DNA from: a virus
DNA: 64,000 nt
Virus record (IMG/VR): IMGVR_UViG_3300018080_000118
Span: 71,947-135,946 of that record
Direction: 5' to 3' (one strand)
Shown: positions 1 through 64,000 of the stretch, one piece after another
Layout: each line of letters starts with the position of its first letter
Numbering within the stretch: the first letter of the stretch is position 1
Position numbers and translations under genes: made by a program
The notes under the pieces: generated by a model
Databases searched by the model: none
Told to the model about the DNA's origin: nothing
Seen by the model: only the letters and a program-made list of their open reading frames with translations

Positions 1-578
1 CGTCCAACCTGAACCGCAGCGACGCGATCTACTCCAACATCATCCTCTCCGACGAGGACGACTGGAACCGCGTGGTCCTCAAGGACCTCGTGAAGATCCC
101 CGCCGCCCGCGAGCAGAAGGCTCGGACCTTCCTGATCCACGAGATCACCTGGACGGACGTCGTGGCGTGGTCCCTGACCGAGGCCGGTCTGGAGATCACC
201 TCCGAGATCGTCCGTGACGGATACAAGTACACCACCGTCGGTGGGTACACGTTCGTCACCACGATCCGCGACAACAACCAGCTCGTGGAACCGGGCGTCA
301 TCTACGTCTTCCCCGCGCCGGAGTTCCTGGGACGCATCCTGGTCCTGGAGAACACCAAGTTCTACATCGACAAGCGCGGTCGCTTCATCGAGATGGAGGC
401 ATGGGAAGACATCGGGGCGGGCTTCGGCAACATCCGGGGCCTCGGCGTCATCCTCCTCAAGGGTGCGCGGATGAGCATCCCGGTGACGTGGCAGGACACG
501 GCAGGCACCGCAACTGCCGCCGGCAACTTCACGATCATCAACGACAACACCCAGGCCTCCCTCCCCGCGCTCTCGTAG
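1..578 (+). CDS. Major capsid protein, C-terminal part (5'-truncated by window)
   Basis: Frame open from nt 3 to TAG 578 with strong GC3 bias. C-terminal segment GVIYVFPAPEFLGRILVLENTKFYIDKRGRFIEMEAWEDIGAGFGN resembles HK97-fold capsid C-termini. Followed by a terminator and head/neck genes. Confidence 0.6.
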   Translation, partial: SNLNRSDAIYSNIILSDEDDWNRVVLKDLVKIPAAREQKARTFLIHEITWTDVVAWSLTEAGLEITSEIVRDGYKYTTVGGYTFVTTIRDNNQLVEPGVIYVFPAPEFLGRILVLENTKFYIDKRGRFIEMEAWEDIGAGFGNIRGLGVILLKGARMSIPVTWQDTAGTATAAGNFTIINDNTQASLPALS

Positions 579-606
579 CGTAGGGCCACGGCCATCACGG
601 GACACG

Positions 607-651
607 AAGCCCCGCCCGCTCACTCACCTGTGGGCGGGACGGGGCTTTTTT
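607..651 (+). terminator. Rho-independent terminator after capsid gene
   Basis: AAGCCCCGCCCGC...GGGCGGGACGGGGC GC-rich stem followed by T6. Confidence 0.8.
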
Positions 652-665
652 GTTAGGGGCAGCAG

Positions 666-869
666 ATGAAGGGCACCTTCTTCGCCGGGTTCGCCGATGA
701 GATGCAGAAGCTCGGAAAGATGTCCAAGCGTAAGCGTCGTGCGGTCCAGACGGCCCTTGCCGGCCTGGGTCTCGGCGTGGTGGGCGGCGTGACCGAAGGT
801 ATCGTCAGCCCCATCACACAGACACTCTTTGAGCGCCGCATGAAGCGCAAGAAGAAGGAGAAGAAATGA
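666..869 (+). CDS. Small basic protein, putative internal head protein
   Basis: N-terminal FFAGFADEMQKLG motif shared with 9903 and 59330; Lys/Arg-rich; ATGA overlap with next gene. Confidence 0.65.
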   Translation: MKGTFFAGFADEMQKLGKMSKRKRRAVQTALAGLGLGVVGGVTEGIVSPITQTLFERRMKRKKKEKK

Positions 870-1252
870 AGGAAGACACCAGCAAGCCCAGTGTCGGTAA
901 GAAAACCCGGGCCAAGTGGGTCAGCCGAGATCTGAAGCGGGGGCTGGTCGCGGGGAGCGCCGGGCTTGTTGGTGGCTACCTTGTCCGCAAGGCCAAGGAG
1001 CGCCGGGACCGGAAACGCCGCGTGGAGAAGCTCAAGAAGGCTCTCGGCGGACGCAAGCTTATCATGATCGCTGTCGGGAAGCCCAGCAGCGACGAGAAGC
1101 GAGCTGCGTTCTACCTGGGGGTCGAGGACGAGCTTCGCAAGCTCAGCGCCAGGATGCCGCGGCCCAAGCCTCCTACCTACCCCACTCCCAAGCTACCGAA
1201 AAGACCACCAACGCCTCCGACCGTACGGGCGGTCAAGATGCCTGGTGGATAA
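866..1252 (+). CDS. Basic hypothetical protein, putative virion-associated
   Basis: Coupled to upstream gene; internal AFYLGVEDELRKLS motif variant; Pro-rich tail. Confidence 0.6.
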   Translation: MKEDTSKPSVGKKTRAKWVSRDLKRGLVAGSAGLVGGYLVRKAKERRDRKRRVEKLKKALGGRKLIMIAVGKPSSDEKRAAFYLGVEDELRKLSARMPRPKPPTYPTPKLPKRPPTPPTVRAVKMPGG

Positions 1253-1268
1253 GTAAGGAGACGTCAGA

Positions 1269-1847
1269 ATGCACACAGCAAGAGTTACATGGTTCGGGCC
1301 GGAGGGCAAGCTGCACCTCCAGCTCAAGAGCTTCCCTGCGCGGCGAGAGGTTAAGTGTCGCCTGGACGAGATCACGCTCCCGGAGAGGAAGCGGCACCGA
1401 GATCAGCTGCTGGTCCGTCGCAGTGACGGCGCGCTGATCAACGTGGGTCGTCTCGTGCCGGAGAAGGAGGCCGTTGCGGCCATGGAGGCGTGCCCTATCG
1501 TCGATGACGGGCACACGGGTTTCTTCGTCGCACTGCCCCGGGGCTACGGGATCGTGGACAACCAGGAGACCAGCCAGCTGAACGTGGTTCCCGCTGGAGA
1601 GATCCCTCCGATGAGCGAGCCGCTGCCGGAGATGTCCAAGCCACCCATCATCTCGGAACCTGAGGAAGAGGTGGTCGAGGAGCCGGACGCCGAGGAGCCT
1701 CCCGCAGAGGAGGAGCCCCAGGCCGAAGTGGTCGAAGAAGCACCCGAGGAAGAGCCCGAGCCAGAAGAGGAACCGGACGAAGAACCTGAGGAGGAGCAGG
1801 AAGAGGTCGAAGAAGACGACGATCTCCTGGACCTCATGGGAGATTAG
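1269..1847 (+). CDS. Hypothetical protein with long acidic Glu/Pro tail
   Basis: AAGGAG Shine-Dalgarno (SD) upstream; ends DDDLLDLMGD. Confidence 0.7.
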   Translation: MHTARVTWFGPEGKLHLQLKSFPARREVKCRLDEITLPERKRHRDQLLVRRSDGALINVGRLVPEKEAVAAMEACPIVDDGHTGFFVALPRGYGIVDNQETSQLNVVPAGEIPPMSEPLPEMSKPPIISEPEEEVVEEPDAEEPPAEEEPQAEVVEEAPEEEPEPEEEPDEEPEEEQEEVEEDDDLLDLMGD

Positions 1848-1849
1848 CC

Positions 1850-2356
1850 ATGGCGCAAAGATTCCAGGTTCCCAAGTACCTGGTCGACAAGCTTCGCCGC
1901 TTCCTGCAGGACTACGCAGAAGCGAACGAGCTGCTCGACGAGAAGGAGTCCAAGGACATCTTCCTTGCGGAGATGCTTGTGGATGCTCTGAGCCGGTACA
2001 ACCTCATCGAGCCCTCAGGGCCGAATCTCAACATCACGCTCGAAGGGGCCACCAGCGAGGAGGCCCTCTTGCTCGTGGACGAGGCAGCGGCCCGAGTCCT
2101 TACCTCAGTCTCCATCCGGATGCAGCGCAACATGCTGGAGTACGTGGACGGGAATATCCGCCAGCAGATCAACGATAAGTGGCAGTTCTACAACACCACG
2201 ATCGCGCGGCTGCGTGGCGGCGATGCCGGCAACGGCTTCGACAAACTGGTGAAGGAGCGTAAAATAAAGAAGAACTGCGACAACGCGTGGGGCTTCGTAC
2301 ACACGGAGCTTTACGATGGCTACCGCGACGGTGGCTACGTAACCGTCTGGGCATAG
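1850..2356 (+). CDS. Putative head-tail adaptor/neck protein
   Basis: 168-aa helical protein downstream of the capsid gene; function inferred from position. Confidence 0.45.
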   Translation: MAQRFQVPKYLVDKLRRFLQDYAEANELLDEKESKDIFLAEMLVDALSRYNLIEPSGPNLNITLEGATSEEALLLVDEAAARVLTSVSIRMQRNMLEYVDGNIRQQINDKWQFYNTTIARLRGGDAGNGFDKLVKERKIKKNCDNAWGFVHTELYDGYRDGGYVTVWA

Positions 2357-2366
2357 GAGCAATAGC

Positions 2367-2774
2367 ATGGCTGTAGTAGAAGACCAAGGCAACATCCTGG
2401 TTCACGGTCGTTTCGGTGCGCTCCAGGTCGCAGTGGATGGTGACGACACGGAAGTGGCAATCCCTTCGGGATCAACCCACGCCGAAATTCACCAGGAGAC
2501 CCAGTTCCAGAACATCCTCTACAGCATCACTGGCCTCGTGGACTCGTGGTTCGTACTGCCACCCGGCCCAAGAGATGAAGCAGACGCTCCGTTCCGTGTC
2601 GCCCTGAGTGGTGCGGCTGGAGTAGACCCCAACCGAAAAATCTGGTTCCGGAAAGCCCGCCAGATCCGACAGATCACCAGGCGTCCTTCACTGATCGGAC
2701 ACTACACCGACCCGCGCAAGGACATCTGTGATGACGTGATCGGCAAACTGACCGTTACCTTTACCGAGGATTAG
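2367..2774 (+). CDS. Virion protein, paralog of 2777-3346
   Basis: Shares GNILVHGRFG, STHAEIxQETQFQNI, FRKARQIR and CDDVIGKLTVTFTED with the next gene. Confidence 0.7.
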   Translation: MAVVEDQGNILVHGRFGALQVAVDGDDTEVAIPSGSTHAEIHQETQFQNILYSITGLVDSWFVLPPGPRDEADAPFRVALSGAAGVDPNRKIWFRKARQIRQITRRPSLIGHYTDPRKDICDDVIGKLTVTFTED

Positions 2775-2776
2775 GT

Positions 2777-3346
2777 ATGGCCATCACAGAGAAGCTCGGG
2801 AATATCCTGGTTCATGGGCGCTTCGGCGGCCTCCAGGTAGCCCAGGATGGTTTCGACACCGTGGTGCTGGCCCCGGCTAGCTCCACCCACGCCGAGATCT
2901 TCCAAGAGACGCAGTTCCAAAACATCTTCTACAGCCTGGATGGCTCCGCTAACTCATGGCGGCCACTCCCTCCTGGCGCGAAGGACGAGACGGGCTCCGC
3001 GTTCCGCGTGGCCCTGGGAACAGCGACCTCCATCTACTTTCGCAAGGCACGCCAGATTCGGCACATTACGAAGCGCCCAGGATACTCTGGACGTTTCGCC
3101 GGAAATTTCGACGCGTCTGCGGGAACACCGGCGCTGGCTGATGGCTCCGGAGTGGGCAAGGACTATTACTTCGTCAGCGTCGCGGGCACCTATGACTTCG
3201 GCTCGGGCGGCATCGCCCTCATCATCGGAGATTGGGTGATCTACGACGCCAGCACCAACACGTGGATCAAGGCCACCGAGGATCCTCGTACGTGGCTTTG
3301 CGACGACGTGATCGGGAAGTTGACGGTAACCTTTACCGAGGACTAG
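2777..3346 (+). CDS. Virion protein paralog with inserted fibre-type module
   Basis: Same frame as 2367 protein plus a ~55-aa insert (FAGNFDASAGTPALADGSGVGKDYYFVSVAG...GDWVIYD...W) of the type seen in phage fibre proteins. Confidence 0.7.
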   Translation: MAITEKLGNILVHGRFGGLQVAQDGFDTVVLAPASSTHAEIFQETQFQNIFYSLDGSANSWRPLPPGAKDETGSAFRVALGTATSIYFRKARQIRHITKRPGYSGRFAGNFDASAGTPALADGSGVGKDYYFVSVAGTYDFGSGGIALIIGDWVIYDASTNTWIKATEDPRTWLCDDVIGKLTVTFTED

Positions 3347-3348
3347 CC

Positions 3349-3750
3349 ATGAAGCTCGAAGAGTTCCTCAAGAACGCGACGGCCAACATCCAGAAGCCGC
3401 CCCCACCTCAGCTCATGCTGAAGAAGAACTTCAGCGTCAACTTCACGACGCAGTACGGGAGCGCGATGCCCGATGGTCGGCCGGCTCCGCTGAATATAGG
3501 CAGCATCCCAGGTACGAAGAACCCCGTGGACAACCAGCCCTGGGAGGTCGTGGTCCCGGGCCTGCAAATGGCGCTCTCCGGCGTCAAGGTGGATCGCATC
3601 GCCGGTGTCGTCACCGAGCGTGCGGGGGACCACATCATTGTGGGTATCCCTGTTGGCATGATGGACCAGAAGCAGTTCAAAGAGCAGCTTGAAAAATTCA
3701 TCAAGGTGCGGAAACGGTACGACCCCTCCGCAAGATTTGTTCCCACATAG
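3349..3750 (+). CDS. Hypothetical protein
   Basis: ATG 3349 directly follows the previous stop; the longer ORF-track start overlaps the upstream gene. Confidence 0.65.
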   Translation: MKLEEFLKNATANIQKPPPPQLMLKKNFSVNFTTQYGSAMPDGRPAPLNIGSIPGTKNPVDNQPWEVVVPGLQMALSGVKVDRIAGVVTERAGDHIIVGIPVGMMDQKQFKEQLEKFIKVRKRYDPSARFVPT

Positions 3751-3834
3751 GAGCTCGATAGTGCGTCGTCGAGCTTTTGACCGAGGCGGCCGTTCCGGGC
3801 CGAGACGCGCCTGACAGCAAAGTGGTAGTTCACA

Positions 3835-4758
3835 ATGGTCGTCTTCGATAAGCTTCATTCCGGGGAACCTGCGGTGTTCGTTGAGATCGCCAGTCGGGCC
3901 TCCGTGATCGTGTCTTGGCGTATTCGCCCGACCAATGAAGACCTGTCAACGATGACCGTGAACGTCTCCCGAGCCTACTCTCCCGAAGGTCCGTTTGAGT
4001 CGCTGGCAGACGTGATAGCGACAGACAACGTCTTTCGAGACGTGAACGCACATCTTCGGGACAAGTGGCGAGAGATTTACTACAAGCTGCGGCTAACGAG
4101 TCCGGACGCCATTGAGGACGAAACGAAACCCGTTGGGTTGCGGACAACACCAGAGCTCGAAGCTGTGGCAATCCGCAGAAGACTCGACCTGCTGCTGAAG
4201 TTCTCCGGCATCCCGTGTCTCATTTACTCGCGGAAGCACGAAGGGGAACGCTGTCCCAACTGCTGGGATCCAGTTCTTAAAAAGGTAGAGTATTCCAACT
4301 GTCCTCAGTGTTTCAACACAGGCCGCCTCGGTGGCTACTACCACCCTGTGCTCACACAGGTGAAGATAGACCCAGTTCGCAAGATGAACGAGCCGGGCGA
4401 TACCTTACGCCAAGTCGAGCAGACCACGGCGCTGGTCGCCTACTTCCCTCTCGTCAAACCCCAAGACATCATCTACGAGGTAAACGCTGGCGAGAGGTGG
4501 CGCGTGGTCACGGTCGACCCGACCGAGAAGAAGCGCAGCATCGTTCACCAAGACCTCTCGATGGTCAGCTTGAACCCCGGGGATATCGAGCACAAGATCC
4601 CCATCCCCGGGAGTGGACTGACCCCCATCATCAAGCCTCGTCAGAACTGGTGGATCGAGCGGGACCGTCCGATTGTCCGGGACAAGGAGAGCCTTCCGGC
4701 AGATGAGCAGGAAGGGGTGGACGAACAAGATGTGGACTTCTACGAGGTATACTCGTAA
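3835..4758 (+). CDS. Putative head-closure/neck protein with CxxC pairs
   Basis: RCPNCW...CPQCFNTGRLGGYY, beta-rich C-terminal part; position between head and tail genes. Confidence 0.5.
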   Translation: MVVFDKLHSGEPAVFVEIASRASVIVSWRIRPTNEDLSTMTVNVSRAYSPEGPFESLADVIATDNVFRDVNAHLRDKWREIYYKLRLTSPDAIEDETKPVGLRTTPELEAVAIRRRLDLLLKFSGIPCLIYSRKHEGERCPNCWDPVLKKVEYSNCPQCFNTGRLGGYYHPVLTQVKIDPVRKMNEPGDTLRQVEQTTALVAYFPLVKPQDIIYEVNAGERWRVVTVDPTEKKRSIVHQDLSMVSLNPGDIEHKIPIPGSGLTPIIKPRQNWWIERDRPIVRDKESLPADEQEGVDEQDVDFYEVYS

Positions 4759-4946
4759 TGCCAAAGCCTATCCCTGAAGACGAAATCGTAGACCCAGCCA
4801 GGATCAAAGCGATGCTGCCCAAGAAGCCCGAGGAGATCGGGCCGGGATCTATCGGGGCATGGCTGGAATGGCTGCGGCACCAGCGGCCCGTACGCGCCAA
4901 GTTTGTAGGGCCGGCTGACAACTCCGGGAGTGATCAAAAGAAGTGA
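4758..4946 (+). CDS. Small hypothetical protein
   Basis: TAATG overlap upstream and GTGA overlap downstream. Confidence 0.55.
   Translation: MPKPIPEDEIVDPARIKAMLPKKPEEIGPGSIGAWLEWLRHQRPVRAKFVGPADNSGSDQKK
4916..4936 (+). repeat. 21-bp quasi-palindromic motif, copy 1
   Basis: TGACAACTCCGGGAGTGATCA, 6 nt before GTG 4943. Confidence 0.85.
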
Positions 4947-5395
4947 CGCTCGCGCTCATCATGCTCGACGATGAAATGACGGACGAGGCCGTGGCTGAGT
5001 TCGCCAGTAAGCTCAAGCCTGGTCTTCGAGAGGCACTGCGTCGCAGCACCAAGACCGGGTCAGGCGATCTCGCCGACAGCCTTAGCATTCACGTCGAGGG
5101 TCGCAAGGTTATCCGCATCACATCCTCAGCGCGTTACGCGGTCGCTTTGGACCGAGGCACGCGTTCCCGCATTATGTGGGGCTTGATAAACAAGGTAGTG
5201 CCACTAAAACTCTCCGGAGGAACAACGATATTCAGAAGAGTGACGTTGTCCTCTTTGATTCGCGGAAAATGGAGGTACCCTGGAACTCCTGGTCTCAACT
5301 TCGTAGAGAAGGGGGCGCAGTTGGCCAAAGCCTTTACTGACAGCCCCGTAGGATACAGGATCCAGAAACCTCCTTCAGTCGTGGCCACTGTGTAG
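4943..5395 (+). CDS. HK97 gp10-like tail completion/neck protein
   Basis: SGDLADSL...YAVALDRGT...PGTPGLNFVEKG pattern typical of this family. Confidence 0.55.
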   Translation: MTLALIMLDDEMTDEAVAEFASKLKPGLREALRRSTKTGSGDLADSLSIHVEGRKVIRITSSARYAVALDRGTRSRIMWGLINKVVPLKLSGGTTIFRRVTLSSLIRGKWRYPGTPGLNFVEKGAQLAKAFTDSPVGYRIQKPPSVVATV

Positions 5396-5405
5396 GAGCA
5401 GAAAG

Positions 5406-5711
5406 ATGGCAGACAACCTGATGGGTGATGCCGAACGCGAACTCGCCAAGTCGCTGGCCGAGATCTGCGGACAGGACCTGGAGAAGATCGCCTCGGCGAA
5501 GGGCGAAGAGCTCGACTTCGATGCGATGCTCCAGCAGGCCGATCCGGAGACGGTACCGGGGCTGCAGAAGATCGCGTCCGTGCTCGACATCGAGATGGAT
5601 CAGCTCGTCAACGATCCCAACTTCCGGGAAGGGGTCAACCACGAGCTGGACAGCCGAAAGAGCGAGTGGGTGCCGTTCGCAATGAAACTCGCAGGACTTG
5701 CTGATGACTAA
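5406..5711 (+). CDS. Small acidic protein with repeated KIAS motif
   Basis: AGGAG SD; LEKIAS, LQKIAS and MKLAG motifs. Confidence 0.65.
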   Translation: MADNLMGDAERELAKSLAEICGQDLEKIASAKGEELDFDAMLQQADPETVPGLQKIASVLDIEMDQLVNDPNFREGVNHELDSRKSEWVPFAMKLAGLADD

Positions 5712-6400
5712 TGGGTACACCCGACTACAAGGATGTGCAGACGCCAGTGGGGAACCCGCTGCGGTACGCTCGGCGCGCGATGATCGAAATCCTTCAGAGC
5801 GCGTTCGAGTCCGAGTATCTCTACACGGACACAGACGGAAGTCGGGTAGTCAACCCTTTCCTCATCAAGTTCCAAGAGGACGGCGAAACGGCAGAGGATT
5901 CGAGACTGGTGATCGCGGACGGCTGGACCAACGAGTTGGAGCAGACGGACCCGCGACCCATGGTCATTGTGAACCGGGGGGACTTCGGTTTCCTTCGGCT
6001 GAGCGTAGGGCAAGGAAAATCTCACGGGTGGCCGGATTACGACGTGGAGAACAAGACCAAGACAGAGTCGTACGCCGATCTCACCGAGATGCCCTTGTCG
6101 CTGAGCTGCCTAGCAAGGCAGGAATTGGAGGCTGAGGAACTAGCGTGGGCATGTGCACTTTTCATTCGGATGCTTCACTTCGAGCTGATGGCGAAGTCGC
6201 AACTCTTCAAGATCAGTCTCCCGAGAGTGGGCGCTCCGGCCATTGTGAAGTCAGATGCTCAAATCGACTTGGTCCTCACCCCCGTGACATTCACTGTGAA
6301 TCAGACAATGCAGTGGACGGTTACGAGGCCCGTGAGACTCGGTAAGCTCGTCTACCAGTTCTTCGTGGCGGGAGAAGACGAACCGTTCGTAGAGGTGTAA
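5711..6400 (+). CDS. Putative tail terminator/completion protein
   Basis: Immediately upstream of the sheath; RPMVIVNRG and alpha/beta pattern; function inferred from position. Confidence 0.5.
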   Translation: MGTPDYKDVQTPVGNPLRYARRAMIEILQSAFESEYLYTDTDGSRVVNPFLIKFQEDGETAEDSRLVIADGWTNELEQTDPRPMVIVNRGDFGFLRLSVGQGKSHGWPDYDVENKTKTESYADLTEMPLSLSCLARQELEAEELAWACALFIRMLHFELMAKSQLFKISLPRVGAPAIVKSDAQIDLVLTPVTFTVNQTMQWTVTRPVRLGKLVYQFFVAGEDEPFVEV

Positions 6401-6402
6401 AC

Positions 6403-9400
6403 ATGGCAGAGAGCCTGAGACCGGATATCATCGTCACGCAGGTGTTCGACACGCCCCAGCCGACGGTGCCTGTTACCAATCTTCCCGTCTGCTTCATCGG
6501 ACTGAACCGGCAGTTCGTGTGGCGGGAGAACGCCGGGTCCTTCGAAGGCGGACAGCCTGGCCAGCAATACTTCTTCCCGAATCTGAGCGCAGGGGCGGTC
6601 ATCGAGCAGCCGGGGGCAACCCTGGATGTGGCCGAATTCCCCGACGTTCTGGAGCCGCACGTCTACATCCAGAACGTGCACGGGGTGGGAGAGGTGACTG
6701 GCGGGGATCTCACCTACGCTTTCGCCACGGATCCTCCCACGTTCAGCATCAGCCCGTCCGCGTCCGTGGTCTTCGAGATCGCGACGGGGGACGACGGTTC
6801 GTACTCGGCCGCGACCGGGTACTTCCTCGACAACGAGGCTGACTTCATCGAGGACCAGGTCGCTGCCGCAGACGAGATCCTCGTGCTGCACAACGATGGC
6901 AGCTACTACAAGGCCTTCGACGTGGTGGACATCCTGTCGGACAACCAGCTGGACGTCCTGCGGGCCAACAAGGCCACGACGCCGGCTCTTCCGACGGCTG
7001 CCCTCACTGCCGAGGATGCCTTCGGGTTCCGGACCATCACCGATACGAACCAGCAGCTCATGTCGACAGGCGTCGACATCGGGGACCTGGTGACGATCGA
7101 TGGCTGGGATCAGGTCACGAGCGTCCTGGGGGGCGACTACGGGGCCGCAGGCACCGGCACAGGCACCCCGGCCACGTCGCGCCTGTTCACCGACGCGAGC
7201 AAGGACTTCGCTGCTGCGGGTGTCCTCGCTGCCGACGTGATCTTCTCGGCCGACTCCCTCGGCGACTGGGTGCCTTTCTTCCAGGTGACTGGCGGCATCG
7301 GCACCACGCAGATCACCGATGTCGAGAACATTGTCACGAGTCCGAGCGCCATCCCGGCCCTGACCGCCAGCTCCACGGGCGTCCCCTACGACGTCATGCG
7401 CTACAGCGCTCCTCGGGATCTGACCGGCGGTGCCGTGGTCTCCTCCACCACAGGTGAGTACGACGCCCAGGGCGTCACAGCCTGGACCTTCACACCCTCG
7501 GTCTCCACGAACCGCATCTTCCACGATGCGAGCGCGGTCTACACCTCGGGTACCGTGGTCGCCGGTGACGAGATCGTCATCGACGTCATCGCCAGCGGGC
7601 CGCCATACCTGAAGCCAGGCAACTGGCCACAGTTCGTGGTCGTGTCCGTCCTGTCTGCCACCGACCTGGAGATCAGCCAGCACGACAGTAACGTGCCGCT
7701 GCCGACCGCGACGGTTCTCAACCCCTCCTTCGTGAGCTACGAGATCCGTGACGCCACGTCGGTGACCTCCAACACCGCCGGGTCCTACACCGCCGAGGGC
7801 GGTGGTGGTGCCCCTGCGGGCCAACGCCGGATCACGGCAACCGGGAAGGACTTCGTCACCGCTGGCGTGATCGCTGGAGACTTCATCCAGGATCTGGCAG
7901 GGAACACCCTGTTCACCATCGTCACGGTCCATCCGTCGGGTACCGGCACTCTCGATGTCCAGAACATCGTGCCTGGCAACCCACCGGCGGCATCAAGCGA
8001 TGCCCGATTCGCCTTCTACGTGAACGACCAGAACCCGGCGATCCTGGAGGTGGTGAGCGTCGACTCCGAAACCGTGATGACCGTGAAGAACACATTGTCC
8101 GGTTCGCCGGGCACCGGGGCCTACCCCGGCCTGTTCGTCACCAACATCACCTTCGCGGACACCGGCCAGGACGTCACCTACAAGATCAACAAGACCCAGA
8201 CCGGGACTGCCCTGGAAGGCACCGTGCTCTGCACCTACACGGCACGCAGGAACGACTACCTCAACTCCATCGTGCCAGTGGACATCAACACCTACCAGAC
8301 GGTCCTGGGTCCTCCGGTCCCGGGCAACGACCTCTCCCTCGCTTTCAAGAAGGTCTTCGAGGTCCTGGGTGCCACGGCCTACTTCGTCCAGGTCCCCAAC
8401 GACACGCTCGACGACTGGACCGAGGCCTTCACCCTGGCCGCCAACGAGATCATCTACATCCCTGTGCCGCTCACGCAGCGCGAGGACGTGATCCAGCTGA
8501 CCAACACGCACGTGACGGAGTTCAGCAAGCCCGAGAAGAAGCGCGAGCGCATCTCCTACGTGTGTCACAAGGAGGTGGTGCAGACAACGCGGCGTTCCGC
8601 GACCTCAGCCATGACCTTCACCAAGAGCGCGACGGGAGTCACCAACGTCGTGTCCACGGCCGTCGACCTGACCGCCTACGGCACGATCGTCGGCGATGTG
8701 CTCTCGGGCACCTTCAACGACGGGACCACCGACTACACCATCACCAACGCCCGGATCATCAGCATCACCCCGTCCACCCCCGCCGTGGGGCAGTCCACCA
8801 TGCGCGTGGTGGCGGACGCCTCGGTGCCGGTGTCCAGCTCGGGCACCGTCGCCAACTGGAACGTGAAGAGCAAGCCCCTGAGCCTGCTCCAGCGTGCCCA
8901 GCAACAGGCCGCCTACACCACGGCTATCTCGAACCGCCGTCTCCGGAACCTGTGGCCCGACACGATCGAGGACACCTTCACGGACGAGACGGCAGGCGAG
9001 GGGTCTTCGACAGGCTTCTTCGGTGGCGGCGACCAGATCGCCACCCTCGGTGGCGAGTACCTCTGCGTCATGGAAGCAGGGAAGCGCGCCAACGAGAATC
9101 CGAGCCAGCCGCTGTCCAACTTCCCAGCGGGCAGCATCCACAAGATCATCGACCCCATGGGTGACAACATCACCTACCAGGATATCATCCTGGACGGAGG
9201 CAACTACTACATGGAGCACGAGGGCGACGACCAGCCGCCCAAGGCGATCCGGGCCATCTCGACGGACACGAGCGACCTCTACAAGCTGGAGGACAACGTC
9301 CCGTCGCAGATCGACTCCTTCGCCAGGAAGCTGCGGTCGCAGCTCAAACCCATGCTCGGCCCGATCGTCATCGACGAGCCGTTCTTCGACCTGATCTCCA

Positions 9401-9567
9401 CCAACATCCAGGCCGTCAAGGACGACGTGCTGCAGGAGAAGGAGCTGCGGGAGATCGTCTTCCTCAGCATCGAGGAGGATCCCAACCAGGCCGACCAGTT
9501 CCTCGCCAAGTTCCGGGTGACACCGTTCATCTCCGGGGCCAAGGGTGAGATCACCATCTACATCTAA
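6403..9567 (+). CDS. Contractile tail sheath protein (1054 aa, large internal insertions)
   Basis: Sheath-like N-terminus (RPDIIVTQVF...PVCFIG) and C-terminus (HVTEFSKPEKKRER; DSFARKLRSQLKPMLG; FLAKFRVTPF...GEITIYI); upstream of tube gene. Confidence 0.8.
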   Translation: MAESLRPDIIVTQVFDTPQPTVPVTNLPVCFIGLNRQFVWRENAGSFEGGQPGQQYFFPNLSAGAVIEQPGATLDVAEFPDVLEPHVYIQNVHGVGEVTGGDLTYAFATDPPTFSISPSASVVFEIATGDDGSYSAATGYFLDNEADFIEDQVAAADEILVLHNDGSYYKAFDVVDILSDNQLDVLRANKATTPALPTAALTAEDAFGFRTITDTNQQLMSTGVDIGDLVTIDGWDQVTSVLGGDYGAAGTGTGTPATSRLFTDASKDFAAAGVLAADVIFSADSLGDWVPFFQVTGGIGTTQITDVENIVTSPSAIPALTASSTGVPYDVMRYSAPRDLTGGAVVSSTTGEYDAQGVTAWTFTPSVSTNRIFHDASAVYTSGTVVAGDEIVIDVIASGPPYLKPGNWPQFVVVSVLSATDLEISQHDSNVPLPTATVLNPSFVSYEIRDATSVTSNTAGSYTAEGGGGAPAGQRRITATGKDFVTAGVIAGDFIQDLAGNTLFTIVTVHPSGTGTLDVQNIVPGNPPAASSDARFAFYVNDQNPAILEVVSVDSETVMTVKNTLSGSPGTGAYPGLFVTNITFADTGQDVTYKINKTQTGTALEGTVLCTYTARRNDYLNSIVPVDINTYQTVLGPPVPGNDLSLAFKKVFEVLGATAYFVQVPNDTLDDWTEAFTLAANEIIYIPVPLTQREDVIQLTNTHVTEFSKPEKKRERISYVCHKEVVQTTRRSATSAMTFTKSATGVTNVVSTAVDLTAYGTIVGDVLSGTFNDGTTDYTITNARIISITPSTPAVGQSTMRVVADASVPVSSSGTVANWNVKSKPLSLLQRAQQQAAYTTAISNRRLRNLWPDTIEDTFTDETAGEGSSTGFFGGGDQIATLGGEYLCVMEAGKRANENPSQPLSNFPAGSIHKIIDPMGDNITYQDIILDGGNYYMEHEGDDQPPKAIRAISTDTSDLYKLEDNVPSQIDSFARKLRSQLKPMLGPIVIDEPFFDLISTNIQAVKDDVLQEKELREIVFLSIEEDPNQADQFLAKFRVTPFISGAKGEITIYI

Positions 9568-9578
9568 AGGAGCCTGAC

Positions 9579-9890
9579 ATGGACGCGAAGGAAATTTTCC
9601 TGAACGGCTTCTACGGCGTGTTCGAGAAGACCGCCTCGGAAGACGAGAAAAAGGAAGAGCCCAAGAAGGAAGAGGGCGAGAAGAAGCCTCTGCCCTTCTT
9701 CATGAAGAAGAAGGACGAGGACAAGAAGGAAGAGAAGAAAGAGGACAAGAAGGAAGAGAAGAAGGAAGAGGGCGAAGAGAAAGCCGCCTCCGTCTTCATG
9801 GACGGCTTCTCCGACTTCTTCTCCAAGGTCGCCGAAGAGGAGGCTGACAACCCCCTCGACGCTTTTCTGAAGCGGATCGGCAAAGCGTAG
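9579..9890 (+). CDS. Charged low-complexity protein with two F-x-x-GF...K-x-A motifs
   Basis: AGGAG SD; FLNGFYGVFEKTAS and FMDGFSDFFSKVAE flank a K/E repeat. Confidence 0.7.
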   Translation: MDAKEIFLNGFYGVFEKTASEDEKKEEPKKEEGEKKPLPFFMKKKDEDKKEEKKEDKKEEKKEEGEEKAASVFMDGFSDFFSKVAEEEADNPLDAFLKRIGKA

Positions 9891-9902
9891 GAGGCGGAGC
9901 CT

Positions 9903-10142
9903 GTGTTCTACGAAGCTTTCGCTGACGAGATGCAGAAGCTTGGCAAGGACTGGATCGCCGGAGCCACCAAGAACAAGGGGGGCCTCCACAGATCTCTCGG
10001 TGTGCCGGAAGGGGAAGACATCCCGGACTCGAAGATCGAGGCCGCTGCCAAGAAGAAGGGTCGCGTGGGGCGGCAGGCAAGGCTCGCCGAAACGCTCAAG
10101 GGTCTTCGAAAGAAGAAAAAGAAGAAGGACGGGGAGAAGTAG
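9903..10142 (+). CDS. Small basic protein, putative internal head protein
   Basis: FYEAFADEMQKLG motif; WIAGATKNKGGLHRSLGVPEG...RQARLAETLKGL basic module. Confidence 0.7.
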   Translation: MFYEAFADEMQKLGKDWIAGATKNKGGLHRSLGVPEGEDIPDSKIEAAAKKKGRVGRQARLAETLKGLRKKKKKKDGEK

Positions 10143-10178
10143 CTCCCACCTTCACCACACCGTATAAGGAGATGAGCT

Positions 10179-10925
10179 GTGGCTGGAACAACCTTTCTGA
10201 ACTGGAACTGGGCCAAAGAGCACGTCCAGGCCGAACTCACCAACGGTGAGTACATCTCGGCCGAATCCACGCTCCTCCTCGCAGGGCCATCCAGGCTGGA
10301 GTATCTCCTCACGCCTGGCGCGGACCTTCAGCAGGTGAAGAGCTCGCTCTACCCCATCGGCCTGATCCAGAACTTCATGATGGCCCAGAACCGCTTCCTC
10401 ACGAGGCTGTTCGAGGTCGGCTCCAAGCGGGCGTACTTCGTGGCCGGTCGTCTGGCAGCCAACTTCCAGATCAACCGTGTCATGTTCTTCGGGCCGTCGC
10501 TGCTGCGTCTGCTCTACGCCATCGCGCCGAGCAACATCGAGAACTTCGGGGGCAACCCGTTCACCTTCGCCGATGACACGCAGCCAGGATCGTACTTGGC
10601 TCAGAACCAGACCGTGTCGCCGCCAAGGTACGCCGCCCTCTTTCCGCAGCGCCTGCTGGCCGCGCCCGGCTACGGCGGCACCGCCGGCAAGGACAACCGG
10701 GACTTCTTCATCAACCTGGCCTCCGACCTGTTCCAGATCCCCTTCGGCTTCGCTGCCATCTTCAAGGACGCGAAGAACCGGCCCTACGGTGCGTGCTACC
10801 TGCAGGAAGCGCTCATCGAGGCGCACAGCATGGGGGTGGATGCGAACAACGTGGTGATCGCGGAAGGTGTGAACGGGCAGTTCGACCAGGTCGCGCCGAT
10901 CCAGCTCATCACCGCAACCGACTAG
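10179..10925 (+). CDS. Tail tube protein
   Basis: Follows sheath; IGLIQNFMMAQNRFLTRLFEVGS and terminal EAHSMGVDANNVVIAEGVNGQFD are tube-like beta patterns. Confidence 0.65.
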   Translation: MAGTTFLNWNWAKEHVQAELTNGEYISAESTLLLAGPSRLEYLLTPGADLQQVKSSLYPIGLIQNFMMAQNRFLTRLFEVGSKRAYFVAGRLAANFQINRVMFFGPSLLRLLYAIAPSNIENFGGNPFTFADDTQPGSYLAQNQTVSPPRYAALFPQRLLAAPGYGGTAGKDNRDFFINLASDLFQIPFGFAAIFKDAKNRPYGACYLQEALIEAHSMGVDANNVVIAEGVNGQFDQVAPIQLITATD

Positions 10926-11899
10926 GAATCAATCGGCCTGTGACGACGGAGCTCAAGATACAGCTTCTTGAGCCCGTCGTTTTCTATTTGGCGGATTCTT
11001 TCCTTGGTGACGTTGAACATGTCGGCGAGGCTCTGCAGCGTCTCCTCCGGGTACCCTAGCCCGTAGTGTCGCCGGATGATCTCTTCCTCGTGTGGGTCCA
11101 GCACCCTCATGGCTCCGTGCAGCGCGGTGAAGGTCTCGGTGTTGATGGCAGTGATGGGGATAGGTGGGATGCCCGGATCTTCTGCGTCACAGATCTCGAT
11201 AGGGATGTTGGTGATCGCAGAGGTCTGGAAGATGTTGAGGGTGCTAGCACTCCAGCCGATGTGGTCGGCTACCTCTTCGTGCGAGGGGCGTACTCCTTTG
11301 AGCTCGGTTAGGTTCTTCTCGCCTTTCTTGAAGTCCCTCATCAGCTGCTTGGCTGCTGGAGGCTTCTGACCATCTACGAACTCTAGTCCTTTTCTGATGA
11401 ACGAGTCGATCCAGTGCACGGCGTACGTTGAGAAGCGCACGTTCCGAGAGAGGTCAAACAGCTCAATCGCGCGGAGCAGTCCGTCTGTACCGTAGGACAC
11501 GAGCTCCATGGCATTCGGATCATTCTGGCTTCGGAACCGCAACACCCGGGAAAGGACAAGGCGCATGTTATGCAGGATGAAGGTTTCCCAGGCAGCTCGG
11601 ACTTCGTTGTCAGAGGGTCCGGAGGAGTCTTCGAGGAGCTGGTCGAGTACGCTTGCGATGTCATCGGCGGGTAGCAGCTCCTCAACAAGATCTTGCCCAT
11701 TGTAGAGGTCGACTCCGAGCTCCACGCAGTCAAGGAATTCCGTAATCTCCTCGTCGATCTTGTCAGATTCCGGCGGGGGGAGGCCCTTGATTGTTCTCAG
11801 CAAGCGACGCTCCTCCTTCGCGGAGAGCGGGGCCTTGCTTCTGAACTTCTCGTAGTACCCTCGGAAGTCTTCCTGATGTCCTCGGTTACCTGCGCTCAT
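10922..11899 (-). CDS. Sigma-70 family (RpoD/RpoS-like) RNA polymerase sigma factor
   Basis: Region 1.2 PLSAKEERRL; region 2 NMRLV...LLRAIELFDLSRNVRFSTYAVHWI; region 3 RPSHEEVA; region 4 TLQSLADMFNVTKERIRQIENDGLKKL. Confidence 0.92.
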   Translation of the reverse strand: MSAGNRGHQEDFRGYYEKFRSKAPLSAKEERRLLRTIKGLPPPESDKIDEEITEFLDCVELGVDLYNGQDLVEELLPADDIASVLDQLLEDSSGPSDNEVRAAWETFILHNMRLVLSRVLRFRSQNDPNAMELVSYGTDGLLRAIELFDLSRNVRFSTYAVHWIDSFIRKGLEFVDGQKPPAAKQLMRDFKKGEKNLTELKGVRPSHEEVADHIGWSASTLNIFQTSAITNIPIEICDAEDPGIPPIPITAINTETFTALHGAMRVLDPHEEEIIRRHYGLGYPEETLQSLADMFNVTKERIRQIENDGLKKLYLELRRHRPIDS

Positions 11900-12351
11900 A
11901 CAGGGAACTCCTTCGCCACAAGCGTGGCAATCATGTTCATCATGGTGGGAGCCCTGTACTTGTTGACGCGGAGAATGGTGACGTCCCAGTTGGAGCGCCA
12001 CAACGGGTTGAGGCCCGCCTCCACTTCGACGTCGTTCTGGACGTCAGCCACAGTGATCACGGGGCCACAGATCTTGGTCTGGAAGAAGAGGCTCATCTCA
12101 GCCATCATCTTCTGCGAGAGCTTGATGAAGTGGAACACCACCTTTGACGTCGTCTCCGTCAGAGGGATCACAGCGTACTCCATTTCGCCCTCGCGCAGCT
12201 GCTTCTTGTGCCACTGGATGTCGACCTCTTTGTCCCCCGCCTCCAGGCCTTTCCGCACGAGATCCAGGTCTTCCTGGGTGAAGGAGGACAGAGCCTCCTG
12301 GTATTCCGGGTCTCCCGGCTGAAGGATCTTGCTCTTCTTCTCTTCACTCAT
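11896..12351 (-). CDS. Hypothetical protein
   Basis: Coupled to sigma gene by ATGA overlap; typical codon usage. Confidence 0.7.
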   Translation of the reverse strand: MSEEKKSKILQPGDPEYQEALSSFTQEDLDLVRKGLEAGDKEVDIQWHKKQLREGEMEYAVIPLTETTSKVVFHFIKLSQKMMAEMSLFFQTKICGPVITVADVQNDVEVEAGLNPLWRSNWDVTILRVNKYRAPTMMNMIATLVAKEFPV

Positions 12352-12757
12352 TACGACGTCTCCTAATTGGAATCAGTATATCAGCATAGGCGGCGAATAC
12401 CCGGACCAGATCCTCAAACTTGAACCTGGAGAAATATCGCTCGACGATGCTGCCGATGAACCTGCCGTACCCGGAACAGTTGTCGTGCTCGAACGCGAGA
12501 TCTGCAAAGTGGTCTGCGGCGTCGTCGCTGATCTTGACGTACGCCACGTTGTTCCGCTTCTCATTGACGATGCAGCCTTCGTACGGGCGTGCGTTAGCTA
12601 TGTAGTCACGGATAGCCGCACGGATAATATCCTCCCGGTTTCTCTGCGACTCCACGCTCAGGCGCTGCAGCGTAGCATACGCCTTGTCGTTCAGACCTAT
12701 TCGGATTTTCTTTCGGAATCTGAACGGGAAGCGGGGATAGCGAACTCGTTTTCGCAC
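12344..12757 (-). CDS. Putative ribbon-helix-helix DNA-binding protein
   Basis: KIRIGLNDKAYATLQRLSVESQRNREDIIRAAIRDYI, plus a second strand-helix-helix-like unit; start uncertain. Confidence 0.55.
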   Translation of the reverse strand: MRKRVRYPRFPFRFRKKIRIGLNDKAYATLQRLSVESQRNREDIIRAAIRDYIANARPYEGCIVNEKRNNVAYVKISDDAADHFADLAFEHDNCSGYGRFIGSIVERYFSRFKFEDLVRVFAAYADILIPIRRRRNE

Positions 12758-12900
12758 TCGTGACACTGGTACACCTCGCCCGTGTTCGCCGTGGCTTCTT
12801 TCACAAGCTCGCCCTCTTTGACGATCGTCGTACAGGCTGCTCGCTTCTGTGTCTTGTAGCTGCCGCACAGGGGGCAGCACACCGCGCCGTACTTTTCCAT
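12697..12900 (-). CDS. Small zinc-ribbon protein
   Basis: AGGAGG SD; CPLCGS...YQCHECENEF. Confidence 0.6.
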   Translation of the reverse strand: MEKYGAVCCPLCGSYKTQKRAACTTIVKEGELVKEATANTGEVYQCHECENEFAIPASRSDSERKSE

Positions 12901-12969
12901 CTGCTCCTCCTGTCGTCCTTCAAGGTTATTGATGCCCATATTTTGGTCGAAGTAAAATAAAGGCCCCGG

Positions 12970-13482
12970 TTACCCGAGGCCAGCTAGAGCGACCGCAAGG
13001 GCATCGGCGCGGTCCTGCTCGTTTTCTTTTAGATCAAGATCGAACTGGGCATTGATGACGGTGCGAATTCTACTCTTGCCGATACGGCTGATCTCGCCCC
13101 GCTTCTTGCCCCTCTTCTGCTGCGGGGAGAGCGCTTTCACGCCAATGCGCGCCATGACCGTGTGGACCGCTAGCGTCTGTGGCTCGATCTTCCCGTAAAA
13201 CATAGAGGCGAGCGTCGCCGTGGCGATGTAGTTCTGCAGGATCTTCACGACCTTCTGGTTCCGCATCGACGACATCTCTTCGACGGTGACACGGTCTGGG
13301 CGGTACTCCTCGATGAGGGAACCGATGTGTGCGAAGAGGCGCGCCATCCTGTGAGGGTGTCGGAGATTCTCGTTCAGCTCTAGGACGCCGGAGGCTATGT
13401 GCTCCAGCTCTCCGTCGCCGCCTTTTACGACGGCCCACCCTACCAGCTTGCTGCTTGTGTCGAGGCCCAGCGATGTGATCAT
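12970..13482 (-). CDS. ruvC: RuvC-like Holliday junction resolvase
   Basis: LGLDTSSKLVGWAVV, PDRVTVEE and DRADALAVA catalytic motifs. Confidence 0.85.
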   Translation of the reverse strand: MITSLGLDTSSKLVGWAVVKGGDGELEHIASGVLELNENLRHPHRMARLFAHIGSLIEEYRPDRVTVEEMSSMRNQKVVKILQNYIATATLASMFYGKIEPQTLAVHTVMARIGVKALSPQQKRGKKRGEISRIGKSRIRTVINAQFDLDLKENEQDRADALAVALAGLG

Positions 13483-13766
13483 TTCTCATTCCTCACCAGT
13501 ATCTCGTGCCCTCCGGCGACCTCGATATACTTATACTTGTCTCCGTCCATGACGAAGTGATCGCAGGAGCTGCTGAGCATAATCATCTCAGCACGACCTT
13601 CTCGTTGCTCCACGTCGCAGAACTTCCCGGCACTCTCCCAATCCTTCACCGGGTCGCCGGTGTTGAATACCGTTTTGCTCTTCCCGATACGTACCTCGAT
13701 ACCACGATACGTATCTTGATCTACATCATTATAGAGGATGCTGATCATCCCCAGTTTGTTGCTCAT
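13479..13766 (-). CDS. Hypothetical protein
   Basis: ATGA-coupled on both sides. Confidence 0.65.
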   Translation of the reverse strand: MSNKLGMISILYNDVDQDTYRGIEVRIGKSKTVFNTGDPVKDWESAGKFCDVEQREGRAEMIMLSSSCDHFVMDGDKYKYIEVAGGHEILVRNEK

Positions 13767-14194
13767 ACATCACCCCTCCCCGTGCCCAGGTCGGGCACGT
13801 CCCACTGCATCTTCTCGCGCTGCTTCTTCATAGCTTTGATCATTTTGGCGCGCTTCGATGGTGGGATCTTTTCGAAGGGGAGCGAGACCGGAGCTTCCGG
13901 GATGGCTGTGAAGGGGATCGTCCCGAAGAGATCTACGAAACGTCGATAGACGTCGTGCGGTGAGATGTGATCAAACCGCTTCTTCGGGAACATCCACCTC
14001 GGAAGCTCCAGCTCGAAAGGTTCGTCCATGGGCGTGAGGTACGCAAAGTCCAAGGACTTCACGCTCCCCTGAACCGTTACCACGCAGTAGATGAAGTGAG
14101 CCTTGATCCGATACATCCCCTTATTGTATCGGATGTCCCCGACCTTGATGGTCCAGAACGGCTCAAACCTAGGCTTCGGTTCTTGCTTCGCCAT
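13763..14194 (-). CDS. Hypothetical protein
   Basis: GGAG SD; coupled to downstream gene. Confidence 0.65.
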   Translation of the reverse strand: MAKQEPKPRFEPFWTIKVGDIRYNKGMYRIKAHFIYCVVTVQGSVKSLDFAYLTPMDEPFELELPRWMFPKKRFDHISPHDVYRRFVDLFGTIPFTAIPEAPVSLPFEKIPPSKRAKMIKAMKKQREKMQWDVPDLGTGRGDV

Positions 14195-14205
14195 GGTCGC
14201 TCCCC

Positions 14206-14697
14206 TTAAACATCCTTGAAGGCAGCCCTCGCTTTTCTCGACAGTTCGTGGGCTCGCTGCATGTGCTTACGAAGCTGTGACTGTCGTGGGCTGTCGTTGT
14301 CTTTCTTGCGGCGGGATATGACGTGGAACGAACAGCCGCCGCCCATGGGCTGTGCTATTCCTTCGTTCACACGTTTCCAGATACGTTTGATGAGAAGGCG
14401 TGCCTTCTTGTTTGTCTGCGTATCTGGTCGGTACAGGGCGTCCAGGGCTGCCTGGGAATCAGTATACACATGGAGATAAACAGACCTCGGCGCGACGCCA
14501 AACGACCGAAGCACTTGGGGCAGTAGCTCAAGACCCGTCCATATTGCAGTTAGCTCAGCCCGCATCTGGTTCATCCTGGAGTGCAGGGGGAGTCGTATTT
14601 CGAAGTACACCTTGCTTGGGTCCTCCGCTTTTACGACCACCCCCTGTCCCCCGATCATCTTGCCTACTGCTGCATCAACAAAGAGAAGCAGCTCCAT
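14206..14697 (-). CDS. Ribonuclease H-like protein
   Basis: LFVDAA, RAELTAI, VYTDSQAAL motifs; the last catalytic residue region reads AHELSR. Confidence 0.75.
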   Translation of the reverse strand: MELLLFVDAAVGKMIGGQGVVVKAEDPSKVYFEIRLPLHSRMNQMRAELTAIWTGLELLPQVLRSFGVAPRSVYLHVYTDSQAALDALYRPDTQTNKKARLLIKRIWKRVNEGIAQPMGGGCSFHVISRRKKDNDSPRQSQLRKHMQRAHELSRKARAAFKDV

Positions 14698-16389
14698 TTA
14701 TTTGCACTCCAGCTTGTGCTTCTTGCACAGCTCCACGGACCAGTCACGGATGGCCTTCAGACGATCGAAGCCCGAGATCCCAGGGTTGTTCTCGTTGATG
14801 TCTTTGATCTTCGTCGCCAGGTCAGCCTGGGTGATGTGGCCCTCGCTCTTGAGAAGGGCAAGGTTGGCCTTGGAGGCTTCGCGGACATCCGCCTCGGTCT
14901 CCTCTTCCTCCTCTTCCTCCTCCGACTCCAGCAGGTCGTCGGCGAGCCCTTCTTCTTCGGACTCCTCTTCCTCGGACTCTTCCTCGGCTTCCTCTTCGGA
15001 CTCCTCCTCAGATTCCTCCTCGGATTCCTCCTCCTTCTTCTTCTTCTTGGAGGTCTTCTTCTTGGAAGCCTTTTTCTTCTTGGGGGCGACGAGCTCCTTG
15101 GCCTCCTCGTTGCTCAGGCCGTAGGTCTCCGGGTCGGTGAGCAGCATCATGAGCACCTTCTTGCGGCTCATGCGTGCGGTGACCTTGAAGCCCATGAGGT
15201 CTGCCATCTTCTTCAGCTCGTCGTCGTCCAGAGCGAGGAGCTCCTCGGTGGTGAGCTTCTCGACGGCCGGCGCTGCCTCCGGCACGCTGTCGAAGAAGCG
15301 GCCCGAGGTCTTGGGGATGAGCGCCTTGTCGACCTCGACGGGTGTCTCGCGGACCTGCCCCTCCTCGACCTTCATGATCTTGGCGGCGCGTGTCTTGGTC
15401 GTGGCGAGAACCATGACCTTCTTGTATGCCTTGAAGGCCGCGAAGACGGACGAGACGAGACGCTTGTCGGCCAACTTGCGAAGCTCCGCAGGGAGCTCCT
15501 TCAGGGCCTCTGCGTCGGACACCACGAGGACTGGCACGATGCTCTTGGGCAGGAAGCCTGCGAGCATGTTGAGGGCCGCGTCTGCCGACAGGAAAGACGG
15601 CTTGGCGTCCTTCGAGTGGTTGGCGGTGAACTCCTGGAGCGCCTTCTCGAAGAGCTGGCTCGCCGAGTAGTCCCCGTAGATGGGGTGCTCCCGGAGGATA
15701 CCCAGACACGACTCGATGATCTCCTGAGCCGCACCGGTCTCGGGCTTGAGGACGAAGTTCTTGGTCTTCTGGCCGCTCTTTCCGGCTTCGATGCCGAGCG
15801 CCTTGTTGACCGCCTCCTTCATCTTGGCCCGGTTCTTGTACTCCTTGCCTGGCACGGACTGGGCAATGAGTTTCTGGAGCTTCTTGCCGCTGATCGCCCC
15901 TTCCTTGAAGCCCCGGTAGATGATGTGCACGTGGCTCGGGGTGATCTTCTTGAACATCTTGGTCTCGATGCCCATCTCGACGAAATACTCCACGAGGCGC
16001 AGAGAATTCGCCACGGTGCCGGGATCGATGTTCAGATGCTCGTTGCAGAAGTCCGCGAAGTTCGCACAGTTGTGCTTGAGGTGAACCTCCTCCTGCTTCA
16101 TCTTCGCGAGGATGACGGCCTTGTGCTTGTCAGCGTCGTCGCTCGCGTCGATCTTGGTGGCCAGCATACGCTGCTGCGCCTTCAGCGTGTTCGGGATCTC
16201 GTACCCGAGCTTGCTCAGGTCGGTGGTCATGAGCTCGCCCGCTGCTGCGGCGGTCCCGACCTCGGCCTTCTTCTCGACCTTCTTCTTGGCCGCCTTCTTC
16301 TTTCCGGCCTTCTTGGCTTTCTTCGCCGGGGCCTTCTTCTTGGAGGAAGCCTTCTTCACGACCTTCTTCTTTGCCTTCTTCTTTGCCAT
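14698..16389 (-). CDS. Large putative DNA-binding protein with histone-H1-like N-terminus and acidic tract
   Basis: MAKKKAKKKVVKKASSKKKAPAKK; NFADFCNEHLNIDPGTVANSLRL HTH-like segment; poly-E C-terminal region. Confidence 0.7.
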   Translation of the reverse strand: MAKKKAKKKVVKKASSKKKAPAKKAKKAGKKKAAKKKVEKKAEVGTAAAAGELMTTDLSKLGYEIPNTLKAQQRMLATKIDASDDADKHKAVILAKMKQEEVHLKHNCANFADFCNEHLNIDPGTVANSLRLVEYFVEMGIETKMFKKITPSHVHIIYRGFKEGAISGKKLQKLIAQSVPGKEYKNRAKMKEAVNKALGIEAGKSGQKTKNFVLKPETGAAQEIIESCLGILREHPIYGDYSASQLFEKALQEFTANHSKDAKPSFLSADAALNMLAGFLPKSIVPVLVVSDAEALKELPAELRKLADKRLVSSVFAAFKAYKKVMVLATTKTRAAKIMKVEEGQVRETPVEVDKALIPKTSGRFFDSVPEAAPAVEKLTTEELLALDDDELKKMADLMGFKVTARMSRKKVLMMLLTDPETYGLSNEEAKELVAPKKKKASKKKTSKKKKKEEESEEESEEESEEEAEEESEEEESEEEGLADDLLESEEEEEEEETEADVREASKANLALLKSEGHITQADLATKIKDINENNPGISGFDRLKAIRDWSVELCKKHKLECK

Positions 16390-16401
16390 CAGGCACTCTC
16401 C

Positions 16402-17376
16402 TTAGAAACATAGAAAATTGAACGGACAGCGTTTTGCCCTTGCTTGCGTCTTCTTGTTACAGACCCCTACGAGGTCCTCCCAGCGGCGCTCAGCCACCAG
16501 GCCATTGACGGTTCCGATGTACTGGCGTGTCCAGCGCTCCACCTGCGGGTCACGGGTCATGCAGAAGTTCTTGATGTCTTTCTGTACTGCCCCTTTGTTG
16601 ATGTAGCGCAGGATGCCGTATTTCGCGCCCAGTAGCCACATGTAAATCTGCAGCTGCGCGGCATCCTTGCTGTTGGGGTCCTTCAGCCGCTCCCACAGAT
16701 ACGGATCGATCGTCTTGATGTCGACCAGTACGAGGTCGCCTTCAGCGGTTCTGAGGATGACGTCCACATACCCACTGATTTGCATCTCCTCATCGATGAA
16801 GTGGTACTCCATGTACTGCCACGCACCCTTCTCCTTGCAGGGGATTTCTCGGATCACCTTCCCTTTGCCGTTCCTCACGGCCACCACATTCCTGCATGGC
16901 TTCGTGGGATGCGGCATCAGGCTGCTGGTCTCCTCCCGGTGGCAGTTGGAGCAGCGCCAGTGACCGAGCACCTGTGCGCTCGGACCAAAATACTTCTGCT
17001 GCTCCATCTCGTGGATAGCCGTTCCGACGTCGAAGGTGCGCTGCATGCGGTAGTCGAACAGTCTTCGCTTCAGCGCGAAGGGGATCTCCTCTGGGCCGCC
17101 GTGTACTTCCATCACGGCCTCCAGCATCGGATCCAATGGGCCGTCGACGCCCTCGCCGAGGAGTTCCAAGAGTATTCGTTCGATGACGTCTTTCTTGAGG
17201 CAGGGCGATGCCAGGCCCGAGGGGTTGAAGCGGGCGTTGGCTTTGCGCGCCTCTCTACCGTAGAACTCCTCTCGTCCTACCTTTGCTATCCTGTCCAGGT
17301 CTACCGGCATGTCTGTTGTTACCTTCGGTCGGAAGGCTACAGCCACGCCAGCCAGCCCTGCGGCTAGTCCTTCCAT
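16402..17376 (-). CDS. Cas4-like PD-(D/E)XK exonuclease
   Basis: PSGLASPC, GTAIHE, ISGYVDVIL, VLVDIKT, QLQIYM and terminal C...CPFNFLC. Confidence 0.8.
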   Translation of the reverse strand: MEGLAAGLAGVAVAFRPKVTTDMPVDLDRIAKVGREEFYGREARKANARFNPSGLASPCLKKDVIERILLELLGEGVDGPLDPMLEAVMEVHGGPEEIPFALKRRLFDYRMQRTFDVGTAIHEMEQQKYFGPSAQVLGHWRCSNCHREETSSLMPHPTKPCRNVVAVRNGKGKVIREIPCKEKGAWQYMEYHFIDEEMQISGYVDVILRTAEGDLVLVDIKTIDPYLWERLKDPNSKDAAQLQIYMWLLGAKYGILRYINKGAVQKDIKNFCMTRDPQVERWTRQYIGTVNGLVAERRWEDLVGVCNKKTQARAKRCPFNFLCF

Positions 17377-17384
17377 GGTTCCCC

Positions 17385-17618
17385 CTATAGTAGAGGTTCG
17401 TGTTTTTCGAAAAATGCCTGCCACTCCTTGTCTTTCCAGGGCAGGACCTCCTCTCGTGGCAGCGTGACGTCTTCCAGCGTTGCGTCGTTGAACGCGATGT
17501 GGACTTCGGTCTCGCCAAACACGAGCTTCTTGAGATGGTTGAACGGGTTGTTCCTGAGAGCTTTCAGGACCACCACGGACTCTTCATCGGTCAGCTGGAT
17601 GGTATCCTCTTCACTCAT
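17385..17618 (-). CDS. Hypothetical protein
   Basis: Short ORF overlapping the UDG stop. Confidence 0.6.
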   Translation of the reverse strand: MSEEDTIQLTDEESVVVLKALRNNPFNHLKKLVFGETEVHIAFNDATLEDVTLPREEVLPWKDKEWQAFFEKHEPLL

Positions 17619-18204
17619 CTGCCATCTCCTTGGCCCGCAAGATGTGCTTAGCGATCTTTTGGATCAGCTTGGGGTCGTTCCCCCTGTGTGCCACGTAAGC
17701 GGGATGGTACGTGGGAACACACCAGGCCTGTGCGCCCTCCTTAGCCATGCCGACTACGTCTCGCATGGTGACCTTGGTGGGGGCCTGGTTGTATAGCGCT
17801 GCAACGGCAGTCTTGCCCATGGCCACGATGACCTTTGGGTTCAGGACCTCCAGCTGCTGGCGCAGAAAGGGCTGACAGTTCTGGATCTCTGCCCAGGTCG
17901 GTGTCCTGTTGCTGGAGCCGTTACCCTTCGTTGGGCGGCACTTCAGAGCGTTGATGATCATGATCTTCTCGCGCCGAATACCAGCTTGGGCTAGTGCCTG
18001 GGCGAGGATCTTTCCTGCAGCCCCGACGAAGGGTCGAGCTGCCAGGTCTTCTTCCTCTCCCGGAGCTTCACCGACGAAGACAATGGGGGAGGACACGTTA
18101 CCTTCGCCGAAGACCCTGTTCCGAACGTGTGGGATAATCTTGTCGCACTTTTCGCACGAGCAGATCTCTCCCCACACTTTCAGCAGCTCTTCCTTTTTAT
18201 TCAT
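17611..18204 (-). CDS. udg: Uracil-DNA glycosylase, family 4
   Basis: CEKC, VFVGEAPGEEED, PFVGAAG, KCRP and TYHPAY motifs. Confidence 0.93.
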   Translation of the reverse strand: MNKKEELLKVWGEICSCEKCDKIIPHVRNRVFGEGNVSSPIVFVGEAPGEEEDLAARPFVGAAGKILAQALAQAGIRREKIMIINALKCRPTKGNGSSNRTPTWAEIQNCQPFLRQQLEVLNPKVIVAMGKTAVAALYNQAPTKVTMRDVVGMAKEGAQAWCVPTYHPAYVAHRGNDPKLIQKIAKHILRAKEMADE

Positions 18205-18409
18205 GATCACTCCCAGAGTTGTCATCGCGCCCCTGATCCTTCGGCAGCACGGCAAGAACAATGGGCTGCATCTTCTCAGGACACATTGCCCAGTGAGTGT
18301 AGTCTCCTTCGACGCCGTCGATAGGTTCGCCTACGAGCTTCTCAAACATCACGTTCTCGTGTGTGCCCTGACAGCGAGCGCAGTTGCGAATGGTAATCGG
18401 ACGTAGCAT
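18197..18409 (-). CDS. Small Cys-containing hypothetical protein
   Basis: ATG 18409 (TAATG overlap); NCARCQGTH...THWAMCP. Confidence 0.6.
   Translation of the reverse strand: MLRPITIRNCARCQGTHENVMFEKLVGEPIDGVEGDYTHWAMCPEKMQPIVLAVLPKDQGRDDNSGSDHE
18204..18224 (-). repeat. 21-bp quasi-palindromic motif, copy 2
   Basis: TGACAACTCTGGGAGTGATCA on - strand, overlapping SD and ATG of UDG. Confidence 0.85.
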
Positions 18410-18930
18410 TACTTTGGCCTCAAGATCTCGAACTCTTCCTCGGTGAGCTTCTTCTTCAGAAGCTGCCACACCGAACCGGGGACCACGACAAAGTGCCGTG
18501 GCCTGCCCAGCTCCTCCTTCTCCAGTACGTCGATGTCGATGAACGGTATCTTGCCCATCTTCTTCCCGTCGCGCCAGAGCTTGTCCAGCATCTTCGGAGT
18601 TACGTTCACGCCTTTGGCTCTCGACGACTTGCCTTCGCACAGGAAGAATTCGTCCAGGGTATCCCCCTTCTCCTTCTTCCCGCAACCAGAGCCTGCCGTC
18701 TTGGCCATGCCGTGTCTCCTCTCAATGCTGGTCTCATGCTCCTCGGACTGACGCTTACTCTTCTTCAAGGAGGTCGTCTGTGAGGCTTGCTGCCTCTTCT
18801 TCTGCTTCCTTTCTAGCGCTTTGTCGACGTGCTTCTTCGATAGCCCTGTAGTTCTCCGGCTCATCTCCGAGAGCAACCCCGAGGCAGAGGCCGGGGACTT
18901 TCTTTTCGACTTCCTCGAAGGTTTGCTCAT
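18409..18930 (-). CDS. Hjc-like PD-(D/E)XK nuclease
   Basis: E...AGSGCGKKEKGDTLDEFFLCEGKS motif; GGAGGT SD inside recA. Confidence 0.6.
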   Translation of the reverse strand: MSKPSRKSKRKSPASASGLLSEMSRRTTGLSKKHVDKALERKQKKRQQASQTTSLKKSKRQSEEHETSIERRHGMAKTAGSGCGKKEKGDTLDEFFLCEGKSSRAKGVNVTPKMLDKLWRDGKKMGKIPFIDIDVLEKEELGRPRHFVVVPGSVWQLLKKKLTEEEFEILRPK

Positions 18931-20290
18931 AGTACCTCCGCGCCGACTCGAACGGCGAGTAGCAGTAGTCCTCGAAGCGCAGATGCGCCCGGGCCGTCGT
19001 GCTCATCATGAACACGCCCAGCCAGAACCTGCACTCCATCTTGATGTCTTCACGGCTCAGGAAAGCCTTGACGTCACTGACCTTCTTGAAGGTACGCCCC
19101 AGTACGATGTACTTGGACTTCTTCTCCTCGAACAGTCCCAGGTCCTGGAGGACCGTGTAGACCTTCTCGGCGTCGTCGGTGTCGCCGGGATAGAAGGGGA
19201 TTCGGTTCATGCTCACAGAGTTGGTGTAGAGTCTGAAGGTCCCCTTGCCCCCGTCGGGCAGTCCGGCCTTGTTCTTCGACACGCCAAAGTGGGTATCGAT
19301 GAAAGCCGTGAATGGTAGATCGCCCTTTCCAGCGTTCTTCTTCGTGTAGGTGAACTGGATTCGCTGGTCCGCGAAGATCTTTGGACCGCCTCCGCCGGCC
19401 TCTATCTTGCGAGGACGCTTGGCAGAGATGTCCATGATGCGGTGGTTCGTCCAGATCACGGTAGGGTGGGTGCCCCACTGATTGGATGTCTCCAGTTGCG
19501 CGGCTGCGAGGCGTCGCAGACCGTCCCAGTTCATGCGGGCACGGTCAGCTACATTCCTCTGGCCTGCGGCCTTCCCCAACGCCTCGTCCGAGATCACTGA
19601 GTTCATGGAGTCGATGACCACAAAGTCCTTTGCCCCCGTCTCCAGCACGCGCTGGAGAAACGTGTAGAGGGCACCTCCTGCTCTGGGTCGCACAATGTGC
19701 AGGTTGGCCTTGCGCCCCTTCGGGACCAGGACCTTGAAGCCGCCTGTCTTCTGGGTCTTTTCCTCGAACCCTGTGCCCAGGCGGCAGCCCCAGATGTCCA
19801 TCCAGATGGGGTCGCAGGAGCGTTCGATGTCTGCGATGACACCGGTCATGAGTCTGTTCTTTCCGCAGCGGCAGGTCTCTACGACTTCCCCGGTCTCCTC
19901 GTCTACCCACTCGACGGAGAGGGTGTTGCAGAGGCGGCAGGTTCGCAGAAGCGATCCGGCCATGATATAGGAGAGCGTACTCTTGCCCTGCGACTGGTCT
20001 CCGTTGAGCTCGATGCAGCTTCCGATGGTGGGGCAGAATAGAAGGTCCACTTCGACCAAGCCCGTGAAGATCCGTGGATACCTCTGCACCTCCATCTGAG
20101 CCGCGTCACTGGTGAAGCTTTGGAACTCCTCCTCGGCCAACACTTCTTCGAAGCTCAGCCGGGCTTTCTTCTTTGCGGCAATGTCGTCGCGCTCTTTCAG
20201 TGGTGTATCGCAGACGGCTTTCTTCTTGCCCTTGCTTTTCTTAGCCGCCTTCTTCGCGGGCTTCTTCTTGGTGGCTTTCTTCTTCGCCAT
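18755..20290 (-). CDS. recA: RecA-like recombinase with Cys-rich insertion
   Basis: Walker A GDQSQGKST, IADIERS, Walker B VVIDS, VIWTNH, EAGGGGPKIFAD, VSKNK. Confidence 0.85.
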   Translation of the reverse strand: MAKKKATKKKPAKKAAKKSKGKKKAVCDTPLKERDDIAAKKKARLSFEEVLAEEEFQSFTSDAAQMEVQRYPRIFTGLVEVDLLFCPTIGSCIELNGDQSQGKSTLSYIMAGSLLRTCRLCNTLSVEWVDEETGEVVETCRCGKNRLMTGVIADIERSCDPIWMDIWGCRLGTGFEEKTQKTGGFKVLVPKGRKANLHIVRPRAGGALYTFLQRVLETGAKDFVVIDSMNSVISDEALGKAAGQRNVADRARMNWDGLRRLAAAQLETSNQWGTHPTVIWTNHRIMDISAKRPRKIEAGGGGPKIFADQRIQFTYTKKNAGKGDLPFTAFIDTHFGVSKNKAGLPDGGKGTFRLYTNSVSMNRIPFYPGDTDDAEKVYTVLQDLGLFEEKKSKYIVLGRTFKKVSDVKAFLSREDIKMECRFWLGVFMMSTTARAHLRFEDYCYSPFESARRYYEQTFEEVEKKVPGLCLGVALGDEPENYRAIEEARRQSARKEAEEEAASLTDDLLEEE

Positions 20291-20677
20291 TTATTCCTTC
20301 CCCTTGGGCTTCTTTGCGCCCCAGATTTTGTCGACGCCCACGCGCTCCAGTACATCGTTCTGGAACCGCTGGATGGTGTGGAGGATCTTTGCGTTGAACG
20401 GCTCCAACACCTTGTCGAAGCTGTCCAGGATCTGCTGCTGTGCGGCAGGATCCGCGATCGGCATCTTGATGAAGATGCTCGTCTGCAACGACGTGTAGTC
20501 CCCGAACACGCCGGCCATGGTGATCGAGTTGCCGAAGGTCACTTCCCCCTCAGCGTCTTCGATTTCAGCGAGGTCTTCGTGCAGTTCGGCGATGGTGCTT
20601 TTGCTACCGTCGCGTTCCTTTTTGACGGCCTTTCCGGTCAAGCTTGCTTTGGAGCCCCGCTTCGATCTGCGTGCCAT
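20291..20677 (-). CDS. Hypothetical protein
   Basis: Abuts recA; basic N-terminus. Confidence 0.65.
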   Translation of the reverse strand: MARRSKRGSKASLTGKAVKKERDGSKSTIAELHEDLAEIEDAEGEVTFGNSITMAGVFGDYTSLQTSIFIKMPIADPAAQQQILDSFDKVLEPFNAKILHTIQRFQNDVLERVGVDKIWGAKKPKGKE

Positions 20678-22166
20678 AGTTGTGTCTCCGATAGAAGCCC
20701 AGACACCCTTTCATCCGGGCTATGTGTGTTGGGAATGGGATGATGGGATGCACGGCCACAGGTTTCATCTTGCCGCGCATAGAGCGCTCTATCCTGCCCA
20801 CGGCCTGCTCCACCGTGTGCTTGCCCACCGGACCAGCGTAGAGCGCTCCGTCTTTTCGCTGGACGTCTAGCCCCTTACCGGCCTTACCAAAGGTGGTGAG
20901 GGTCACAGGCTTCTGCAGAGCCAGGGCGTTCTTGCGCCGGGCTTCTGCGTTGGTGGCGTTGCCGAGGTACAGCCCCGACACGTCACCATGAATCAGCGTG
21001 AGCATCAGGTGCAGGTGTGTCAGGTGATCTCGTCGTCGAGAGAATACAAAGATGTCTCGACCCGCTTTCAGGAAGGTGCCGATCGTCTCGACGATCCAGG
21101 ATGTATACGTGGGGTCGTCGCAGAGCATTCGCTCTACGGCAGCCTCGTTATAGTCGTGGAATTTGTAGAGGCTTGCACAGTGGTCCTTGAGCACGTGCGG
21201 CGATGAGGTACCGAGGCTCTTTGCCGTGTCGCACTTCTGGCACTCGTACCGGCACGTCATCTTCTCATGGAAGCGGCACCAGACGCACTTGAACCAGGTG
21301 TGCTTGTCGTTGGGCGTCGGGTCTGACCACTTCAGGAAGTCCGTGTTCACTCCGTAGAAGAGAGCCCGGGCCTTCTCGGTCTTCCCCTTCATCTCAACGA
21401 CCTTGGTGCCGAGCATCTGCTGGAACACCCACTCATGACCATCTCGGCGTTCGCTGGTAGCCGATAGCGCAAGGCTCCAGTTGAAGTTGATGTTGAAGAT
21501 CGTCTGGGAAAAGCATGGCGCGGAGAAGACGTGGGCCTCGTCGACAACGACCATGCCCACCTTCAGCGGGCGCTGGTGTGCCATATAGGTCTGCGCCATG
21601 CAGATGATCACGTCTCCACGCATGTCGAAGCGCTGAATACCTCCCAGCATAGACACTTGGCCGAACTTCCGATGGAGCGCCTTTTGGCTGTCCAGCGGCA
21701 TGATGAATGAGATCTTGGCGTCGGGCAGGTGTGTCTTGATCCTCTCACACCACTGCTCGGCCAAGTTGTCCTGGTCTACGAGGACTAGCGCCTTCTGCGG
21801 CTGCAGCGCCGACATGATGTAGAGCGCGGCCACGGTCTTTCCCGAACCAGGTCGAGCGTTCAGGAAAACCCCGAGTTGCTTGCGGAGCACCGAGATGGCC
21901 TTCTTCACGCCTGTCTGTTGCTCGGGCCACAACGCGCCCTTGAAGCGAGGGAACGATAGGTCATGTTTGGACAGTTGCTTGTTCTTGGCGCTCAGCAGTA
22001 GGTCTGTCCCGTGAAAGTAGCGCGGAACCAGGACGCCCTCTGGTGTCTCACGGTAGACGTAAAACTCAGAAGTCTTCCCGTTATAGTCCACGCTCTCTGC
22101 CTTCAGCCGGTGCTCAACCGACCGGAATTCTTCGTGGCGCAGTAGTAACGGTCCTTGCCTGATCAT
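20604..22166 (-). CDS. Superfamily 2 (DEAH) helicase
   Basis: ARPGSGKT, VVVDEAH, LSATSER, GKGLDV, EQAVGRIER. Confidence 0.9.
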   Translation of the reverse strand: MIRQGPLLLRHEEFRSVEHRLKAESVDYNGKTSEFYVYRETPEGVLVPRYFHGTDLLLSAKNKQLSKHDLSFPRFKGALWPEQQTGVKKAISVLRKQLGVFLNARPGSGKTVAALYIMSALQPQKALVLVDQDNLAEQWCERIKTHLPDAKISFIMPLDSQKALHRKFGQVSMLGGIQRFDMRGDVIICMAQTYMAHQRPLKVGMVVVDEAHVFSAPCFSQTIFNINFNWSLALSATSERRDGHEWVFQQMLGTKVVEMKGKTEKARALFYGVNTDFLKWSDPTPNDKHTWFKCVWCRFHEKMTCRYECQKCDTAKSLGTSSPHVLKDHCASLYKFHDYNEAAVERMLCDDPTYTSWIVETIGTFLKAGRDIFVFSRRRDHLTHLHLMLTLIHGDVSGLYLGNATNAEARRKNALALQKPVTLTTFGKAGKGLDVQRKDGALYAGPVGKHTVEQAVGRIERSMRGKMKPVAVHPIIPFPTHIARMKGCLGFYRRHNYGTQIEAGLQSKLDRKGRQKGTRR

Positions 22167-22209
22167 GGTTCTACTTTTACCCCATGCGTATAAAGAAAGC
22201 AAGAAAAAT

Positions 22210-22962
22210 TTATTTGTCCACACGTCGGGGGGTGTGAACTTCTAACGCTTTCCTTATGACAGGAAATAGCGTTGTCCTGGTCTCACCGCACAGTTTCTCC
22301 AGCTGGTTCAGCATCCACACATCGATGTCTGGGAATCGCGCCAGGTTTACGCGAACTCCTGGCCTGCATGCCGGCGAGAGCGCCCGGTACGTTCGGCATG
22401 ACCAAGGCCTTACCGGGTAGATTAGACAGTTGCCTGTAGGTCCCAGCGCCGGGCAGAAGCCGCCGCATTCTGCGTAGGCAACTCCGATAGACGGGGTGGC
22501 CATAACGGGGATCGGCTCCTCAGTCACGCCCATTGCCAGAAGGCAGCTCTCCATTGTGGTCGTTGTCCTAGCGAGGCTTTCCCGGAGTAGGCGCTGGGTC
22601 TCTCGATCGATGGTCTTTGCCCAGTGCTCTATTGCCAGCACTTCCAGCTTAGAGGTGACAATGGTGAGTCGACGACAGCAGTTGTTGCACCCCTCATCGC
22701 CTGCGCAAAGGGTAAAGCCTTGTTTCTTTAGATTTGCCCGCCCCTTCTTCAGCAAGTTCATGCCTAGCCGGATGAGCTTCCTGAAGGCGACGTGCTGCTT
22801 GCGGTCCTTGGTCAGGAGCATCTTCTTTACAGACTGACGAAACTCCTTGGCCTGCTTCTTCGTGAGAACGCCTTCGAACATGGCCGCTGAGTAGATGGTA
22901 TCCGGCAGATAGGCTACGATCTCTTCGGCGCTCTTTTTTCTTTCTTCCGCAAAGTAATCCAT
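22210..22962 (-). CDS. YkgJ/FliB-like CxxxCxxCC metal-binding protein
   Basis: CAGDEGCNNCC...CPALGPTGNCLIYPVRPWSCRTY. Confidence 0.8.
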   Translation of the reverse strand: MDYFAEERKKSAEEIVAYLPDTIYSAAMFEGVLTKKQAKEFRQSVKKMLLTKDRKQHVAFRKLIRLGMNLLKKGRANLKKQGFTLCAGDEGCNNCCRRLTIVTSKLEVLAIEHWAKTIDRETQRLLRESLARTTTTMESCLLAMGVTEEPIPVMATPSIGVAYAECGGFCPALGPTGNCLIYPVRPWSCRTYRALSPACRPGVRVNLARFPDIDVWMLNQLEKLCGETRTTLFPVIRKALEVHTPRRVDK

Positions 22963-23207
22963 GTCTGCACCGCCATTATGGCCACAATGACCTCCGCCTG
23001 TGTGGCACCACCAAACTTATCCCCTAGAACTTTCAGACACCCCAGAGCTGTGCGTCGAAGCGGCGAGTACGGCAGCCCTGCTGACGCCTGCACCACCGCT
23101 TCGACGAGCTCTTCGGGATGCTCGAAGATGAACTCAGCTACCGAGGCCCGGAGGCTTCCAGAGCTTGACGGTTCCTTTCTTGACGAGGTCGGCTTGTTCG
23201 TTTCCAT
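22914..23207 (-). CDS. Hypothetical protein
   Basis: Fills the gap between neighbours; start uncertain. Confidence 0.45.
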   Translation of the reverse strand: METNKPTSSRKEPSSSGSLRASVAEFIFEHPEELVEAVVQASAGLPYSPLRRTALGCLKVLGDKFGGATQAEVIVAIMAVQTWITLRKKEKRAPKRS

Positions 23208-23535
23208 CGTCGAGCACCTTCTGCAGAGGGATGACCACATGGTTCACTTCTTCTGGGATACCCAGCAGCCGCCGTGCCGTGTCAATAGGCTTAGGCGCTC
23301 TGTTGTTCACGAGGATGCCTTTGGGGAGCATCCAGGCCTGCGGAATGAGAGCCACGTAGCAGCCCCAGTCTCGGCTTGTGATGAGTTTCTCAGACCACAT
23401 CACGCTGCAGGCGTTGCAGAGGAAAGGTTGCTGGTCCTTCGGTAGCTCTACGTCGCCTCCTGGATCTACCATGGCGGCGGCGATGTCGTCGCTCTGGCAT
23501 GACGGACACCTGTCCGGATAGTTGAAAACGATCAT
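23134..23535 (-). CDS. Hypothetical zinc-ribbon protein
   Basis: AAGGAGG SD; CPSC...CNAC. Confidence 0.65.
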   Translation of the reverse strand: MIVFNYPDRCPSCQSDDIAAAMVDPGGDVELPKDQQPFLCNACSVMWSEKLITSRDWGCYVALIPQAWMLPKGILVNNRAPKPIDTARRLLGIPEEVNHVVIPLQKVLDDGNEQADLVKKGTVKLWKPPGLGS

Positions 23536-23544
23536 GGTCCCTCC

Positions 23545-24036
23545 TTATAGAGACGCTGCTTCTTCGATAATATCCTCCATGACGCGGCGGTCGGTACGCT
23601 TCAGGATCATCTTAATCCCTTTGAATCGGGCCTTCAGATGTCTCCACGTTACCGCTACATTTGCATGGATTCCATCGAAGAAGAATTCTGTGTCATCCAT
23701 GCCATGGCTGGTGTTTGGCTCGTGCTTGGCCCCCATGAGAGCGAAGTGCCGCACAAAGGCGGCAACGGCTTTCTCCGGGGTAGCGTACACGGTGCCCTGT
23801 GGTTCGCTTCCGACGCCTCCGTCAGAAGGTGAGGCATTCTCAGCGGTGATGCCTCGCATCCCGTAGACGATGCAGCGGTTGATGTCGCGGAACTTTCCAG
23901 GCATGAAGGAAATATCATCTCCGATATGCAGGATACCCCAGTCGTATCCCCGCTTGGAGACACGAATGATGCCCCCGGACGCTACGTGCGCCGAGGCGAC
24001 CATTTTGAAGAGTTGCTCTTCTAGTTGATCGTGCAT
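23545..24036 (-). CDS. Hypothetical protein
   Basis: ORF in the operon; start uncertain. Confidence 0.55.
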   Translation of the reverse strand: MHDQLEEQLFKMVASAHVASGGIIRVSKRGYDWGILHIGDDISFMPGKFRDINRCIVYGMRGITAENASPSDGGVGSEPQGTVYATPEKAVAAFVRHFALMGAKHEPNTSHGMDDTEFFFDGIHANVAVTWRHLKARFKGIKMILKRTDRRVMEDIIEEAASL

Positions 24037-24542
24037 GTCTCGACCCTCGAACCGTAGACAAGTGTCTCGTAGAGTGGGTGTTCCGAGCATATCATGCTCG
24101 CCGGCTCATCGTCCTCGTACTCCCGCACCTGCGCCACGGTGGTCTTCACCTTGTGTTTCTCGAAGTGCGAGTCTACAGCGTTGATCGCTTGACGCTCGTC
24201 GGAAAAGGCGAGCACCCTGACGTCGCTCTCGTGCTGGAGGATGGCGATGTGTACCTGCAGTCCACGAAGGACATGAGCCTCCATCAGGACGTCGCCTTTC
24301 AGGCCAGCGTGGATGGCGAGCTCCTTGTACCGTTTCTTGGCGTGGTCCTGCACGTTCTCCACAGTGCGCGGAGACATGCGGGGATCTCTGGTGGCGCTCT
24401 TCACGATCTTGCCGAACAGGTCCTCGTAGTCCGGGAGTCTCGGCGAGGTGCCGTGCGCCTTCGATGACTGGATCTGCTGTTTCACGTCAGCGACGGCGTC
24501 GTCGATCTCCTTGCGATAGATGTCCTCTTCACTCAAAGGCAT
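24021..24542 (-). CDS. Hypothetical protein
   Basis: Overlaps polA stop; typical codon usage. Confidence 0.65.
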   Translation of the reverse strand: MPLSEEDIYRKEIDDAVADVKQQIQSSKAHGTSPRLPDYEDLFGKIVKSATRDPRMSPRTVENVQDHAKKRYKELAIHAGLKGDVLMEAHVLRGLQVHIAILQHESDVRVLAFSDERQAINAVDSHFEKHKVKTTVAQVREYEDDEPASMICSEHPLYETLVYGSRVETCTIN

Positions 24543-25662
24543 GTTTGCGTTCCTCCATATATTCCTCTAGGGGGATGATCCTCTTCGCCCTTTGCGGGGT
24601 GAAGGTGGGTAAGTCCGATGACAGGAAGGTCTGCGCCCAGGATTTTTGTTGAGAAGACAGCATGGCAACGGCGCTCTTCTTGACGATGCGGTCTTGCTCC
24701 TCCAGCTTGAGATACTCCTCCCAGTCTGTCGGCTTGAAGAGGCGCGGCTCAGCTGCCGCAGCAAGCTCGTCCAGGCTCTTCTTCTCCGTGACCGTTGGGT
24801 CTTTCACCTTGGCGAAGAAGGTGCCTACCTCGGGCACTGTATCGTCGTCCTTCTGCTTCCAGGTCTTGCAGATCTTGGCGCTGGCCAGGAGCGGCACGTC
24901 CATCACGAAGAAGGGATATTCCATGATGAACTTGACCATCACAGCACACTGCTGGGCGGTCTCTTCGGGAGCCTCGAAGACGTACTCGTCGTGCACCTGG
25001 ATGACAGGCCGGAGTCCCGCGAAATCAGGCTGGTTGAAGATGAACTCCATGAAGGCCCACATCTGTACTTTCATGATGTCAGCGGCGCTTCCCTGGATCT
25101 TGCTGTTGTAGATCTTTCCGGCAGCGACCCTCTCGTAATTATCGAAGTGTCTAAGCCTGCCGCAGACCGTAGAGAATACGCGGGTGCCCTCCCACCAAGA
25201 GCGTCGCAGCTCCTCGTGATAATCGAACACCCCCGCGTAAGTTCGATGAAAGGCGTTGACGTATCTTTCCGCCGCCGCCACATCGTAGATCTTGGTGCCC
25301 GGCTTGTACAGCCGGGCATACCTCGCGAAGTTCTCAGCACGCATGCCGTACATGAGGCCGAAGTTCAAGTTCTTCGCGAGCTTCCTCGGGACGCCCATCC
25401 TTCTGGATGTCTCGGAGTGAGGATCACCCGTGTAGAAGGTGTATCCTTCGAAGTCCTCATGCTCTCTGTACACACCGAGCAGCGTTGGGTCGTGCGTGAT
25501 GTGCGCCCCCAGGCGCAGTTCAAGCTGTGACAAGTCACACACGATGAGTACGTATCCCTCAGGAGCCTCGAAGACGTCCCGAATCTCTGGGCCGAGTTTC
25601 TGGATACGATCGTCGTACTCGCTGGCCTTGTTACGTGAAGGGATATTCTGGAGTTGTGCCAT
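24529..25662 (-). CDS. polA: Family A DNA polymerase, C-terminal (palm/fingers) part
   Basis: QLQNIP, motif A CDLSQLELRLGAH, motif B RKLAKNLNFGLMYG, IQGSAADIMK, motif C QVHDEYVFE. Confidence 0.92.
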   Translation of the reverse strand: MAQLQNIPSRNKASEYDDRIQKLGPEIRDVFEAPEGYVLIVCDLSQLELRLGAHITHDPTLLGVYREHEDFEGYTFYTGDPHSETSRRMGVPRKLAKNLNFGLMYGMRAENFARYARLYKPGTKIYDVAAAERYVNAFHRTYAGVFDYHEELRRSWWEGTRVFSTVCGRLRHFDNYERVAAGKIYNSKIQGSAADIMKVQMWAFMEFIFNQPDFAGLRPVIQVHDEYVFEAPEETAQQCAVMVKFIMEYPFFVMDVPLLASAKICKTWKQKDDDTVPEVGTFFAKVKDPTVTEKKSLDELAAAAEPRLFKPTDWEEYLKLEEQDRIVKKSAVAMLSSQQKSWAQTFLSSDLPTFTPQRAKRIIPLEEYMEERKHAFE

Positions 25663-25981
25663 TGTTTCCACCAGGACGGGGGTTGCGGGCCTGTTTGTCT
25701 CGGCGTAATTTCCTCGCCAGGATCAGCCCCTTGAGAACTTCTATGCCCTCAAGCATAGAGCAGTTATTTTCCTTCATAATTTGGTCTAGGGCGATCTTCG
25801 CTGCCTCGATGACCAGCGTGAATCGAAGCTCGCCCGCGCCTCCGAACCATGGGGATATCTCCGTGACAGGAGAGTTAGGCTCCTTCTTCGAGCAGAGGAT
25901 AGCAAAGGAGGTTAAATGGCCTCCGTAGTTTTGGTGTATCTCTCGGATCACTTGGCCAAGCTCTATCTGCACTTCATCCAT
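25631..25981 (-). CDS. Unknown 116-aa ORF inserted between the two polA halves
   Basis: AGGAG SD from motif copy 3; visibly more AT-rich than the flanking pol sequence. Confidence 0.6.
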   Translation of the reverse strand: MDEVQIELGQVIREIHQNYGGHLTSFAILCSKKEPNSPVTEISPWFGGAGELRFTLVIEAAKIALDQIMKENNCSMLEGIEVLKGLILARKLRRDKQARNPRPGGNNGTTPEYPFT

Positions 25982-26001
25982 GATCACTCCTAGAGTTGTC
26001 A
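25981..26001 (-). repeat. 21-bp quasi-palindromic motif, copy 3
   Basis: TGACAACTCTAGGAGTGATCA, 4 nt after the stop of the polA N-terminal part. Confidence 0.85.
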
Positions 26002-26005
26002 GGAC

Positions 26006-27382
26006 CTATCCAGTAGAGCTCGACCAGCGCCCTGTCCTGGTTCCTGTCGAGTTGAAGGTTACGTGCACCTTGGACTTTTTGTTTGGGTCGTTCCTCACCT
26101 GCTCCAACAGGCCGATGATAAAGTTCTTGTAGATGATCTGCACAGAACGATAGTCGAGGATCGCCTGTGCAATGGGATGCTCGATGCGCTGCAGCACCTC
26201 TGTCTTGGTTGAGTAGGCCCATGGCTCGTGGGCGATGCCCGCGACCTTGCTGCGCTTCGTACCCTCCGGCGGTGTCACTCCGAGATCACGATAGATCACC
26301 TCGGGGAGATCCTTGTTGGACCGTACGTTGAACTCGCGCTTTGCTATGGCGTGGATGTTGGCTTCGAACTCTTCTAGCAGCGGCTCACTACGTTCTCTCA
26401 GACCGTCGAGCTTGCCCTCGTTCACGTAAGCCCCGTGCGCCGTCATCTGCAGGGAGCCCAGATGGTTCGACTCCTCGATCATCAACCATGTCCGCAGCTT
26501 GGCCTTGTCGATCCAGCGCATCAGTTTGAGGTAGAGCCTCCAGCACTGAATCGCATCGTCCAGAGCGTACTTCTTGAAGAGCTGGTACGCCAGATGGTCG
26601 TTCTCTTGCATCTTGAGTTCGAGGACTATCGTCTTTTTTTGTACGATGTCGTGAAGCTCCTCTAGCACGGCATCGAGCTCGCCCTTTACTTTTTCGGCAT
26701 AGTCGCGCTTCATCTGGTTGAACTCTTTGCGCGGTGTGAGCCCCTTCATGTCGGGCCACAGCTCATCGAGCTCTTTCTTCCCTGCGCGTGTGCGCTCTCG
26801 GGCTTCCTTCTTCAGGAGACGTTCCTTCTCACGAGCTTCCTTGTGCAGCCCCTTTATCTGTTCGCTGAGAACAAGATTGGCCTGGTAGAACTCGGAGTCC
26901 ACAGTGGCCTCCCTAAAGGAGACCATGCGGTGCTTGAAGTGAAGCATGGCCTGACCTTTCAGGCCGAGGTCATCCTCCTCGTTGTACATCCAGGCAAGGA
27001 GCCGCGTATCGGCTATGCGTGCCTGGACCTCGCGGATATCGATACACCCGCTCCAGTGAGCAACGAGGAGATCGTAGTTGTGGTAATGGGCTACGGCTGC
27101 AAGATCTGACTGCTTGAGCAGACCGCGCAGGAAGGCCGAAGTGGTTTTGTTCCACTCCAACACGAGGGCCTTAAAGGGACGATGCTTTCCTGTGGCTAGA
27201 GAGAGCAGGACCGGCCGAGCAACCATGGCGTTAGTTGTCGGCCGGTCCCGTTCATCAACACACTCGAAGTCGAAGGCAAAGCCTCCTACTTGCTTGGCCA
27301 CGTTCCAGAATCGGCGGAGTTGCTCAGTCGTCCCAGGGGTTCCCCTCTTCTTCGCTCTCTTCGCCTTCTTCCTCTTCTTCAT
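26006..27382 (-). CDS. polA: Family A DNA polymerase, N-terminal (3'-5' exonuclease/thumb) part
   Basis: ExoI FAFDFEC, ExoII HYHNYDL, ExoIII YALDDA, FNVRSNKDL; ends HVTFNSTGTRTGRWSSSTG-stop. Confidence 0.9.
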   Translation of the reverse strand: MKKRKKAKRAKKRGTPGTTEQLRRFWNVAKQVGGFAFDFECVDERDRPTTNAMVARPVLLSLATGKHRPFKALVLEWNKTTSAFLRGLLKQSDLAAVAHYHNYDLLVAHWSGCIDIREVQARIADTRLLAWMYNEEDDLGLKGQAMLHFKHRMVSFREATVDSEFYQANLVLSEQIKGLHKEAREKERLLKKEARERTRAGKKELDELWPDMKGLTPRKEFNQMKRDYAEKVKGELDAVLEELHDIVQKKTIVLELKMQENDHLAYQLFKKYALDDAIQCWRLYLKLMRWIDKAKLRTWLMIEESNHLGSLQMTAHGAYVNEGKLDGLRERSEPLLEEFEANIHAIAKREFNVRSNKDLPEVIYRDLGVTPPEGTKRSKVAGIAHEPWAYSTKTEVLQRIEHPIAQAILDYRSVQIIYKNFIIGLLEQVRNDPNKKSKVHVTFNSTGTRTGRWSSSTG

Positions 27383-28748
27383 CCTGGCTTTCCCAGTATT
27401 CGACGATGGCCTTGATGGTGGCCTTTCGTTTCACCTTGCCCTTCTTGTCGCGCACAGGTTCTACGCCCAGCTCCTGCGCTTCCGCCACCAGGGCCTGAAT
27501 GGGGGTCTCTTCCTTGTCGAGAAGGCGAGCCTGGAGATCCTCGATGGTCTCCTCCTCTTCATCTTCGCCTTCCTCAGCTTCCTCAGCTTCCTCTTCCTCT
27601 TCGGCTTCCTCGGCTTCCTCGACGCCCGCTTCTTCGTCCTCGTCCTCGTCGTCGATCTTGTCGCCGAGATCAGTGAGGCCAGGAGTGGGGGTCTCTGTGG
27701 GGCCGGAGAAGTTGCCTTCCAGGGAGATCATGCCGAGACCACGGCTAGCCGGTGCGTCGTCTTCGTCGTCTTCGTCGTCGGCTGCTGCTGTGTCGTCGAG
27801 CTTGAGGCCAAGCTCCTTCGCCACGTGGGCGTCGAAGCCTTTCCCCGGGTCGTGCTTGAGGTACATGCTCACGTGCCGCTGCATGATGGCCGTGACGAGC
27901 TCCTCGTGACGCTTGGCCGGGAAGACGTTGTCTGCTGCTCCGTCCAGGACGGGGTAGCAGCGATCGATGTCCACGGGATAGTAGATCGTGTCGATCTGGT
28001 CCTGCTCTACGGTCTTGTCGAGCTGGGCAACCCAGTTGGTGCCAACTCGGGAGGCGTTCTGCTCCATGCCGCGCTGAACCTTGAAGACGGTGCCGATGAC
28101 CGGCAGGCCACGAAGATGGCGCTCCTTGAGCCCGTCGCTGACAGCGCGCTGGGTAGAGTCACTGTCGAGCACGAGGAGCCGGGGCGGTTGGTGGTAGGTG
28201 ATGCCCCTCTTGTCGACCATGGGCTCGTTCTGTGGCCGCAGGTCGATGACGCCGCCCACCTGAATGATGGACCACCTGTCGCCGAGAAGCGCGCACATCG
28301 GACACTTCACTCCCGTTGACAGGACCTTCGGGGCTTTGGTGTCCGGGTCGAACCCGTACTTGAGCCCCAGGCACCGGACCTTCTCGCGACGATAGAACTT
28401 GCCGCCGCGCTTGCTGGTGCCACGACCGATAGCCACGGTGTGGACGACGATGGGGAGCGGAAGCTGGGCGATCACGCACAGCCCGCTTTCTCCGTTCTTG
28501 AGCGCCCACGAGTAGGTCTTGGGCTTCGTGCCATCGTCGTAGGGTTTGGTGGGCGAGCGCTCAGCCCAGATGGGACCCCACACCTCGGGGCCGCGCTGCT
28601 GCGACTCGGCCGAGTCCTTGGCGGCACCCGTTACGAGCTGCAGCTCCATAGGAAGACTGGAGATGTCTTCCTCCTTGGTGAGCTCTGCCTGGATGTCTGC
28701 AAGAGAGCTACCAGCGCTCTTCTTGCCCTTACCTTTCTTCTTTGCCAT
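27324..28748 (-). CDS. Putative single-stranded DNA-binding protein
   Basis: H...C...CPMC metal ligands, beta-rich core and long acidic tail; lies between primase and polymerase. Confidence 0.5.
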   Translation of the reverse strand: MAKKKGKGKKSAGSSLADIQAELTKEEDISSLPMELQLVTGAAKDSAESQQRGPEVWGPIWAERSPTKPYDDGTKPKTYSWALKNGESGLCVIAQLPLPIVVHTVAIGRGTSKRGGKFYRREKVRCLGLKYGFDPDTKAPKVLSTGVKCPMCALLGDRWSIIQVGGVIDLRPQNEPMVDKRGITYHQPPRLLVLDSDSTQRAVSDGLKERHLRGLPVIGTVFKVQRGMEQNASRVGTNWVAQLDKTVEQDQIDTIYYPVDIDRCYPVLDGAADNVFPAKRHEELVTAIMQRHVSMYLKHDPGKGFDAHVAKELGLKLDDTAAADDEDDEDDAPASRGLGMISLEGNFSGPTETPTPGLTDLGDKIDDEDEDEEAGVEEAEEAEEEEEAEEAEEGEDEEEETIEDLQARLLDKEETPIQALVAEAQELGVEPVRDKKGKVKRKATIKAIVEYWESQDEEEEEGEESEEEGNPWDD

Positions 28749-28764
28749 GTACGTTTCCTCCGCT

Positions 28765-29724
28765 CTAAGAAGGTTCTAGAATTCTAGGTTTCTTTATGAT
28801 ATCAAGGAGAGTTTCCGCGTCAAGATGTTTCGGATCTTTCTCCAGCTTTTCGTCCCAGGCTTCGATACCCAGCGCCCGAATAGCCGCAATAGTCGAATCG
28901 ATGACCATGCGTTTTCGGTGGTCGGTGTCGTACACGTCCGGGTCCAGCACAATGATAGCCCGGCGTATCCTTGCTTTTTGCAGCAAGACTCCTTTCATTT
29001 TGGAATAGCTGACGCCCATGAGAGCTACAGCAGGAACACCACACTGCCAGCAGTGCAGCACGTCTAGCTGGCCCTCTACGATCAGAACCGTTTGACCGCG
29101 CCATTCCCGTAGGCGGTGCTCTCCGTAGAGATGGAAGTACGGCTCGTACTCCCACACGGTCCAGTATTTCCTTTCCTCTTTCCGCAGTCGACGCGCTGCC
29201 GCTCCGACGACGATGAGCTTCCCTTGTCGATAGGACATCGTTGGGAAGATGAGTGCTTCGTGCTCTGAACTCCAGACGACGTTATTCCTGATAATCCCGG
29301 GGTCTGTTATTCCCTTTGTCTTCAAGAACTCGATCGCGGCTGCCGGATATGGCTTGCCGATCAGAGCCCGTGCTTCGTCTGTGTAGTCGTGAGGTTCTTC
29401 GCGCCATTCGGTGCGCACACCCGTGCCGCGCCCATCGTTGCGGTCCACCCACTGGACGAGCTTAGCAAAGCGGCCTCCTGGAGTCTTTGCTGAGATTTCC
29501 TTTACGGCGTACCGTAAGGACTTCTTATACTCGCAGGCATGACACTTTAGCCAGGACTCCCCCGTGGGCTCGATGCTCGCGGTCATCGACGGTACTCGGT
29601 CTCGTCCGTGCTCGTGCCGCCATTGCGCGAATAGGCATGGGATGGCTATGTGCCGGGGACCGCTCTTCCTCATGACCGTGACACCGAGGGCGCGGAGAAC
29701 CTGAGTTAGGTTTGCTTGGTCCAT
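28765..29724 (-). CDS. DNA primase (zinc-binding + TOPRIM)
   Basis: C...H...CHAC, LIVEGQLDVL, VLDPD, KDP. Confidence 0.88.
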   Translation of the reverse strand: MDQANLTQVLRALGVTVMRKSGPRHIAIPCLFAQWRHEHGRDRVPSMTASIEPTGESWLKCHACEYKKSLRYAVKEISAKTPGGRFAKLVQWVDRNDGRGTGVRTEWREEPHDYTDEARALIGKPYPAAAIEFLKTKGITDPGIIRNNVVWSSEHEALIFPTMSYRQGKLIVVGAAARRLRKEERKYWTVWEYEPYFHLYGEHRLREWRGQTVLIVEGQLDVLHCWQCGVPAVALMGVSYSKMKGVLLQKARIRRAIIVLDPDVYDTDHRKRMVIDSTIAAIRALGIEAWDEKLEKDPKHLDAETLLDIIKKPRILEPS

Positions 29725-29729
29725 AGTCT

Positions 29730-31022
29730 TTACCCGAATCCTCCGCTGTCGTCACCTCCGTATTCCACGGCCCCGACGACCGAGTAGTCCATAGTGATAA
29801 AGTTCCAGTTATAGCGAAAGGCCCGGATGTCGTCGGCCTCTCTGGCTTCACCAAGGATGAGGTCTACCTGCCGTGATTTCTTCAGCTTTACGTCTCGTAC
29901 CAGGTAGACCATGCCGTTGGCCTCCTGACCGATAGCGTCACCGAAGGCCAGGTTGCCCAAGTGGGCGCTGCCTCTTCCTCGTTGTGCTCGGTTGAACTGC
30001 GTGGTGAGCATCCATGCTGCAGGAGAGGACACAGCACATCGGCCGTATCTCCTCATAAGCCGCTGGATCTGCTCCCACCCTTTCTCGTCGTCCTGCTTAT
30101 CCATGCGGTAGAACGCATCTACTACGATCATGGTCGCACCAAACGACTTGCCCATAGCGGCGATTGCTTCGGGCGTCTTGGCCTGTCCAGGGCCAACGAT
30201 CTTGATTCGTTGCCCCAGCACTCCGCTCTTCAGATCCTCCAACAGGGCGAAGTATTTCTTGCGGTCCTTCTTGCTGAGCTTACCTTTCACCACCAGGTTG
30301 TAGCTGATGCCGCCAACGAGGCAGGCCATGCGTTTGGCAAGCTCCTCTTGGGTCATCTCGAAGGACACGAACAATACTTTGTGCCCCTCCATTATGGCGT
30401 GCTTGCCACAGATCAGGGCGAACCAGGACTTGCCCGTCTTTGGCCTTCCAGCGACCACGTAGACGCGGCCGATTTTCCAGCCAACAAGCTCGATCTGAAG
30501 GAACTCAAACGGGATGGGTATGCCGACGGCTTCTCCTCGTTCGAGCTTCTCATACTCCTTCCTCAGCGTGTCTGCCATCTCGCCCAACACCACGGGTCGT
30601 CCCTGGTCGAAGGAGAATTTCGCTCCGACCGAGCTGAAGATCTCAGCGGCCTGGTCGGTAATAGCGTCTAGCGATAGCGCCTCATCCGGCACCGATGCCG
30701 GCAGCATCTCGTCAATGGAGACGATCGCCCCTCGGAGCTCATGTCGCCACCTGCTGCGATAGATCTGCTCCCAGTAGAGGCTCGCTGTCTTAGACGGGCA
30801 CTTCCGGTGTATCTGGATGTCCGGCGCGAGCTTCAGTAGGTGTTTCGCGCTGGGCATGTCGCCGTGCTTCCCTCGTACCCGCGTGATCTCTTCAAAAGCT
30901 ACGGCGTACGGCAGGGGTAAAACTTCAGGGTCGAACCCTTTGGTCTCCAGGTCATCAAGCTCTTTGGGCTTGAACAGCACCCGAGTGATGAGCTGGGACT
31001 CCGGGCTTATGAGGAGATCCAT
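29730..31022 (-). CDS. dnaB: DnaB-like replicative helicase
   Basis: AGRPKTGKS, VSFEM, IVVDAFY, TQFNR, FGDAIGQEA. Confidence 0.9.
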   Translation of the reverse strand: MDLLISPESQLITRVLFKPKELDDLETKGFDPEVLPLPYAVAFEEITRVRGKHGDMPSAKHLLKLAPDIQIHRKCPSKTASLYWEQIYRSRWRHELRGAIVSIDEMLPASVPDEALSLDAITDQAAEIFSSVGAKFSFDQGRPVVLGEMADTLRKEYEKLERGEAVGIPIPFEFLQIELVGWKIGRVYVVAGRPKTGKSWFALICGKHAIMEGHKVLFVSFEMTQEELAKRMACLVGGISYNLVVKGKLSKKDRKKYFALLEDLKSGVLGQRIKIVGPGQAKTPEAIAAMGKSFGATMIVVDAFYRMDKQDDEKGWEQIQRLMRRYGRCAVSSPAAWMLTTQFNRAQRGRGSAHLGNLAFGDAIGQEANGMVYLVRDVKLKKSRQVDLILGEAREADDIRAFRYNWNFITMDYSVVGAVEYGGDDSGGFG

Positions 31023-31032
31023 TACAGCTTCC

Positions 31033-31500
31033 TTATGACGTAAGTTCGACGATCTTCTCGAAGAACTTGAGGCCCTCTTTTACCTTAGCGGCGTCGTCTA
31101 CGATGGTAGGCTTTCCGTCCCGGGCTCGTTGGTATAGGACGCCCTTCAGGCGACGCTGGTCCTCCGCCGAGGCCTGGTTTACCTGCCGTACGATCAGCAG
31201 GTCTACATCAGCAATAGCGTCTGACATCATCTTTTCGAGAAGAGGTACCGGTTTGTTTCTCAGCTCCCTATCGGATACGCCTATGGCTGTGATCTCCAAA
31301 GCCGCGTCCAGATATTCAATAGAGCCTCGCAGGAGTCTTGCTTCTTGTTCGTCGTCTTCGATTATGTAAGCGTGCTCAGCCTCTACCTTCACTCCTCCAT
31401 CGAGCGACTGGACTCTGCGAACCATACCAGGAGAGAACCCGGCTGCTTTCATCAGGCCCAGTGCAATGTCCATCGTGTGTATCTTCTTGTCCCAGAGCAT
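31033..31500 (-). CDS. Degenerate DnaC/IstB-like helicase loader
   Basis: DVDLLIVRQV (Walker B position) and LYQRARDGKPTIV; adjacent to dnaB; no Walker A. Confidence 0.4.
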   Translation of the reverse strand: MLWDKKIHTMDIALGLMKAAGFSPGMVRRVQSLDGGVKVEAEHAYIIEDDEQEARLLRGSIEYLDAALEITAIGVSDRELRNKPVPLLEKMMSDAIADVDLLIVRQVNQASAEDQRRLKGVLYQRARDGKPTIVDDAAKVKEGLKFFEKIVELTS

Positions 31501-31735
31501 CTTTATTCTCCGCTTCTTCTACGTACCTCAGAAACGACGCGTACTCTGGCTCCTCCAAAAGTATTTCTTCCAACCTATCGCTCCTTGCATGGAACAGGTG
31601 ATAGAACACAAGGAGCTTTTTGAGCACGACGTCTCGTTCGAGCATCCACTTGTCGGGACCTTCTACAGCCATGCGCTCTTCGATATCGTTAAGCGCAACA
31701 TTCAACCCAATCCAGTCCTCGACGTTTATTTCCAC
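31376..31735 (-). CDS. Hypothetical protein
   Basis: Overlaps the RNase H stop; helical N-terminal half. Confidence 0.5.
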   Translation of the reverse strand: MEINVEDWIGLNVALNDIEERMAVEGPDKWMLERDVVLKKLLVFYHLFHARSDRLEEILLEEPEYASFLRYVEEAENKDALGQEDTHDGHCTGPDESSRVLSWYGSQSPVARWRSEGRG

Positions 31736-32424
31736 TGCATAGCCTCCGCCAGCTTCTCAGGAAGCGCCTCGAACGAGTCGCCGTTACATGGTGGCGGGTT
31801 GTACTTGTGCCGCATCACTGTGCTGCGGTGACCGAAGTCTTCGTCTTTGCAGGCGAAGCGGCGACAGTGGAAACACTGGGAACAGACGTCGATCTCTCTG
31901 ACGCCATCGAACCCATCTCGTGTTGCATGTAGCTCCACGCACTTCTTAGCTCCGAGGTCCACCAGCTCGTTCCAGACGAGTTTCCGGTGTCCTCGGATGT
32001 GGTGTATCAGAACATTCGGCCTGGCAACGAGGTCCCGTATGCGGACGATGAGGTCGATGTTCTCCTTCGGCGACCAGTTTGTGTCGTACCGAAGGCATCC
32101 TTGAGCGTACTGACTGTCTGTCCAGATCCTCACCTCTTCTTCGGCCTGGATTTGCTCACGGAGCATTTCGGCGGCGAGGCGCACAGCACTCAGCTCCATG
32201 GTATTGTTGGTTATGACCCCCACATCGTTCTTCTCTCTGGTGAAGAGCCTTCCGGCGATGCGGTAGCCGTGAAAGAGGTACTCAGAAACCAGTTCTTTTT
32301 CTCGCTGTCTGAGAACTGGTGTGCCTTGAAGAACTACGGCGCAGACACCGCCGTAGTTGGCCCCGCCGTCCTCACGCTTTCGCGTGCAGTCGACGGAGCC
32401 ATCTACGAAGGCATAGTTGGTCAT
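31726..32424 (-). CDS. rnhA: Ribonuclease HI with C-terminal Cys cluster
   Basis: AFVDGS, TNNTMELSAV, IWTDSQYA, HIRGH...WNELVDLGAK. Confidence 0.88.
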   Translation of the reverse strand: MTNYAFVDGSVDCTRKREDGGANYGGVCAVVLQGTPVLRQREKELVSEYLFHGYRIAGRLFTREKNDVGVITNNTMELSAVRLAAEMLREQIQAEEEVRIWTDSQYAQGCLRYDTNWSPKENIDLIVRIRDLVARPNVLIHHIRGHRKLVWNELVDLGAKKCVELHATRDGFDGVREIDVCSQCFHCRRFACKDEDFGHRSTVMRHKYNPPPCNGDSFEALPEKLAEAMQWK

Positions 32425-33464
32425 GCGTCTTCTTTCTCCACCAGGGCGGTGAGAGCCTCAGCCAGGACCTCTTCGGTCTTCAGGCCGTTGCCAGAGGAGA
32501 GTTCGTTGAACTCTTCCCCCTCGACTGCCAGGGCACAGTGGGCCTGTGCACCCTTCTTGAGAGACACGGCGATGAGGCCACGCTTCCCGTCCGCGACCTT
32601 GCTCAGGTCGCCGAACATGAGAAGGCCTACCATGTCCGGTGCGCCCAGCGTCTTCTCGATGACGGGGAGCGCTGCCGGGAGAGGGGTTCCTGGCTGTCCG
32701 GGCTTCGAGGGCATGATGCGCTCCCGGACATCGACGAGGGTGTAGCCCTCCTCCTGTACCCACACGAGACACACAGGTGCGTTGGACTGCAGCTTCTTGA
32801 ATGCTTCGGCCCCAGCGTTGGCCAGAGCAACGACTCCGTCCTTCTGGCTTTCCCCGTCGATCAGCGGGTTCACTGCACTGGTTCCGGCGGGGACGGTGAT
32901 GCACGGAAGCTGCAGCTTCGACAGCAGACCCACGTCCAGGGTCATGCTCTCGCGGCTGTCGTGGCCAAAGAGATAGTTGCCGACGGCGCGGACTCCGTCA
33001 TACCTCTGGAACTGGACCTGACGGCTGATCATCGACCGTGTCCAGTTGAGGGTTTCCTGGGTCTGACTGCGGGGGTCTTTCTCCAGGGTGCGGATCGAGA
33101 TCTTGCAGGTGTCGGGATCCACCTGCAGGGGCAGGCCGCCGCCCATGTGCTTCTCGACGGCCTTGAAGAGCACGTCGATGTAGAACGCCCAGTCGCGGTG
33201 TGCGTTGACGTATTCCCATGTCAGCGCAGCGGTCTCCTCCTCGTAGGCCGCGTCGGAGAGGTGCAGCCGTCTGATCAGCGCCTCCTTGGTGTCGCGGATC
33301 CACTTGTTCATGTCCACGAGCTTCTGCTTGAGATCAGCGGCACTGATGCTGCCGATACCGTTGAGATCGATGTCCGGAACCTCCGTCACGTCGACCTCGT
33401 CCCCGACCTGCAGGATGCGGTCCCCCACCTTGTAGGTGTTCTCACTAATGATAGAAACGAGCAT
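32421..33464 (-). CDS. Hypothetical protein
   Basis: AGGAGG SD; strong codon bias. Confidence 0.7.
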   Translation of the reverse strand: MLVSIISENTYKVGDRILQVGDEVDVTEVPDIDLNGIGSISAADLKQKLVDMNKWIRDTKEALIRRLHLSDAAYEEETAALTWEYVNAHRDWAFYIDVLFKAVEKHMGGGLPLQVDPDTCKISIRTLEKDPRSQTQETLNWTRSMISRQVQFQRYDGVRAVGNYLFGHDSRESMTLDVGLLSKLQLPCITVPAGTSAVNPLIDGESQKDGVVALANAGAEAFKKLQSNAPVCLVWVQEEGYTLVDVRERIMPSKPGQPGTPLPAALPVIEKTLGAPDMVGLLMFGDLSKVADGKRGLIAVSLKKGAQAHCALAVEGEEFNELSSGNGLKTEEVLAEALTALVEKEDA

Positions 33465-33484
33465 GTTCTCCTCCTAAAACGTCG

Positions 33485-33505
33485 TGACCACTCCACGAGT
33501 TGTCA
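33485..33505 (-). repeat. 21-bp quasi-palindromic motif, copy 4
   Basis: TGACAACTCGTGGAGTGGTCA; its TGA is the stop of the initiator gene. Confidence 0.85.
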
Positions 33506-34525
33506 TATTTTTATGCGTGTGACCCTTCCCTTGAAGGCAGGATCGTCCAATAGGTCGCCACTGCTTTCGTCCTCGTACTCCTTGAGGATGCGTGGTAGGA
33601 AGGACGCGAGAGTTGTGATGCTGATCATCCACCCCTCCTCCCTCCCTCGGCTCTTGAAGAACTTCGACTGCAGCTCCGACCAGTTGTCAGGCAACCACTG
33701 GCAAAGGAGCTTGTACTGCTCCGGAGCCTTCATGCCTTGGCGCGACAGCATACCGCGAACACGAGTAAGGGCGGTAAGGGCTGCATGCCTATGGGGTGGC
33801 GATACCTCGATGCTGTGCGAGTTCATCGCACTCTTGAAGCGGGAGAACCACTTTGACCCATCCCACTTCGTCACAGACCTCGGCACCGTCTCTTTGTGGG
33901 CCGCCGAGAAGTCTGGGGGTTTGGCTTTCTTGCCACGAGGAATCGAGGGCTGATCCAGGCGACGCTTTGCTGCGTCCTTCGCCTTCTGCTCCTGGGCCTC
34001 CTCGTGGGCCAACGCTTTCTGGATTGCTGGGTCTTCTTCCAGTAGATCCATTAGGTCCATTCCAGAATCCTGCCCTATGTCTGTTTCTTTTTTGTCTTCT
34101 TCTTCTTTGTCCGCCACTGACGGCGGTATCGGCCCGCCACTGGTGGCGGAATCGTCCCGCCATATTTGGCGGTCCGGTCCGCCAGATTCGGCGGGGCAGG
34201 AATCAAGATCTAGTGGGTGGGACTCGAAGGGTGTGTCACATGAGGTGTACAGGTCAGGTATGTGGGCGAAGACAGTGACGCCTGATGTGCCCATTCTCTG
34301 GCGGATCTCGATCAGGCCGAATTTCTTGAGTTCTGCGATGTACCGCTCAACCGTCCTCAGCCCCATGCCCATCTCCTCGGCCAGCCGTTCCTGCCCAACC
34401 AGGCAGTAGTCCTTGTCCAGGCATCTGGACTTGACGAAGGTGTAGACGACCTTGGCTCCGAGGGATATCCGCGTATCGTAGAGCAGCGCGTGGGGTATCG
34501 GAACGAAGGCGTACTCAATTCCCAT
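33503..34525 (-). CDS. Phage replication initiator-like winged-HTH protein
   Basis: IPHALLYDTRISLGAKVVY...QERLAEEMGMGLRTVERYIAELKKFGLI, followed by a low-complexity linker. Confidence 0.75.
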   Translation of the reverse strand: MGIEYAFVPIPHALLYDTRISLGAKVVYTFVKSRCLDKDYCLVGQERLAEEMGMGLRTVERYIAELKKFGLIEIRQRMGTSGVTVFAHIPDLYTSCDTPFESHPLDLDSCPAESGGPDRQIWRDDSATSGGPIPPSVADKEEEDKKETDIGQDSGMDLMDLLEEDPAIQKALAHEEAQEQKAKDAAKRRLDQPSIPRGKKAKPPDFSAAHKETVPRSVTKWDGSKWFSRFKSAMNSHSIEVSPPHRHAALTALTRVRGMLSRQGMKAPEQYKLLCQWLPDNWSELQSKFFKSRGREEGWMISITTLASFLPRILKEYEDESSGDLLDDPAFKGRVTRIKI

Positions 34526-34820
34526 TCGCCCCCCTTTCCGCTGCCACGAGTTTCGCGTGTTCCTCTTCCGTGTCCGCTTCGAGGATCAGCTCTTCCTTGA
34601 TCAGGTCCTCCATCCACCACTCACGGATACCGTTGGCGATGAATCTGTGGCCGTGGACCTCACGAAAGATGCGCGCCCAGGTACGGGCCGGGTCGAGATC
34701 GCCGCGAGAGGCAAAGAGGGGGATGACCTGGAGGAGCTGCTCCATGGCTACCAACTCTTTGCCGTCGAAGTCGAACTCGATACGGAATCCGTTCCCTCGC
34801 CGCAGGAAGTCAACTTTCAT
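34515..34820 (-). CDS. Hypothetical protein
   Basis: GAGGT SD; overlaps both neighbours. Confidence 0.6.
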   Translation of the reverse strand: MKVDFLRRGNGFRIEFDFDGKELVAMEQLLQVIPLFASRGDLDPARTWARIFREVHGHRFIANGIREWWMEDLIKEELILEADTEEEHAKLVAAERGANGN

Positions 34821-35271
34821 GGTACCTCTTTACTGGTTTGCCCAGAAGTTCCGCGAGCAGATCGACATCAGCCGGATCGCCCGGGAGGTCAAGACTCATG
34901 GAGCCCGCCTCCACGAGCCGAATGAGGCCGGGCAGGATCGCGATCTTGCCTGCCGACTCCAGTAGCCCCATCTCGCGCTCCGTCTCTCCGACAGCGTGCG
35001 AATGTTGGTCGTGCATAGAGAAGAATCTGAAGTTCCCCTCCACCCGGACGTATTTGTACATCTCGCCGACTTGTAGATCATCGTAACTGAAGAGTCCGAT
35101 GAGGCGGTTGGTATCCAGGGCGTGGTCAATGAGGGTGTCAAGGAAGTTGATCAGCCCATCTGCATGATGGGAGTCGCGCATTGTCACTGGCAGCGGATGA
35201 AGGGTTTCAAGAAGCCAGTTTCTCTGCGCGCGAAGCAGATCCCAATCCACTTTCGACAACGGTCCCGACAT
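34810..35271 (-). CDS. Hypothetical protein
   Basis: AGGAGG SD before ATG 35271; VDWDLLRAQRNWLL...GLINFLDTLID. Confidence 0.65.
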   Translation of the reverse strand: MSGPLSKVDWDLLRAQRNWLLETLHPLPVTMRDSHHADGLINFLDTLIDHALDTNRLIGLFSYDDLQVGEMYKYVRVEGNFRFFSMHDQHSHAVGETEREMGLLESAGKIAILPGLIRLVEAGSMSLDLPGDPADVDLLAELLGKPVKRYHES

Positions 35272-35292
35272 ACGACGCCTCCTTTTCGAGGG

Positions 35293-35337
35293 AAAAAAGG
35301 CCAAAGGCTTTTATACCACGAGAGCCTTTGGCGTCAA
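35293..35337 (-). promoter_or_regulatory. Overlapping terminator hairpin and sigma70-like promoter
   Basis: GCCAAAGGCT/AGCCTTTGGC 10-bp inverted repeat followed by T6; TTGACG-16 nt-TATAAA with TG extension inside the same sequence. Confidence 0.6.
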
Positions 35338-35357
35338 GAAGATTTTACTAGTTTTCT

Positions 35358-36056
35358 TTATTTCTTTACACGGGGTAGCTGGACAGAAAACCACTGGTTG
35401 TAGAAGGTGGCGTGGCCTAACGCTATATGTAGGTACACCTCTCCTTCGAAAATTCTCAGAATATCTCGGACGGTCTCTGTCAGCAGAGTCACTCTCCGCC
35501 TATTGGGGGCGCTGTCCGTCTCCGGCCCGTAGTCTCCCTGCTCCCCAACGATGTAGTATTGGCTGTTGGTCCTGATGTCTTTCAGCGCGTGAGGTATCGG
35601 TTCGCGTAGCTGATCTATGTGGAAGAACGGGTCGTCGTTTCGTTCCTCCATCAGTGCGACCATCTCGCTGTACCTCTCTGGGTCCTCGTCATCGTGATGC
35701 AGTATGTTGATGCGGACGCAGTCCCTGCGGAACACTACACGCACTCCGTGCACACCCCGCAGCTTCGTCGGCCTACAGCCCAAGTAGTCGTGGCCTCCCA
35801 CGGAGATCATGTCTGCGTAGGCGTTGGAGCTGAACAGTACGCGCTTGTTCGGCGAGATCTCGCTGAGCGTAGCGTCTTCAAAGGGGGGCTTCGGTTTGTG
35901 GTGGACCAGCAGCGCTTCGAAGAAGTTGAGGGACTGGTCAGCAGCTTTCTCCACCTCTCTGGTGTTGCCGCTCGATGTCCGGTGCTGCCCATAGGCAACC
36001 AGCGCCTCTTTCACCTTCGCTCGAATTTGGACCGAGGCTTCTTCGTACGGTGTCAC
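35358..36056 (-). CDS. Hypothetical protein
   Basis: AAGGAG SD before GTG 36056. Confidence 0.65.
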   Translation of the reverse strand: MTPYEEASVQIRAKVKEALVAYGQHRTSSGNTREVEKAADQSLNFFEALLVHHKPKPPFEDATLSEISPNKRVLFSSNAYADMISVGGHDYLGCRPTKLRGVHGVRVVFRRDCVRINILHHDDEDPERYSEMVALMEERNDDPFFHIDQLREPIPHALKDIRTNSQYYIVGEQGDYGPETDSAPNRRRVTLLTETVRDILRIFEGEVYLHIALGHATFYNQWFSVQLPRVKK

Positions 36057-36074
36057 GCCGTTTCTCCTTTGTCT

Positions 36075-36116
36075 AAAAGAAAAGGAGACCCCCGCGCAAA
36101 ATGCGGGGGCCTCCTT
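36075..36116 (-). terminator. Rho-independent terminator closing the RT-ubiquitin operon
   Basis: AAGGAGGCCCCCGC-ATTTTGC-GCGGGGGTCTCCTT followed by TTCTTTT. Confidence 0.8.
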
Positions 36117-36136
36117 GATCACTCCGGGAGTTGTCA
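36116..36136 (-). repeat. 21-bp quasi-palindromic motif, copy 5
   Basis: TGACAACTCCCGGAGTGATCA between the Ubl stop and the terminator. Confidence 0.85.
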
Positions 36137-36140
36137 CGGT

Positions 36141-36461
36141 CTAGCCGCGATCCTTGGGGGCGGGCTGGAACATGACTTCGTCGCCCGGCTTGGTCACGTA
36201 GGAGTCGTTGACCTTGTCGCCGTTGACGAGCGGGATCATGTTCTCGCGCAGGTCGAACTTGTCCCACAGGGCGCTCTTGATCTGGCCGATGGTCTTGCCC
36301 GGGGGGAAGTTCGAGGTGGGGTAGTCCTTGTAATCCGAGGTGGCGCGGCGTTCCACGCGCACCTGGGCCTGGGGAGCCTCGGCGGTCTCGGCGGCCTCGG
36401 CGCGGCGGGGCTGGTTCACGTTCACGTCGATTTCGATGCGGGCGTCGGGATCACTACTCAT
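36141..36461 (-). CDS. Ubiquitin-like (beta-grasp) protein ending in Gly
   Basis: GKTIGQIKSALWDKFDL...LVNGDKVNDSYVTKPGDEVMFQPAPKDRG-stop; AAGGAG SD; ATGA-coupled to E1. Confidence 0.8.
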   Translation of the reverse strand: MSSDPDARIEIDVNVNQPRRAEAAETAEAPQAQVRVERRATSDYKDYPTSNFPPGKTIGQIKSALWDKFDLRENMIPLVNGDKVNDSYVTKPGDEVMFQPAPKDRG

Positions 36462-37180
36462 GGTTTCTCCTTCCTGGTAAGAGGCTTGCTCCACATAGGC
36501 CGCATACTCGGCCCAGTGGCGTCAAATAGAACTTCGTTGACGGAGGGTGCCGCGTCCGTCCTCCACCTGAGGGACCACCATGCGCAGAGCATAGAGGTGG
36601 CCGCCAGCAGATTTGCAAAGACGAGCTGCGGTTGCGACTGGACGATCTCCATGCAGGACGGATCATCTGGGAACTTCCCCGGCATCGAGGTCATTTCAGG
36701 ATGCACCTCGTCGATTGTCGGGGTCAGATTCTTTCCGCCCTGTCGCATGAAGATCTGGCACTGGCCGTCGTGGTACTCGTTGCCACCAATGAACAGGGCA
36801 ACATCTCGCAGCTTCAGCGCCTCTTGCTGAACAAAGAGCCGACTCGGGTGGTTGTCGACTCCCACGAAGATATCAGCATCAGTCTGCCAGTACCAGCGTT
36901 TCGCTGTCTTGACAGTCTTCGGGCTGAATGCTTCGGGTACGCTATGTAGGCGCACATTTCTTGGTCTCAGCTGTTCTTCCAGCATCTTGACCAGGGCCGA
37001 CGCTTTGCCCATGCCGATGGTGCCTGGGCCGAACTGCCGGGCAGTATTGCTTCTCTCGATCGTGTCTGGATCGACAAAGAAGATTTCGCTCGGAACGTCG
37101 GAGTGTTCTAGGAACCGTACCAGCGGCACGGATAGATGATAGCCTATGCCCCCACAACCGATGACGATGATGTTTTTCAC
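36458..37180 (-). CDS. ThiF/E1-like activating enzyme
   Basis: IIVIGCGGIG, DPDTIERSNTARQ, GKA, VGVDNHPSR, and DPSC...QLVFANLLAA (candidate catalytic Cys). Confidence 0.92.
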   Translation of the reverse strand: MKNIIVIGCGGIGYHLSVPLVRFLEHSDVPSEIFFVDPDTIERSNTARQFGPGTIGMGKASALVKMLEEQLRPRNVRLHSVPEAFSPKTVKTAKRWYWQTDADIFVGVDNHPSRLFVQQEALKLRDVALFIGGNEYHDGQCQIFMRQGGKNLTPTIDEVHPEMTSMPGKFPDDPSCMEIVQSQPQLVFANLLAATSMLCAWWSLRWRTDAAPSVNEVLFDATGPSMRPMWSKPLTRKEKP

Positions 37181-38658
37181 GGAGCCTCCCACACCTTGTC
37201 GGCGGCGTAGGCGAGGTGGTCGATGCAGGTCTCAACCTGGTGATACCCCTTCATGCCGGGCTTGAGTTTCTTGCCGATGCCGAGGAGTCTCGTGAGTAGC
37301 TTGTCGTGCTCCTGCGGAGAGAGGGTCCACGAGATACGCCGCACCATTGTCGAGACCTTGTCCCAGTAGGTGGATATGCCAGAAGCCTCAGCTTGCGTGA
37401 TCTTCAGCATGACACCCTGCAATGTGGGCATCTCTCCAGGGTCAGGGCGAGTGAGCGCGAGCGAGTCGTCCTCGATCAGCTCCATGTTGGTTGGCTTCAC
37501 GAAGTCAGTGAGGTCCGCCTCCCGTATCCTTTCGTAGGTGAGGCTGCGAGGATAGTTGCTGTGGTATCTGCTCCTCGTACTGCCCCGCCGCTCTGACGAG
37601 CTCTTAGCTGCACTCGCCTTTTTCTTTTCCTCGGCTGCGCGTTTCATCATCTCTCGGCGTACCAGCAGCCAGTTGTTGATCTGGCCGTTGAAGGCTTCGT
37701 CTCTGTGCTCAGTGGCAAAGAGATCGGAAATGTTGAGTGGGATGCGGACGTCGCCGTCGCAGAAGGAGAGCACCAAGGACTCCTGGGCCTTGTCGAGGTT
37801 CCCCACAGTCATGTGGAATCCGATGTGAGGAATCTCGTGCTTGTTGTCTGTACCGCTGGAGAAGGCGGCCATTGCCCCGTGACTGTGTATGGTGCCCATG
37901 CAGCGCAGAACTTGTAGCTCGTTGCCGCAAGAACATACCACCTCTTCCCTGGGGTTGACCGTCATGGTGATGCGACACTTGCTACAGAAGTGCGTGCCCA
38001 GCTCGAAGCGCAGGTGTGCGCTACTCTGGCCGAGCGTCGTTGGTAGAAGGAGCAGGACGTCCCGTGGGCGAAGAATATATCGCCGAGAGTCGTTCTCCGA
38101 TTGGGGAACGGGTCGAGGGACTCGGTGCATCACCAGGATGTCCTCGCTCTTGTGATCCCGGTATGCTTCCCTCATGAACCTCACCATCCTGTGCAGGACG
38201 GTCCTGTGGATCAGAGGGTGGCTCCCCAGGAAGATCGCTGGCTGCATCGGCAGGTCCAGCTTCCCCATCTTCCGGCCCACCGTCTCCGGGTTCTTGGTCA
38301 TCGTGTCCAGGACGATGTCCGTCCACTTCTTCAGGAGTGGCGGCATCTCCCAGGCTGACAGTGATGTCGACGTGGTCGGCAGGGAGCTCTGGGGTGACAG
38401 TGATGAGTCCGACGACGGGTCCGTCGAAGTCGAACTCGACTTCGATGTGGCTGGGAGGCCGAGGTTGCTCAGGTCGCTCCTCAGCTCCCTCGTCAGCTTC
38501 TCCTTCAGGTAGTCCCTCAGGATGTTCTGGTTCTTCGAGTCCTTCTTCAGGGGCTTGATCACCGTCAGCTCCTTCAGGTGCGTGACTTTCATCAAACCCT
38601 TCTTCGTCAAGAGAATCCCGTCTGTAGTCGGGATCTCCAGGTGGATCTTGTTGTTCAT
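37177..38658 (-). CDS. JAB/MPN+ metallopeptidase (deubiquitinase-like) with CxxC insertion
   Basis: GTIHSHGAMAAFSSGTDNKHE and FHMTVGNLD; upstream KSEDILV; CSKC...CSC. Confidence 0.85.
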   Translation of the reverse strand: MNNKIHLEIPTTDGILLTKKGLMKVTHLKELTVIKPLKKDSKNQNILRDYLKEKLTRELRSDLSNLGLPATSKSSSTSTDPSSDSSLSPQSSLPTTSTSLSAWEMPPLLKKWTDIVLDTMTKNPETVGRKMGKLDLPMQPAIFLGSHPLIHRTVLHRMVRFMREAYRDHKSEDILVMHRVPRPVPQSENDSRRYILRPRDVLLLLPTTLGQSSAHLRFELGTHFCSKCRITMTVNPREEVVCSCGNELQVLRCMGTIHSHGAMAAFSSGTDNKHEIPHIGFHMTVGNLDKAQESLVLSFCDGDVRIPLNISDLFATEHRDEAFNGQINNWLLVRREMMKRAAEEKKKASAAKSSSERRGSTRSRYHSNYPRSLTYERIREADLTDFVKPTNMELIEDDSLALTRPDPGEMPTLQGVMLKITQAEASGISTYWDKVSTMVRRISWTLSPQEHDKLLTRLLGIGKKLKPGMKGYHQVETCIDHLAYAADKVWEAP

Positions 38659-38968
38659 GATCTGGGCCTCGGTTACAGGTGGGACAAAGGGGTGATTCGG
38701 AACGCCTTCCGTTCCTGTATAGACTTCTCAGGATGACGGCCATGCCGTCCATGCTGCCGTCATCGATGTGGTGGGATGAAGACCTTCCTTCGTCATCCAG
38801 CAGGTCGAGCACCTCCCTGAGCTTGTATCGATCAGGGTCTACAGTATGTCTGTAATGTATGGTGCGCGGATAGGCCGCTTTGAGTCGACGAGCCATCGTT
38901 TTGTAGAAGGTTTGCTCGTCCGGGGTGACCCGTGGGAGTCGCTTGATTGCACGGATCATATCATCCAT
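38021..38968 (-). CDS. Unknown protein overlapping the JAB gene by 638 nt in another frame
   Basis: GGAGG SD and 8-nt overlap with the E2 stop; ordered N-terminus and a codon-biased beta segment HIEVEFDFDGPVVGLITVTPELPADHVDITVSLG. Confidence 0.55.
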   Translation of the reverse strand: MDDMIRAIKRLPRVTPDEQTFYKTMARRLKAAYPRTIHYRHTVDPDRYKLREVLDLLDDEGRSSSHHIDDGSMDGMAVILRSLYRNGRRSESPLCPTCNRGPDHEQQDPPGDPDYRRDSLDEEGFDESHAPEGADGDQAPEEGLEEPEHPEGLPEGEADEGAEERPEQPRPPSHIEVEFDFDGPVVGLITVTPELPADHVDITVSLGDAATPEEVDGHRPGHDDQEPGDGGPEDGEAGPADAASDLPGEPPSDPQDRPAQDGEVHEGSIPGSQERGHPGDAPSPSTRSPIGERLSAIYSSPTGRPAPSTNDARPE

Positions 38969-39629
38969 TAGAGCCTCCTACAGTGTCGCCGAATGCGCCG
39001 GCGTCGCGCCACTCGATTTCGGAGAAGCTCGATTGCCAGTCTTCTTCGTGCCTTTGTGTCCAGGCGGCCCATCTGTCCAGCATGCGCGTGAATTGGCCAT
39101 CAGCGCCTTCCCTGAAGTCGCGGGGCATTGCCTCTTTCGCGTACGAGATGTGATCGGTGTTGTGCCGGGTGCGCTCCACCTGATTCACCACGTGGTCGAT
39201 CCGGAACACGAGGCACTCATCCTGCGAGGCGAACATGACTCCGCTGGCGCAGATATCACCTTGGAGGGTTCTGTTCGGGAACGGAGCCTGGTAGACCCGG
39301 GTCTCCATGGAGGTTGGCAGGTCGAGCATGAAGTGTTGCTTGACCGTCCGGATACCGCCGTTCTTCATGATGACGGTGTAGAGCCGGTGCGGCATAGCTA
39401 CGGTGAAGACCCGATTCGCCTGATTCATTTCGCGGACTTCCGCACGTCGGATGACGGCGATGACAGTCTTATCGCTGTCCTCGGAATAGTAGACGGTGCC
39501 AACCGGGAGCAGCGGTGTTGTGACGCTGTTTCTGGAGATCGCTCTCCGGAAATCTTCAACGGGCACGATGTCGTGCGTGGTCTCTTCGACGAGCATCGCC
39601 ACGCCATCTGTTATTACGATCTTCTGCAT
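38961..39629 (-). CDS. Prokaryotic E2-like conjugating enzyme (Prok-E2_D/PRTRC protein B-like)
   Basis: LLPVGT...MPHRLY...LPTSMETRVYQAPFPNRTLQGDICASG fits the Y-x-APF-x-N...G-x-IC E2 signature. Confidence 0.75.
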   Translation of the reverse strand: MQKIVITDGVAMLVEETTHDIVPVEDFRRAISRNSVTTPLLPVGTVYYSEDSDKTVIAVIRRAEVREMNQANRVFTVAMPHRLYTVIMKNGGIRTVKQHFMLDLPTSMETRVYQAPFPNRTLQGDICASGVMFASQDECLVFRIDHVVNQVERTRHNTDHISYAKEAMPRDFREGADGQFTRMLDRWAAWTQRHEEDWQSSFSEIEWRDAGAFGDTVGGSNG

Positions 39630-40762
39630 AGTGTCCTCAGATGTTTGAGCTCACCCCTCCACGTCTCGCCTTTCTCGTCCTTGCCTCCGAAGAAGTAGGG
39701 CTTGAGTTGCGGCGACACAGCGCAGATGGCGGCGATCTTGCCTTGGACTTTCTTGAATCCGCGCCGGGTGATCTTCCTGACATTTCCTTCTTTGTCGCGG
39801 AAGTGGCCGGGCGGTACCTTTCCCTCTTCGATGTCCATGATCATGCGATGGATGCGGCCTCGCCAGTACCGGCGCTGCCGCCGTCTGGCATTGACCGTGT
39901 CTTGTCCCACGACCACGCCGCAGACTTCGAGGCGCTGCGGGGCCTTGAACTTCTTGGTCTTCTTCTCTTTGATCTTGAAGTCGCAGTCCTCGACGATGAC
40001 GCGGATAGGGTGCAGGATGTTGTGCAGCGCCCACACACGCCTGTCTCGATTCCTGCGGCTGACGTTCATTCCCCGTTGCAGTCTTCGCCGAACCTCTTTG
40101 GGCGGCAGGTCGTAGTTCGAGCTGATGGTGATGTCATCGGCGTACCGTGTGTACGCGATGGGATCCATGCGCGGCCGCCTGAATGGGGCGCACCCGTCCA
40201 TCGGCTCTCGTCTCCACGCCTCGCATAGGCGCGCGATACGGTAGTCCAGTTGCCGGGCAGCGATGTTGGACAACATCGGGCTGGATGGCGCACCCTGGGG
40301 TAACCCGCCGTCGAGGAAGCAGGCGCGCATGACCAAGGCAAACAGCCAGTCCGGGATGTCGACGTCGTAGCGCAGCGCCTCGCCTACGACTTTCGGGGTG
40401 CACGAAGGGAAGAAGTCCTTGAGGTCGATCTTCAGCAGGTACTTATGGCCCATGTGCGGCTGTGCGTTCGATCGCAGGTTTCGTTCACGCCCGGGCTTTT
40501 TCCGGATGAACGCGTGCGCGTACTTCGATGGCCCGTACAGACGGCCGAGCTCGCGCGCGATGAGCGTCTGCAGCTTCTTGAGTCCTGGCAGCGGTTCTTG
40601 GATCTTCCGCATGCCCCCCGTGCGCTTGGGGATGAGGACCGTCGGGTGGTAGTCTTTCTCGGTTGCCACCCAATCCGGGTCTTCCAGGAGGTCCTGGAAC
40701 CCCGCATCACCGTCCGCCAGTTGCAGCGGAAGAGTGAGCTGTTCAAGCTCCTCTATGAACAT
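39614..40762 (-). CDS. Retron-type reverse transcriptase
   Basis: IPKRTGGMRKIQEP, AHAF, region X NAQPH, KIDLKDFFPS, LPQGAPSSPMLSN, YTRYADDITIS, region Y EVCGVVV (VTG variant). Confidence 0.92.
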   Translation of the reverse strand: MFIEELEQLTLPLQLADGDAGFQDLLEDPDWVATEKDYHPTVLIPKRTGGMRKIQEPLPGLKKLQTLIARELGRLYGPSKYAHAFIRKKPGRERNLRSNAQPHMGHKYLLKIDLKDFFPSCTPKVVGEALRYDVDIPDWLFALVMRACFLDGGLPQGAPSSPMLSNIAARQLDYRIARLCEAWRREPMDGCAPFRRPRMDPIAYTRYADDITISSNYDLPPKEVRRRLQRGMNVSRRNRDRRVWALHNILHPIRVIVEDCDFKIKEKKTKKFKAPQRLEVCGVVVGQDTVNARRRQRRYWRGRIHRMIMDIEEGKVPPGHFRDKEGNVRKITRRGFKKVQGKIAAICAVSPQLKPYFFGGKDEKGETWRGELKHLRTLCRRS

Positions 40763-40801
40763 AGTTCATTCTCCACAATAGGGTCTGGGTAAAAATCTCA
40801 G

Positions 40802-40973
40802 TAAAAGGAGGACGGGGTGGATTTCGCTAGGTCCACCCCGTCCAAAGGATCACGACGTTTCTGGAGGACTACTTTCCTTTGCCACCGGATTTCACGCCTC
40901 CCCACAGGCGATCCAGGTCCCAGCTGGATGCTGCGGTCTTCTTGGTACCCTTCTTCACGAGACACTCCTTATA
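40802..40973 (-). ncRNA. Candidate retron-like msr-msd RNA
   Basis: Flanking TATAAGGAG/CTCCTTTTA (8 of 9 pairs), two short hairpins (40911-40929, 40895-40910), a 7-bp pairing and a perfect 12-bp stem (40810-40843), ending 39 nt upstream of the RT. Confidence 0.4.
40869..40958 (-). CDS. Possible 29-aa peptide MKKGTKKTAASSWDLDRLWGGVKSGGKGK
   Basis: AAGGAG SD 6 nt before GTG; lies inside the candidate ncRNA. Confidence 0.35.
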   Translation of the reverse strand: MKKGTKKTAASSWDLDRLWGGVKSGGKGK

Positions 40974-41079
40974 TGAGATGAGTCGGGAAAACAGCAGGCA
41001 CCTGAATCTGAGTGGTTGAGGCTGAGGTTGAGTCTTGGGTCGGCGGCTGAATCTATATGTTTGTAGGAGGAACACCGGA

Positions 41080-41127
41080 GTAAAAGTCACCGGCTTGAAG
41101 GCCAGTGGCCCAACGGGGCCGGTGACT
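41080..41127 (-). terminator. Hairpin followed by TTTTAC; possible terminator or RNA structure
   Basis: AGTCACCGGC/GCCGGTGACT 10-bp stem. Confidence 0.45.
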
Positions 41128-41187
41128 CGGGGTCTCCTGAAGAGTTGAGGGTTGGGTCAGGTAGCTGCGAGGGATGGTGTGGACGAC

Positions 41188-41520
41188 CTACTCGTCGTCG
41201 TCGTCGTCGCCCATGAGCTTGGCCTGGGCCTTGTCGATGGCGCGCTGCTTGCGCGCGAGCGTCCTGCGCTCCGCCTTGATTTCCCGGGTCAATTCCTCCA
41301 CGGCCTCGTCTTCCGCCATGTAGCGGTCGACGGTGCTGTTGAAGTCCTCGTCCTCGGTGTCATCTTCGGCGAGCAGGTAGCTCGCGCCGTAGACAGCGCC
41401 GCCACCGACCGTGAGGCCGATGCCGATGCCTGCGGTGATCTCGGCGGCCGACTTGTTGGTCTTCTCCACAGCCAGACCACTCGGCAGCTTTCCCTTTCCT
41501 GCGTCTCTGAATTTCTTCAT
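41188..41520 (-). CDS. Small protein with Gly-rich hydrophobic segment and coiled coil
   Basis: AGGAGG SD; ITAGIGIGLTVGGGAVYGASYLL; acidic end. Confidence 0.7.
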   Translation of the reverse strand: MKKFRDAGKGKLPSGLAVEKTNKSAAEITAGIGIGLTVGGGAVYGASYLLAEDDTEDEDFNSTVDRYMAEDEAVEELTREIKAERRTLARKQRAIDKAQAKLMGDDDDDE

Positions 41521-41697
41521 TGGATTCCTCCTGTAAAACGTCGGTTGATCATGAGCTCCACAAGCGCCCCCAGTGGGCGCGTGTTAGCGATAAGCTCACG
41601 TTCATTATTCTTTTGACAGAAATAGGCTGTTTTTTGGACCCTTTCGTTCTATAATTCTAGATGCCTAGTTTTCATATCCTTTTTGGAGACGTCTCTC

Positions 41698-42411
41698 ATG
41701 GCTGAACCTGGCTCCATCGGCAAGAAGCCACAGGGGTCCTTCGTCAACACAAGTCAGATGGTCGACGACATCAAGCGCAAGAAGGAGCTTGAGTCGCTCG
41801 AACAGATGAAGGATCGGAAGGAAGAAGAGGCTCTGGAGGAAGAGGAGAAGAAGCAGAACGCGGAGATCGACAAGCTCCTGCCCGAGCGTGTCGAGTCTGC
41901 CTTCGGCGAGCTTCCCTACGCAACCTTCAAGGAGCTCTATCAGGACGTATTCGATGCAGTGGCCAACAAGGACCACTGGTCTCTCGGATACGTCTCCCAT
42001 GCGATGGACTTGTACGACGGTGTGCCCGTCCGAGTCCGTACGCTGAGGAAACGCGAGGCCGACGTGCTGCGCGGGGTGGCTCCCAAGGGCGCGGCCTATC
42101 CGGGCGCGGACATCGACCAGTTCAATGCGGAACGGGCGGAGTACGAGACTGTCCGCTTGCTGGTCTGTCTGCAGCAGTTCGGCGAGATCCAGTTCGAGGA
42201 TAGCGTGAAGCTGTCGCTCGCCAACTTCTCTGAGTGGCGTGAGTCCAAGGACGCCAAGGCCCGTGCCGAGCAAGTCGACGACCTGCCTGACGAGGTGATC
42301 TCTCTCCTCGGAGCCGTCATCAACGATACGATGGTCGCGTATCGCTGTGCGATGACGGAAAACTTAAAAAACCAATTAGCACCTCTCTCGCGTACTACCG
42401 CCTCCGATTAG
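41698..42411 (+). CDS. Tail assembly chaperone (lambda gpG-like)
   Basis: Upstream of tape measure gene; ends with a slippery site. Confidence 0.65.
   Translation: MAEPGSIGKKPQGSFVNTSQMVDDIKRKKELESLEQMKDRKEEEALEEEEKKQNAEIDKLLPERVESAFGELPYATFKELYQDVFDAVANKDHWSLGYVSHAMDLYDGVPVRVRTLRKREADVLRGVAPKGAAYPGADIDQFNAERAEYETVRLLVCLQQFGEIQFEDSVKLSLANFSEWRESKDAKARAEQVDDLPDEVISLLGAVINDTMVAYRCAMTENLKNQLAPLSRTTASD
42366..42372 (+). other. -1 programmed frameshift heptamer A AAA AAC
   Basis: The -1 frame is open (KPISTSLAYYRLRLV) and continues into ORF 42411-42725. Confidence 0.8.
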
Positions 42412-42725
42412 TGCTGAGAGGGGTGGATCTCACCCAACACGGACACCTCGAACAGATCGATCTCCTTGAGGCGGAGAAGCGTGATCTGCTGATGAGGTTC
42501 ATGGACCAGGTGGTTAGCATCATGGCCTCGGCTGGCTCCTCGCCCGAAGCCATGGAGTTGATTAAGCGGCTCAAGGAGGTCTACTTCATAGGGTACGCCG
42601 AGAAGCGAAAGATGGAGAGTCAGAAGGCGGCCCAGGAGCTCCTCGAACTTAGCCGCAAGGTCTTCCACGTCGCTCCAGGCGTTCGCGGTGGCCCCTACCG
42701 ACTCACCGTTCAGGACGGACAATGA
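42411..42725 (+). CDS. Tail chaperone frameshift extension (gpT-like)
   Basis: In -1 frame relative to the upstream gene; no good SD of its own. Confidence 0.65.
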   Translation: MLRGVDLTQHGHLEQIDLLEAEKRDLLMRFMDQVVSIMASAGSSPEAMELIKRLKEVYFIGYAEKRKMESQKAAQELLELSRKVFHVAPGVRGGPYRLTVQDGQ

Positions 42726-43285
42726 GCACAGAATACTTCTCCTCCGTCGTCATGAACCAGACCATCGACATGGTGCTGAAAGGTCTGCGGGATCTCCGTT
42801 CCGCTGACCTCAGCCCATTCTACGAGCAGCCCGAGGCGGTCCCGGCAGGCTACACCACAGAGACGTATCCCGGGGTTCGCGAAGAGATGCTGGACAACGA
42901 GCTACCTGTCGTGTCGCAACCCGCCTTCTCTTCACAGCTCTCGGACGCAAATGGTCAGGAGCTGTTCGTAGAGTTTCTTGGGGATGCCGGGCTTGTTCAG
43001 ACGGAGTCCGGCGATGACTTCACACAGGAGGCTCATGCTGATTCTCTACCTGATCTGGGTGATATTGGTGATCTACTTACGAGGCTGTCTGACGAAGGCG
43101 TTGTCACTCTTGATGTAGAGCGCATCCGAGAGATCGCCGAGCTGGTCAACATCCCTAGACCTCCCGGCGTCCTGAATCATCTCCTCATCCCTGATCCGGA
43201 TCCTATCGGCGAACTGGAGCCGATCATCTCAAGACGATTCGCTCGGATGAGACAGTACCTTCGCAGCTACTTTTCCACGGAATAG
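42722..43285 (+). CDS. Hypothetical acidic protein
   Basis: ATGA-coupled; lies between chaperone and tape measure genes. Confidence 0.65.
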   Translation: MSTEYFSSVVMNQTIDMVLKGLRDLRSADLSPFYEQPEAVPAGYTTETYPGVREEMLDNELPVVSQPAFSSQLSDANGQELFVEFLGDAGLVQTESGDDFTQEAHADSLPDLGDIGDLLTRLSDEGVVTLDVERIREIAELVNIPRPPGVLNHLLIPDPDPIGELEPIISRRFARMRQYLRSYFSTE

Positions 43286-43288
43286 CCC

Positions 43289-46200
43289 ATGATTCCGAAC
43301 CCAGGACACCCCTCTCAGGAGCAAGCCGCTCGGGCCATGTCTCAGGCCGATGCCTTCGTCCAGCAGACGCGGCAGCAGGCGCTCCAGTCTATGCAGTCGC
43401 AGCACCAGACCTATACCGGTGGTGCTCAGCCTGGCGTCCTCACTTACGCCGGACACGGCGCAATGATGACCGCAGGCGCGACCATGCGCGCTGGCCAGAG
43501 CGTCATCTCCGGTGCAGCTACGGCCATGGGTGCCGGGGCTTCGCTGGCGCAGCCCATCTCTCAGCAGGTAATGCAGGCCGGTGCGGGGGCTCGGCCCGGA
43601 CTGATGCCGCAAGGGTTTTTCGGGATGCTGTCGACGGCCTACGCCCCACGATGGTTGCTACCTCATGCGGGTATGGCCTTCGGGATGGAGTCAGCCGTTC
43701 GTCGAGAGTTTGCTCAGGAGGAGTTGGGTCGTCGCTGGGACATGTTCGGACGCAGGGCGGCTACCGCCGGCGCGGACTTCCTTAGCCTTGGTGTCACCTC
43801 TCACCTCATGCGACGCACCGGCATGGAGGCCCGCATCTTCACAGAGATGCAGACCGAGCGCTCCCTACAGCAGCGTCTTGGTGTCGTGCGTGGGAGCCAA
43901 TACTCCGCAGCGACTGGGTTCGGTGTTCGCCGAGGCTTTCTTACGGAAGGCGGCGGTGCGGAGGCTATGCAAGAGTTAATGGGCGGTGCCGCTAATCTTC
44001 AGGCGGCTTTTGGCTACAGCAGTGACCAGCTGAACACCCTCACCCAGACGGCCATGGGCGCTATTACGCCCGGACGTCTTCAGACCGCAGCTATGGGTCG
44101 CGGTGGCGGCATGCAGGCTCTTGGTAAGGAGATCAGCGGCATTCGCAGTGAGCTGGCTCGCGCCGCCAGAGAAATGCAGATGACCGAGGAGGAGGCCGTC
44201 AAGTTTTTCGAGCAGCTCAAGGGGACCATGGAGGTCACCACCGAGGGTTTCAGAGGGTTCAGAGAAGGAGCCCGGCAGGCCGCGCTCAGCGGTCCGTTCT
44301 CTCAGGCGCAGATGGGGCAGATTGGTATACAGGGACGGGCTATGGGTCTGGCGAACTATATGGACCCAACTGTCATGCAAGGCGAGGCTTTCTCCCGCGC
44401 CAACGAAATCGCCGAGTTGCGTCGCCAGGGTGTCATCCGGTCCGAGACACTGCTGCGCGAGGGCGGCGGCACTGGTGCTGACGCCATGGCAAGAATGCTG
44501 ATGGCCAGAATGCAGCGTCAGATGGGCGCTGTTGGCGCAGGGAGAGCTAACGAGTCACTGATTTTGGCGCAGGCCAACCCCGGAGCCTATCAGCAGGGTC
44601 TTCAAGGTCAGGGCTTTCTGGGCAGGCAAGGAGCCATCGCCGGCGCTTTGATTCGTGATCCTTTCGCTCTTCGCCGCGCTCGACAGAATCCCTCAGTTCG
44701 CCGGACTGTGGCGATGAACCTGGAGCTCGACGCCTTCATGGAGGGTCAACGCATTGCAGCCATTGATCCTGCGGGTCAGCTGGCGGCTCCTGAGATCTTT
44801 GCTCAGCGCATGGGCTTCGGCTCTGTCGAGGAGGCGTTGCCGCAGTACGAAGAGGTCGAGGCCCGGATGTTGGGCGCTCGGACACGCATAGAGCAAGCAG
44901 GTATCCGTGGCGACAGCCAGCAGCTGGCTAACTTCGCACTAGCTTTCGGCAAGCTTGGGGGCTACGAGACCCAGGCTATCGTTAGTGCCATGACCAACAT
45001 GCAGAATGTCCAGGATATGGACGTCGGAGGTATGTCTGCCAAGGGTCTCCGGTCGGCGGTGCGAAGAACCATGGCAGAAATGCAGGTGCAGGCCGCCGGG
45101 CGAACGTACGGGCAGTTCGCGGCCAATATGCACGTTGGGGGTGCGGCCCAGTCCATGGCCAATAGGTTGTTGTCTGGCTCAGTCGAGAGGTACAAGCTCC
45201 CCCATCAAGCACGCGGCACCGTGCAGAATGCCATTAGCCTTGAGACGGCGAGTCTTCGCACCACACAGACAGTGCGCGGTGATGGCTACTACGCACCACC
45301 AGAGCTCGTAGAGACGTGGAAGGCCTACACACCAGAACGTGTGAATGAAATGATCGGCCGCCTCCGTGCCCAGGATCCCAAGATGACTGACGAGGAGCTT
45401 GCGAAGGCCATCCTTGGTAATCGTGCAGGCTGGGATGTTGAAGAAGGTAGGCGGGGGTTCCTTGGGCTTGGAGGTGTTGGTGTAACTCGGTCGCGCCTCA
45501 CAATCAAGAACAACAAACTTGTCCGCGAGACTCAGCGACTGGCAATGAACAACGACCTCGATCGAGACTGGAGTCAGCGAAAAGCGGAAATCATGGCAGG
45601 CGGTGACTGGTCTACCACCGATGTTGAGGTGTTCGGGGAGAGTGGCGATGTGGATGCCGCCGCCCGTCTTGCGCTGGCTGCTACACAGGCAGGAAGAGCT
45701 ACCCGGATCAGATCCTTTTTCGATCCGAATGTGCGCGAGGCTCGCATGTCTATGCGGGAGCTTGTGCGCTCTTCTCCGACGGGTGTTGACCTTCTGAGGC
45801 GATCCGTCGGCGGTTTCATGGTCCCGGCTGGCGCTGACGGGACCCTCAAGAGGATGTCCTACATCCAGGGAGATCTGACACAGAAGAAGCTAATGAACAT
45901 GCTCGACTGGGAAGACAACTCCATGCTTAGTGGGGCCATGTTTAAGCAGCGAGCACTCAACCCCGTCACAGGGCTGATGAGAGCGTTTTCATCGAGAGGC
46001 GGTCTGGAGGACTTCGCTGCGCTACAAGAGGCTATCCCGTATGAGACGTTGAAGTCCGTCATGGAGAGCTACGCAGAGGGCAAAGACATTAACATCAAAG
46101 CCGCTGCCACGGACAAGAAGGGCATGCAAAAATTCATGTCGGAGCTCGGGGGCAAGAAGAGAGTAGAGTTTGTCTTTGACCTGATGAAGTCCGCGATAGG

Positions 46201-46315
46201 TCGTTCAGATGAGTTGGCACGAACCGCCCCTCGCGGGGACACACCGGAGAACGCCGTCTGGGTGAAGAGCGCCCTCCAGAGAAATACCGCGACACCAGAT
46301 GCTAGGACAGAGTAA
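43289..46315 (+). CDS. Tape measure protein
   Basis: 1008 aa, Ala/Gly/Met/Gln-rich helical; follows frameshifted chaperones. Confidence 0.75.
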   Translation: MIPNPGHPSQEQAARAMSQADAFVQQTRQQALQSMQSQHQTYTGGAQPGVLTYAGHGAMMTAGATMRAGQSVISGAATAMGAGASLAQPISQQVMQAGAGARPGLMPQGFFGMLSTAYAPRWLLPHAGMAFGMESAVRREFAQEELGRRWDMFGRRAATAGADFLSLGVTSHLMRRTGMEARIFTEMQTERSLQQRLGVVRGSQYSAATGFGVRRGFLTEGGGAEAMQELMGGAANLQAAFGYSSDQLNTLTQTAMGAITPGRLQTAAMGRGGGMQALGKEISGIRSELARAAREMQMTEEEAVKFFEQLKGTMEVTTEGFRGFREGARQAALSGPFSQAQMGQIGIQGRAMGLANYMDPTVMQGEAFSRANEIAELRRQGVIRSETLLREGGGTGADAMARMLMARMQRQMGAVGAGRANESLILAQANPGAYQQGLQGQGFLGRQGAIAGALIRDPFALRRARQNPSVRRTVAMNLELDAFMEGQRIAAIDPAGQLAAPEIFAQRMGFGSVEEALPQYEEVEARMLGARTRIEQAGIRGDSQQLANFALAFGKLGGYETQAIVSAMTNMQNVQDMDVGGMSAKGLRSAVRRTMAEMQVQAAGRTYGQFAANMHVGGAAQSMANRLLSGSVERYKLPHQARGTVQNAISLETASLRTTQTVRGDGYYAPPELVETWKAYTPERVNEMIGRLRAQDPKMTDEELAKAILGNRAGWDVEEGRRGFLGLGGVGVTRSRLTIKNNKLVRETQRLAMNNDLDRDWSQRKAEIMAGGDWSTTDVEVFGESGDVDAAARLALAATQAGRATRIRSFFDPNVREARMSMRELVRSSPTGVDLLRRSVGGFMVPAGADGTLKRMSYIQGDLTQKKLMNMLDWEDNSMLSGAMFKQRALNPVTGLMRAFSSRGGLEDFAALQEAIPYETLKSVMESYAEGKDINIKAAATDKKGMQKFMSELGGKKRVEFVFDLMKSAIGRSDELARTAPRGDTPENAVWVKSALQRNTATPDARTE

Positions 46316-47202
46316 TGGGCAATCGCACCAAGCCAGGACAGAAGCCAGGACCGCTTCCGCGCTACAACGATGTGGTGAGCGGTCTCGGCGGCGACATCAC
46401 AGGGAGCGGCCTGTCCCAGACGCTTGAGACCTATACTCGCACGGCTGGCCGGATTGACTCCTGGACCTGGACCGCGTTTCTGCGCGAGTTCCCAAAGGTG
46501 CGCGCCTTGCGCTGGCAGGACGTCCCAGAGAGCGAGCTCTTCCGAGAGAAGCTGAACACAGGCCGCGTCTTTGCGGACTATGACGAGGATCCGGCTGTTC
46601 TGGTGATCCGGCGCATCAAGAATCCTACTGAGTCTGAGGCGCAGGTGGAGTACCGTAAGATCATCGGCTTGAGCGGGGAGGCCTCTCCAGCTGCGCGCCG
46701 CCCCTCCACGCTACCGATCGTCCTGGCTACCGACCGCTTCCTCATCCAGCAGGTGAGCGAGGTAGACGACGAGCGTATCGGGCCGAGGTACAATTTCGGT
46801 ACCCCACTGGTCTACTCTGTGGGACGCTCTGCGCGCATCTACACCTACGGCGGCTGGCTCATTGACAACATCAAGGACGGCAGCGCCCAAGCCCAGTGGT
46901 GGGTGGCGTACAACAAATACATGCGGGGATCGAAGTGCATCCAGAACAAGTGCTTCGCCGAGATCTACTATAGGAACAAGATCCGGCGCGGCTATCTTAT
47001 GCACACCAACATGAGCGAAGATGCAGCGCAGCCGAGTCGGGCGCAGTTCGCTTTCTCATTCTTTGTGACCAGCGAAGCTTTCTTCTCCGTGAAGAGAGTG
47101 AGTGCCTATGACGCGCCACCCCCGGATGGTCCTTCTCGGGAAGTTCCCGCCGATTACCAGTACGGCTTTGCTGGGGACGCCGGTGGAGGGGTGGCAGTCT
47201 AA
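46315..47202 (+). CDS. Putative baseplate/tube-initiator protein
   Basis: FLIQQVSEVDDER...YSVGRSARIYTYGGWL...FAFSFFV tube-like fold; related to next gene. Confidence 0.55.
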   Translation: MGNRTKPGQKPGPLPRYNDVVSGLGGDITGSGLSQTLETYTRTAGRIDSWTWTAFLREFPKVRALRWQDVPESELFREKLNTGRVFADYDEDPAVLVIRRIKNPTESEAQVEYRKIIGLSGEASPAARRPSTLPIVLATDRFLIQQVSEVDDERIGPRYNFGTPLVYSVGRSARIYTYGGWLIDNIKDGSAQAQWWVAYNKYMRGSKCIQNKCFAEIYYRNKIRRGYLMHTNMSEDAAQPSRAQFAFSFFVTSEAFFSVKRVSAYDAPPPDGPSREVPADYQYGFAGDAGGGVAV

Positions 47203-48074
47203 TGGCAGATCCTAGCCTGAAAACCTTGGATCCTCGTCGGTACTACCTTAGGAGCCTGGCAGACATCCAGGGTCTGGAGGAGACGGACTTTCGCTGGCTC
47301 ACCATGCGCGTGTGGCCTCTTGGTGTTCGCGGTAACATTCGCAACGATGTGAAGCCTACAGAAGTCATGAGCGACTTCATCATGCAGAACATCTCGCAGA
47401 TGGATCGTGAGCGCTCTCACGTGGTTCCCGGTGTCCGCGACAACGTGAAGGTCTACTTCTTCGATCGGGAGATCAGGCAGTTCACAATCCAAGGTTTCAT
47501 CTACGACATGCCCTTCGATTCGCGACAGCAGCAGGACGGCAATCTTCAGGCGTATGCGTACACCAAGTTGCGTACACTCTACGACCAGTACATGCGGACG
47601 TCGGTGGCTGCTCGGAAGGGGTACATCGTCGAGCTGGACTACGGCCAGTTCAACATCTACTGCACGCTCACCAACATGAGCTCCACCCTTACGTCGGATA
47701 CCCCAGTCATCTACGTGGTGTCTTTCGTGGTTCTCGTAGAAGCTGTTACGATCAAAGACAACATCATGCCGGGCGACTCCACTACAGTGAGGAACACCAT
47801 CAGCTGGCGCAGTATTGAGCAGCCTCTCATCGACGAGCCGAACCATCCGTCATCAGAAGCGATTGGTATCGTCTCTCGCGAGGCCGGAGTGAAAATCGGC
47901 TTGGCCGATAGTTCCTACATGCTCAACGTCTTCAACCCCACACCGCAGCCTCCGCAGCTGCAGACGGGTGTTGAGAAGGCGCTCCTTTCTTCCGCGAAGC
48001 CTCCTCAGCTTCTCGATCAGTTTCCGCAAAAGTTTCCCGTGAAGGCCAAACGCAAGAGTAGTAGAGGGGCATAA
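47202..48074 (+). CDS. Putative baseplate/tube-initiator protein, paralog-like
   Basis: FIMQNISQMDRER...YFFDREIRQFTIQGFI...VSFVVLV. Confidence 0.55.
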   Translation: MADPSLKTLDPRRYYLRSLADIQGLEETDFRWLTMRVWPLGVRGNIRNDVKPTEVMSDFIMQNISQMDRERSHVVPGVRDNVKVYFFDREIRQFTIQGFIYDMPFDSRQQQDGNLQAYAYTKLRTLYDQYMRTSVAARKGYIVELDYGQFNIYCTLTNMSSTLTSDTPVIYVVSFVVLVEAVTIKDNIMPGDSTTVRNTISWRSIEQPLIDEPNHPSSEAIGIVSREAGVKIGLADSSYMLNVFNPTPQPPQLQTGVEKALLSSAKPPQLLDQFPQKFPVKAKRKSSRGA

Positions 48075-51000
48075 TGCCGAGGCTTGAGAGAAAGCTGAGT
48101 GACTGGCGCGTGTTCATCGACGGCGTCGAGGTCCCACACCAGGGCTTCACCATCACGTGTGGCCGTAACTCATACGCGACCGGGCAGCTATACCTGGAGC
48201 CTGACAAGGTGGTGCACGAGTTTCGGCCAAACTCGCTCATTCATTTCTTCTTCTGGGACAGCACCGATCCTCGCCAGGACGAGCTCGACAAGTACAAGCT
48301 CTACATGGAGGTCGAGCTCCTCGGCCCGGGCCATTCGAAGACTCCGCAGCATCGCAGCATGGCTGTTCACTTTGCAGGCCTCTTTCGGATCTTTTCCCGG
48401 CACCGCATGTTCATGTCCTCTATTGGCCAGAGCTTCCAGACTCCCTACATCACGGGGGGCTATGCGATCCCCTCTATCGCACAAGGCGTCTCGGGCCGTG
48501 GTGATTCGTTCTCCTTTCTGGCCCTCGCCAAGTCATTCGATCCAGACAACGCGGGGACTCCGGGGGACAAGGCTCCTTTCCGAACCAATCCGGACAGCAA
48601 CTTCGCAGAGAGGCTGTTGCCCCTCATCGCGTATCTCAGCAGCTACAACGGTTCGCAGCGGCTCTCTGTCATCAGGAGCAGGCTCCTTAACAAGATCGCC
48701 GCCGTCCCCGACTCCACCATCGGAGGCATGATCCCAGCCACTCTCAGCAACCTCGCCTTCCAGCAGCTCAAGGGGCAGATCCGCGCAGACCATACCTACC
48801 TCGATCTGTTCACCCACTTCTGTGGCCAAGCGTTTCATTCCTGGTATCAGGTCCCCACGCCCTACTACGCTCCGAGAGACAAGAAGCTCAAGATCCCGGA
48901 CGCGCAGACAGGTCAGCTGGTGGAGTTTCCCGCACAGCCAGGTGACAAGGGCAACATCCTCAAGATGCCTCAGATCAAGGAGGCAGATCTCGATATCTTC
49001 TCCTTCGTCAGGGACTACTATCGTAACGACTATATCCTGGCCCCCGAGCTCTTCTACGCGATGCCCCCTCCGTGCAACTTCATCATGCCGGAAGACATCG
49101 ACCAGCTGAGCTATCAGCGTACCTACGACAACGAACCCACTCGCGTGATCTTGAACGAGAAGTATTTCTCCCAGGGCAAAGCAGCCTACTTCGCCCCCTC
49201 TACCATCCTTCGATCCATGCCGGAACAGGATCGTTCCCGGGTCACAGCGGCTGAATTCTTCAGCTCCAACCTGAACGGCTTGGGCCAAGCTACGACGGCC
49301 GGCAGCAGTAACTCTCCGTACCAGGCGGCTCCTCACGTCAACAACAAGACCGCCGGTAGTGTGAACCTCCTGTCCGTTCTCAGCGAGGACGAGATCGAGA
49401 AGGGTATCATCTGTCGACGAGACACCAATCCGTTCGAGCTCTTCACAGCGGTAGCCCGGTATTTCGACGATAAGGAAGATCTGACCCAAGCGTTTGCCTC
49501 AGAGAAGAATCGGGCTGAGCGCATCAACCAGAAGGGTCTGAGCGACTATGAGCGCATCATGACGACCCTGGCTGATTACCGGTACCAGCTCGGAAAGGCA
49601 GAGAGAAACGCCAGTGTCTCCTGTCGCGGTCTTCGCTGGATAGCTCCTGGCTTCTCCACCATGATCTTCGACAACGACTCTTCCTATCTTGCCTTTGTTG
49701 AGAGCACCACGCTCACAGTCGACATCGCTACGGGGAACGAGACCACCAACGTAGGGCTCTCCCGCGTACGGACCATTCCGCGTGTCACCAAGAAGGAGGC
49801 AGAGAAGCTGGATAAGAAGTTCCAGAAGGAGCGTGACAGCCGGTCTTCGCAGTACGGGGAGATCTCTGGAAAGTACCAGGCGAAGATCACAGCTGTGGAG
49901 GGACACATCCGCGAGTTCGAGAAGGCTATGCGTAATGTGTCAGGCTATGTCACGAGCCTCGATCTCCTCAGCCGTCGTGAGGTCAGTAGCGCAGGCTTCA
50001 CCCCCGAGACCAAACTTCTTGCGTTGAAGATCCGGGCGTTCGGTGGAGACGTGACGGTTCCTGCGGCTACGCTGGCTCCCCTGCAGGCAGCGGCAACCTC
50101 GCTCAACAGCATGGCCACGCCGATCCGGTCAGCGCTGTATGGGGGACAGCGTAGCGAGACAGCCGAGAGATTCTATCAGGACGAGAACCTGACCACCAAG
50201 GCATCGCTGCCGGGGAAGGCGACGGAAACACGCACGAAGAGCATCACCGTCTTCTCTGAGGAGCGAGGAACCTACAAGTACACCAAGACATTCACGACAC
50301 GAGAGCGCTACGAGCGCGGAGACTATACATCGTATGCCGGGATGGATTTCCCAGTGTTCCTTGACGCTCAGCTGGATCCGAGTGTTTTCGTCGTCTCTGA
50401 CGATGCCCAGACTGTCACCCTCACCCGAGAGATCCTGAAGACCATGAAGGTCCAGGGCGAGCAGCTGGGCAGGCAGATCCTATCGTTCCTCCGTGCCCAG
50501 GAGAAGGCTCTTCAGACAGCTTCTGACGAAGGTACGGTGGCTGACGTCGATACGCTCGGAGACAACGCCATCGCCACGGCGGTCAAGGCGGCGGAGCTCA
50601 ACGAGGACTACGTGCGGTCGTACTTCAGCGAGCTCACAGGCTTCCAGCTCCCGCCTACATGGTTCAACAAAGGCTTTCTGCTCACACGCACCATCGATAA
50701 GATCTATCAGGCGCTGCTTGGAACCCAGCCGTTCTACGGGAGCGACACCGAGTTTGGTAAGGATCTGCAGGGGGCGGACCCGTCGTCGGAGCTGACAGCA
50801 AAGACTCTGTATGACGAGTACGGTAATTTCCTGCGCATCGTCGACAGGCTCTTCCCTATCCTCGACGACGACTCGGGCATCTCCCCCCGCCGTACAGGTG
50901 GTAGCACCAAGTGGGAAGAGCTCTCGCAGCAGCCCGAGACAGAGATCGGACCAGGGCCGTGGGTGGACCAGAATGTACAGAGCCGAGTGGCCACCAGCCT

Positions 51001-51403
51001 GCGCCAGTTCCTCGACATGCACGCGCTGAAGCTAGAGAAGCAGATGTCCGATCAGCCCACGCCCGAAGAGTTCTGGCTGATGGTGCCGCGCAACCCCCAG
51101 GACGAGAATACGATCTTCGACTTCATCGTGGACGAGTGGGAGATGTTTCCTGAGCTCAAAGACAGTCTGGTGTCGGCACCCAATCAGCTGCAGCAGCTCT
51201 TCCGTCAAGGTCTTGGCAGCCTAGGCATCGACGTTCCCGACGTCAGCGCCAGTCCAGGTGATCCGATTGTGCAGCAGCTCCGAGCAGAGGCGAAGCAGTC
51301 TGACCACCCTTCCGCTCGCTACCTATTTCGATCTGCGCGACAAGAGATTATACTTAACTACTCCAAGAGACATTTTGGTCCGAGGGCATTCGATGGCCGC
51401 TGA
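48074..51403 (+). CDS. Putative baseplate hub protein
   Basis: RVFIDGVEVP N-terminus; APELFYAMPPPCNFIMPE; RNASVSCRGLRWIAPGF; position in the tail module. Confidence 0.55.
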   Translation: MPRLERKLSDWRVFIDGVEVPHQGFTITCGRNSYATGQLYLEPDKVVHEFRPNSLIHFFFWDSTDPRQDELDKYKLYMEVELLGPGHSKTPQHRSMAVHFAGLFRIFSRHRMFMSSIGQSFQTPYITGGYAIPSIAQGVSGRGDSFSFLALAKSFDPDNAGTPGDKAPFRTNPDSNFAERLLPLIAYLSSYNGSQRLSVIRSRLLNKIAAVPDSTIGGMIPATLSNLAFQQLKGQIRADHTYLDLFTHFCGQAFHSWYQVPTPYYAPRDKKLKIPDAQTGQLVEFPAQPGDKGNILKMPQIKEADLDIFSFVRDYYRNDYILAPELFYAMPPPCNFIMPEDIDQLSYQRTYDNEPTRVILNEKYFSQGKAAYFAPSTILRSMPEQDRSRVTAAEFFSSNLNGLGQATTAGSSNSPYQAAPHVNNKTAGSVNLLSVLSEDEIEKGIICRRDTNPFELFTAVARYFDDKEDLTQAFASEKNRAERINQKGLSDYERIMTTLADYRYQLGKAERNASVSCRGLRWIAPGFSTMIFDNDSSYLAFVESTTLTVDIATGNETTNVGLSRVRTIPRVTKKEAEKLDKKFQKERDSRSSQYGEISGKYQAKITAVEGHIREFEKAMRNVSGYVTSLDLLSRREVSSAGFTPETKLLALKIRAFGGDVTVPAATLAPLQAAATSLNSMATPIRSALYGGQRSETAERFYQDENLTTKASLPGKATETRTKSITVFSEERGTYKYTKTFTTRERYERGDYTSYAGMDFPVFLDAQLDPSVFVVSDDAQTVTLTREILKTMKVQGEQLGRQILSFLRAQEKALQTASDEGTVADVDTLGDNAIATAVKAAELNEDYVRSYFSELTGFQLPPTWFNKGFLLTRTIDKIYQALLGTQPFYGSDTEFGKDLQGADPSSELTAKTLYDEYGNFLRIVDRLFPILDDDSGISPRRTGGSTKWEELSQQPETEIGPGPWVDQNVQSRVATSLRQFLDMHALKLEKQMSDQPTPEEFWLMVPRNPQDENTIFDFIVDEWEMFPELKDSLVSAPNQLQQLFRQGLGSLGIDVPDVSASPGDPIVQQLRAEAKQSDHPSARYLFRSARQEIILNYSKRHFGPRAFDGR

Positions 51404-52094
51404 TCCTGATCTCGATCTTATCAAGAGAGCGCAGCGAGGCGACATCCTGGCGCGCAACGAGCTGCTACGCAAGTACAAGCCCATGCTTAACCGCATGACC
51501 ATGGCCTACGTGCGGGCTCCTGTCCCTTCCGCAGCTATCCAGGGCGAGGCCATGAAGATCTTCATGACGGCCTTGACGCGCTACAATCCGCGCCAGAAGG
51601 TCCTTTTCAAGACTTTCCTGGAGACGCAGCTTAGAGGGCTCTACCGCTACGTGAACGCGAACAAGAACGTGGCTCGTGTGCCTGAGCACCGCATCCTCCA
51701 GATCCGCCGCTTCCAACAGGCCAAGAACCTGCTGTTCGCCACGAAGGATAGGGAACCCACACACGACGAGATGGCCGATCACCTGGGCTGGAGCCAGCAG
51801 CAGGTCCAGATGATGGACACGGCTCTCTCGCGCAAGGACCTCTCTGTCACACAGGCTGCCGAGTCCGGCATCGCCGACCCAGCCACCTTCTACAACCGCA
51901 TGGGCGAGACCTTCGAGTTCATGTACTTCCAGATGACGCCAGAGGAGAAGCTGGTCTATGACTACTCCCTGGGTGCTCACGGGAAGAAGAAGCTGAAGTC
52001 TGTGTCGGCCATCTCCAAGGCGACACGCATCCCGCCTGACCGCATCTACTCCATCAAGCGGCGTCTGGCCAAGAACGTCATGTCTGTGGTCTAG
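51393..52094 (+). CDS. Sigma-70 family (FliA/SigB-like) sigma factor
   Basis: LIKRAQRGDILARNELLRKYKPM, ALTRYNP...FKTFL, RVPEHR, REPTHDEMADHLGW. Confidence 0.8.
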   Translation: MAADPDLDLIKRAQRGDILARNELLRKYKPMLNRMTMAYVRAPVPSAAIQGEAMKIFMTALTRYNPRQKVLFKTFLETQLRGLYRYVNANKNVARVPEHRILQIRRFQQAKNLLFATKDREPTHDEMADHLGWSQQQVQMMDTALSRKDLSVTQAAESGIADPATFYNRMGETFEFMYFQMTPEEKLVYDYSLGAHGKKKLKSVSAISKATRIPPDRIYSIKRRLAKNVMSVV

Positions 52095-52117
52095 GTAAAA
52101 TAAGGGGCGTGAGCCCC

Positions 52118-52333
52118 CTATTTTCCGTAGTATTCCCTGTCTCGCCTGGTTTGTTCTTCCTGAAACTTGCGGTAGAGCTCGTCGTTCTCCGCTTGCTCGC
52201 GAGCACGCCGCTCGCGATCTTCGCGATTGGCGCGCTCTTCCCACGTTTCAGGTCCTCGTGGCTTTTCTTCTTTGGGGCAGCCACATAGTAACCCCATGAG
52301 ACAGAGAGCTACAGTTACCAAGAGAATCCTCAT
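52118..52333 (-). CDS. Small lipoprotein
   Basis: MRILLVTVALCLMGLLCGC signal/lipobox; AGGAGG SD. Confidence 0.65.
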   Translation of the reverse strand: MRILLVTVALCLMGLLCGCPKEEKPRGPETWEERANREDRERRAREQAENDELYRKFQEEQTRRDREYYGK

Positions 52334-52508
52334 AGCTTCCTCCTAGAAAAAGAATGCTCGCTGGTGAATTCCACGCGGTATAGAGATGGCCATCGTCACC
52401 GGTGAAGTCCCAAATGGTGTCGCCATGTGCCATGGTGCGGATGTGCCGCACGTCTTCTCCCGCCTGGCACTCGTACTTGAGCTGAGAGATCATGAAGGTT
52501 TTGGGCTC

Positions 52509-53096
52509 TCACCGTTCCTCCGTGCCTCTAAGTGATACTCCGTTGTCGCGAAGATACCGCCTTACGTAGACCAGCGCCGCCACGCCAAAGCCCTTGAGTT
52601 TTAGAAGATCTTCAGCGGTGTGCTCCAGAAGATCTCCAATGGTCTTGATGCCCACCTTATTGAGCGCATTCCTCGCGTGGACGGGTAAATTCGCTTCGCT
52701 AGTTTTGATGCTCCTCAGGGCTGCGCGTGTCTGTATGCGCCATCTTTTGACCTTCTCGGCGAGCTCCTGCGTCATCGTGGTCGTTCCAAATAGCTCATCT
52801 GCTAGCCAGCCACGCGCGAGTAGTGCCTCAACAAGGTCCGCTTTGTGCAGCTGCAGTTCGTCGAGGTTGTAGCTCCGGTCTGTGGGAGGTTCGGACGAGG
52901 CGCTCATTTTTACGTAAATGACGAGTCGTTTTCGATGACAATCCCACTCGGGCTGTTGTTGGACGACGCCGTGACAATTATCATCTAACCAGATGACAGT
53001 GTCTTGGTACGGCACAAACGGCATCTCCGTCGCCCAGGACAGATAGACGATGTTCTGGCTGTCTAGCTCGATGCAAGTAGAAAGGGTTATCTCCAT
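52509..53096 (-). CDS. Protein with C-terminal RNA polymerase alpha-CTD-like domain
   Basis: LPVHARNALNKVGIKTIGDLLEHTAEDLLKLKGFGVAAL parallels RpoA LSVRxxNCLxxxxIxxIGDL...LLKxxNxGxKSL. Confidence 0.75.
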   Translation of the reverse strand: MEITLSTCIELDSQNIVYLSWATEMPFVPYQDTVIWLDDNCHGVVQQQPEWDCHRKRLVIYVKMSASSEPPTDRSYNLDELQLHKADLVEALLARGWLADELFGTTTMTQELAEKVKRWRIQTRAALRSIKTSEANLPVHARNALNKVGIKTIGDLLEHTAEDLLKLKGFGVAALVYVRRYLRDNGVSLRGTEER

Positions 53097-53171
53097 ACTA
53101 TTTCCTCCAATGAAAAAGAACTGAACGTCCCTTGCATAGATCCTAAGGTCTCTTCATAATCCTTATGACTC

Positions 53172-53192
53172 AGACCACTCCCGGAGTTGTCA
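53172..53192 (-). repeat. 21-bp quasi-palindromic motif, copy 6
   Basis: TGACAACTCCGGGAGTGGTCT on - strand, between divergent genes. Confidence 0.8.
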
Positions 53193-53470
53193 TGGCGGTT
53201 ATGCCAGAATTCAGAACCGTGCGCCTCGTACAGCAGAGCGAGTGGTACGGCCCGCAGTACCTCAACAAAGCTCAGCCGGGGGATCTCTTGCTCCTCGGTG
53301 ATGTGTCTCAGCGGCCTGGCGGCTTCCTTCGTATCAAGAAGGCGTCGGTCTTTATCACCGTGACACACGAGCAGGTGTGGGCGGGGAAGTTCGTGGAGTG
53401 GCCACGGCCGAGGGATGGGATCAAGGGCTTCTACATCCGGGGCAATCGCGTGGTGTTCGAGGCTGCGTAA
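53192..53470 (+). CDS. Hypothetical protein
   Basis: GGAG SD within motif copy 6; typical codon usage. Confidence 0.55.
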   Translation: MAVMPEFRTVRLVQQSEWYGPQYLNKAQPGDLLLLGDVSQRPGGFLRIKKASVFITVTHEQVWAGKFVEWPRPRDGIKGFYIRGNRVVFEAA

Positions 53471-53490
53471 AAGAGAAGGCCAGAGCCTTC

Positions 53491-53934
53491 TCATTTTTCG
53501 AACTTCTTTTTGAGACGCTCGAACTCTTTCCGTTCACGCTCTTCGCGAGCCTTTCTCTTTTTGGCTTCGCGTTTCTTGGCGGCAGCTTTGGCGTTCTTGT
53601 TTCTCTCCAGCCTCTTCTGTAGCTCCTCTTTAGTCTCCAGGCGGTACCCATATAGCTCGTTCTCCACGCCGCCTTCATAGTCCGGCCTAGGGTCAATGGT
53701 GACTTGGCGATACCCCTGCTCTTCATAGTAGTCGCGCACCATTTGAAGGCGGTCCATTACCTCAGAGATAGGGCCTAGAAAAGCGCCCTCATCGTACAGG
53801 CTGAAGATGACGCTGCTGACGCCCAACTTAGCGTCGCCTTGCTTGTACTGCGTGGTGGCCAGCTGCTTCCTGATCCACTTGCGTCCATCTTTCCTCGGGG
53901 TGAGCGTGTCCTTCGTCCTCTTCTTCTTCGACAT
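53491..53934 (-). CDS. Hypothetical protein with basic coiled-coil tail
   Basis: TGATG overlap; LYGYRLETKEE...ERERKEFERLKKKF. Confidence 0.65.
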   Translation of the reverse strand: MSKKKRTKDTLTPRKDGRKWIRKQLATTQYKQGDAKLGVSSVIFSLYDEGAFLGPISEVMDRLQMVRDYYEEQGYRQVTIDPRPDYEGGVENELYGYRLETKEELQKRLERNKNAKAAAKKREAKKRKAREERERKEFERLKKKFEK

Positions 53935-54125
53935 CAGTCTTCCTCCTCTTCGGCGAGGTGCCCGAATTCTTCGTAGATCTCGCCGCAGAGGCGCACGAGT
54001 CTCTTCATGGCCGCTTTTTCGTCTTCGTCCATGTCTTCGAACTCGTCCTCTGTCTCCAAGGCCTCCTGGCAATCCTCCAGATCAGCGACGGTATTCCGGA
54101 AGCGGCAATAGCTCATATTTGACAT
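53934..54125 (-). CDS. Small phage protein (MSNMSYCRFxNT type)
   Basis: MSNMSYCRFRNTVADLEDC N-terminus resembles small phage proteins of this type. Confidence 0.7.
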   Translation of the reverse strand: MSNMSYCRFRNTVADLEDCQEALETEDEFEDMDEDEKAAMKRLVRLCGEIYEEFGHLAEEEED

Positions 54126-54128
54126 GTC

Positions 54129-54938
54129 TCACCCTTTCAATTTCGCCGCTGTGCGCAGCTTCTGTACCGCTTCATAGATCTCGTCCAGGGCGTCGCCGAT
54201 GCCCGTTCCGTCGAAGGTCTCCTTGGCTTCCTGGAGGAGTTTATCGAGCGGCTCCATCTCGGCGACGAGCCCGTGGAGTATCTCGCGGTATCCCTCGCTT
54301 TCTTCAAAGGGAACCGGGTCGATCTCTTCCAGATACTTTTCGGCGACACCCTTCTGCTCCAGGAGAAAGAGAGGGATTCCTGTAAATCCGAACGGCGTAT
54401 TCTCAGGACGTATGGTCCCATGCCCGGCGGCCACCTCTCTCAGGATCTCTCCTTTCCGGAAGAAGTAGTCCAGCTTCTCCGGGTCCTCTGCATGTCGACG
54501 ATCTGCAGGAAGGTCCAGCTTTGCGCGGAATCGGCGACACACCGCCTTTTCGGCTCGCTGACTGTTTTGCGCAGCCAGCTCCTTGGCCATCTGTTCGCGA
54601 CCTACCTCAGCGAGGTGGGCCGTCGTCGACAGACCGACTACACGCTGTTCCAGGTCCTGGATCTTCTTGGCGTCGCGTCGGGAGCGCGCGATCAGCTTCT
54701 TCACCCGGCTCCTGAAGGCTACGCGTTCTGCCAGCTTCTTGGCCCGGAGTTTAACGCAGGTCGCTGCGGCCCTGTCTCGCTCTTCCTTGTACTGGTTCGC
54801 CCATCGCTCCTCCGAGTCCCTGTCTGCTTCGAGGTCCTCCACCTTGGCCTGCAGCTCTTCGATCTTCTTGTGCATGTCAGCCTTATCGCGCCGAAGGTAG
54901 TCCGCTGCCTGGGCATCTCCAGAGCTTTCATAGATCAT
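54129..54938 (-). CDS. Coiled-coil hypothetical protein
   Basis: GGAG SD; heptad-rich. Confidence 0.65.
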   Translation of the reverse strand: MIYESSGDAQAADYLRRDKADMHKKIEELQAKVEDLEADRDSEERWANQYKEERDRAAATCVKLRAKKLAERVAFRSRVKKLIARSRRDAKKIQDLEQRVVGLSTTAHLAEVGREQMAKELAAQNSQRAEKAVCRRFRAKLDLPADRRHAEDPEKLDYFFRKGEILREVAAGHGTIRPENTPFGFTGIPLFLLEQKGVAEKYLEEIDPVPFEESEGYREILHGLVAEMEPLDKLLQEAKETFDGTGIGDALDEIYEAVQKLRTAAKLKG

Positions 54939-54951
54939 ATCGTTTCTCCCA

Positions 54952-55485
54952 TTACTCGCCCATGAGCGCCATCAGCTCATCAACGACATCGTCTGTTTCT
55001 TCTTCGTCGCTCTCCTGTAGTGCGACGATCTCCGTTGGGGACAGCGCGAGCTTCTTCGAGCCCCAGAGCACCCAGACAATCACTGCATCTGATATGGCGC
55101 AGGATTTCTTCGTCCGGTTCACTGTCTCTGCCTCTGTCCCCACAATACTATCGACGGTGCCATATCGTGTCTCCCCCGTCTGGCACCACGCAACACGATC
55201 TCCCTGGCGTATCGTGTCCACTAGCCCTTCCTCGTCGACCATCTCCAGCGTGAAGCCCCCGAAGATGCCCGGATTGAGGACGCGCTTGCTGTTCTCGCCC
55301 TCAGCGTAGCGAGACAGGTTGAACCTACTGCCCTCGTCTACGTGTTGATTGAAATGCTCCCAGCAGATACCCAGGCCCAGGTAGGATGGACCAACGAGCC
55401 TGTTGCAGTTTGGTAGTGCGCAGGTGTGCTGGTTGCTGGAATACCTCCACCGTACGCGCCATAGCGCGTCCCGCGCTGTGTTCAT
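54952..55485 (-). CDS. Hypothetical protein with C/H zinc-finger-like motif
   Basis: GGAGGAG SD; CALPNC...ICWEH. Confidence 0.6.
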   Translation of the reverse strand: MNTARDALWRVRWRYSSNQHTCALPNCNRLVGPSYLGLGICWEHFNQHVDEGSRFNLSRYAEGENSKRVLNPGIFGGFTLEMVDEEGLVDTIRQGDRVAWCQTGETRYGTVDSIVGTEAETVNRTKKSCAISDAVIVWVLWGSKKLALSPTEIVALQESDEEETDDVVDELMALMGE

Positions 55486-55487
55486 AG

Positions 55488-55847
55488 CTACTCCTCCAAC
55501 ACACTCATCAGTTCCTCGGTGTCTACCTCTGCCGCTGTCTTTGGGCAGGTTCGGTTCTCCTCCATGAAGTCCACGAACCTGGTCCACGTGAGTTCGGCTA
55601 CTTGTTGTCCGTCCCTGGACATGACCATGCCTGTTCCTCTGGCGTTGGCTCCGACCCTCACGTTGGTGGGGTGGGGGGTGCCAAGACCAAACCAGCGGCA
55701 GTGCTTCTTCACGACATTCGCCGCCGCCGCGCGCCCATTTTCCTGCAGCGTGATCTTGCTGATGTTCCAGACCCACTGCGAATAGCAGTGGTTGAAGCAG
55801 ATGATCGCCAGCCGCTTCTCTTCGAATGTAAGTGGTGCTCTCGCCAT
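55488..55847 (-). CDS. Hypothetical protein
   Basis: GGAG SD before ATG 55847. Confidence 0.55.
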   Translation of the reverse strand: MARAPLTFEEKRLAIICFNHCYSQWVWNISKITLQENGRAAAANVVKKHCRWFGLGTPHPTNVRVGANARGTGMVMSRDGQQVAELTWTRFVDFMEENRTCPKTAAEVDTEELMSVLEE

Positions 55848-55908
55848 AAAAACTCCAACAAAAAAGGAGGCGCAACGAACGTACATTCGTTGCATTGTTC
55901 TTATGACT

Positions 55909-55940
55909 AAAAGAAAGGCGCTAGTTAGCGCCTTTCTTTT
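55909..55940. terminator. Perfect inverted repeat; bidirectional terminator-like
   Basis: AAAAGAAAGGCGCTA-GT-TAGCGCCTTTCTTTT. Confidence 0.7.
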
Positions 55941-56094
55941 CCTTCACGAGTTCGTGAAGGTATGCTAAGTTGTAAAGCCTCGCCTGGTGGACCGCCTGCT
56001 CCATTTCTCCGAAGAACTCTTTTATTCTCCGGGATTCTGCGCGCTTTCTGCGTGCGCGGCCCGGGAGTAGCTTCTCCAGCAAATACTTGAACAT
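55921..56094 (-). CDS. 57-aa protein absent from the ORF track
   Basis: AGGAGG SD; MFKYLLEKLLPGRARRKRAESRRIKEFFGEMEQAVHQARLYNLAYLHELVKEKKGAN. Confidence 0.55.
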   Translation of the reverse strand: MFKYLLEKLLPGRARRKRAESRRIKEFFGEMEQAVHQARLYNLAYLHELVKEKKGAN

Positions 56095-56182
56095 GTCTCT
56101 TCCTCCTAAAGGTATTGTCTCTACACTGTGCTTCTACCTCAAAAGTTGCTCATTTTTGGTCCCTGCGCATACTTACGTTGAT

Positions 56183-57595
56183 ATGGAGTCTCTAGCAACA
56201 TTCCTCGTAGAGAAGCTCGCAGCGAAGCGAGACTTCGCCCCAGGCATCCCAGCGACCAAGAGGATGAAGGCCATCCCCAAGGTCAAGAAGGGCGAGAAGG
56301 AACCTGTCAACTGGTGGTACGTGGATCACAAGCATGATGCACGTAAAGCCGGGCTGCACAGTGACCTACGTCTGTCCGACGGCAACGTCGCTTTCTCGTG
56401 GGCCATCAAGAAGGGGCTGCCCCTGAAGCCTGGCGAGAAGCGCACGGCCATCCGGCAGCCGGACCACAAGATCTCGTACATGTCCTTCCAAGGACATCTG
56501 CCGGAAGGGTACGGGGCCACGAAGGGGCGCGGCGTGTGGATCCAGGACCAAGGACCAGCGCGCGTGATGGAGTCCAACAACAACAAGATCAACTTCACGC
56601 TGCTCCACAAGAAGAACCCTGTACGCTTCACGATGGTGCGCCAGCTGCCCCGCAAGTGGCTGCTCATCAACACCACACCCACACCCAAGACGCGCCCAGA
56701 GGTGCCGCAGTCCAAGCCCAAGTACCGGGAGTCTCAGCCCGACGAGTTCGAGAAGCACGTCACCAATGGGGCCACCCAGGCCATCATGGAGAAGATTGAC
56801 GGCGCTCACATCTCGCTCAACCTGGACCGGGACACGCCGGAGGTCTACAGCTATCGGCCGCGTGAAAGATCCACAGGGCTGATCGACCATACCTTCGTTG
56901 CCGGCATGGATCGCGTGAAAACGCCCAAGTCTCTCCGTGGTGCCCGTGTGCGAGGGGAGATCTACGTCACCGACAAGAAGGGCAAGGCCATCCCCAACCG
57001 GCAGCTGGCTGGTATCCTCAATACGAGCCCACAGAAGGCGCAGGATCGCCTCAAGGCCAATGACCTCAGAGTAAGGCTTGGGATCTTCGACGTGATCTCC
57101 GGCCCCAAAGGCAAGAAGCTGGAGGACGCGCCCTACCGTGAGAAGCTAAAGGTGCTCAAGAGGATCGAGTCCAAGCTCAAAGGGAAGGGTGTTCATGTCC
57201 CCGTCATTGCCACGACGGCTTCAGCGCAGCGCAGGCTCTTCGACAAGATCGAGAAGGGCAAGCACCCAACTACGGATGAGGGTGTTGTGGTGTGGAAGAT
57301 GGACCAGCCCGCCCGTCCCACCAAGATCAAGTTCCGCCCGCACCAGCAAGTGTACGTTCACACGATCTACGAGGGAAAAGGCCGCTTCAAGGGGAAGGCT
57401 GTTCGGTACACCTACAGCTTGACGCCGGGAGGCAGTCCTGTAGGCTTCGTGGGGACAGGCTTCGACGATGCCACCCGCAAGTGGATGTGGAAGAACCGCA
57501 AGAAGCTCAAGGGTACGAAGGCTGTCATCAAATCCAAGGAACAGTTCCCGAGTGGTGCCTTCCGGGCTCCGAGCCACTCGCACTTTCATTTGTAG
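56183..57595 (+). CDS. LigD-like 3'-phosphoesterase fused to ATP-dependent DNA ligase
   Basis: PE domain HDARKAGLHSDLRL...SWAIKKG...DH...YMSFQG...GYGA; ligase EKIDG, RGEI, IFDVI, EGVVV, KIK; OB domain VGTGFDDATR...FRAP. Confidence 0.85.
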   Translation: MESLATFLVEKLAAKRDFAPGIPATKRMKAIPKVKKGEKEPVNWWYVDHKHDARKAGLHSDLRLSDGNVAFSWAIKKGLPLKPGEKRTAIRQPDHKISYMSFQGHLPEGYGATKGRGVWIQDQGPARVMESNNNKINFTLLHKKNPVRFTMVRQLPRKWLLINTTPTPKTRPEVPQSKPKYRESQPDEFEKHVTNGATQAIMEKIDGAHISLNLDRDTPEVYSYRPRERSTGLIDHTFVAGMDRVKTPKSLRGARVRGEIYVTDKKGKAIPNRQLAGILNTSPQKAQDRLKANDLRVRLGIFDVISGPKGKKLEDAPYREKLKVLKRIESKLKGKGVHVPVIATTASAQRRLFDKIEKGKHPTTDEGVVVWKMDQPARPTKIKFRPHQQVYVHTIYEGKGRFKGKAVRYTYSLTPGGSPVGFVGTGFDDATRKWMWKNRKKLKGTKAVIKSKEQFPSGAFRAPSHSHFHL

Positions 57596-57602
57596 GTGAG
57601 CT

Positions 57603-59321
57603 ATGTCGATCATCGCATCACAGCTTGGCAATATCTTTTCCACCGGCGAGCCGTGGGCGCGTAATGGGCAGCAGCGGTTCCAGCTGCAGCTCGCCTCGTC
57701 GCTGGTGGTGACGAGCAGCATTCTCAGCGTTGCCTCTGGCGGTATCACGTCGTCACACCTTGCCCCCGGCGCTGTGACTGCTTCTGCGCTGAACATCACG
57801 TCGCAGGACGTCCCGCACTCCAGCCCCAGCGTGGCTGCCACCGACGTGAAGGCAGGTCTGGAAGAGGTTGCTCTGGGATACCTCTCGCGGCTGCCCAAGG
57901 GCGGCGGCACGATGACCGGCACGATCGACATGGACAACCAGAAGATCACCAACGTGCCGGATCCCATTGCTGGTACTGACGCGGCGAACCTGCAGACCGT
58001 TACCGCAAGCGTGAGTCGAGGCGACTACTATTTCACGCCCACCACCTACGGTAACCCCACGGGTGCCAACGGCACGCTGAAGGCGACGTGGATCCGTGCT
58101 TCGGCATCGTTCTACTTCTCGGCGCTCCCCTCCCTGGGCGACACGATCACCATTCACGGTGTGACCTTCACCTACGTCTCGTCCGTCACGGCTCCCACGG
58201 AGATCCTGCTCGGCGGTGACGTGCCCTCGACCATCTTCAATACCGTGAGCACGCTGAACGCTTCGACGCTCATCACCCTCGACCTCATCCCGTTCAACAC
58301 GAACTTCTGGAGTGTCCAGGAGGCAGGTATCGGCTGGGCGTTCCACGTTCTGTGCATCAACGAGGATCCACCCAACACGCCGGAGGACGGCGACGACAAG
58401 CTTGCCAGCGAGGTTTCGTCCGTGATCACCTGTGTCCCCTTCAGGGGTGGCCGCAACGTCGTGAAGGACGGCCTCACGGTCTTCGACCTCTACACCAACA
58501 CGCTCTACACTTACGACCAGATGCAGCCGTCCACCCCCTGGATTCCCATCCAAGGCATCGGCGGCCCCACCAACGCCACGCAGGTCACCTATACTGGGGC
58601 GAACCTCACCAACATTCCTGTGGTGAGCCCCGACAACCTCCAGAACATTCTCGTGGCCATCGACACCCGCTTTGGTGCCGGCGGCCTTCCGGCCCACGCG
58701 GTCAACCACGAGGTCGGGGGTATCGATGAGATCAGCGTGGCGGGCCTTACCGGCCTTCTTGCCACGCCGCAGACGCCAGCCACTCACGCCAGCACACACG
58801 AGAGCGGGGGCGCGGACGAAATCAGTGTCGCCGCCCTCAGCGGTAAGTTGGCTGATCTGCAGGATGCCGGTTGGCTGCAGAGCACGGCTGTCTCCGCTTC
58901 GGCCCCGAGCCTCAACGACATCCTCACGTACACCGGCGGGTCCTGGGCACCCCAGCCTCTCGGCTCCATCACCTCCCCTGTGGTCCTGAGCGGTCTTTCC
59001 GGTACCGGTCTCGCAGTTGGCGACGCGGTGTATGTCTCGACGAATGACACCGTTGCCAAGGCGCAGGCGAGCTCCTCGGCGACAATGCCTGCGGCGGGTG
59101 TCGTCTCCAAGTCTTCACCACTGGAGGTAACCGTGGTGGGCAAGATCACAGGTCTGTCTGGCATCACTGCCGGGGCGATCTATTACGTCGACCCGACAAC
59201 TCCGGGAGTGCTCACGAGCACACCGCCGTCTACCTCTGGGCATGTGATACAGTCTGTTGCGCTCGGCCTGAACACGACTACGATCGTGGTGCTGCCGATC
59301 ACCTTCACCCAGATCACGTAG
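57603..59321 (+). CDS. Virion structural/fibre-like protein
   Basis: GGTMTGTIDMDNQKITNVPDP...DAAN; HAxxHExGGxDEI repeats; C-terminal GDAVYV...AKAQA...GAIYYVD domain. Confidence 0.65.
   Translation: MSIIASQLGNIFSTGEPWARNGQQRFQLQLASSLVVTSSILSVASGGITSSHLAPGAVTASALNITSQDVPHSSPSVAATDVKAGLEEVALGYLSRLPKGGGTMTGTIDMDNQKITNVPDPIAGTDAANLQTVTASVSRGDYYFTPTTYGNPTGANGTLKATWIRASASFYFSALPSLGDTITIHGVTFTYVSSVTAPTEILLGGDVPSTIFNTVSTLNASTLITLDLIPFNTNFWSVQEAGIGWAFHVLCINEDPPNTPEDGDDKLASEVSSVITCVPFRGGRNVVKDGLTVFDLYTNTLYTYDQMQPSTPWIPIQGIGGPTNATQVTYTGANLTNIPVVSPDNLQNILVAIDTRFGAGGLPAHAVNHEVGGIDEISVAGLTGLLATPQTPATHASTHESGGADEISVAALSGKLADLQDAGWLQSTAVSASAPSLNDILTYTGGSWAPQPLGSITSPVVLSGLSGTGLAVGDAVYVSTNDTVAKAQASSSATMPAAGVVSKSSPLEVTVVGKITGLSGITAGAIYYVDPTTPGVLTSTPPSTSGHVIQSVALGLNTTTIVVLPITFTQIT
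59194..59214 (+). repeat. 21-bp quasi-palindromic motif, copy 7 (intragenic)
   Basis: CGACAACTCCGGGAGTGCTCA. Confidence 0.65.
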
Positions 59322-59329
59322 GAGGGAGC

Positions 59330-59638
59330 ATGACGTTCTTCGAAGCCTTCGCGGATGAAATGGTGAAGCTCGCGAAGCCTGGTGCGCCGAAGGGACATCC
59401 CGACTGGAAGACCTTCAAGAAGCACAAGGTGAAGCTTACGCCAGAGGAGCGCGCGCAGGTCATGACGGCCAAGGCTGTCTGGCACTTCAACGGTGGCGCG
59501 CCCTCTTCCGCAGTCAGCAAGGCCGTGATCAATGGCAAGACGTGGTACGAGACGCACACCCACCGCGCAATCAACTACGCTCCTACCCTCAAGGGAGCGA
59601 TCAGCCGCTACCACAAGTTCATCAAGAGCACAGGGTAG
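59330..59638 (+). CDS. Small basic protein, putative internal head protein
   Basis: AGGAGG SD; MTFFEAFADEMVKLAK motif. Confidence 0.7.
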   Translation: MTFFEAFADEMVKLAKPGAPKGHPDWKTFKKHKVKLTPEERAQVMTAKAVWHFNGGAPSSAVSKAVINGKTWYETHTHRAINYAPTLKGAISRYHKFIKSTG

Positions 59639-59766
59639 CCCCCCGCCCCACCACTTGCCCATTTTGCGTCAGGGCGTACACTCTGAATGTATGCAGGACA
59701 TGAGGCGGCTCTCATCGTCTTGCGGATTTGCGGCCAAAAATTGCCGGTTTAAGGAGGGACCCTCTT

Positions 59767-62730
59767 ATGGCAGACGTACTCGTCCTTACCAAGAATTTGG
59801 CCACAGGTGTTAGCGAGGCGATCTCGAACCTGCAGGTGGACAACACCAACGGTCAGATCAAGTCTTTGGTCCCGGACACAGGAACGGCCCCGATGACAGT
59901 GCTCTCGACCACCGTGGTCACCAACTTCAACGCCGACCAGCTGGACGGCGAAGAAGGCACCTACTACACGAACTTTGCCAACCACAGCATCGCCAGCGAA
60001 GCTCAGGGCGACATCCTGTATCGCGATGGCTCTGGCTGGGCACGGCTGGCGAAGGGGAACGATGGCGAGTACCTGAAGTCCACAGCGGGCAATCCCACGT
60101 GGGACACGCCTCACACGCTTCCCACGTCCACCACGCAGTACGCGGTCCTCACCGCCGACAACTTGGGTAGCTGGACCGAGGACACGGGCTTCCTCGTCAA
60201 CAGTGGTACCGTGACCGCAGGAGCGTGGAACGGCACCGCCATCGACGAGCAGTATGGCGGCTTGGGCGGAGACTTCTCCTCCACGGCCATCAACTCCATG
60301 CTGTACTTCTCGGCACAGGGCCAGATCGCGGCACTCGCTCCCGGCACGGACAACTACGTGCTGCGCAGCAACAGCGGCGTACCCACCTGGGAGCCGGAAG
60401 AGGCGCTGCCCTCCGGCACCACCAACCACGCCATTCTCGTCTACGACACCTCGTCGACGAACTGGATCGAGAACACCAACTTCACCGTCGATGACTCCAA
60501 CGGCCACGTGACGAACGGTGAGTGGCGCGGCACGACTGTGGGTCTTACCTACGGTGGAACGGGTTCCGATCTCTCTTCCACGGGTCCTGGCGTTCTCGTC
60601 CAGGCAGGCAGTGGCTCCAACGTGACGGTCGAGACGCTGGCCGAGTCGCGAGGCGGCACGGGCCAGACGACCTACACCGCCGGAGACATCCTCTACGCCT
60701 CGGCAGGCACCACGCTGTCGAAGTTGGGCGTTGCCAGCGGCTCTGCCTACGAGGTGCTGCGCATCAACTCGGCCGGCACAGGCATCGAGTACGGTGATGT
60801 GCAGCCTGACGTGGGCGGCACGGGGCTCGACACCAGCTCCTCGACCGGCGTGCCCTACATCAGCTCGGGCACCTGGAGCGTGGACTCGACCTACCTGAGC
60901 GCAGCACACGGCGGAACGGGCGGCGACAGCTCTTCCTCCACGGGTGTGGCCCAGGTGACGTCGGGCACGTGGTCCTACGACGCCGGTCTCACCAACCTGG
61001 GTGATGTGACCATCACCTCCGCAGCCCAAGGCGACATCCTCTACCGGGGAGCCAGCGGCTGGGCCAACCTGGGCGCAGGCACCAGTGGCCTGTTCCTCAA
61101 GACGCAGGGGGCGGCAGCCAATCCCATCTGGGCTGACCCCGGCACCGAGTACAACTGGGAAGTCAACGCGGACAGCGGCGGCCCCCAGACCATCACTGAC
61201 GGTGACCAGATCGACTTCGCCGGAGGCAATGGCATCAGCACGGCGCTGACCGGCGGTCCCACAACCTTCACCAACACCATCTCCGTGGTCTCCGACACGA
61301 CGACTGGCGGCGACGTGGTTCCCATCGACGTGACCGCCAACGGCATCGGCCTGGACATCACCGACATCGACGGCACCGGCCTGACCACCACGGGCAGCGG
61401 CGAGCTGCTCATCGACGTGAACTCGACGGTGAACTTCGGTACGGGCACCCCGGCCTGGACCTTTGACAATGGCACAACGGCCGAGGGCCTGTTTGTCACC
61501 AACGGACCCGTGGACGGCACCCACGTGGTCAACAAGAGCTACGTCGACAGTCTCGTGTCGGGCCTCACCTGGAAAGATCCCGCATCTGTCCTGAACATGC
61601 TGGACGACAGCGACCAGGGCGGTTCCGACCCGGTAGGACCTTCCGCAGGCGACACCTATGTCGTGAACAACTGGTCGACGCAGACCGATGGCGACATCGT
61701 GGAGTACAGCGGTTCGGCGTGGGTCGTTATCGTCACCAACTCCGGTGGCGCTCCCCCTGCTGGCACACGCGTTGTCGTGAGCGGAACCTCCGGAACAACT
61801 CCGAGCGGGTCCTTTGGAGCGCAGGCGAAAAAGATCGGCACGTACAACTCTGGCTGGACCTTCACCTCTCCTTCCGACGGATGGGCGCTCCTCATCGTGG
61901 GCGAGAGCTCCATCTATGAGAACGCGGGCTACACCTATGACGCCGGCAGCTGGGTCCAGTTCACCGGAGCCGGCCAGATCACCGCAGGTGTCGGCCTGAC
62001 CAAGAGCGGGAACACCATCAACATTGGCACCGGTTCGACCGGTGACCTGAACGGCATCAACCGAACGTCCACCGATATCTCGCTCGCCTACAGCTCGACC
62101 TTCTTCAAGCTCACGTCGAACCAGCTGGACCTGGTGTCCAACTCCATCGGCGCGACGGAGATCGACGAGACCGATTCCTACACCTGGACCACCGGAACCC
62201 ACGACTTCCAGAACGGTCTTCAGACGGACACCATCAGCGAGTCCACAGGGAACACGGGTGTCACCGTCGACAGCTGTCTTATCAAGGACGGCGTCGCGGA
62301 TGCGTCCTCGCGGGTCGTGAGCCTCGAAACGAGCTCGGCGGCCTACTCTGTACGCGATGTCCTGTACCTCAACGGTTCGGGCAAGATGGCGAAAGCCCAG
62401 GCCAACTCCAGCAGCGCGGGTTACGTGTATGGTGTCGCGAAGGAAGCGTCGACCGCAGCAGACCAGAGCCGACAGGTCTTCTTGGGCGGGGGCTACAGCC
62501 TCGATGACGCGGACTGGATCAACGTGAACACGCAAACTACCCTCGGATACAGTGTCGGCAACCGGGTGTACGTGAGCAAGGTCACGGCCGGAACCGTCCA
62601 CAACAGTGTGAGCGGTTTCGTCGCCGGCGACTGGGTTCAGTGCCTCGGCGTGATCATGGACACCACGAACCAGGGCAGCGGCTACGTGGCCATCAAGATG
62701 GAGATCGGAGAGCCTGTGCTGCTCTCATAG
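59767..62730 (+). CDS. Long Gly/Thr/Ser-rich fibre-like virion protein
   Basis: AAGGAGG SD; repeated GGTG and AQGDILYR...W units; NKSYVDSLVSGLTWKDP; WVQFTGAGQITAGVGLTKSGNTI. Confidence 0.75.
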   Translation: MADVLVLTKNLATGVSEAISNLQVDNTNGQIKSLVPDTGTAPMTVLSTTVVTNFNADQLDGEEGTYYTNFANHSIASEAQGDILYRDGSGWARLAKGNDGEYLKSTAGNPTWDTPHTLPTSTTQYAVLTADNLGSWTEDTGFLVNSGTVTAGAWNGTAIDEQYGGLGGDFSSTAINSMLYFSAQGQIAALAPGTDNYVLRSNSGVPTWEPEEALPSGTTNHAILVYDTSSTNWIENTNFTVDDSNGHVTNGEWRGTTVGLTYGGTGSDLSSTGPGVLVQAGSGSNVTVETLAESRGGTGQTTYTAGDILYASAGTTLSKLGVASGSAYEVLRINSAGTGIEYGDVQPDVGGTGLDTSSSTGVPYISSGTWSVDSTYLSAAHGGTGGDSSSSTGVAQVTSGTWSYDAGLTNLGDVTITSAAQGDILYRGASGWANLGAGTSGLFLKTQGAAANPIWADPGTEYNWEVNADSGGPQTITDGDQIDFAGGNGISTALTGGPTTFTNTISVVSDTTTGGDVVPIDVTANGIGLDITDIDGTGLTTTGSGELLIDVNSTVNFGTGTPAWTFDNGTTAEGLFVTNGPVDGTHVVNKSYVDSLVSGLTWKDPASVLNMLDDSDQGGSDPVGPSAGDTYVVNNWSTQTDGDIVEYSGSAWVVIVTNSGGAPPAGTRVVVSGTSGTTPSGSFGAQAKKIGTYNSGWTFTSPSDGWALLIVGESSIYENAGYTYDAGSWVQFTGAGQITAGVGLTKSGNTINIGTGSTGDLNGINRTSTDISLAYSSTFFKLTSNQLDLVSNSIGATEIDETDSYTWTTGTHDFQNGLQTDTISESTGNTGVTVDSCLIKDGVADASSRVVSLETSSAAYSVRDVLYLNGSGKMAKAQANSSSAGYVYGVAKEASTAADQSRQVFLGGGYSLDDADWINVNTQTTLGYSVGNRVYVSKVTAGTVHNSVSGFVAGDWVQCLGVIMDTTNQGSGYVAIKMEIGEPVLLS

Positions 62731-62758
62731 CAAAACCTCGGGATGAAGGAGACGTCGT

Positions 62759-63262
62759 ATGTCCCAGGCTTTACCGCCAGAAGTAAAAGCAAGGATTGAT
62801 TCAGCTAAGAAGGAGGCGGAAGCGCGAGCCGCAGAAGTGATGAACAAGGCGGGGGTGCCCCCCGGTGTGGTACCTGGACCTTCTCGCAAGATGGAGATTC
62901 CAGACCATATCGGGGCGGCATCCCAACCTATTCCAGCTCGGCCGCCGACTCCGCAACCGCCTACATCGGCCCCCGCCACAGAGGGCATCAAGGTCGTAGG
63001 CGCGGCTGAAGGCGCGGAGATTCATCTCCTCCAGTTCAGCCTGCACCTGACCAAGAAGGACCTTGAGAGCTGCGCCCTGAGGAAGGAGCTGGCCGAGAAG
63101 GACGCAAAGATTGCTGAGCTTGAGCGAGAGCATCTTCAGAGACGACTGGCCGAGCAGCAGGAGACCCTGGCTAAGACGAAGGAAAAACTGCAGATTCCTG
63201 ACGGCTGGAGCTTCTCAAGACGCGTAGACGGGTCCTACGTCGCAGAGAGACCAAGGCCGTAG
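62759..63262 (+). CDS. Pro-rich/coiled-coil protein, possible fibre chaperone
   Basis: AAGGAG SD; lies between fibre-like genes. Confidence 0.55.
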   Translation: MSQALPPEVKARIDSAKKEAEARAAEVMNKAGVPPGVVPGPSRKMEIPDHIGAASQPIPARPPTPQPPTSAPATEGIKVVGAAEGAEIHLLQFSLHLTKKDLESCALRKELAEKDAKIAELEREHLQRRLAEQQETLAKTKEKLQIPDGWSFSRRVDGSYVAERPRP

Positions 63263-63283
63263 TCACCTCAAGCGAGGTCATAG

Positions 63284-64000
63284 ATGAAACTCCTGGCAAA
63301 GGATCTCTCTACAGGCGTCACCAACGCCTTGACGAAGATCGATGTCGACGACTCCACTGGGGACATGACAACTCTCGGAGTGGTCAACGGCATCGGCATG
63401 GAGCTGCCGTCGCAGGGGACGCGCCCCACTAACCTGAGCAAGGGCGTCTGGGTCAACACCTCCAACGAGCTCCGCTTCTACGATGGTGCCAGCGACTACG
63501 AAGTCGCACACTCCGGCACCGCCCTCGCAGGGGACGTCACCGGCACTCTCGGTGCTACTGTCGTGGGTGACGATACGCACAACCACTCCAACACGACGCT
63601 CACAGGTGTCCCGGGCAACGGCATCGACACCTCCGCCATCCATTCCGGCGACTCCACTGGCGGCGATCTGAGCGGCACCTATCCCACCAACCTGACCGTG
63701 GTCAAGATCCAGGGCAACGATGTGCTCTCAGGCACGCCCAGCGACGGCCAGGTTCTCACATGGGTGAACGCCAACACGCGTTGGGAGGCCACAGACCCGT
63801 CAGGCGGAGCTACCTACTACCAGATCGCCGACAGCTCCATGACTCACACGGCCATCCAAGCCATGCTGGATGACGCGGACACCTATGTGGTGTACCTGAA
63901 GCCCGGGAACTACACCAGTGTCACGGCTGGACTCTCCGTTCCTGACGGAAAGAGCCTCATCGGACTTGAGAATGAGTATGAGGCGAACAACCAGGTCAAC
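63284..64000 (+). CDS. Fibre-like virion protein, 3'-truncated by window
   Basis: GAGGT SD; MKLLAKDLSTGVTNALTKIDVDDSTG resembles the N-terminus of 59767; GGDLSGTYP and DGQVLTW motifs. Confidence 0.7.
   Translation, partial: MKLLAKDLSTGVTNALTKIDVDDSTGDMTTLGVVNGIGMELPSQGTRPTNLSKGVWVNTSNELRFYDGASDYEVAHSGTALAGDVTGTLGATVVGDDTHNHSNTTLTGVPGNGIDTSAIHSGDSTGGDLSGTYPTNLTVVKIQGNDVLSGTPSDGQVLTWVNANTRWEATDPSGGATYYQIADSSMTHTAIQAMLDDADTYVVYLKPGNYTSVTAGLSVPDGKSLIGLENEYEANNQVN
63366..63386 (+). repeat. 21-bp quasi-palindromic motif, copy 8 (intragenic)
   Basis: TGACAACTCTCGGAGTGGTCA. Confidence 0.8.

Follow-up and report, generated by a model that had tools for sequence, protein, structure and literature searches.

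A retron-type reverse transcriptase joined to a ubiquitin-like conjugation module in a large phage: a candidate new kind of retron system

Can reverse-transcribed DNA be the switch, or the substrate, of a protein-tagging cascade? This question is posed by an operon in the window (the whole 64,000-nucleotide stretch analyzed here), where the gene for a retron-type reverse transcriptase (RT) adjoins a full set of genes for ubiquitin-like protein (Ubl) conjugation. Both retrons and the ubiquitin-like systems of bacteria joined the known repertoire of microbial immunity recently, and until now they have been studied apart. Our literature search found no paper joining retrons and Ubl-conjugation cassettes, in agreement with the first-pass annotation, which had called the union undescribed. 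The pairing, which also occurs in dozens of other phages and mobile elements, suggests a kind of retron system that has yet to be described.

Genes and signals of the operon

The operon spans positions 36082-41187 and is read from a leader through six genes to a terminator, as follows:

40763..41187 (425 nt), minus strand: non-coding leader upstream of the RT gene, candidate site of a retron-type ncRNA
39614..40762, minus strand: retron-type RT, 382 aa, with NAQPH (99-103), YADD (207-210), and VCG (280-282)
38961..39629, minus strand: E2-like ubiquitin-conjugating enzyme, 222 aa, with FPN (117-119) and GDIC (124-127)
38659..38968, minus strand: ORF X, ~100 codons, a fast-evolving open frame between E2 and JAB
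37177..38658, minus strand: JAB/JAMM metallopeptidase, 493 aa, with E172, H258-S-H260, S268, and D271
36458..37192, minus strand: E1-like adenylating enzyme of the ThiF family, with GCGGIG (12-17) and an invariant C180
36141..36461, minus strand: Ubl, 106 aa: N-terminus disordered, then a beta-grasp domain; C-terminal Gly free
36116-36082, minus strand: intrinsic terminator closing the operon (14-bp stem, 10 of its pairs GC; 7-nt loop; TTCTTTT after the stem)

The genes overlap throughout, with the RT and E2 genes sharing 16 nt. An ORF and motif check recovered every coding part on the minus strand where the first-pass annotation had placed it. The source record is a 136-kb IMG/VR virus (~70% complete) that carries phage replication genes, which supports the proposal that the carrier is a large phage. 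The large neighboring ORFs had zero matches in Pfam and PHROGs. The window and locus L002 share synteny in their flanking genes.

The window RT matched RVT_1 (1.2e-16) and the PADLOC model RT-TIR_XII (2.2e-50), along with 46 further PADLOC RT models; scores against the PADLOC retron RT models ranged from 2e-50 to 1e-28. A match to NCBIfam retron_St85 (1e-46, 159.5 bits) fell under the cutoff of 235. The NAQPH, YADD, and VCG motifs are invariant or near-invariant across 24 members of the RT family. These sequence features (NAxxH, VTG-type, and YxDD motifs) place the enzyme in the retron RT group, as had been proposed. None of the INPHARED phages carries a close relative of this RT, and a single-protein scan of viral contigs with it gave zero matches.

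The Ubl kit had been described as complete, a description that held for each component: a ThiF-family E1, a UBC-like E2 with PN..8..C, a JAB with HxH..S..D, and a beta-grasp Ubl. Sequence and fold evidence indicates that the enzymatic parts are intact. The putative catalytic Cys127 of E2 lies eight residues past Asn119 (FPNRTLQGDIC), and none of P42, N119, and C127 varies across 17 homologs. By sequence, the E2 matched Prok-E2_D below the cutoff (0.0091), and a profile search found no solved relative. Its predicted model (pLDDT 84.2) retrieved E2/UBC or UEV chains as the best 27 rows of a wide VIA-align search (Z 4.4-6.2, the maximum falling under the caution level of Z 8), while a Foldseek search of the PDB found nothing at E<=0.001. 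The top Foldseek rows, to rotavirus VP8*, were rejected as chance (TM 0.15-0.2).

The JAB has two extra features: residues 224-245 form a CxxC...CxC insert, and the C-terminus is extended by a long tail. Its residues H258, S259, H260, S268, and D271 are invariant in five cassettes. Matches to Prok-JAB (7.1e-4) and PRTRC_A (6.5e-5, 22.6 bits against a cutoff of 101.8) were below threshold. The E1 probably starts at GTG 37180, which overlaps the JAB stop codon (GTGA), with GTG 37192 as the alternative. It exceeded the ThiF cutoff (5e-14, 52.5 bits against 28.1) and matched PRTRC_ThiF at 1.3e-11 (44.3 bits against a cutoff of 144.75); a profile of five cassette E1s retrieved the NEDD8 E1 at 3e-11 as well as MccB, UBA5, and the SUMO E1. 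The Ubl gene begins at ATG 36461, overlapping the E1 stop codon (ATGA) and preceded by AAGGAG 6 nt upstream, and its product ends in KDRG, at 36144. The window Ubl itself matched no family in Pfam or NCBIfam. Its homolog in L006 exceeded the Pfam ThiS cutoff (30.9 against 22.5 bits), and a profile of eight Ubl homologs matched di-ubiquitin at ~1e-5. The Ubl model is predicted with pLDDT 80-91 over residues 61-110, and its best 50 Foldseek rows are all ubiquitin-like folds (7 at E<=0.001).

ORF X starts at 38968 with an 8-nt overlap with E2 (ATGGATGA), and this part of its first description stood. Its frame remains open until a stop at 38021, 638 nt into the JAB gene, but codon-position GC assigns coding past 38658 to the JAB frame and marks the ORF X frame there as a shadow; the ORF is gene-like for about its first 100 codons only. 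A gene likewise fills the E2-JAB gap in L002, L004, L006, L167, L168, L170, and L221-L225. Proteins at this position align poorly (9 to 23% identity), and ORF X recurs unchanged in two other runs. A programmed frameshift in ORF X was suggested by a third frame that stops 15 nt short of the JAB ATG, but it is not claimed: no slippery site was seen, and the homology is too weak to settle it.

Recurrence of the RT-cassette pairing

The first-pass annotation had proposed a gene-neighborhood search, and the pairing of RT with E2, JAB, E1, and Ubl genes proved to recur. A retron-type RT lies within 10 kb in 13/32 viral JAB+E1 loci. Among the matches listed for RT relatives, which come from alignment scans on generic retron motifs and omit the close relatives P0001-P0023, E1, JAB, or E2 adjoins the RT in 37/160 loci. 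On GTDB metagenome-assembled genome (MAG) contigs, five of seven JAB+E1 loci have the window order RT-E2-X-JAB-E1-Ubl. The closest E2 and closest RT homologs are both found on contigs of 2794, 3030, 2003, and 17119 nt. With some sixty loci and several architectures, the pairing is no one-off. E1-only loci (no JAB) have an RT in just one of 22 cases, a weak match.

At least four gene orders were seen (RT-E2..., ...E1-RT, ...E1-ncRNA-RT, and ...E1-genes-RT), and low-GC relatives have the order Ubl-E2-(X)-JAB-E1. RT phylogeny, also proposed as a check, places the cassette-linked RTs in at least three RT lineages. RT-linked E1s span at least five E1 groups and are interleaved with RT-less E1s; e.g., the L183 E1 groups with those of L018 and L008, and the corresponding RTs fall in different RT clades. 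Distances between RTs correlated with those between E1s (Mantel r 0.916, 0/2000 permutations, 32 loci), a co-divergence that shared phage ancestry alone could explain. On MAG contigs resembling plasmids or integrative and conjugative elements (ICEs), RT and cassette adjoin ParB+DnaN or DUF932, and ParB lies directly upstream of the cassette in L225. Other genes separate RT and cassette by 1.5 to 4 kb in L167, L180, L184, L196, and L199. No cassette is seen beside the RT in five clade-B loci that have 5 kb or more of flank. On this comparative sequence evidence, conserved and apparently co-evolving effector genes adjoin the RT. The gene after the RT in L060 had been called SpoVG-like, a guess without Pfam support that was discarded.

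The remaining 19 of the 32 viral JAB+E1 loci have no RT, and RVT_1 had no match (0/10) over ten whole RT-less records. RT-less cassettes are also present in two cultured phages, Bacillus phage vB_BceM_WH1 and Salmonella phage Arash, where the genes are annotated merely as hypothetical, structural, or ThiF. Full E1/E2/JAB/Ubl sets are common in large phages, so the initial impression that such a cascade on a large phage was undescribed or rare had to be abandoned. Because the cassette is also found without any RT, the RT appears to be an add-on, and because most cassettes are RT-less, Ubl conjugation itself presumably does not require it. A predominance of RT-less cassettes had been named in advance as a sign of chance adjacency. 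The viral loci do show that predominance, but the repeated, independent joining of RT to cassette argues against chance.

The leader and related retron ncRNAs

The leader had been described as structured, which is accurate for two strong local hairpins, one at 41127-41085 that resembles a terminator and one of 12 bp at 40843-40810 that precedes a T-run. The whole leader, however, is weakly structured. The 425 nt fold with a z score of -2.34 (0/100 shuffles fold as well), and the 358 nt within the best long-range pairing have a z score of -1.12 (14/100 shuffles as good). We found no perfect a1/a2-type helix in the leader, the long-range pairings being mismatched and without a following G. A 29-codon ORF lies at 40869-40958, with AAGGAG, a good ribosome-binding site, 6 nt ahead of its GTG. 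Rfam returned no retron or other real match over 34500-42500 (sub-threshold chance matches at the terminator only) and tRNAs only on six related loci. There is no second leader copy within the 136-kb record. Compared with relatives from runs X4 and X5, the leader has 11 differences and one gap over 341 nt and 8 differences over 213 nt, below the divergence of the RT gene (7.8 to 9.3%), and it is better conserved than the flanking genes.

The ncRNA of the sister lineage (clade A) is closed by an a2/a1 helix of 7 to 13 bp with compensatory changes, has a G at the branch position immediately 3' of a2, and contains a hairpin with covariation (85.6% paired, 0/500 shuffles). By these sequence-based marks, clade A has what appears to be a real, textbook retron ncRNA. 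A model of it, R1, had 17 matches, all in clade-A loci, and none in the window, L002, L004, L006, L060, L018, L167, L181-L199, or the RT-less loci searched. In L222, which has the window gene order, a 380-nt element with a z score of -5.27 adjoins the RT, and L222, L221, and L225 each have, next to the RT, a helix of 10 bp or more with a G after it. The gap upstream of the RT is almost zero in L002 and L004, and there is no gap beside it in L006 and L167. These narrow gaps, like the absence of a clean a1/a2 helix and of an R1 match in the window, count against the retron reading favored below; the conserved window leader is nonetheless a candidate ncRNA site.

Possible functions and relation to known systems

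We assign a probability of roughly one-half to the reading that the operon is a new type of retron, predicted to use a Bil/PRTRC-like Ubl-conjugation module as its effector and to form one transcription unit of a large phage. A single phage transcript would couple the retron-type RT, the probable leader ncRNA, and the full Ubl module. By analogy with their families, E1 would adenylate the C-terminal Gly of Ubl, which would pass via a thioester, probably on E1 Cys180, to E2 Cys127; E2 would place it on a target lysine, and JAB would trim Ubl precursors and strip conjugates. Comparative genomics suggests that the RT/ncRNA is a detachable add-on that joined the cassette several times and may be a sensor or regulator gating the effector, as RT-msDNA is in other retrons. 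The effector would be a protein-tagging cascade, not a nuclease or NADase. Its most likely use would be in conflict among mobile elements or with the host, through exclusion of rival phages or modification of host or rival proteins. More tentatively, the operon may represent a widespread retron class on phages, plasmid-like elements, and MAG contigs, in which the RT and its RT-DNA either control the Ubl cascade or are themselves modified by it, e.g., through Ubl placed on the RT or the RT-DNA. If true, this would be the first link of reverse transcription to ubiquitin-like tagging in prokaryotes. The two cultured carrier phages offer laboratory entry points, and genome editing based on retron RT-DNA has an interest in RTs whose partners and ncRNAs are new.

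Retrons combine an RT, an msr/msd ncRNA, and an effector and have been sorted into 13 types (Mestre et al. 2020, PMC7736814); in that paper's main text, ThiF, ubiquitin, JAB, and PRTRC have no occurrences. Retron RT models are the best matches of the window RT, which carries the NAxxH, xxG (VTG-like), and YADD motifs and is tightly linked to conserved neighbors; RT module and partner combine modularly, and the sister-lineage ncRNA is a2/a1 closed with G at the branch position. The window departs from known retrons in its partner, a five-gene Ubl-conjugation cascade; in addition, the RT falls below the NCBIfam retron cutoff, the leader ncRNA is a candidate, and the carriers are mostly large, lytic-looking phages.

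BilABCD (bacterial ISG15-like) is reportedly an anti-phage system, said to have been described by Millman in 2022 and by Hor and Chambers in 2024. As in Bil, the Ubl, E2, JAB, and E1 activities are all represented in the window with intact catalytic motifs, and the gene order of the low-GC relatives is shared. In contrast to Bil, the window cassette has the extra ORF X and a joined RT, and systems of its type occur on phages and mobile elements rather than in host defense islands. PADLOC 2.0.0, run on the cassette proteins of the window and four relatives, reported CBASS E1-E2 and JAB only, from a library that may lack Bil models.

PRTRC cassettes (ParB related and ThiF related; TIGR03735/TIGR03736) resemble the window in that PRTRC_A and PRTRC_ThiF are the best NCBIfam matches of its JAB and E1. 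Carriage on mobile elements, the upstream ParB of L225, and the weak Prok-E2_D match of the window E2 are further likenesses. The window scores are nonetheless far under the PRTRC cutoffs; those of its relative L018 (100.7 bits for PRTRC_ThiF and 48.4 for PRTRC_A) are still below them. The 136-kb record, at ~70% completeness, has one match to ParB (PF02195), a sub-cutoff 14.3 bits, ~99 kb from the operon. In the portions of the literature found, PRTRC is used as an annotation label only, with no described RT.

Type II CBASS shares E1, E2, and JAB chemistry with the window, and the window E1 weakly matches Cap2 models. CBASS conjugation regulates an immune nucleic-acid enzyme and so offers a precedent for controlling a polymerase-like enzyme. 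Cap2 is an E1-E2 fusion, whereas the window E1 and E2 are separate proteins accompanied by a dedicated Ubl. We found no CD-NTase among the operon genes or their neighbors and no cyclic-nucleotide effector in the operon.

An unlikely alternative to the retron reading is that the cassette serves the phage life cycle (e.g., tagging or cross-linking of virion or replication proteins, or host takeover), the RT supplying a nucleic-acid cofactor or primer rather than a defense-like function. Many large phages carry the cassette without an RT, next to replication or structural modules, and the synteny with L002 fits such a role, as does the Arash particle proteome, which includes Gp248 (E2 position), Gp247 (JAB), and Gp246 (E1) (PMC10585845). 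This detection is weak structural evidence, since the proteome comprises 116 proteins with RNA polymerase and ribonucleotide reductase among them. A virion role sits poorly with the plasmid- or ICE-like contigs that carry cassette and RT near ParB+DnaN or DUF932, and the uneven distribution across related phages is what accessory genes usually show.

We regard counter-defense as improbable. Here, the phage E1, E2, JAB, and Ubl would undo or jam Bil or CBASS Cap2/Cap3, with the RT/ncRNA as a decoy or second anti-defense module. The genes are phage borne, the E1 and some JAB homologs weakly match the PADLOC CBASS models E1-E2 (Cap2) and JAB (Cap3), and a JAB could reverse host conjugation, by analogy with Cap3 and BilC. 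A deubiquitinase alone would suffice for that reversal, however, making a full cascade with its own Ubl superfluous. No known anti-defense family was matched by operon or neighbor genes, and the literature search found no link between retron RTs and anti-defense.

Finally, the view that RT and cassette are independent accessory modules brought together by chance in one variable region is disfavored and has very little probability: the many RT-less cassettes and the loci with intervening genes are consistent with it, but it is opposed by the start/stop overlaps of the window (including the 16 nt between RT and E2), by the several orders and lineages in which RT and cassette adjoin, and by the near absence of RTs beside E1-like genes that lack a JAB.

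Operon layout and protein assignments

The operon lies in the window, bases 71947-135946 of an IMG/VR virus record that is 135,946 bp long and ∼70% complete by CheckV. Its surroundings include phage replication genes, namely those for a family-A DNA polymerase in two parts, a primase, a DnaB-like helicase, RNase H, a UvsX-like recombinase, an exonuclease, a sigma factor, and a ligase. Neither Pfam nor PHROGs matched the large ORFs on the operon's other side, and a search for tRNA genes was negative. The polymerase is divided between two minus-strand ORFs separated by a 334-nt gap, with 24529-25671 corresponding to phrog_17 positions 981 to 1285 and 26006-27382 to positions 654 to 978. The first-pass annotation had described a gapless run of RT, E2, X (a small ORF between E2 and JAB), JAB, E1, and Ubl genes closed by a terminator. 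ORF positions and overlaps confirmed this layout, with six ORFs running from 40762 to 36141 on the minus strand and zero intergenic gaps.

Features of the operon
40763-41187, minus strand: leader, 425 nt, 5' of the RT gene
39614-40762, minus strand: RT, first ORF of the operon
38961-39629, minus strand: E2, 16-nt overlap with RT
start at 38968, minus strand: X, 8-nt overlap with E2
37177-38658, minus strand: JAB, metallopeptidase ORF
GTG at 37180 (GTGA overlap), alternative start at 37192, minus strand: E1, ThiF family
ATG at 36461 (ATGA overlap), minus strand: Ubl, AAGGAG 6 nt upstream
36116-36082, minus strand: terminator, 14-bp stem, 3' of Ubl

The RT matched RVT_1 (1.2e-16), NCBIfam retron_St85 (1e-46; 159.5 bits, under the 235-bit cutoff), and 47 PADLOC RT models, led by RT-TIR_XII (2.2e-50), RT-Protease_XI, II-A, and III-A. 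Among 24 family members, conservation extends to NAxPH, YADD, and xCG, which corresponds to the VTG motif of retrons. The earlier call of a retron-type RT thus holds, and because of the pattern of NCBIfam and PADLOC matches, the enzyme is assigned to no named type.

The claim that the conjugation module is complete was likewise borne out. E1 is a ThiF family member (5e-14, above cutoff) whose nucleotide-binding glycines and Cys180 are invariant among cassette E1s, and a profile of five such E1s retrieved the NEDD8, UBA5, and SUMO E1s as well as MccB (about 1e-10 to 3e-11). JAB fell below cutoffs (Prok-JAB, 7e-4; PRTRC_A, 6.5e-5); its motif is intact, with H258-S-H260, S268, and D271 retained in 5/5 aligned cassettes. 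For E2, the match to Prok-E2_D was subthreshold (0.009; 2e-4 for the homolog in locus L006). Asn119 and Cys127 are invariant among 17 homologs with an eight-residue spacing, which is that of the E2 HPN...C motif. The E2 AlphaFold model (pLDDT 84.2) gave zero Foldseek matches at an E value of ≤0.001, the top rows being rotavirus VP8* (TM 0.15 to 0.2). In a structure search independent of Foldseek, the best 27 rows were all E2/UBC or UEV chains (Z 4.4 to 6.2), and comparison with the bacterial BubCD-BubB and CdnG-E2 complexes gave Z values of 3.8 to 3.9. All of these values lie under the caution level of 8; thus, the E2 assignment rests jointly on fold, motif, and context.

The window Ubl had no family match of its own. 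Its homolog in L006 matched Pfam ThiS above cutoff, and a profile of the Ubl family matched di-ubiquitin at about 1e-5. In the Ubl model, the C-terminal domain has a pLDDT of 80 to 91, and the best 50 structure rows were all ubiquitin-like folds. The protein ends in a free Gly. Its relatives have zero to three residues after a KG near the C terminus or consist of two or three Ubls in tandem, which would leave a processing job for the JAB peptidase.

A small gene separates E2 and JAB in all inspected cassettes with a recognized E2, except in loci L060 and L018, and the proteins at this position barely align to one another. In the window, the X frame runs on into JAB without a stop for 638 nt, to 38021 (38021-38968, minus strand). 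Codon-position GC within the overlap is coding typical for the JAB frame (0.52/0.41/0.83) and atypical for the X frame (0.83/0.52/0.42); the putative X extension, if made, would be a long acidic tail. The third frame carries a TAA ∼15 nt ahead of the JAB ATG. Because the X region is identical in two other sequencing runs, an assembly error is unlikely.

Recurrence and phylogeny of the RT/cassette pairing

The linkage of the RT to the cassette (the Ubl conjugation gene set) is real and recurrent. A neighborhood search of the kind proposed in the first-pass annotation found the pairing in viral, metagenome, and GTDB loci. Among viral contigs, an E1 alignment yielded 54 loci (near-duplicates: L164/L165, L181/L182, L199/L200, and L171/L172), which were screened with profiles built from five cassettes. 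JAB adjoins E1 in 32 of these, and 13/32 carry a same-strand retron-type RT ≤10 kb away; of the loci that have an E1-like gene and lack a JAB match, 1/22 had an RT match, which was weak. Starting from RT relatives, 37/160 loci had E1, JAB, or E2 beside the RT among the matches listed, namely, 34/80 viral loci and 3/80 metagenome loci, many of the latter being too short to judge neighbors. A second architecture accounts for 26 of these 37 (among the matches listed) and occurs on viral contigs of 20 to 117 kb. In three inspected loci, it comprises a small Ubl-like ORF, a ∼500-amino-acid protein, JAB (HGHSH), ThiF, an ncRNA, and the RT.

The GTDB genome scan gave 18 loci, seven with JAB and E1, and 5/7 share the window's order, RT-E2-X-JAB-E1...Ubl, on MAG contigs from bins assigned to Victivallis, Paceibacterota, Omnitrophota, Nitrospiraceae, and Planctomycetota. 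On one MAG contig (L225, 3757-5989), ParB and a DnaN-like clamp precede the RT-led cassette; on another (L221, 3315-5035), a PD-(D/E)XK nuclease and DUF932 do. This suggests that carriers include plasmid- or ICE-like elements besides phages.

Two low-GC cassettes encode, after the RT, a ∼200-amino-acid protein with an HExxH-like motif (L006, 8849-9454, and L060, 9318-9974; HEVGH and HEIGH) and no Pfam match. The 178-kb viral contig of L006, also low in GC, carries a tRNA with anticodon CTA (11590-11665), a possible amber suppressor.

The RT is optional to the cassette. RVT_1 matches were found in 0/10 whole RT-less records, three of which are ≥90% complete; two cultured phages, Bacillus phage vB_BceM_WH1 and Salmonella phage Arash, are also among the ten. 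Many large phages therefore carry the Ubl cassette as a module in its own right. The vB_BceM_WH1 cassette (L162, LC597490.1, 4719-7813) contains JAB and a ThiF E1, and that of Arash (L163, OQ632216.1, 1519-4539) contains an E2-position gene, JAB, and a ThiF E1. Annotations of their genes read hypothetical, structural, or ThiF, and the particle proteome of Arash includes its cassette proteins (PMC10585845).

An RT tree of 280 sequences (duplicates removed; 120 without known context) placed cassette-linked RTs in three positions. Clade A, which is basal, holds L183 and the second architecture. Clade B holds the window, L164/L169, L167/L180, and a group of seven, and best BLAST hits assign the RTs of the MAG loci to it as well; five long-flank clade B loci had no cassette, even at relaxed thresholds. 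The pair L018/L008 falls inside the classical retrons. Placement of RTs by phylogeny, as the first-pass annotation had envisaged, found linked RTs in several lineages, one pair among classical retrons.

In a tree of 63 E1s, those linked to an RT fall into at least five groups, with RT-less E1s interspersed among them, and the L183 E1 groups with those of L018/L008, whose RTs belong to a different RT clade from that of L183. This interleaving and mismatch point to RT modules that were probably joined or swapped repeatedly. RT and E1 distances are correlated (Mantel r of 0.916, 0/2,000 permutations, 32 loci), to which shared phage ancestry could contribute. The expectation that homologous cassettes usually lack the RT agrees in part with its presence in 13/32 viral loci; the chance adjacency tied to that expectation is disfavored, as it does not explain the repeated gain or exchange of RT modules to which the trees point.

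Comparison with known systems and proposed mechanism

In its working, the operon would resemble a retron to which a Bil-like cascade has been attached. It is not a PRTRC member by NCBIfam cutoffs and has no ParB nearby, and it is not CBASS because it lacks a CD-NTase. Among the 13 retron types, it fits none as they are presented in the main text of PMC7736814. The union of an RT with a Ubl cascade appears undescribed, in line with the first-pass annotation: no description of retrons or RTs with ubiquitin-like conjugation was found in the open literature (main text of freely available papers), where such searches gave only reviews or unrelated papers. Searches of the same literature for Ubl/ThiF in jumbo phages and for phage-encoded Bil ended likewise, and PRTRC had annotation-level mentions only among the matches listed.

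The union itself is observed, and we infer a mechanism from the protein families. E1 would catalyze adenylation and then form a thioester, followed by transfer to Cys127 of E2 and isopeptide formation, with JAB providing trimming and reversal. The comparative pattern is that of a free-standing effector module apparently joined several times by RT/ncRNA modules, in agreement with the modularity described for retrons (PMC7736814, main text). Because of this fit, we take the likely role of the RT/ncRNA to be sensing or regulation and the Ubl cascade to be the likely effector, which would be used in conflict with the host or with competing mobile elements.

Candidate ncRNAs

By RNA criteria, clade A is predicted from its sequences to be a real retron lineage. 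A 290- to 370-nt element upstream of the RT is closed by a 7- to 13-bp helix, the 3' arm of which stops immediately ahead of the ribosome-binding site of the RT. Compensatory changes are seen in arm pairs such as CTGCAAT/ATTGCAG, CCTGTAAC/GTTACAGG, and TATCTGTAAC/GTTACAGATA. The 5' arm is directly followed by a G, at the place that the branching G occupies in retrons; after this G come two hairpins and then a conserved AGTAACAAC. Pairing covers 85.6% of cells in the second of these hairpins, 6/8 of its pairs change on both sides, and its covariation score was reached by 0/500 shuffles. The clade A covariance model found up to four copies per clade A locus and had no match in the window or other architectures. 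On clade A phage contigs, two to four ncRNA 5' modules, some downstream of the RT, surround a single RT gene (L074, L065, L078, L067, L038, and L037, the last at 16120-16192).

L222, which shares the gene order of the window, carries a 380-nt element (z of −5.27) between its RT and E2 genes, with a ∼14-bp terminal helix followed by G; L221 and L225, of the same gene order, have 10-bp helices adjoining the RT, also followed by G. In the window leader, a candidate ncRNA site, the strongest long-range pairings are 13 nt with two mismatches (span 354) and 12 nt with one mismatch (spans 175 and 192). They compete with one another and with a perfect 12-bp local hairpin, and no G was found after any of them. 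The leader had earlier been called structured; as a whole it is weakly so, with a fold z of −2.34 over 425 nt and of −1.12 over 358 nt. Compared with ∼90 to 96% relatives from two marine-sediment runs, the leader shows 11 differences plus one gap in 341 nt and 8 differences in 213 nt, against a divergence of 7.8 to 9.3% in RT, 9.3% in X, and 11.7% in part of JAB, a sign of nucleotide-level constraint. Inside the conserved leader lies a 29-codon ORF (40869-40958, minus strand; MKKGTKK...GGKGK) with AAGGAG 6 nt before its GTG and the 12-bp hairpin and a T-run downstream.
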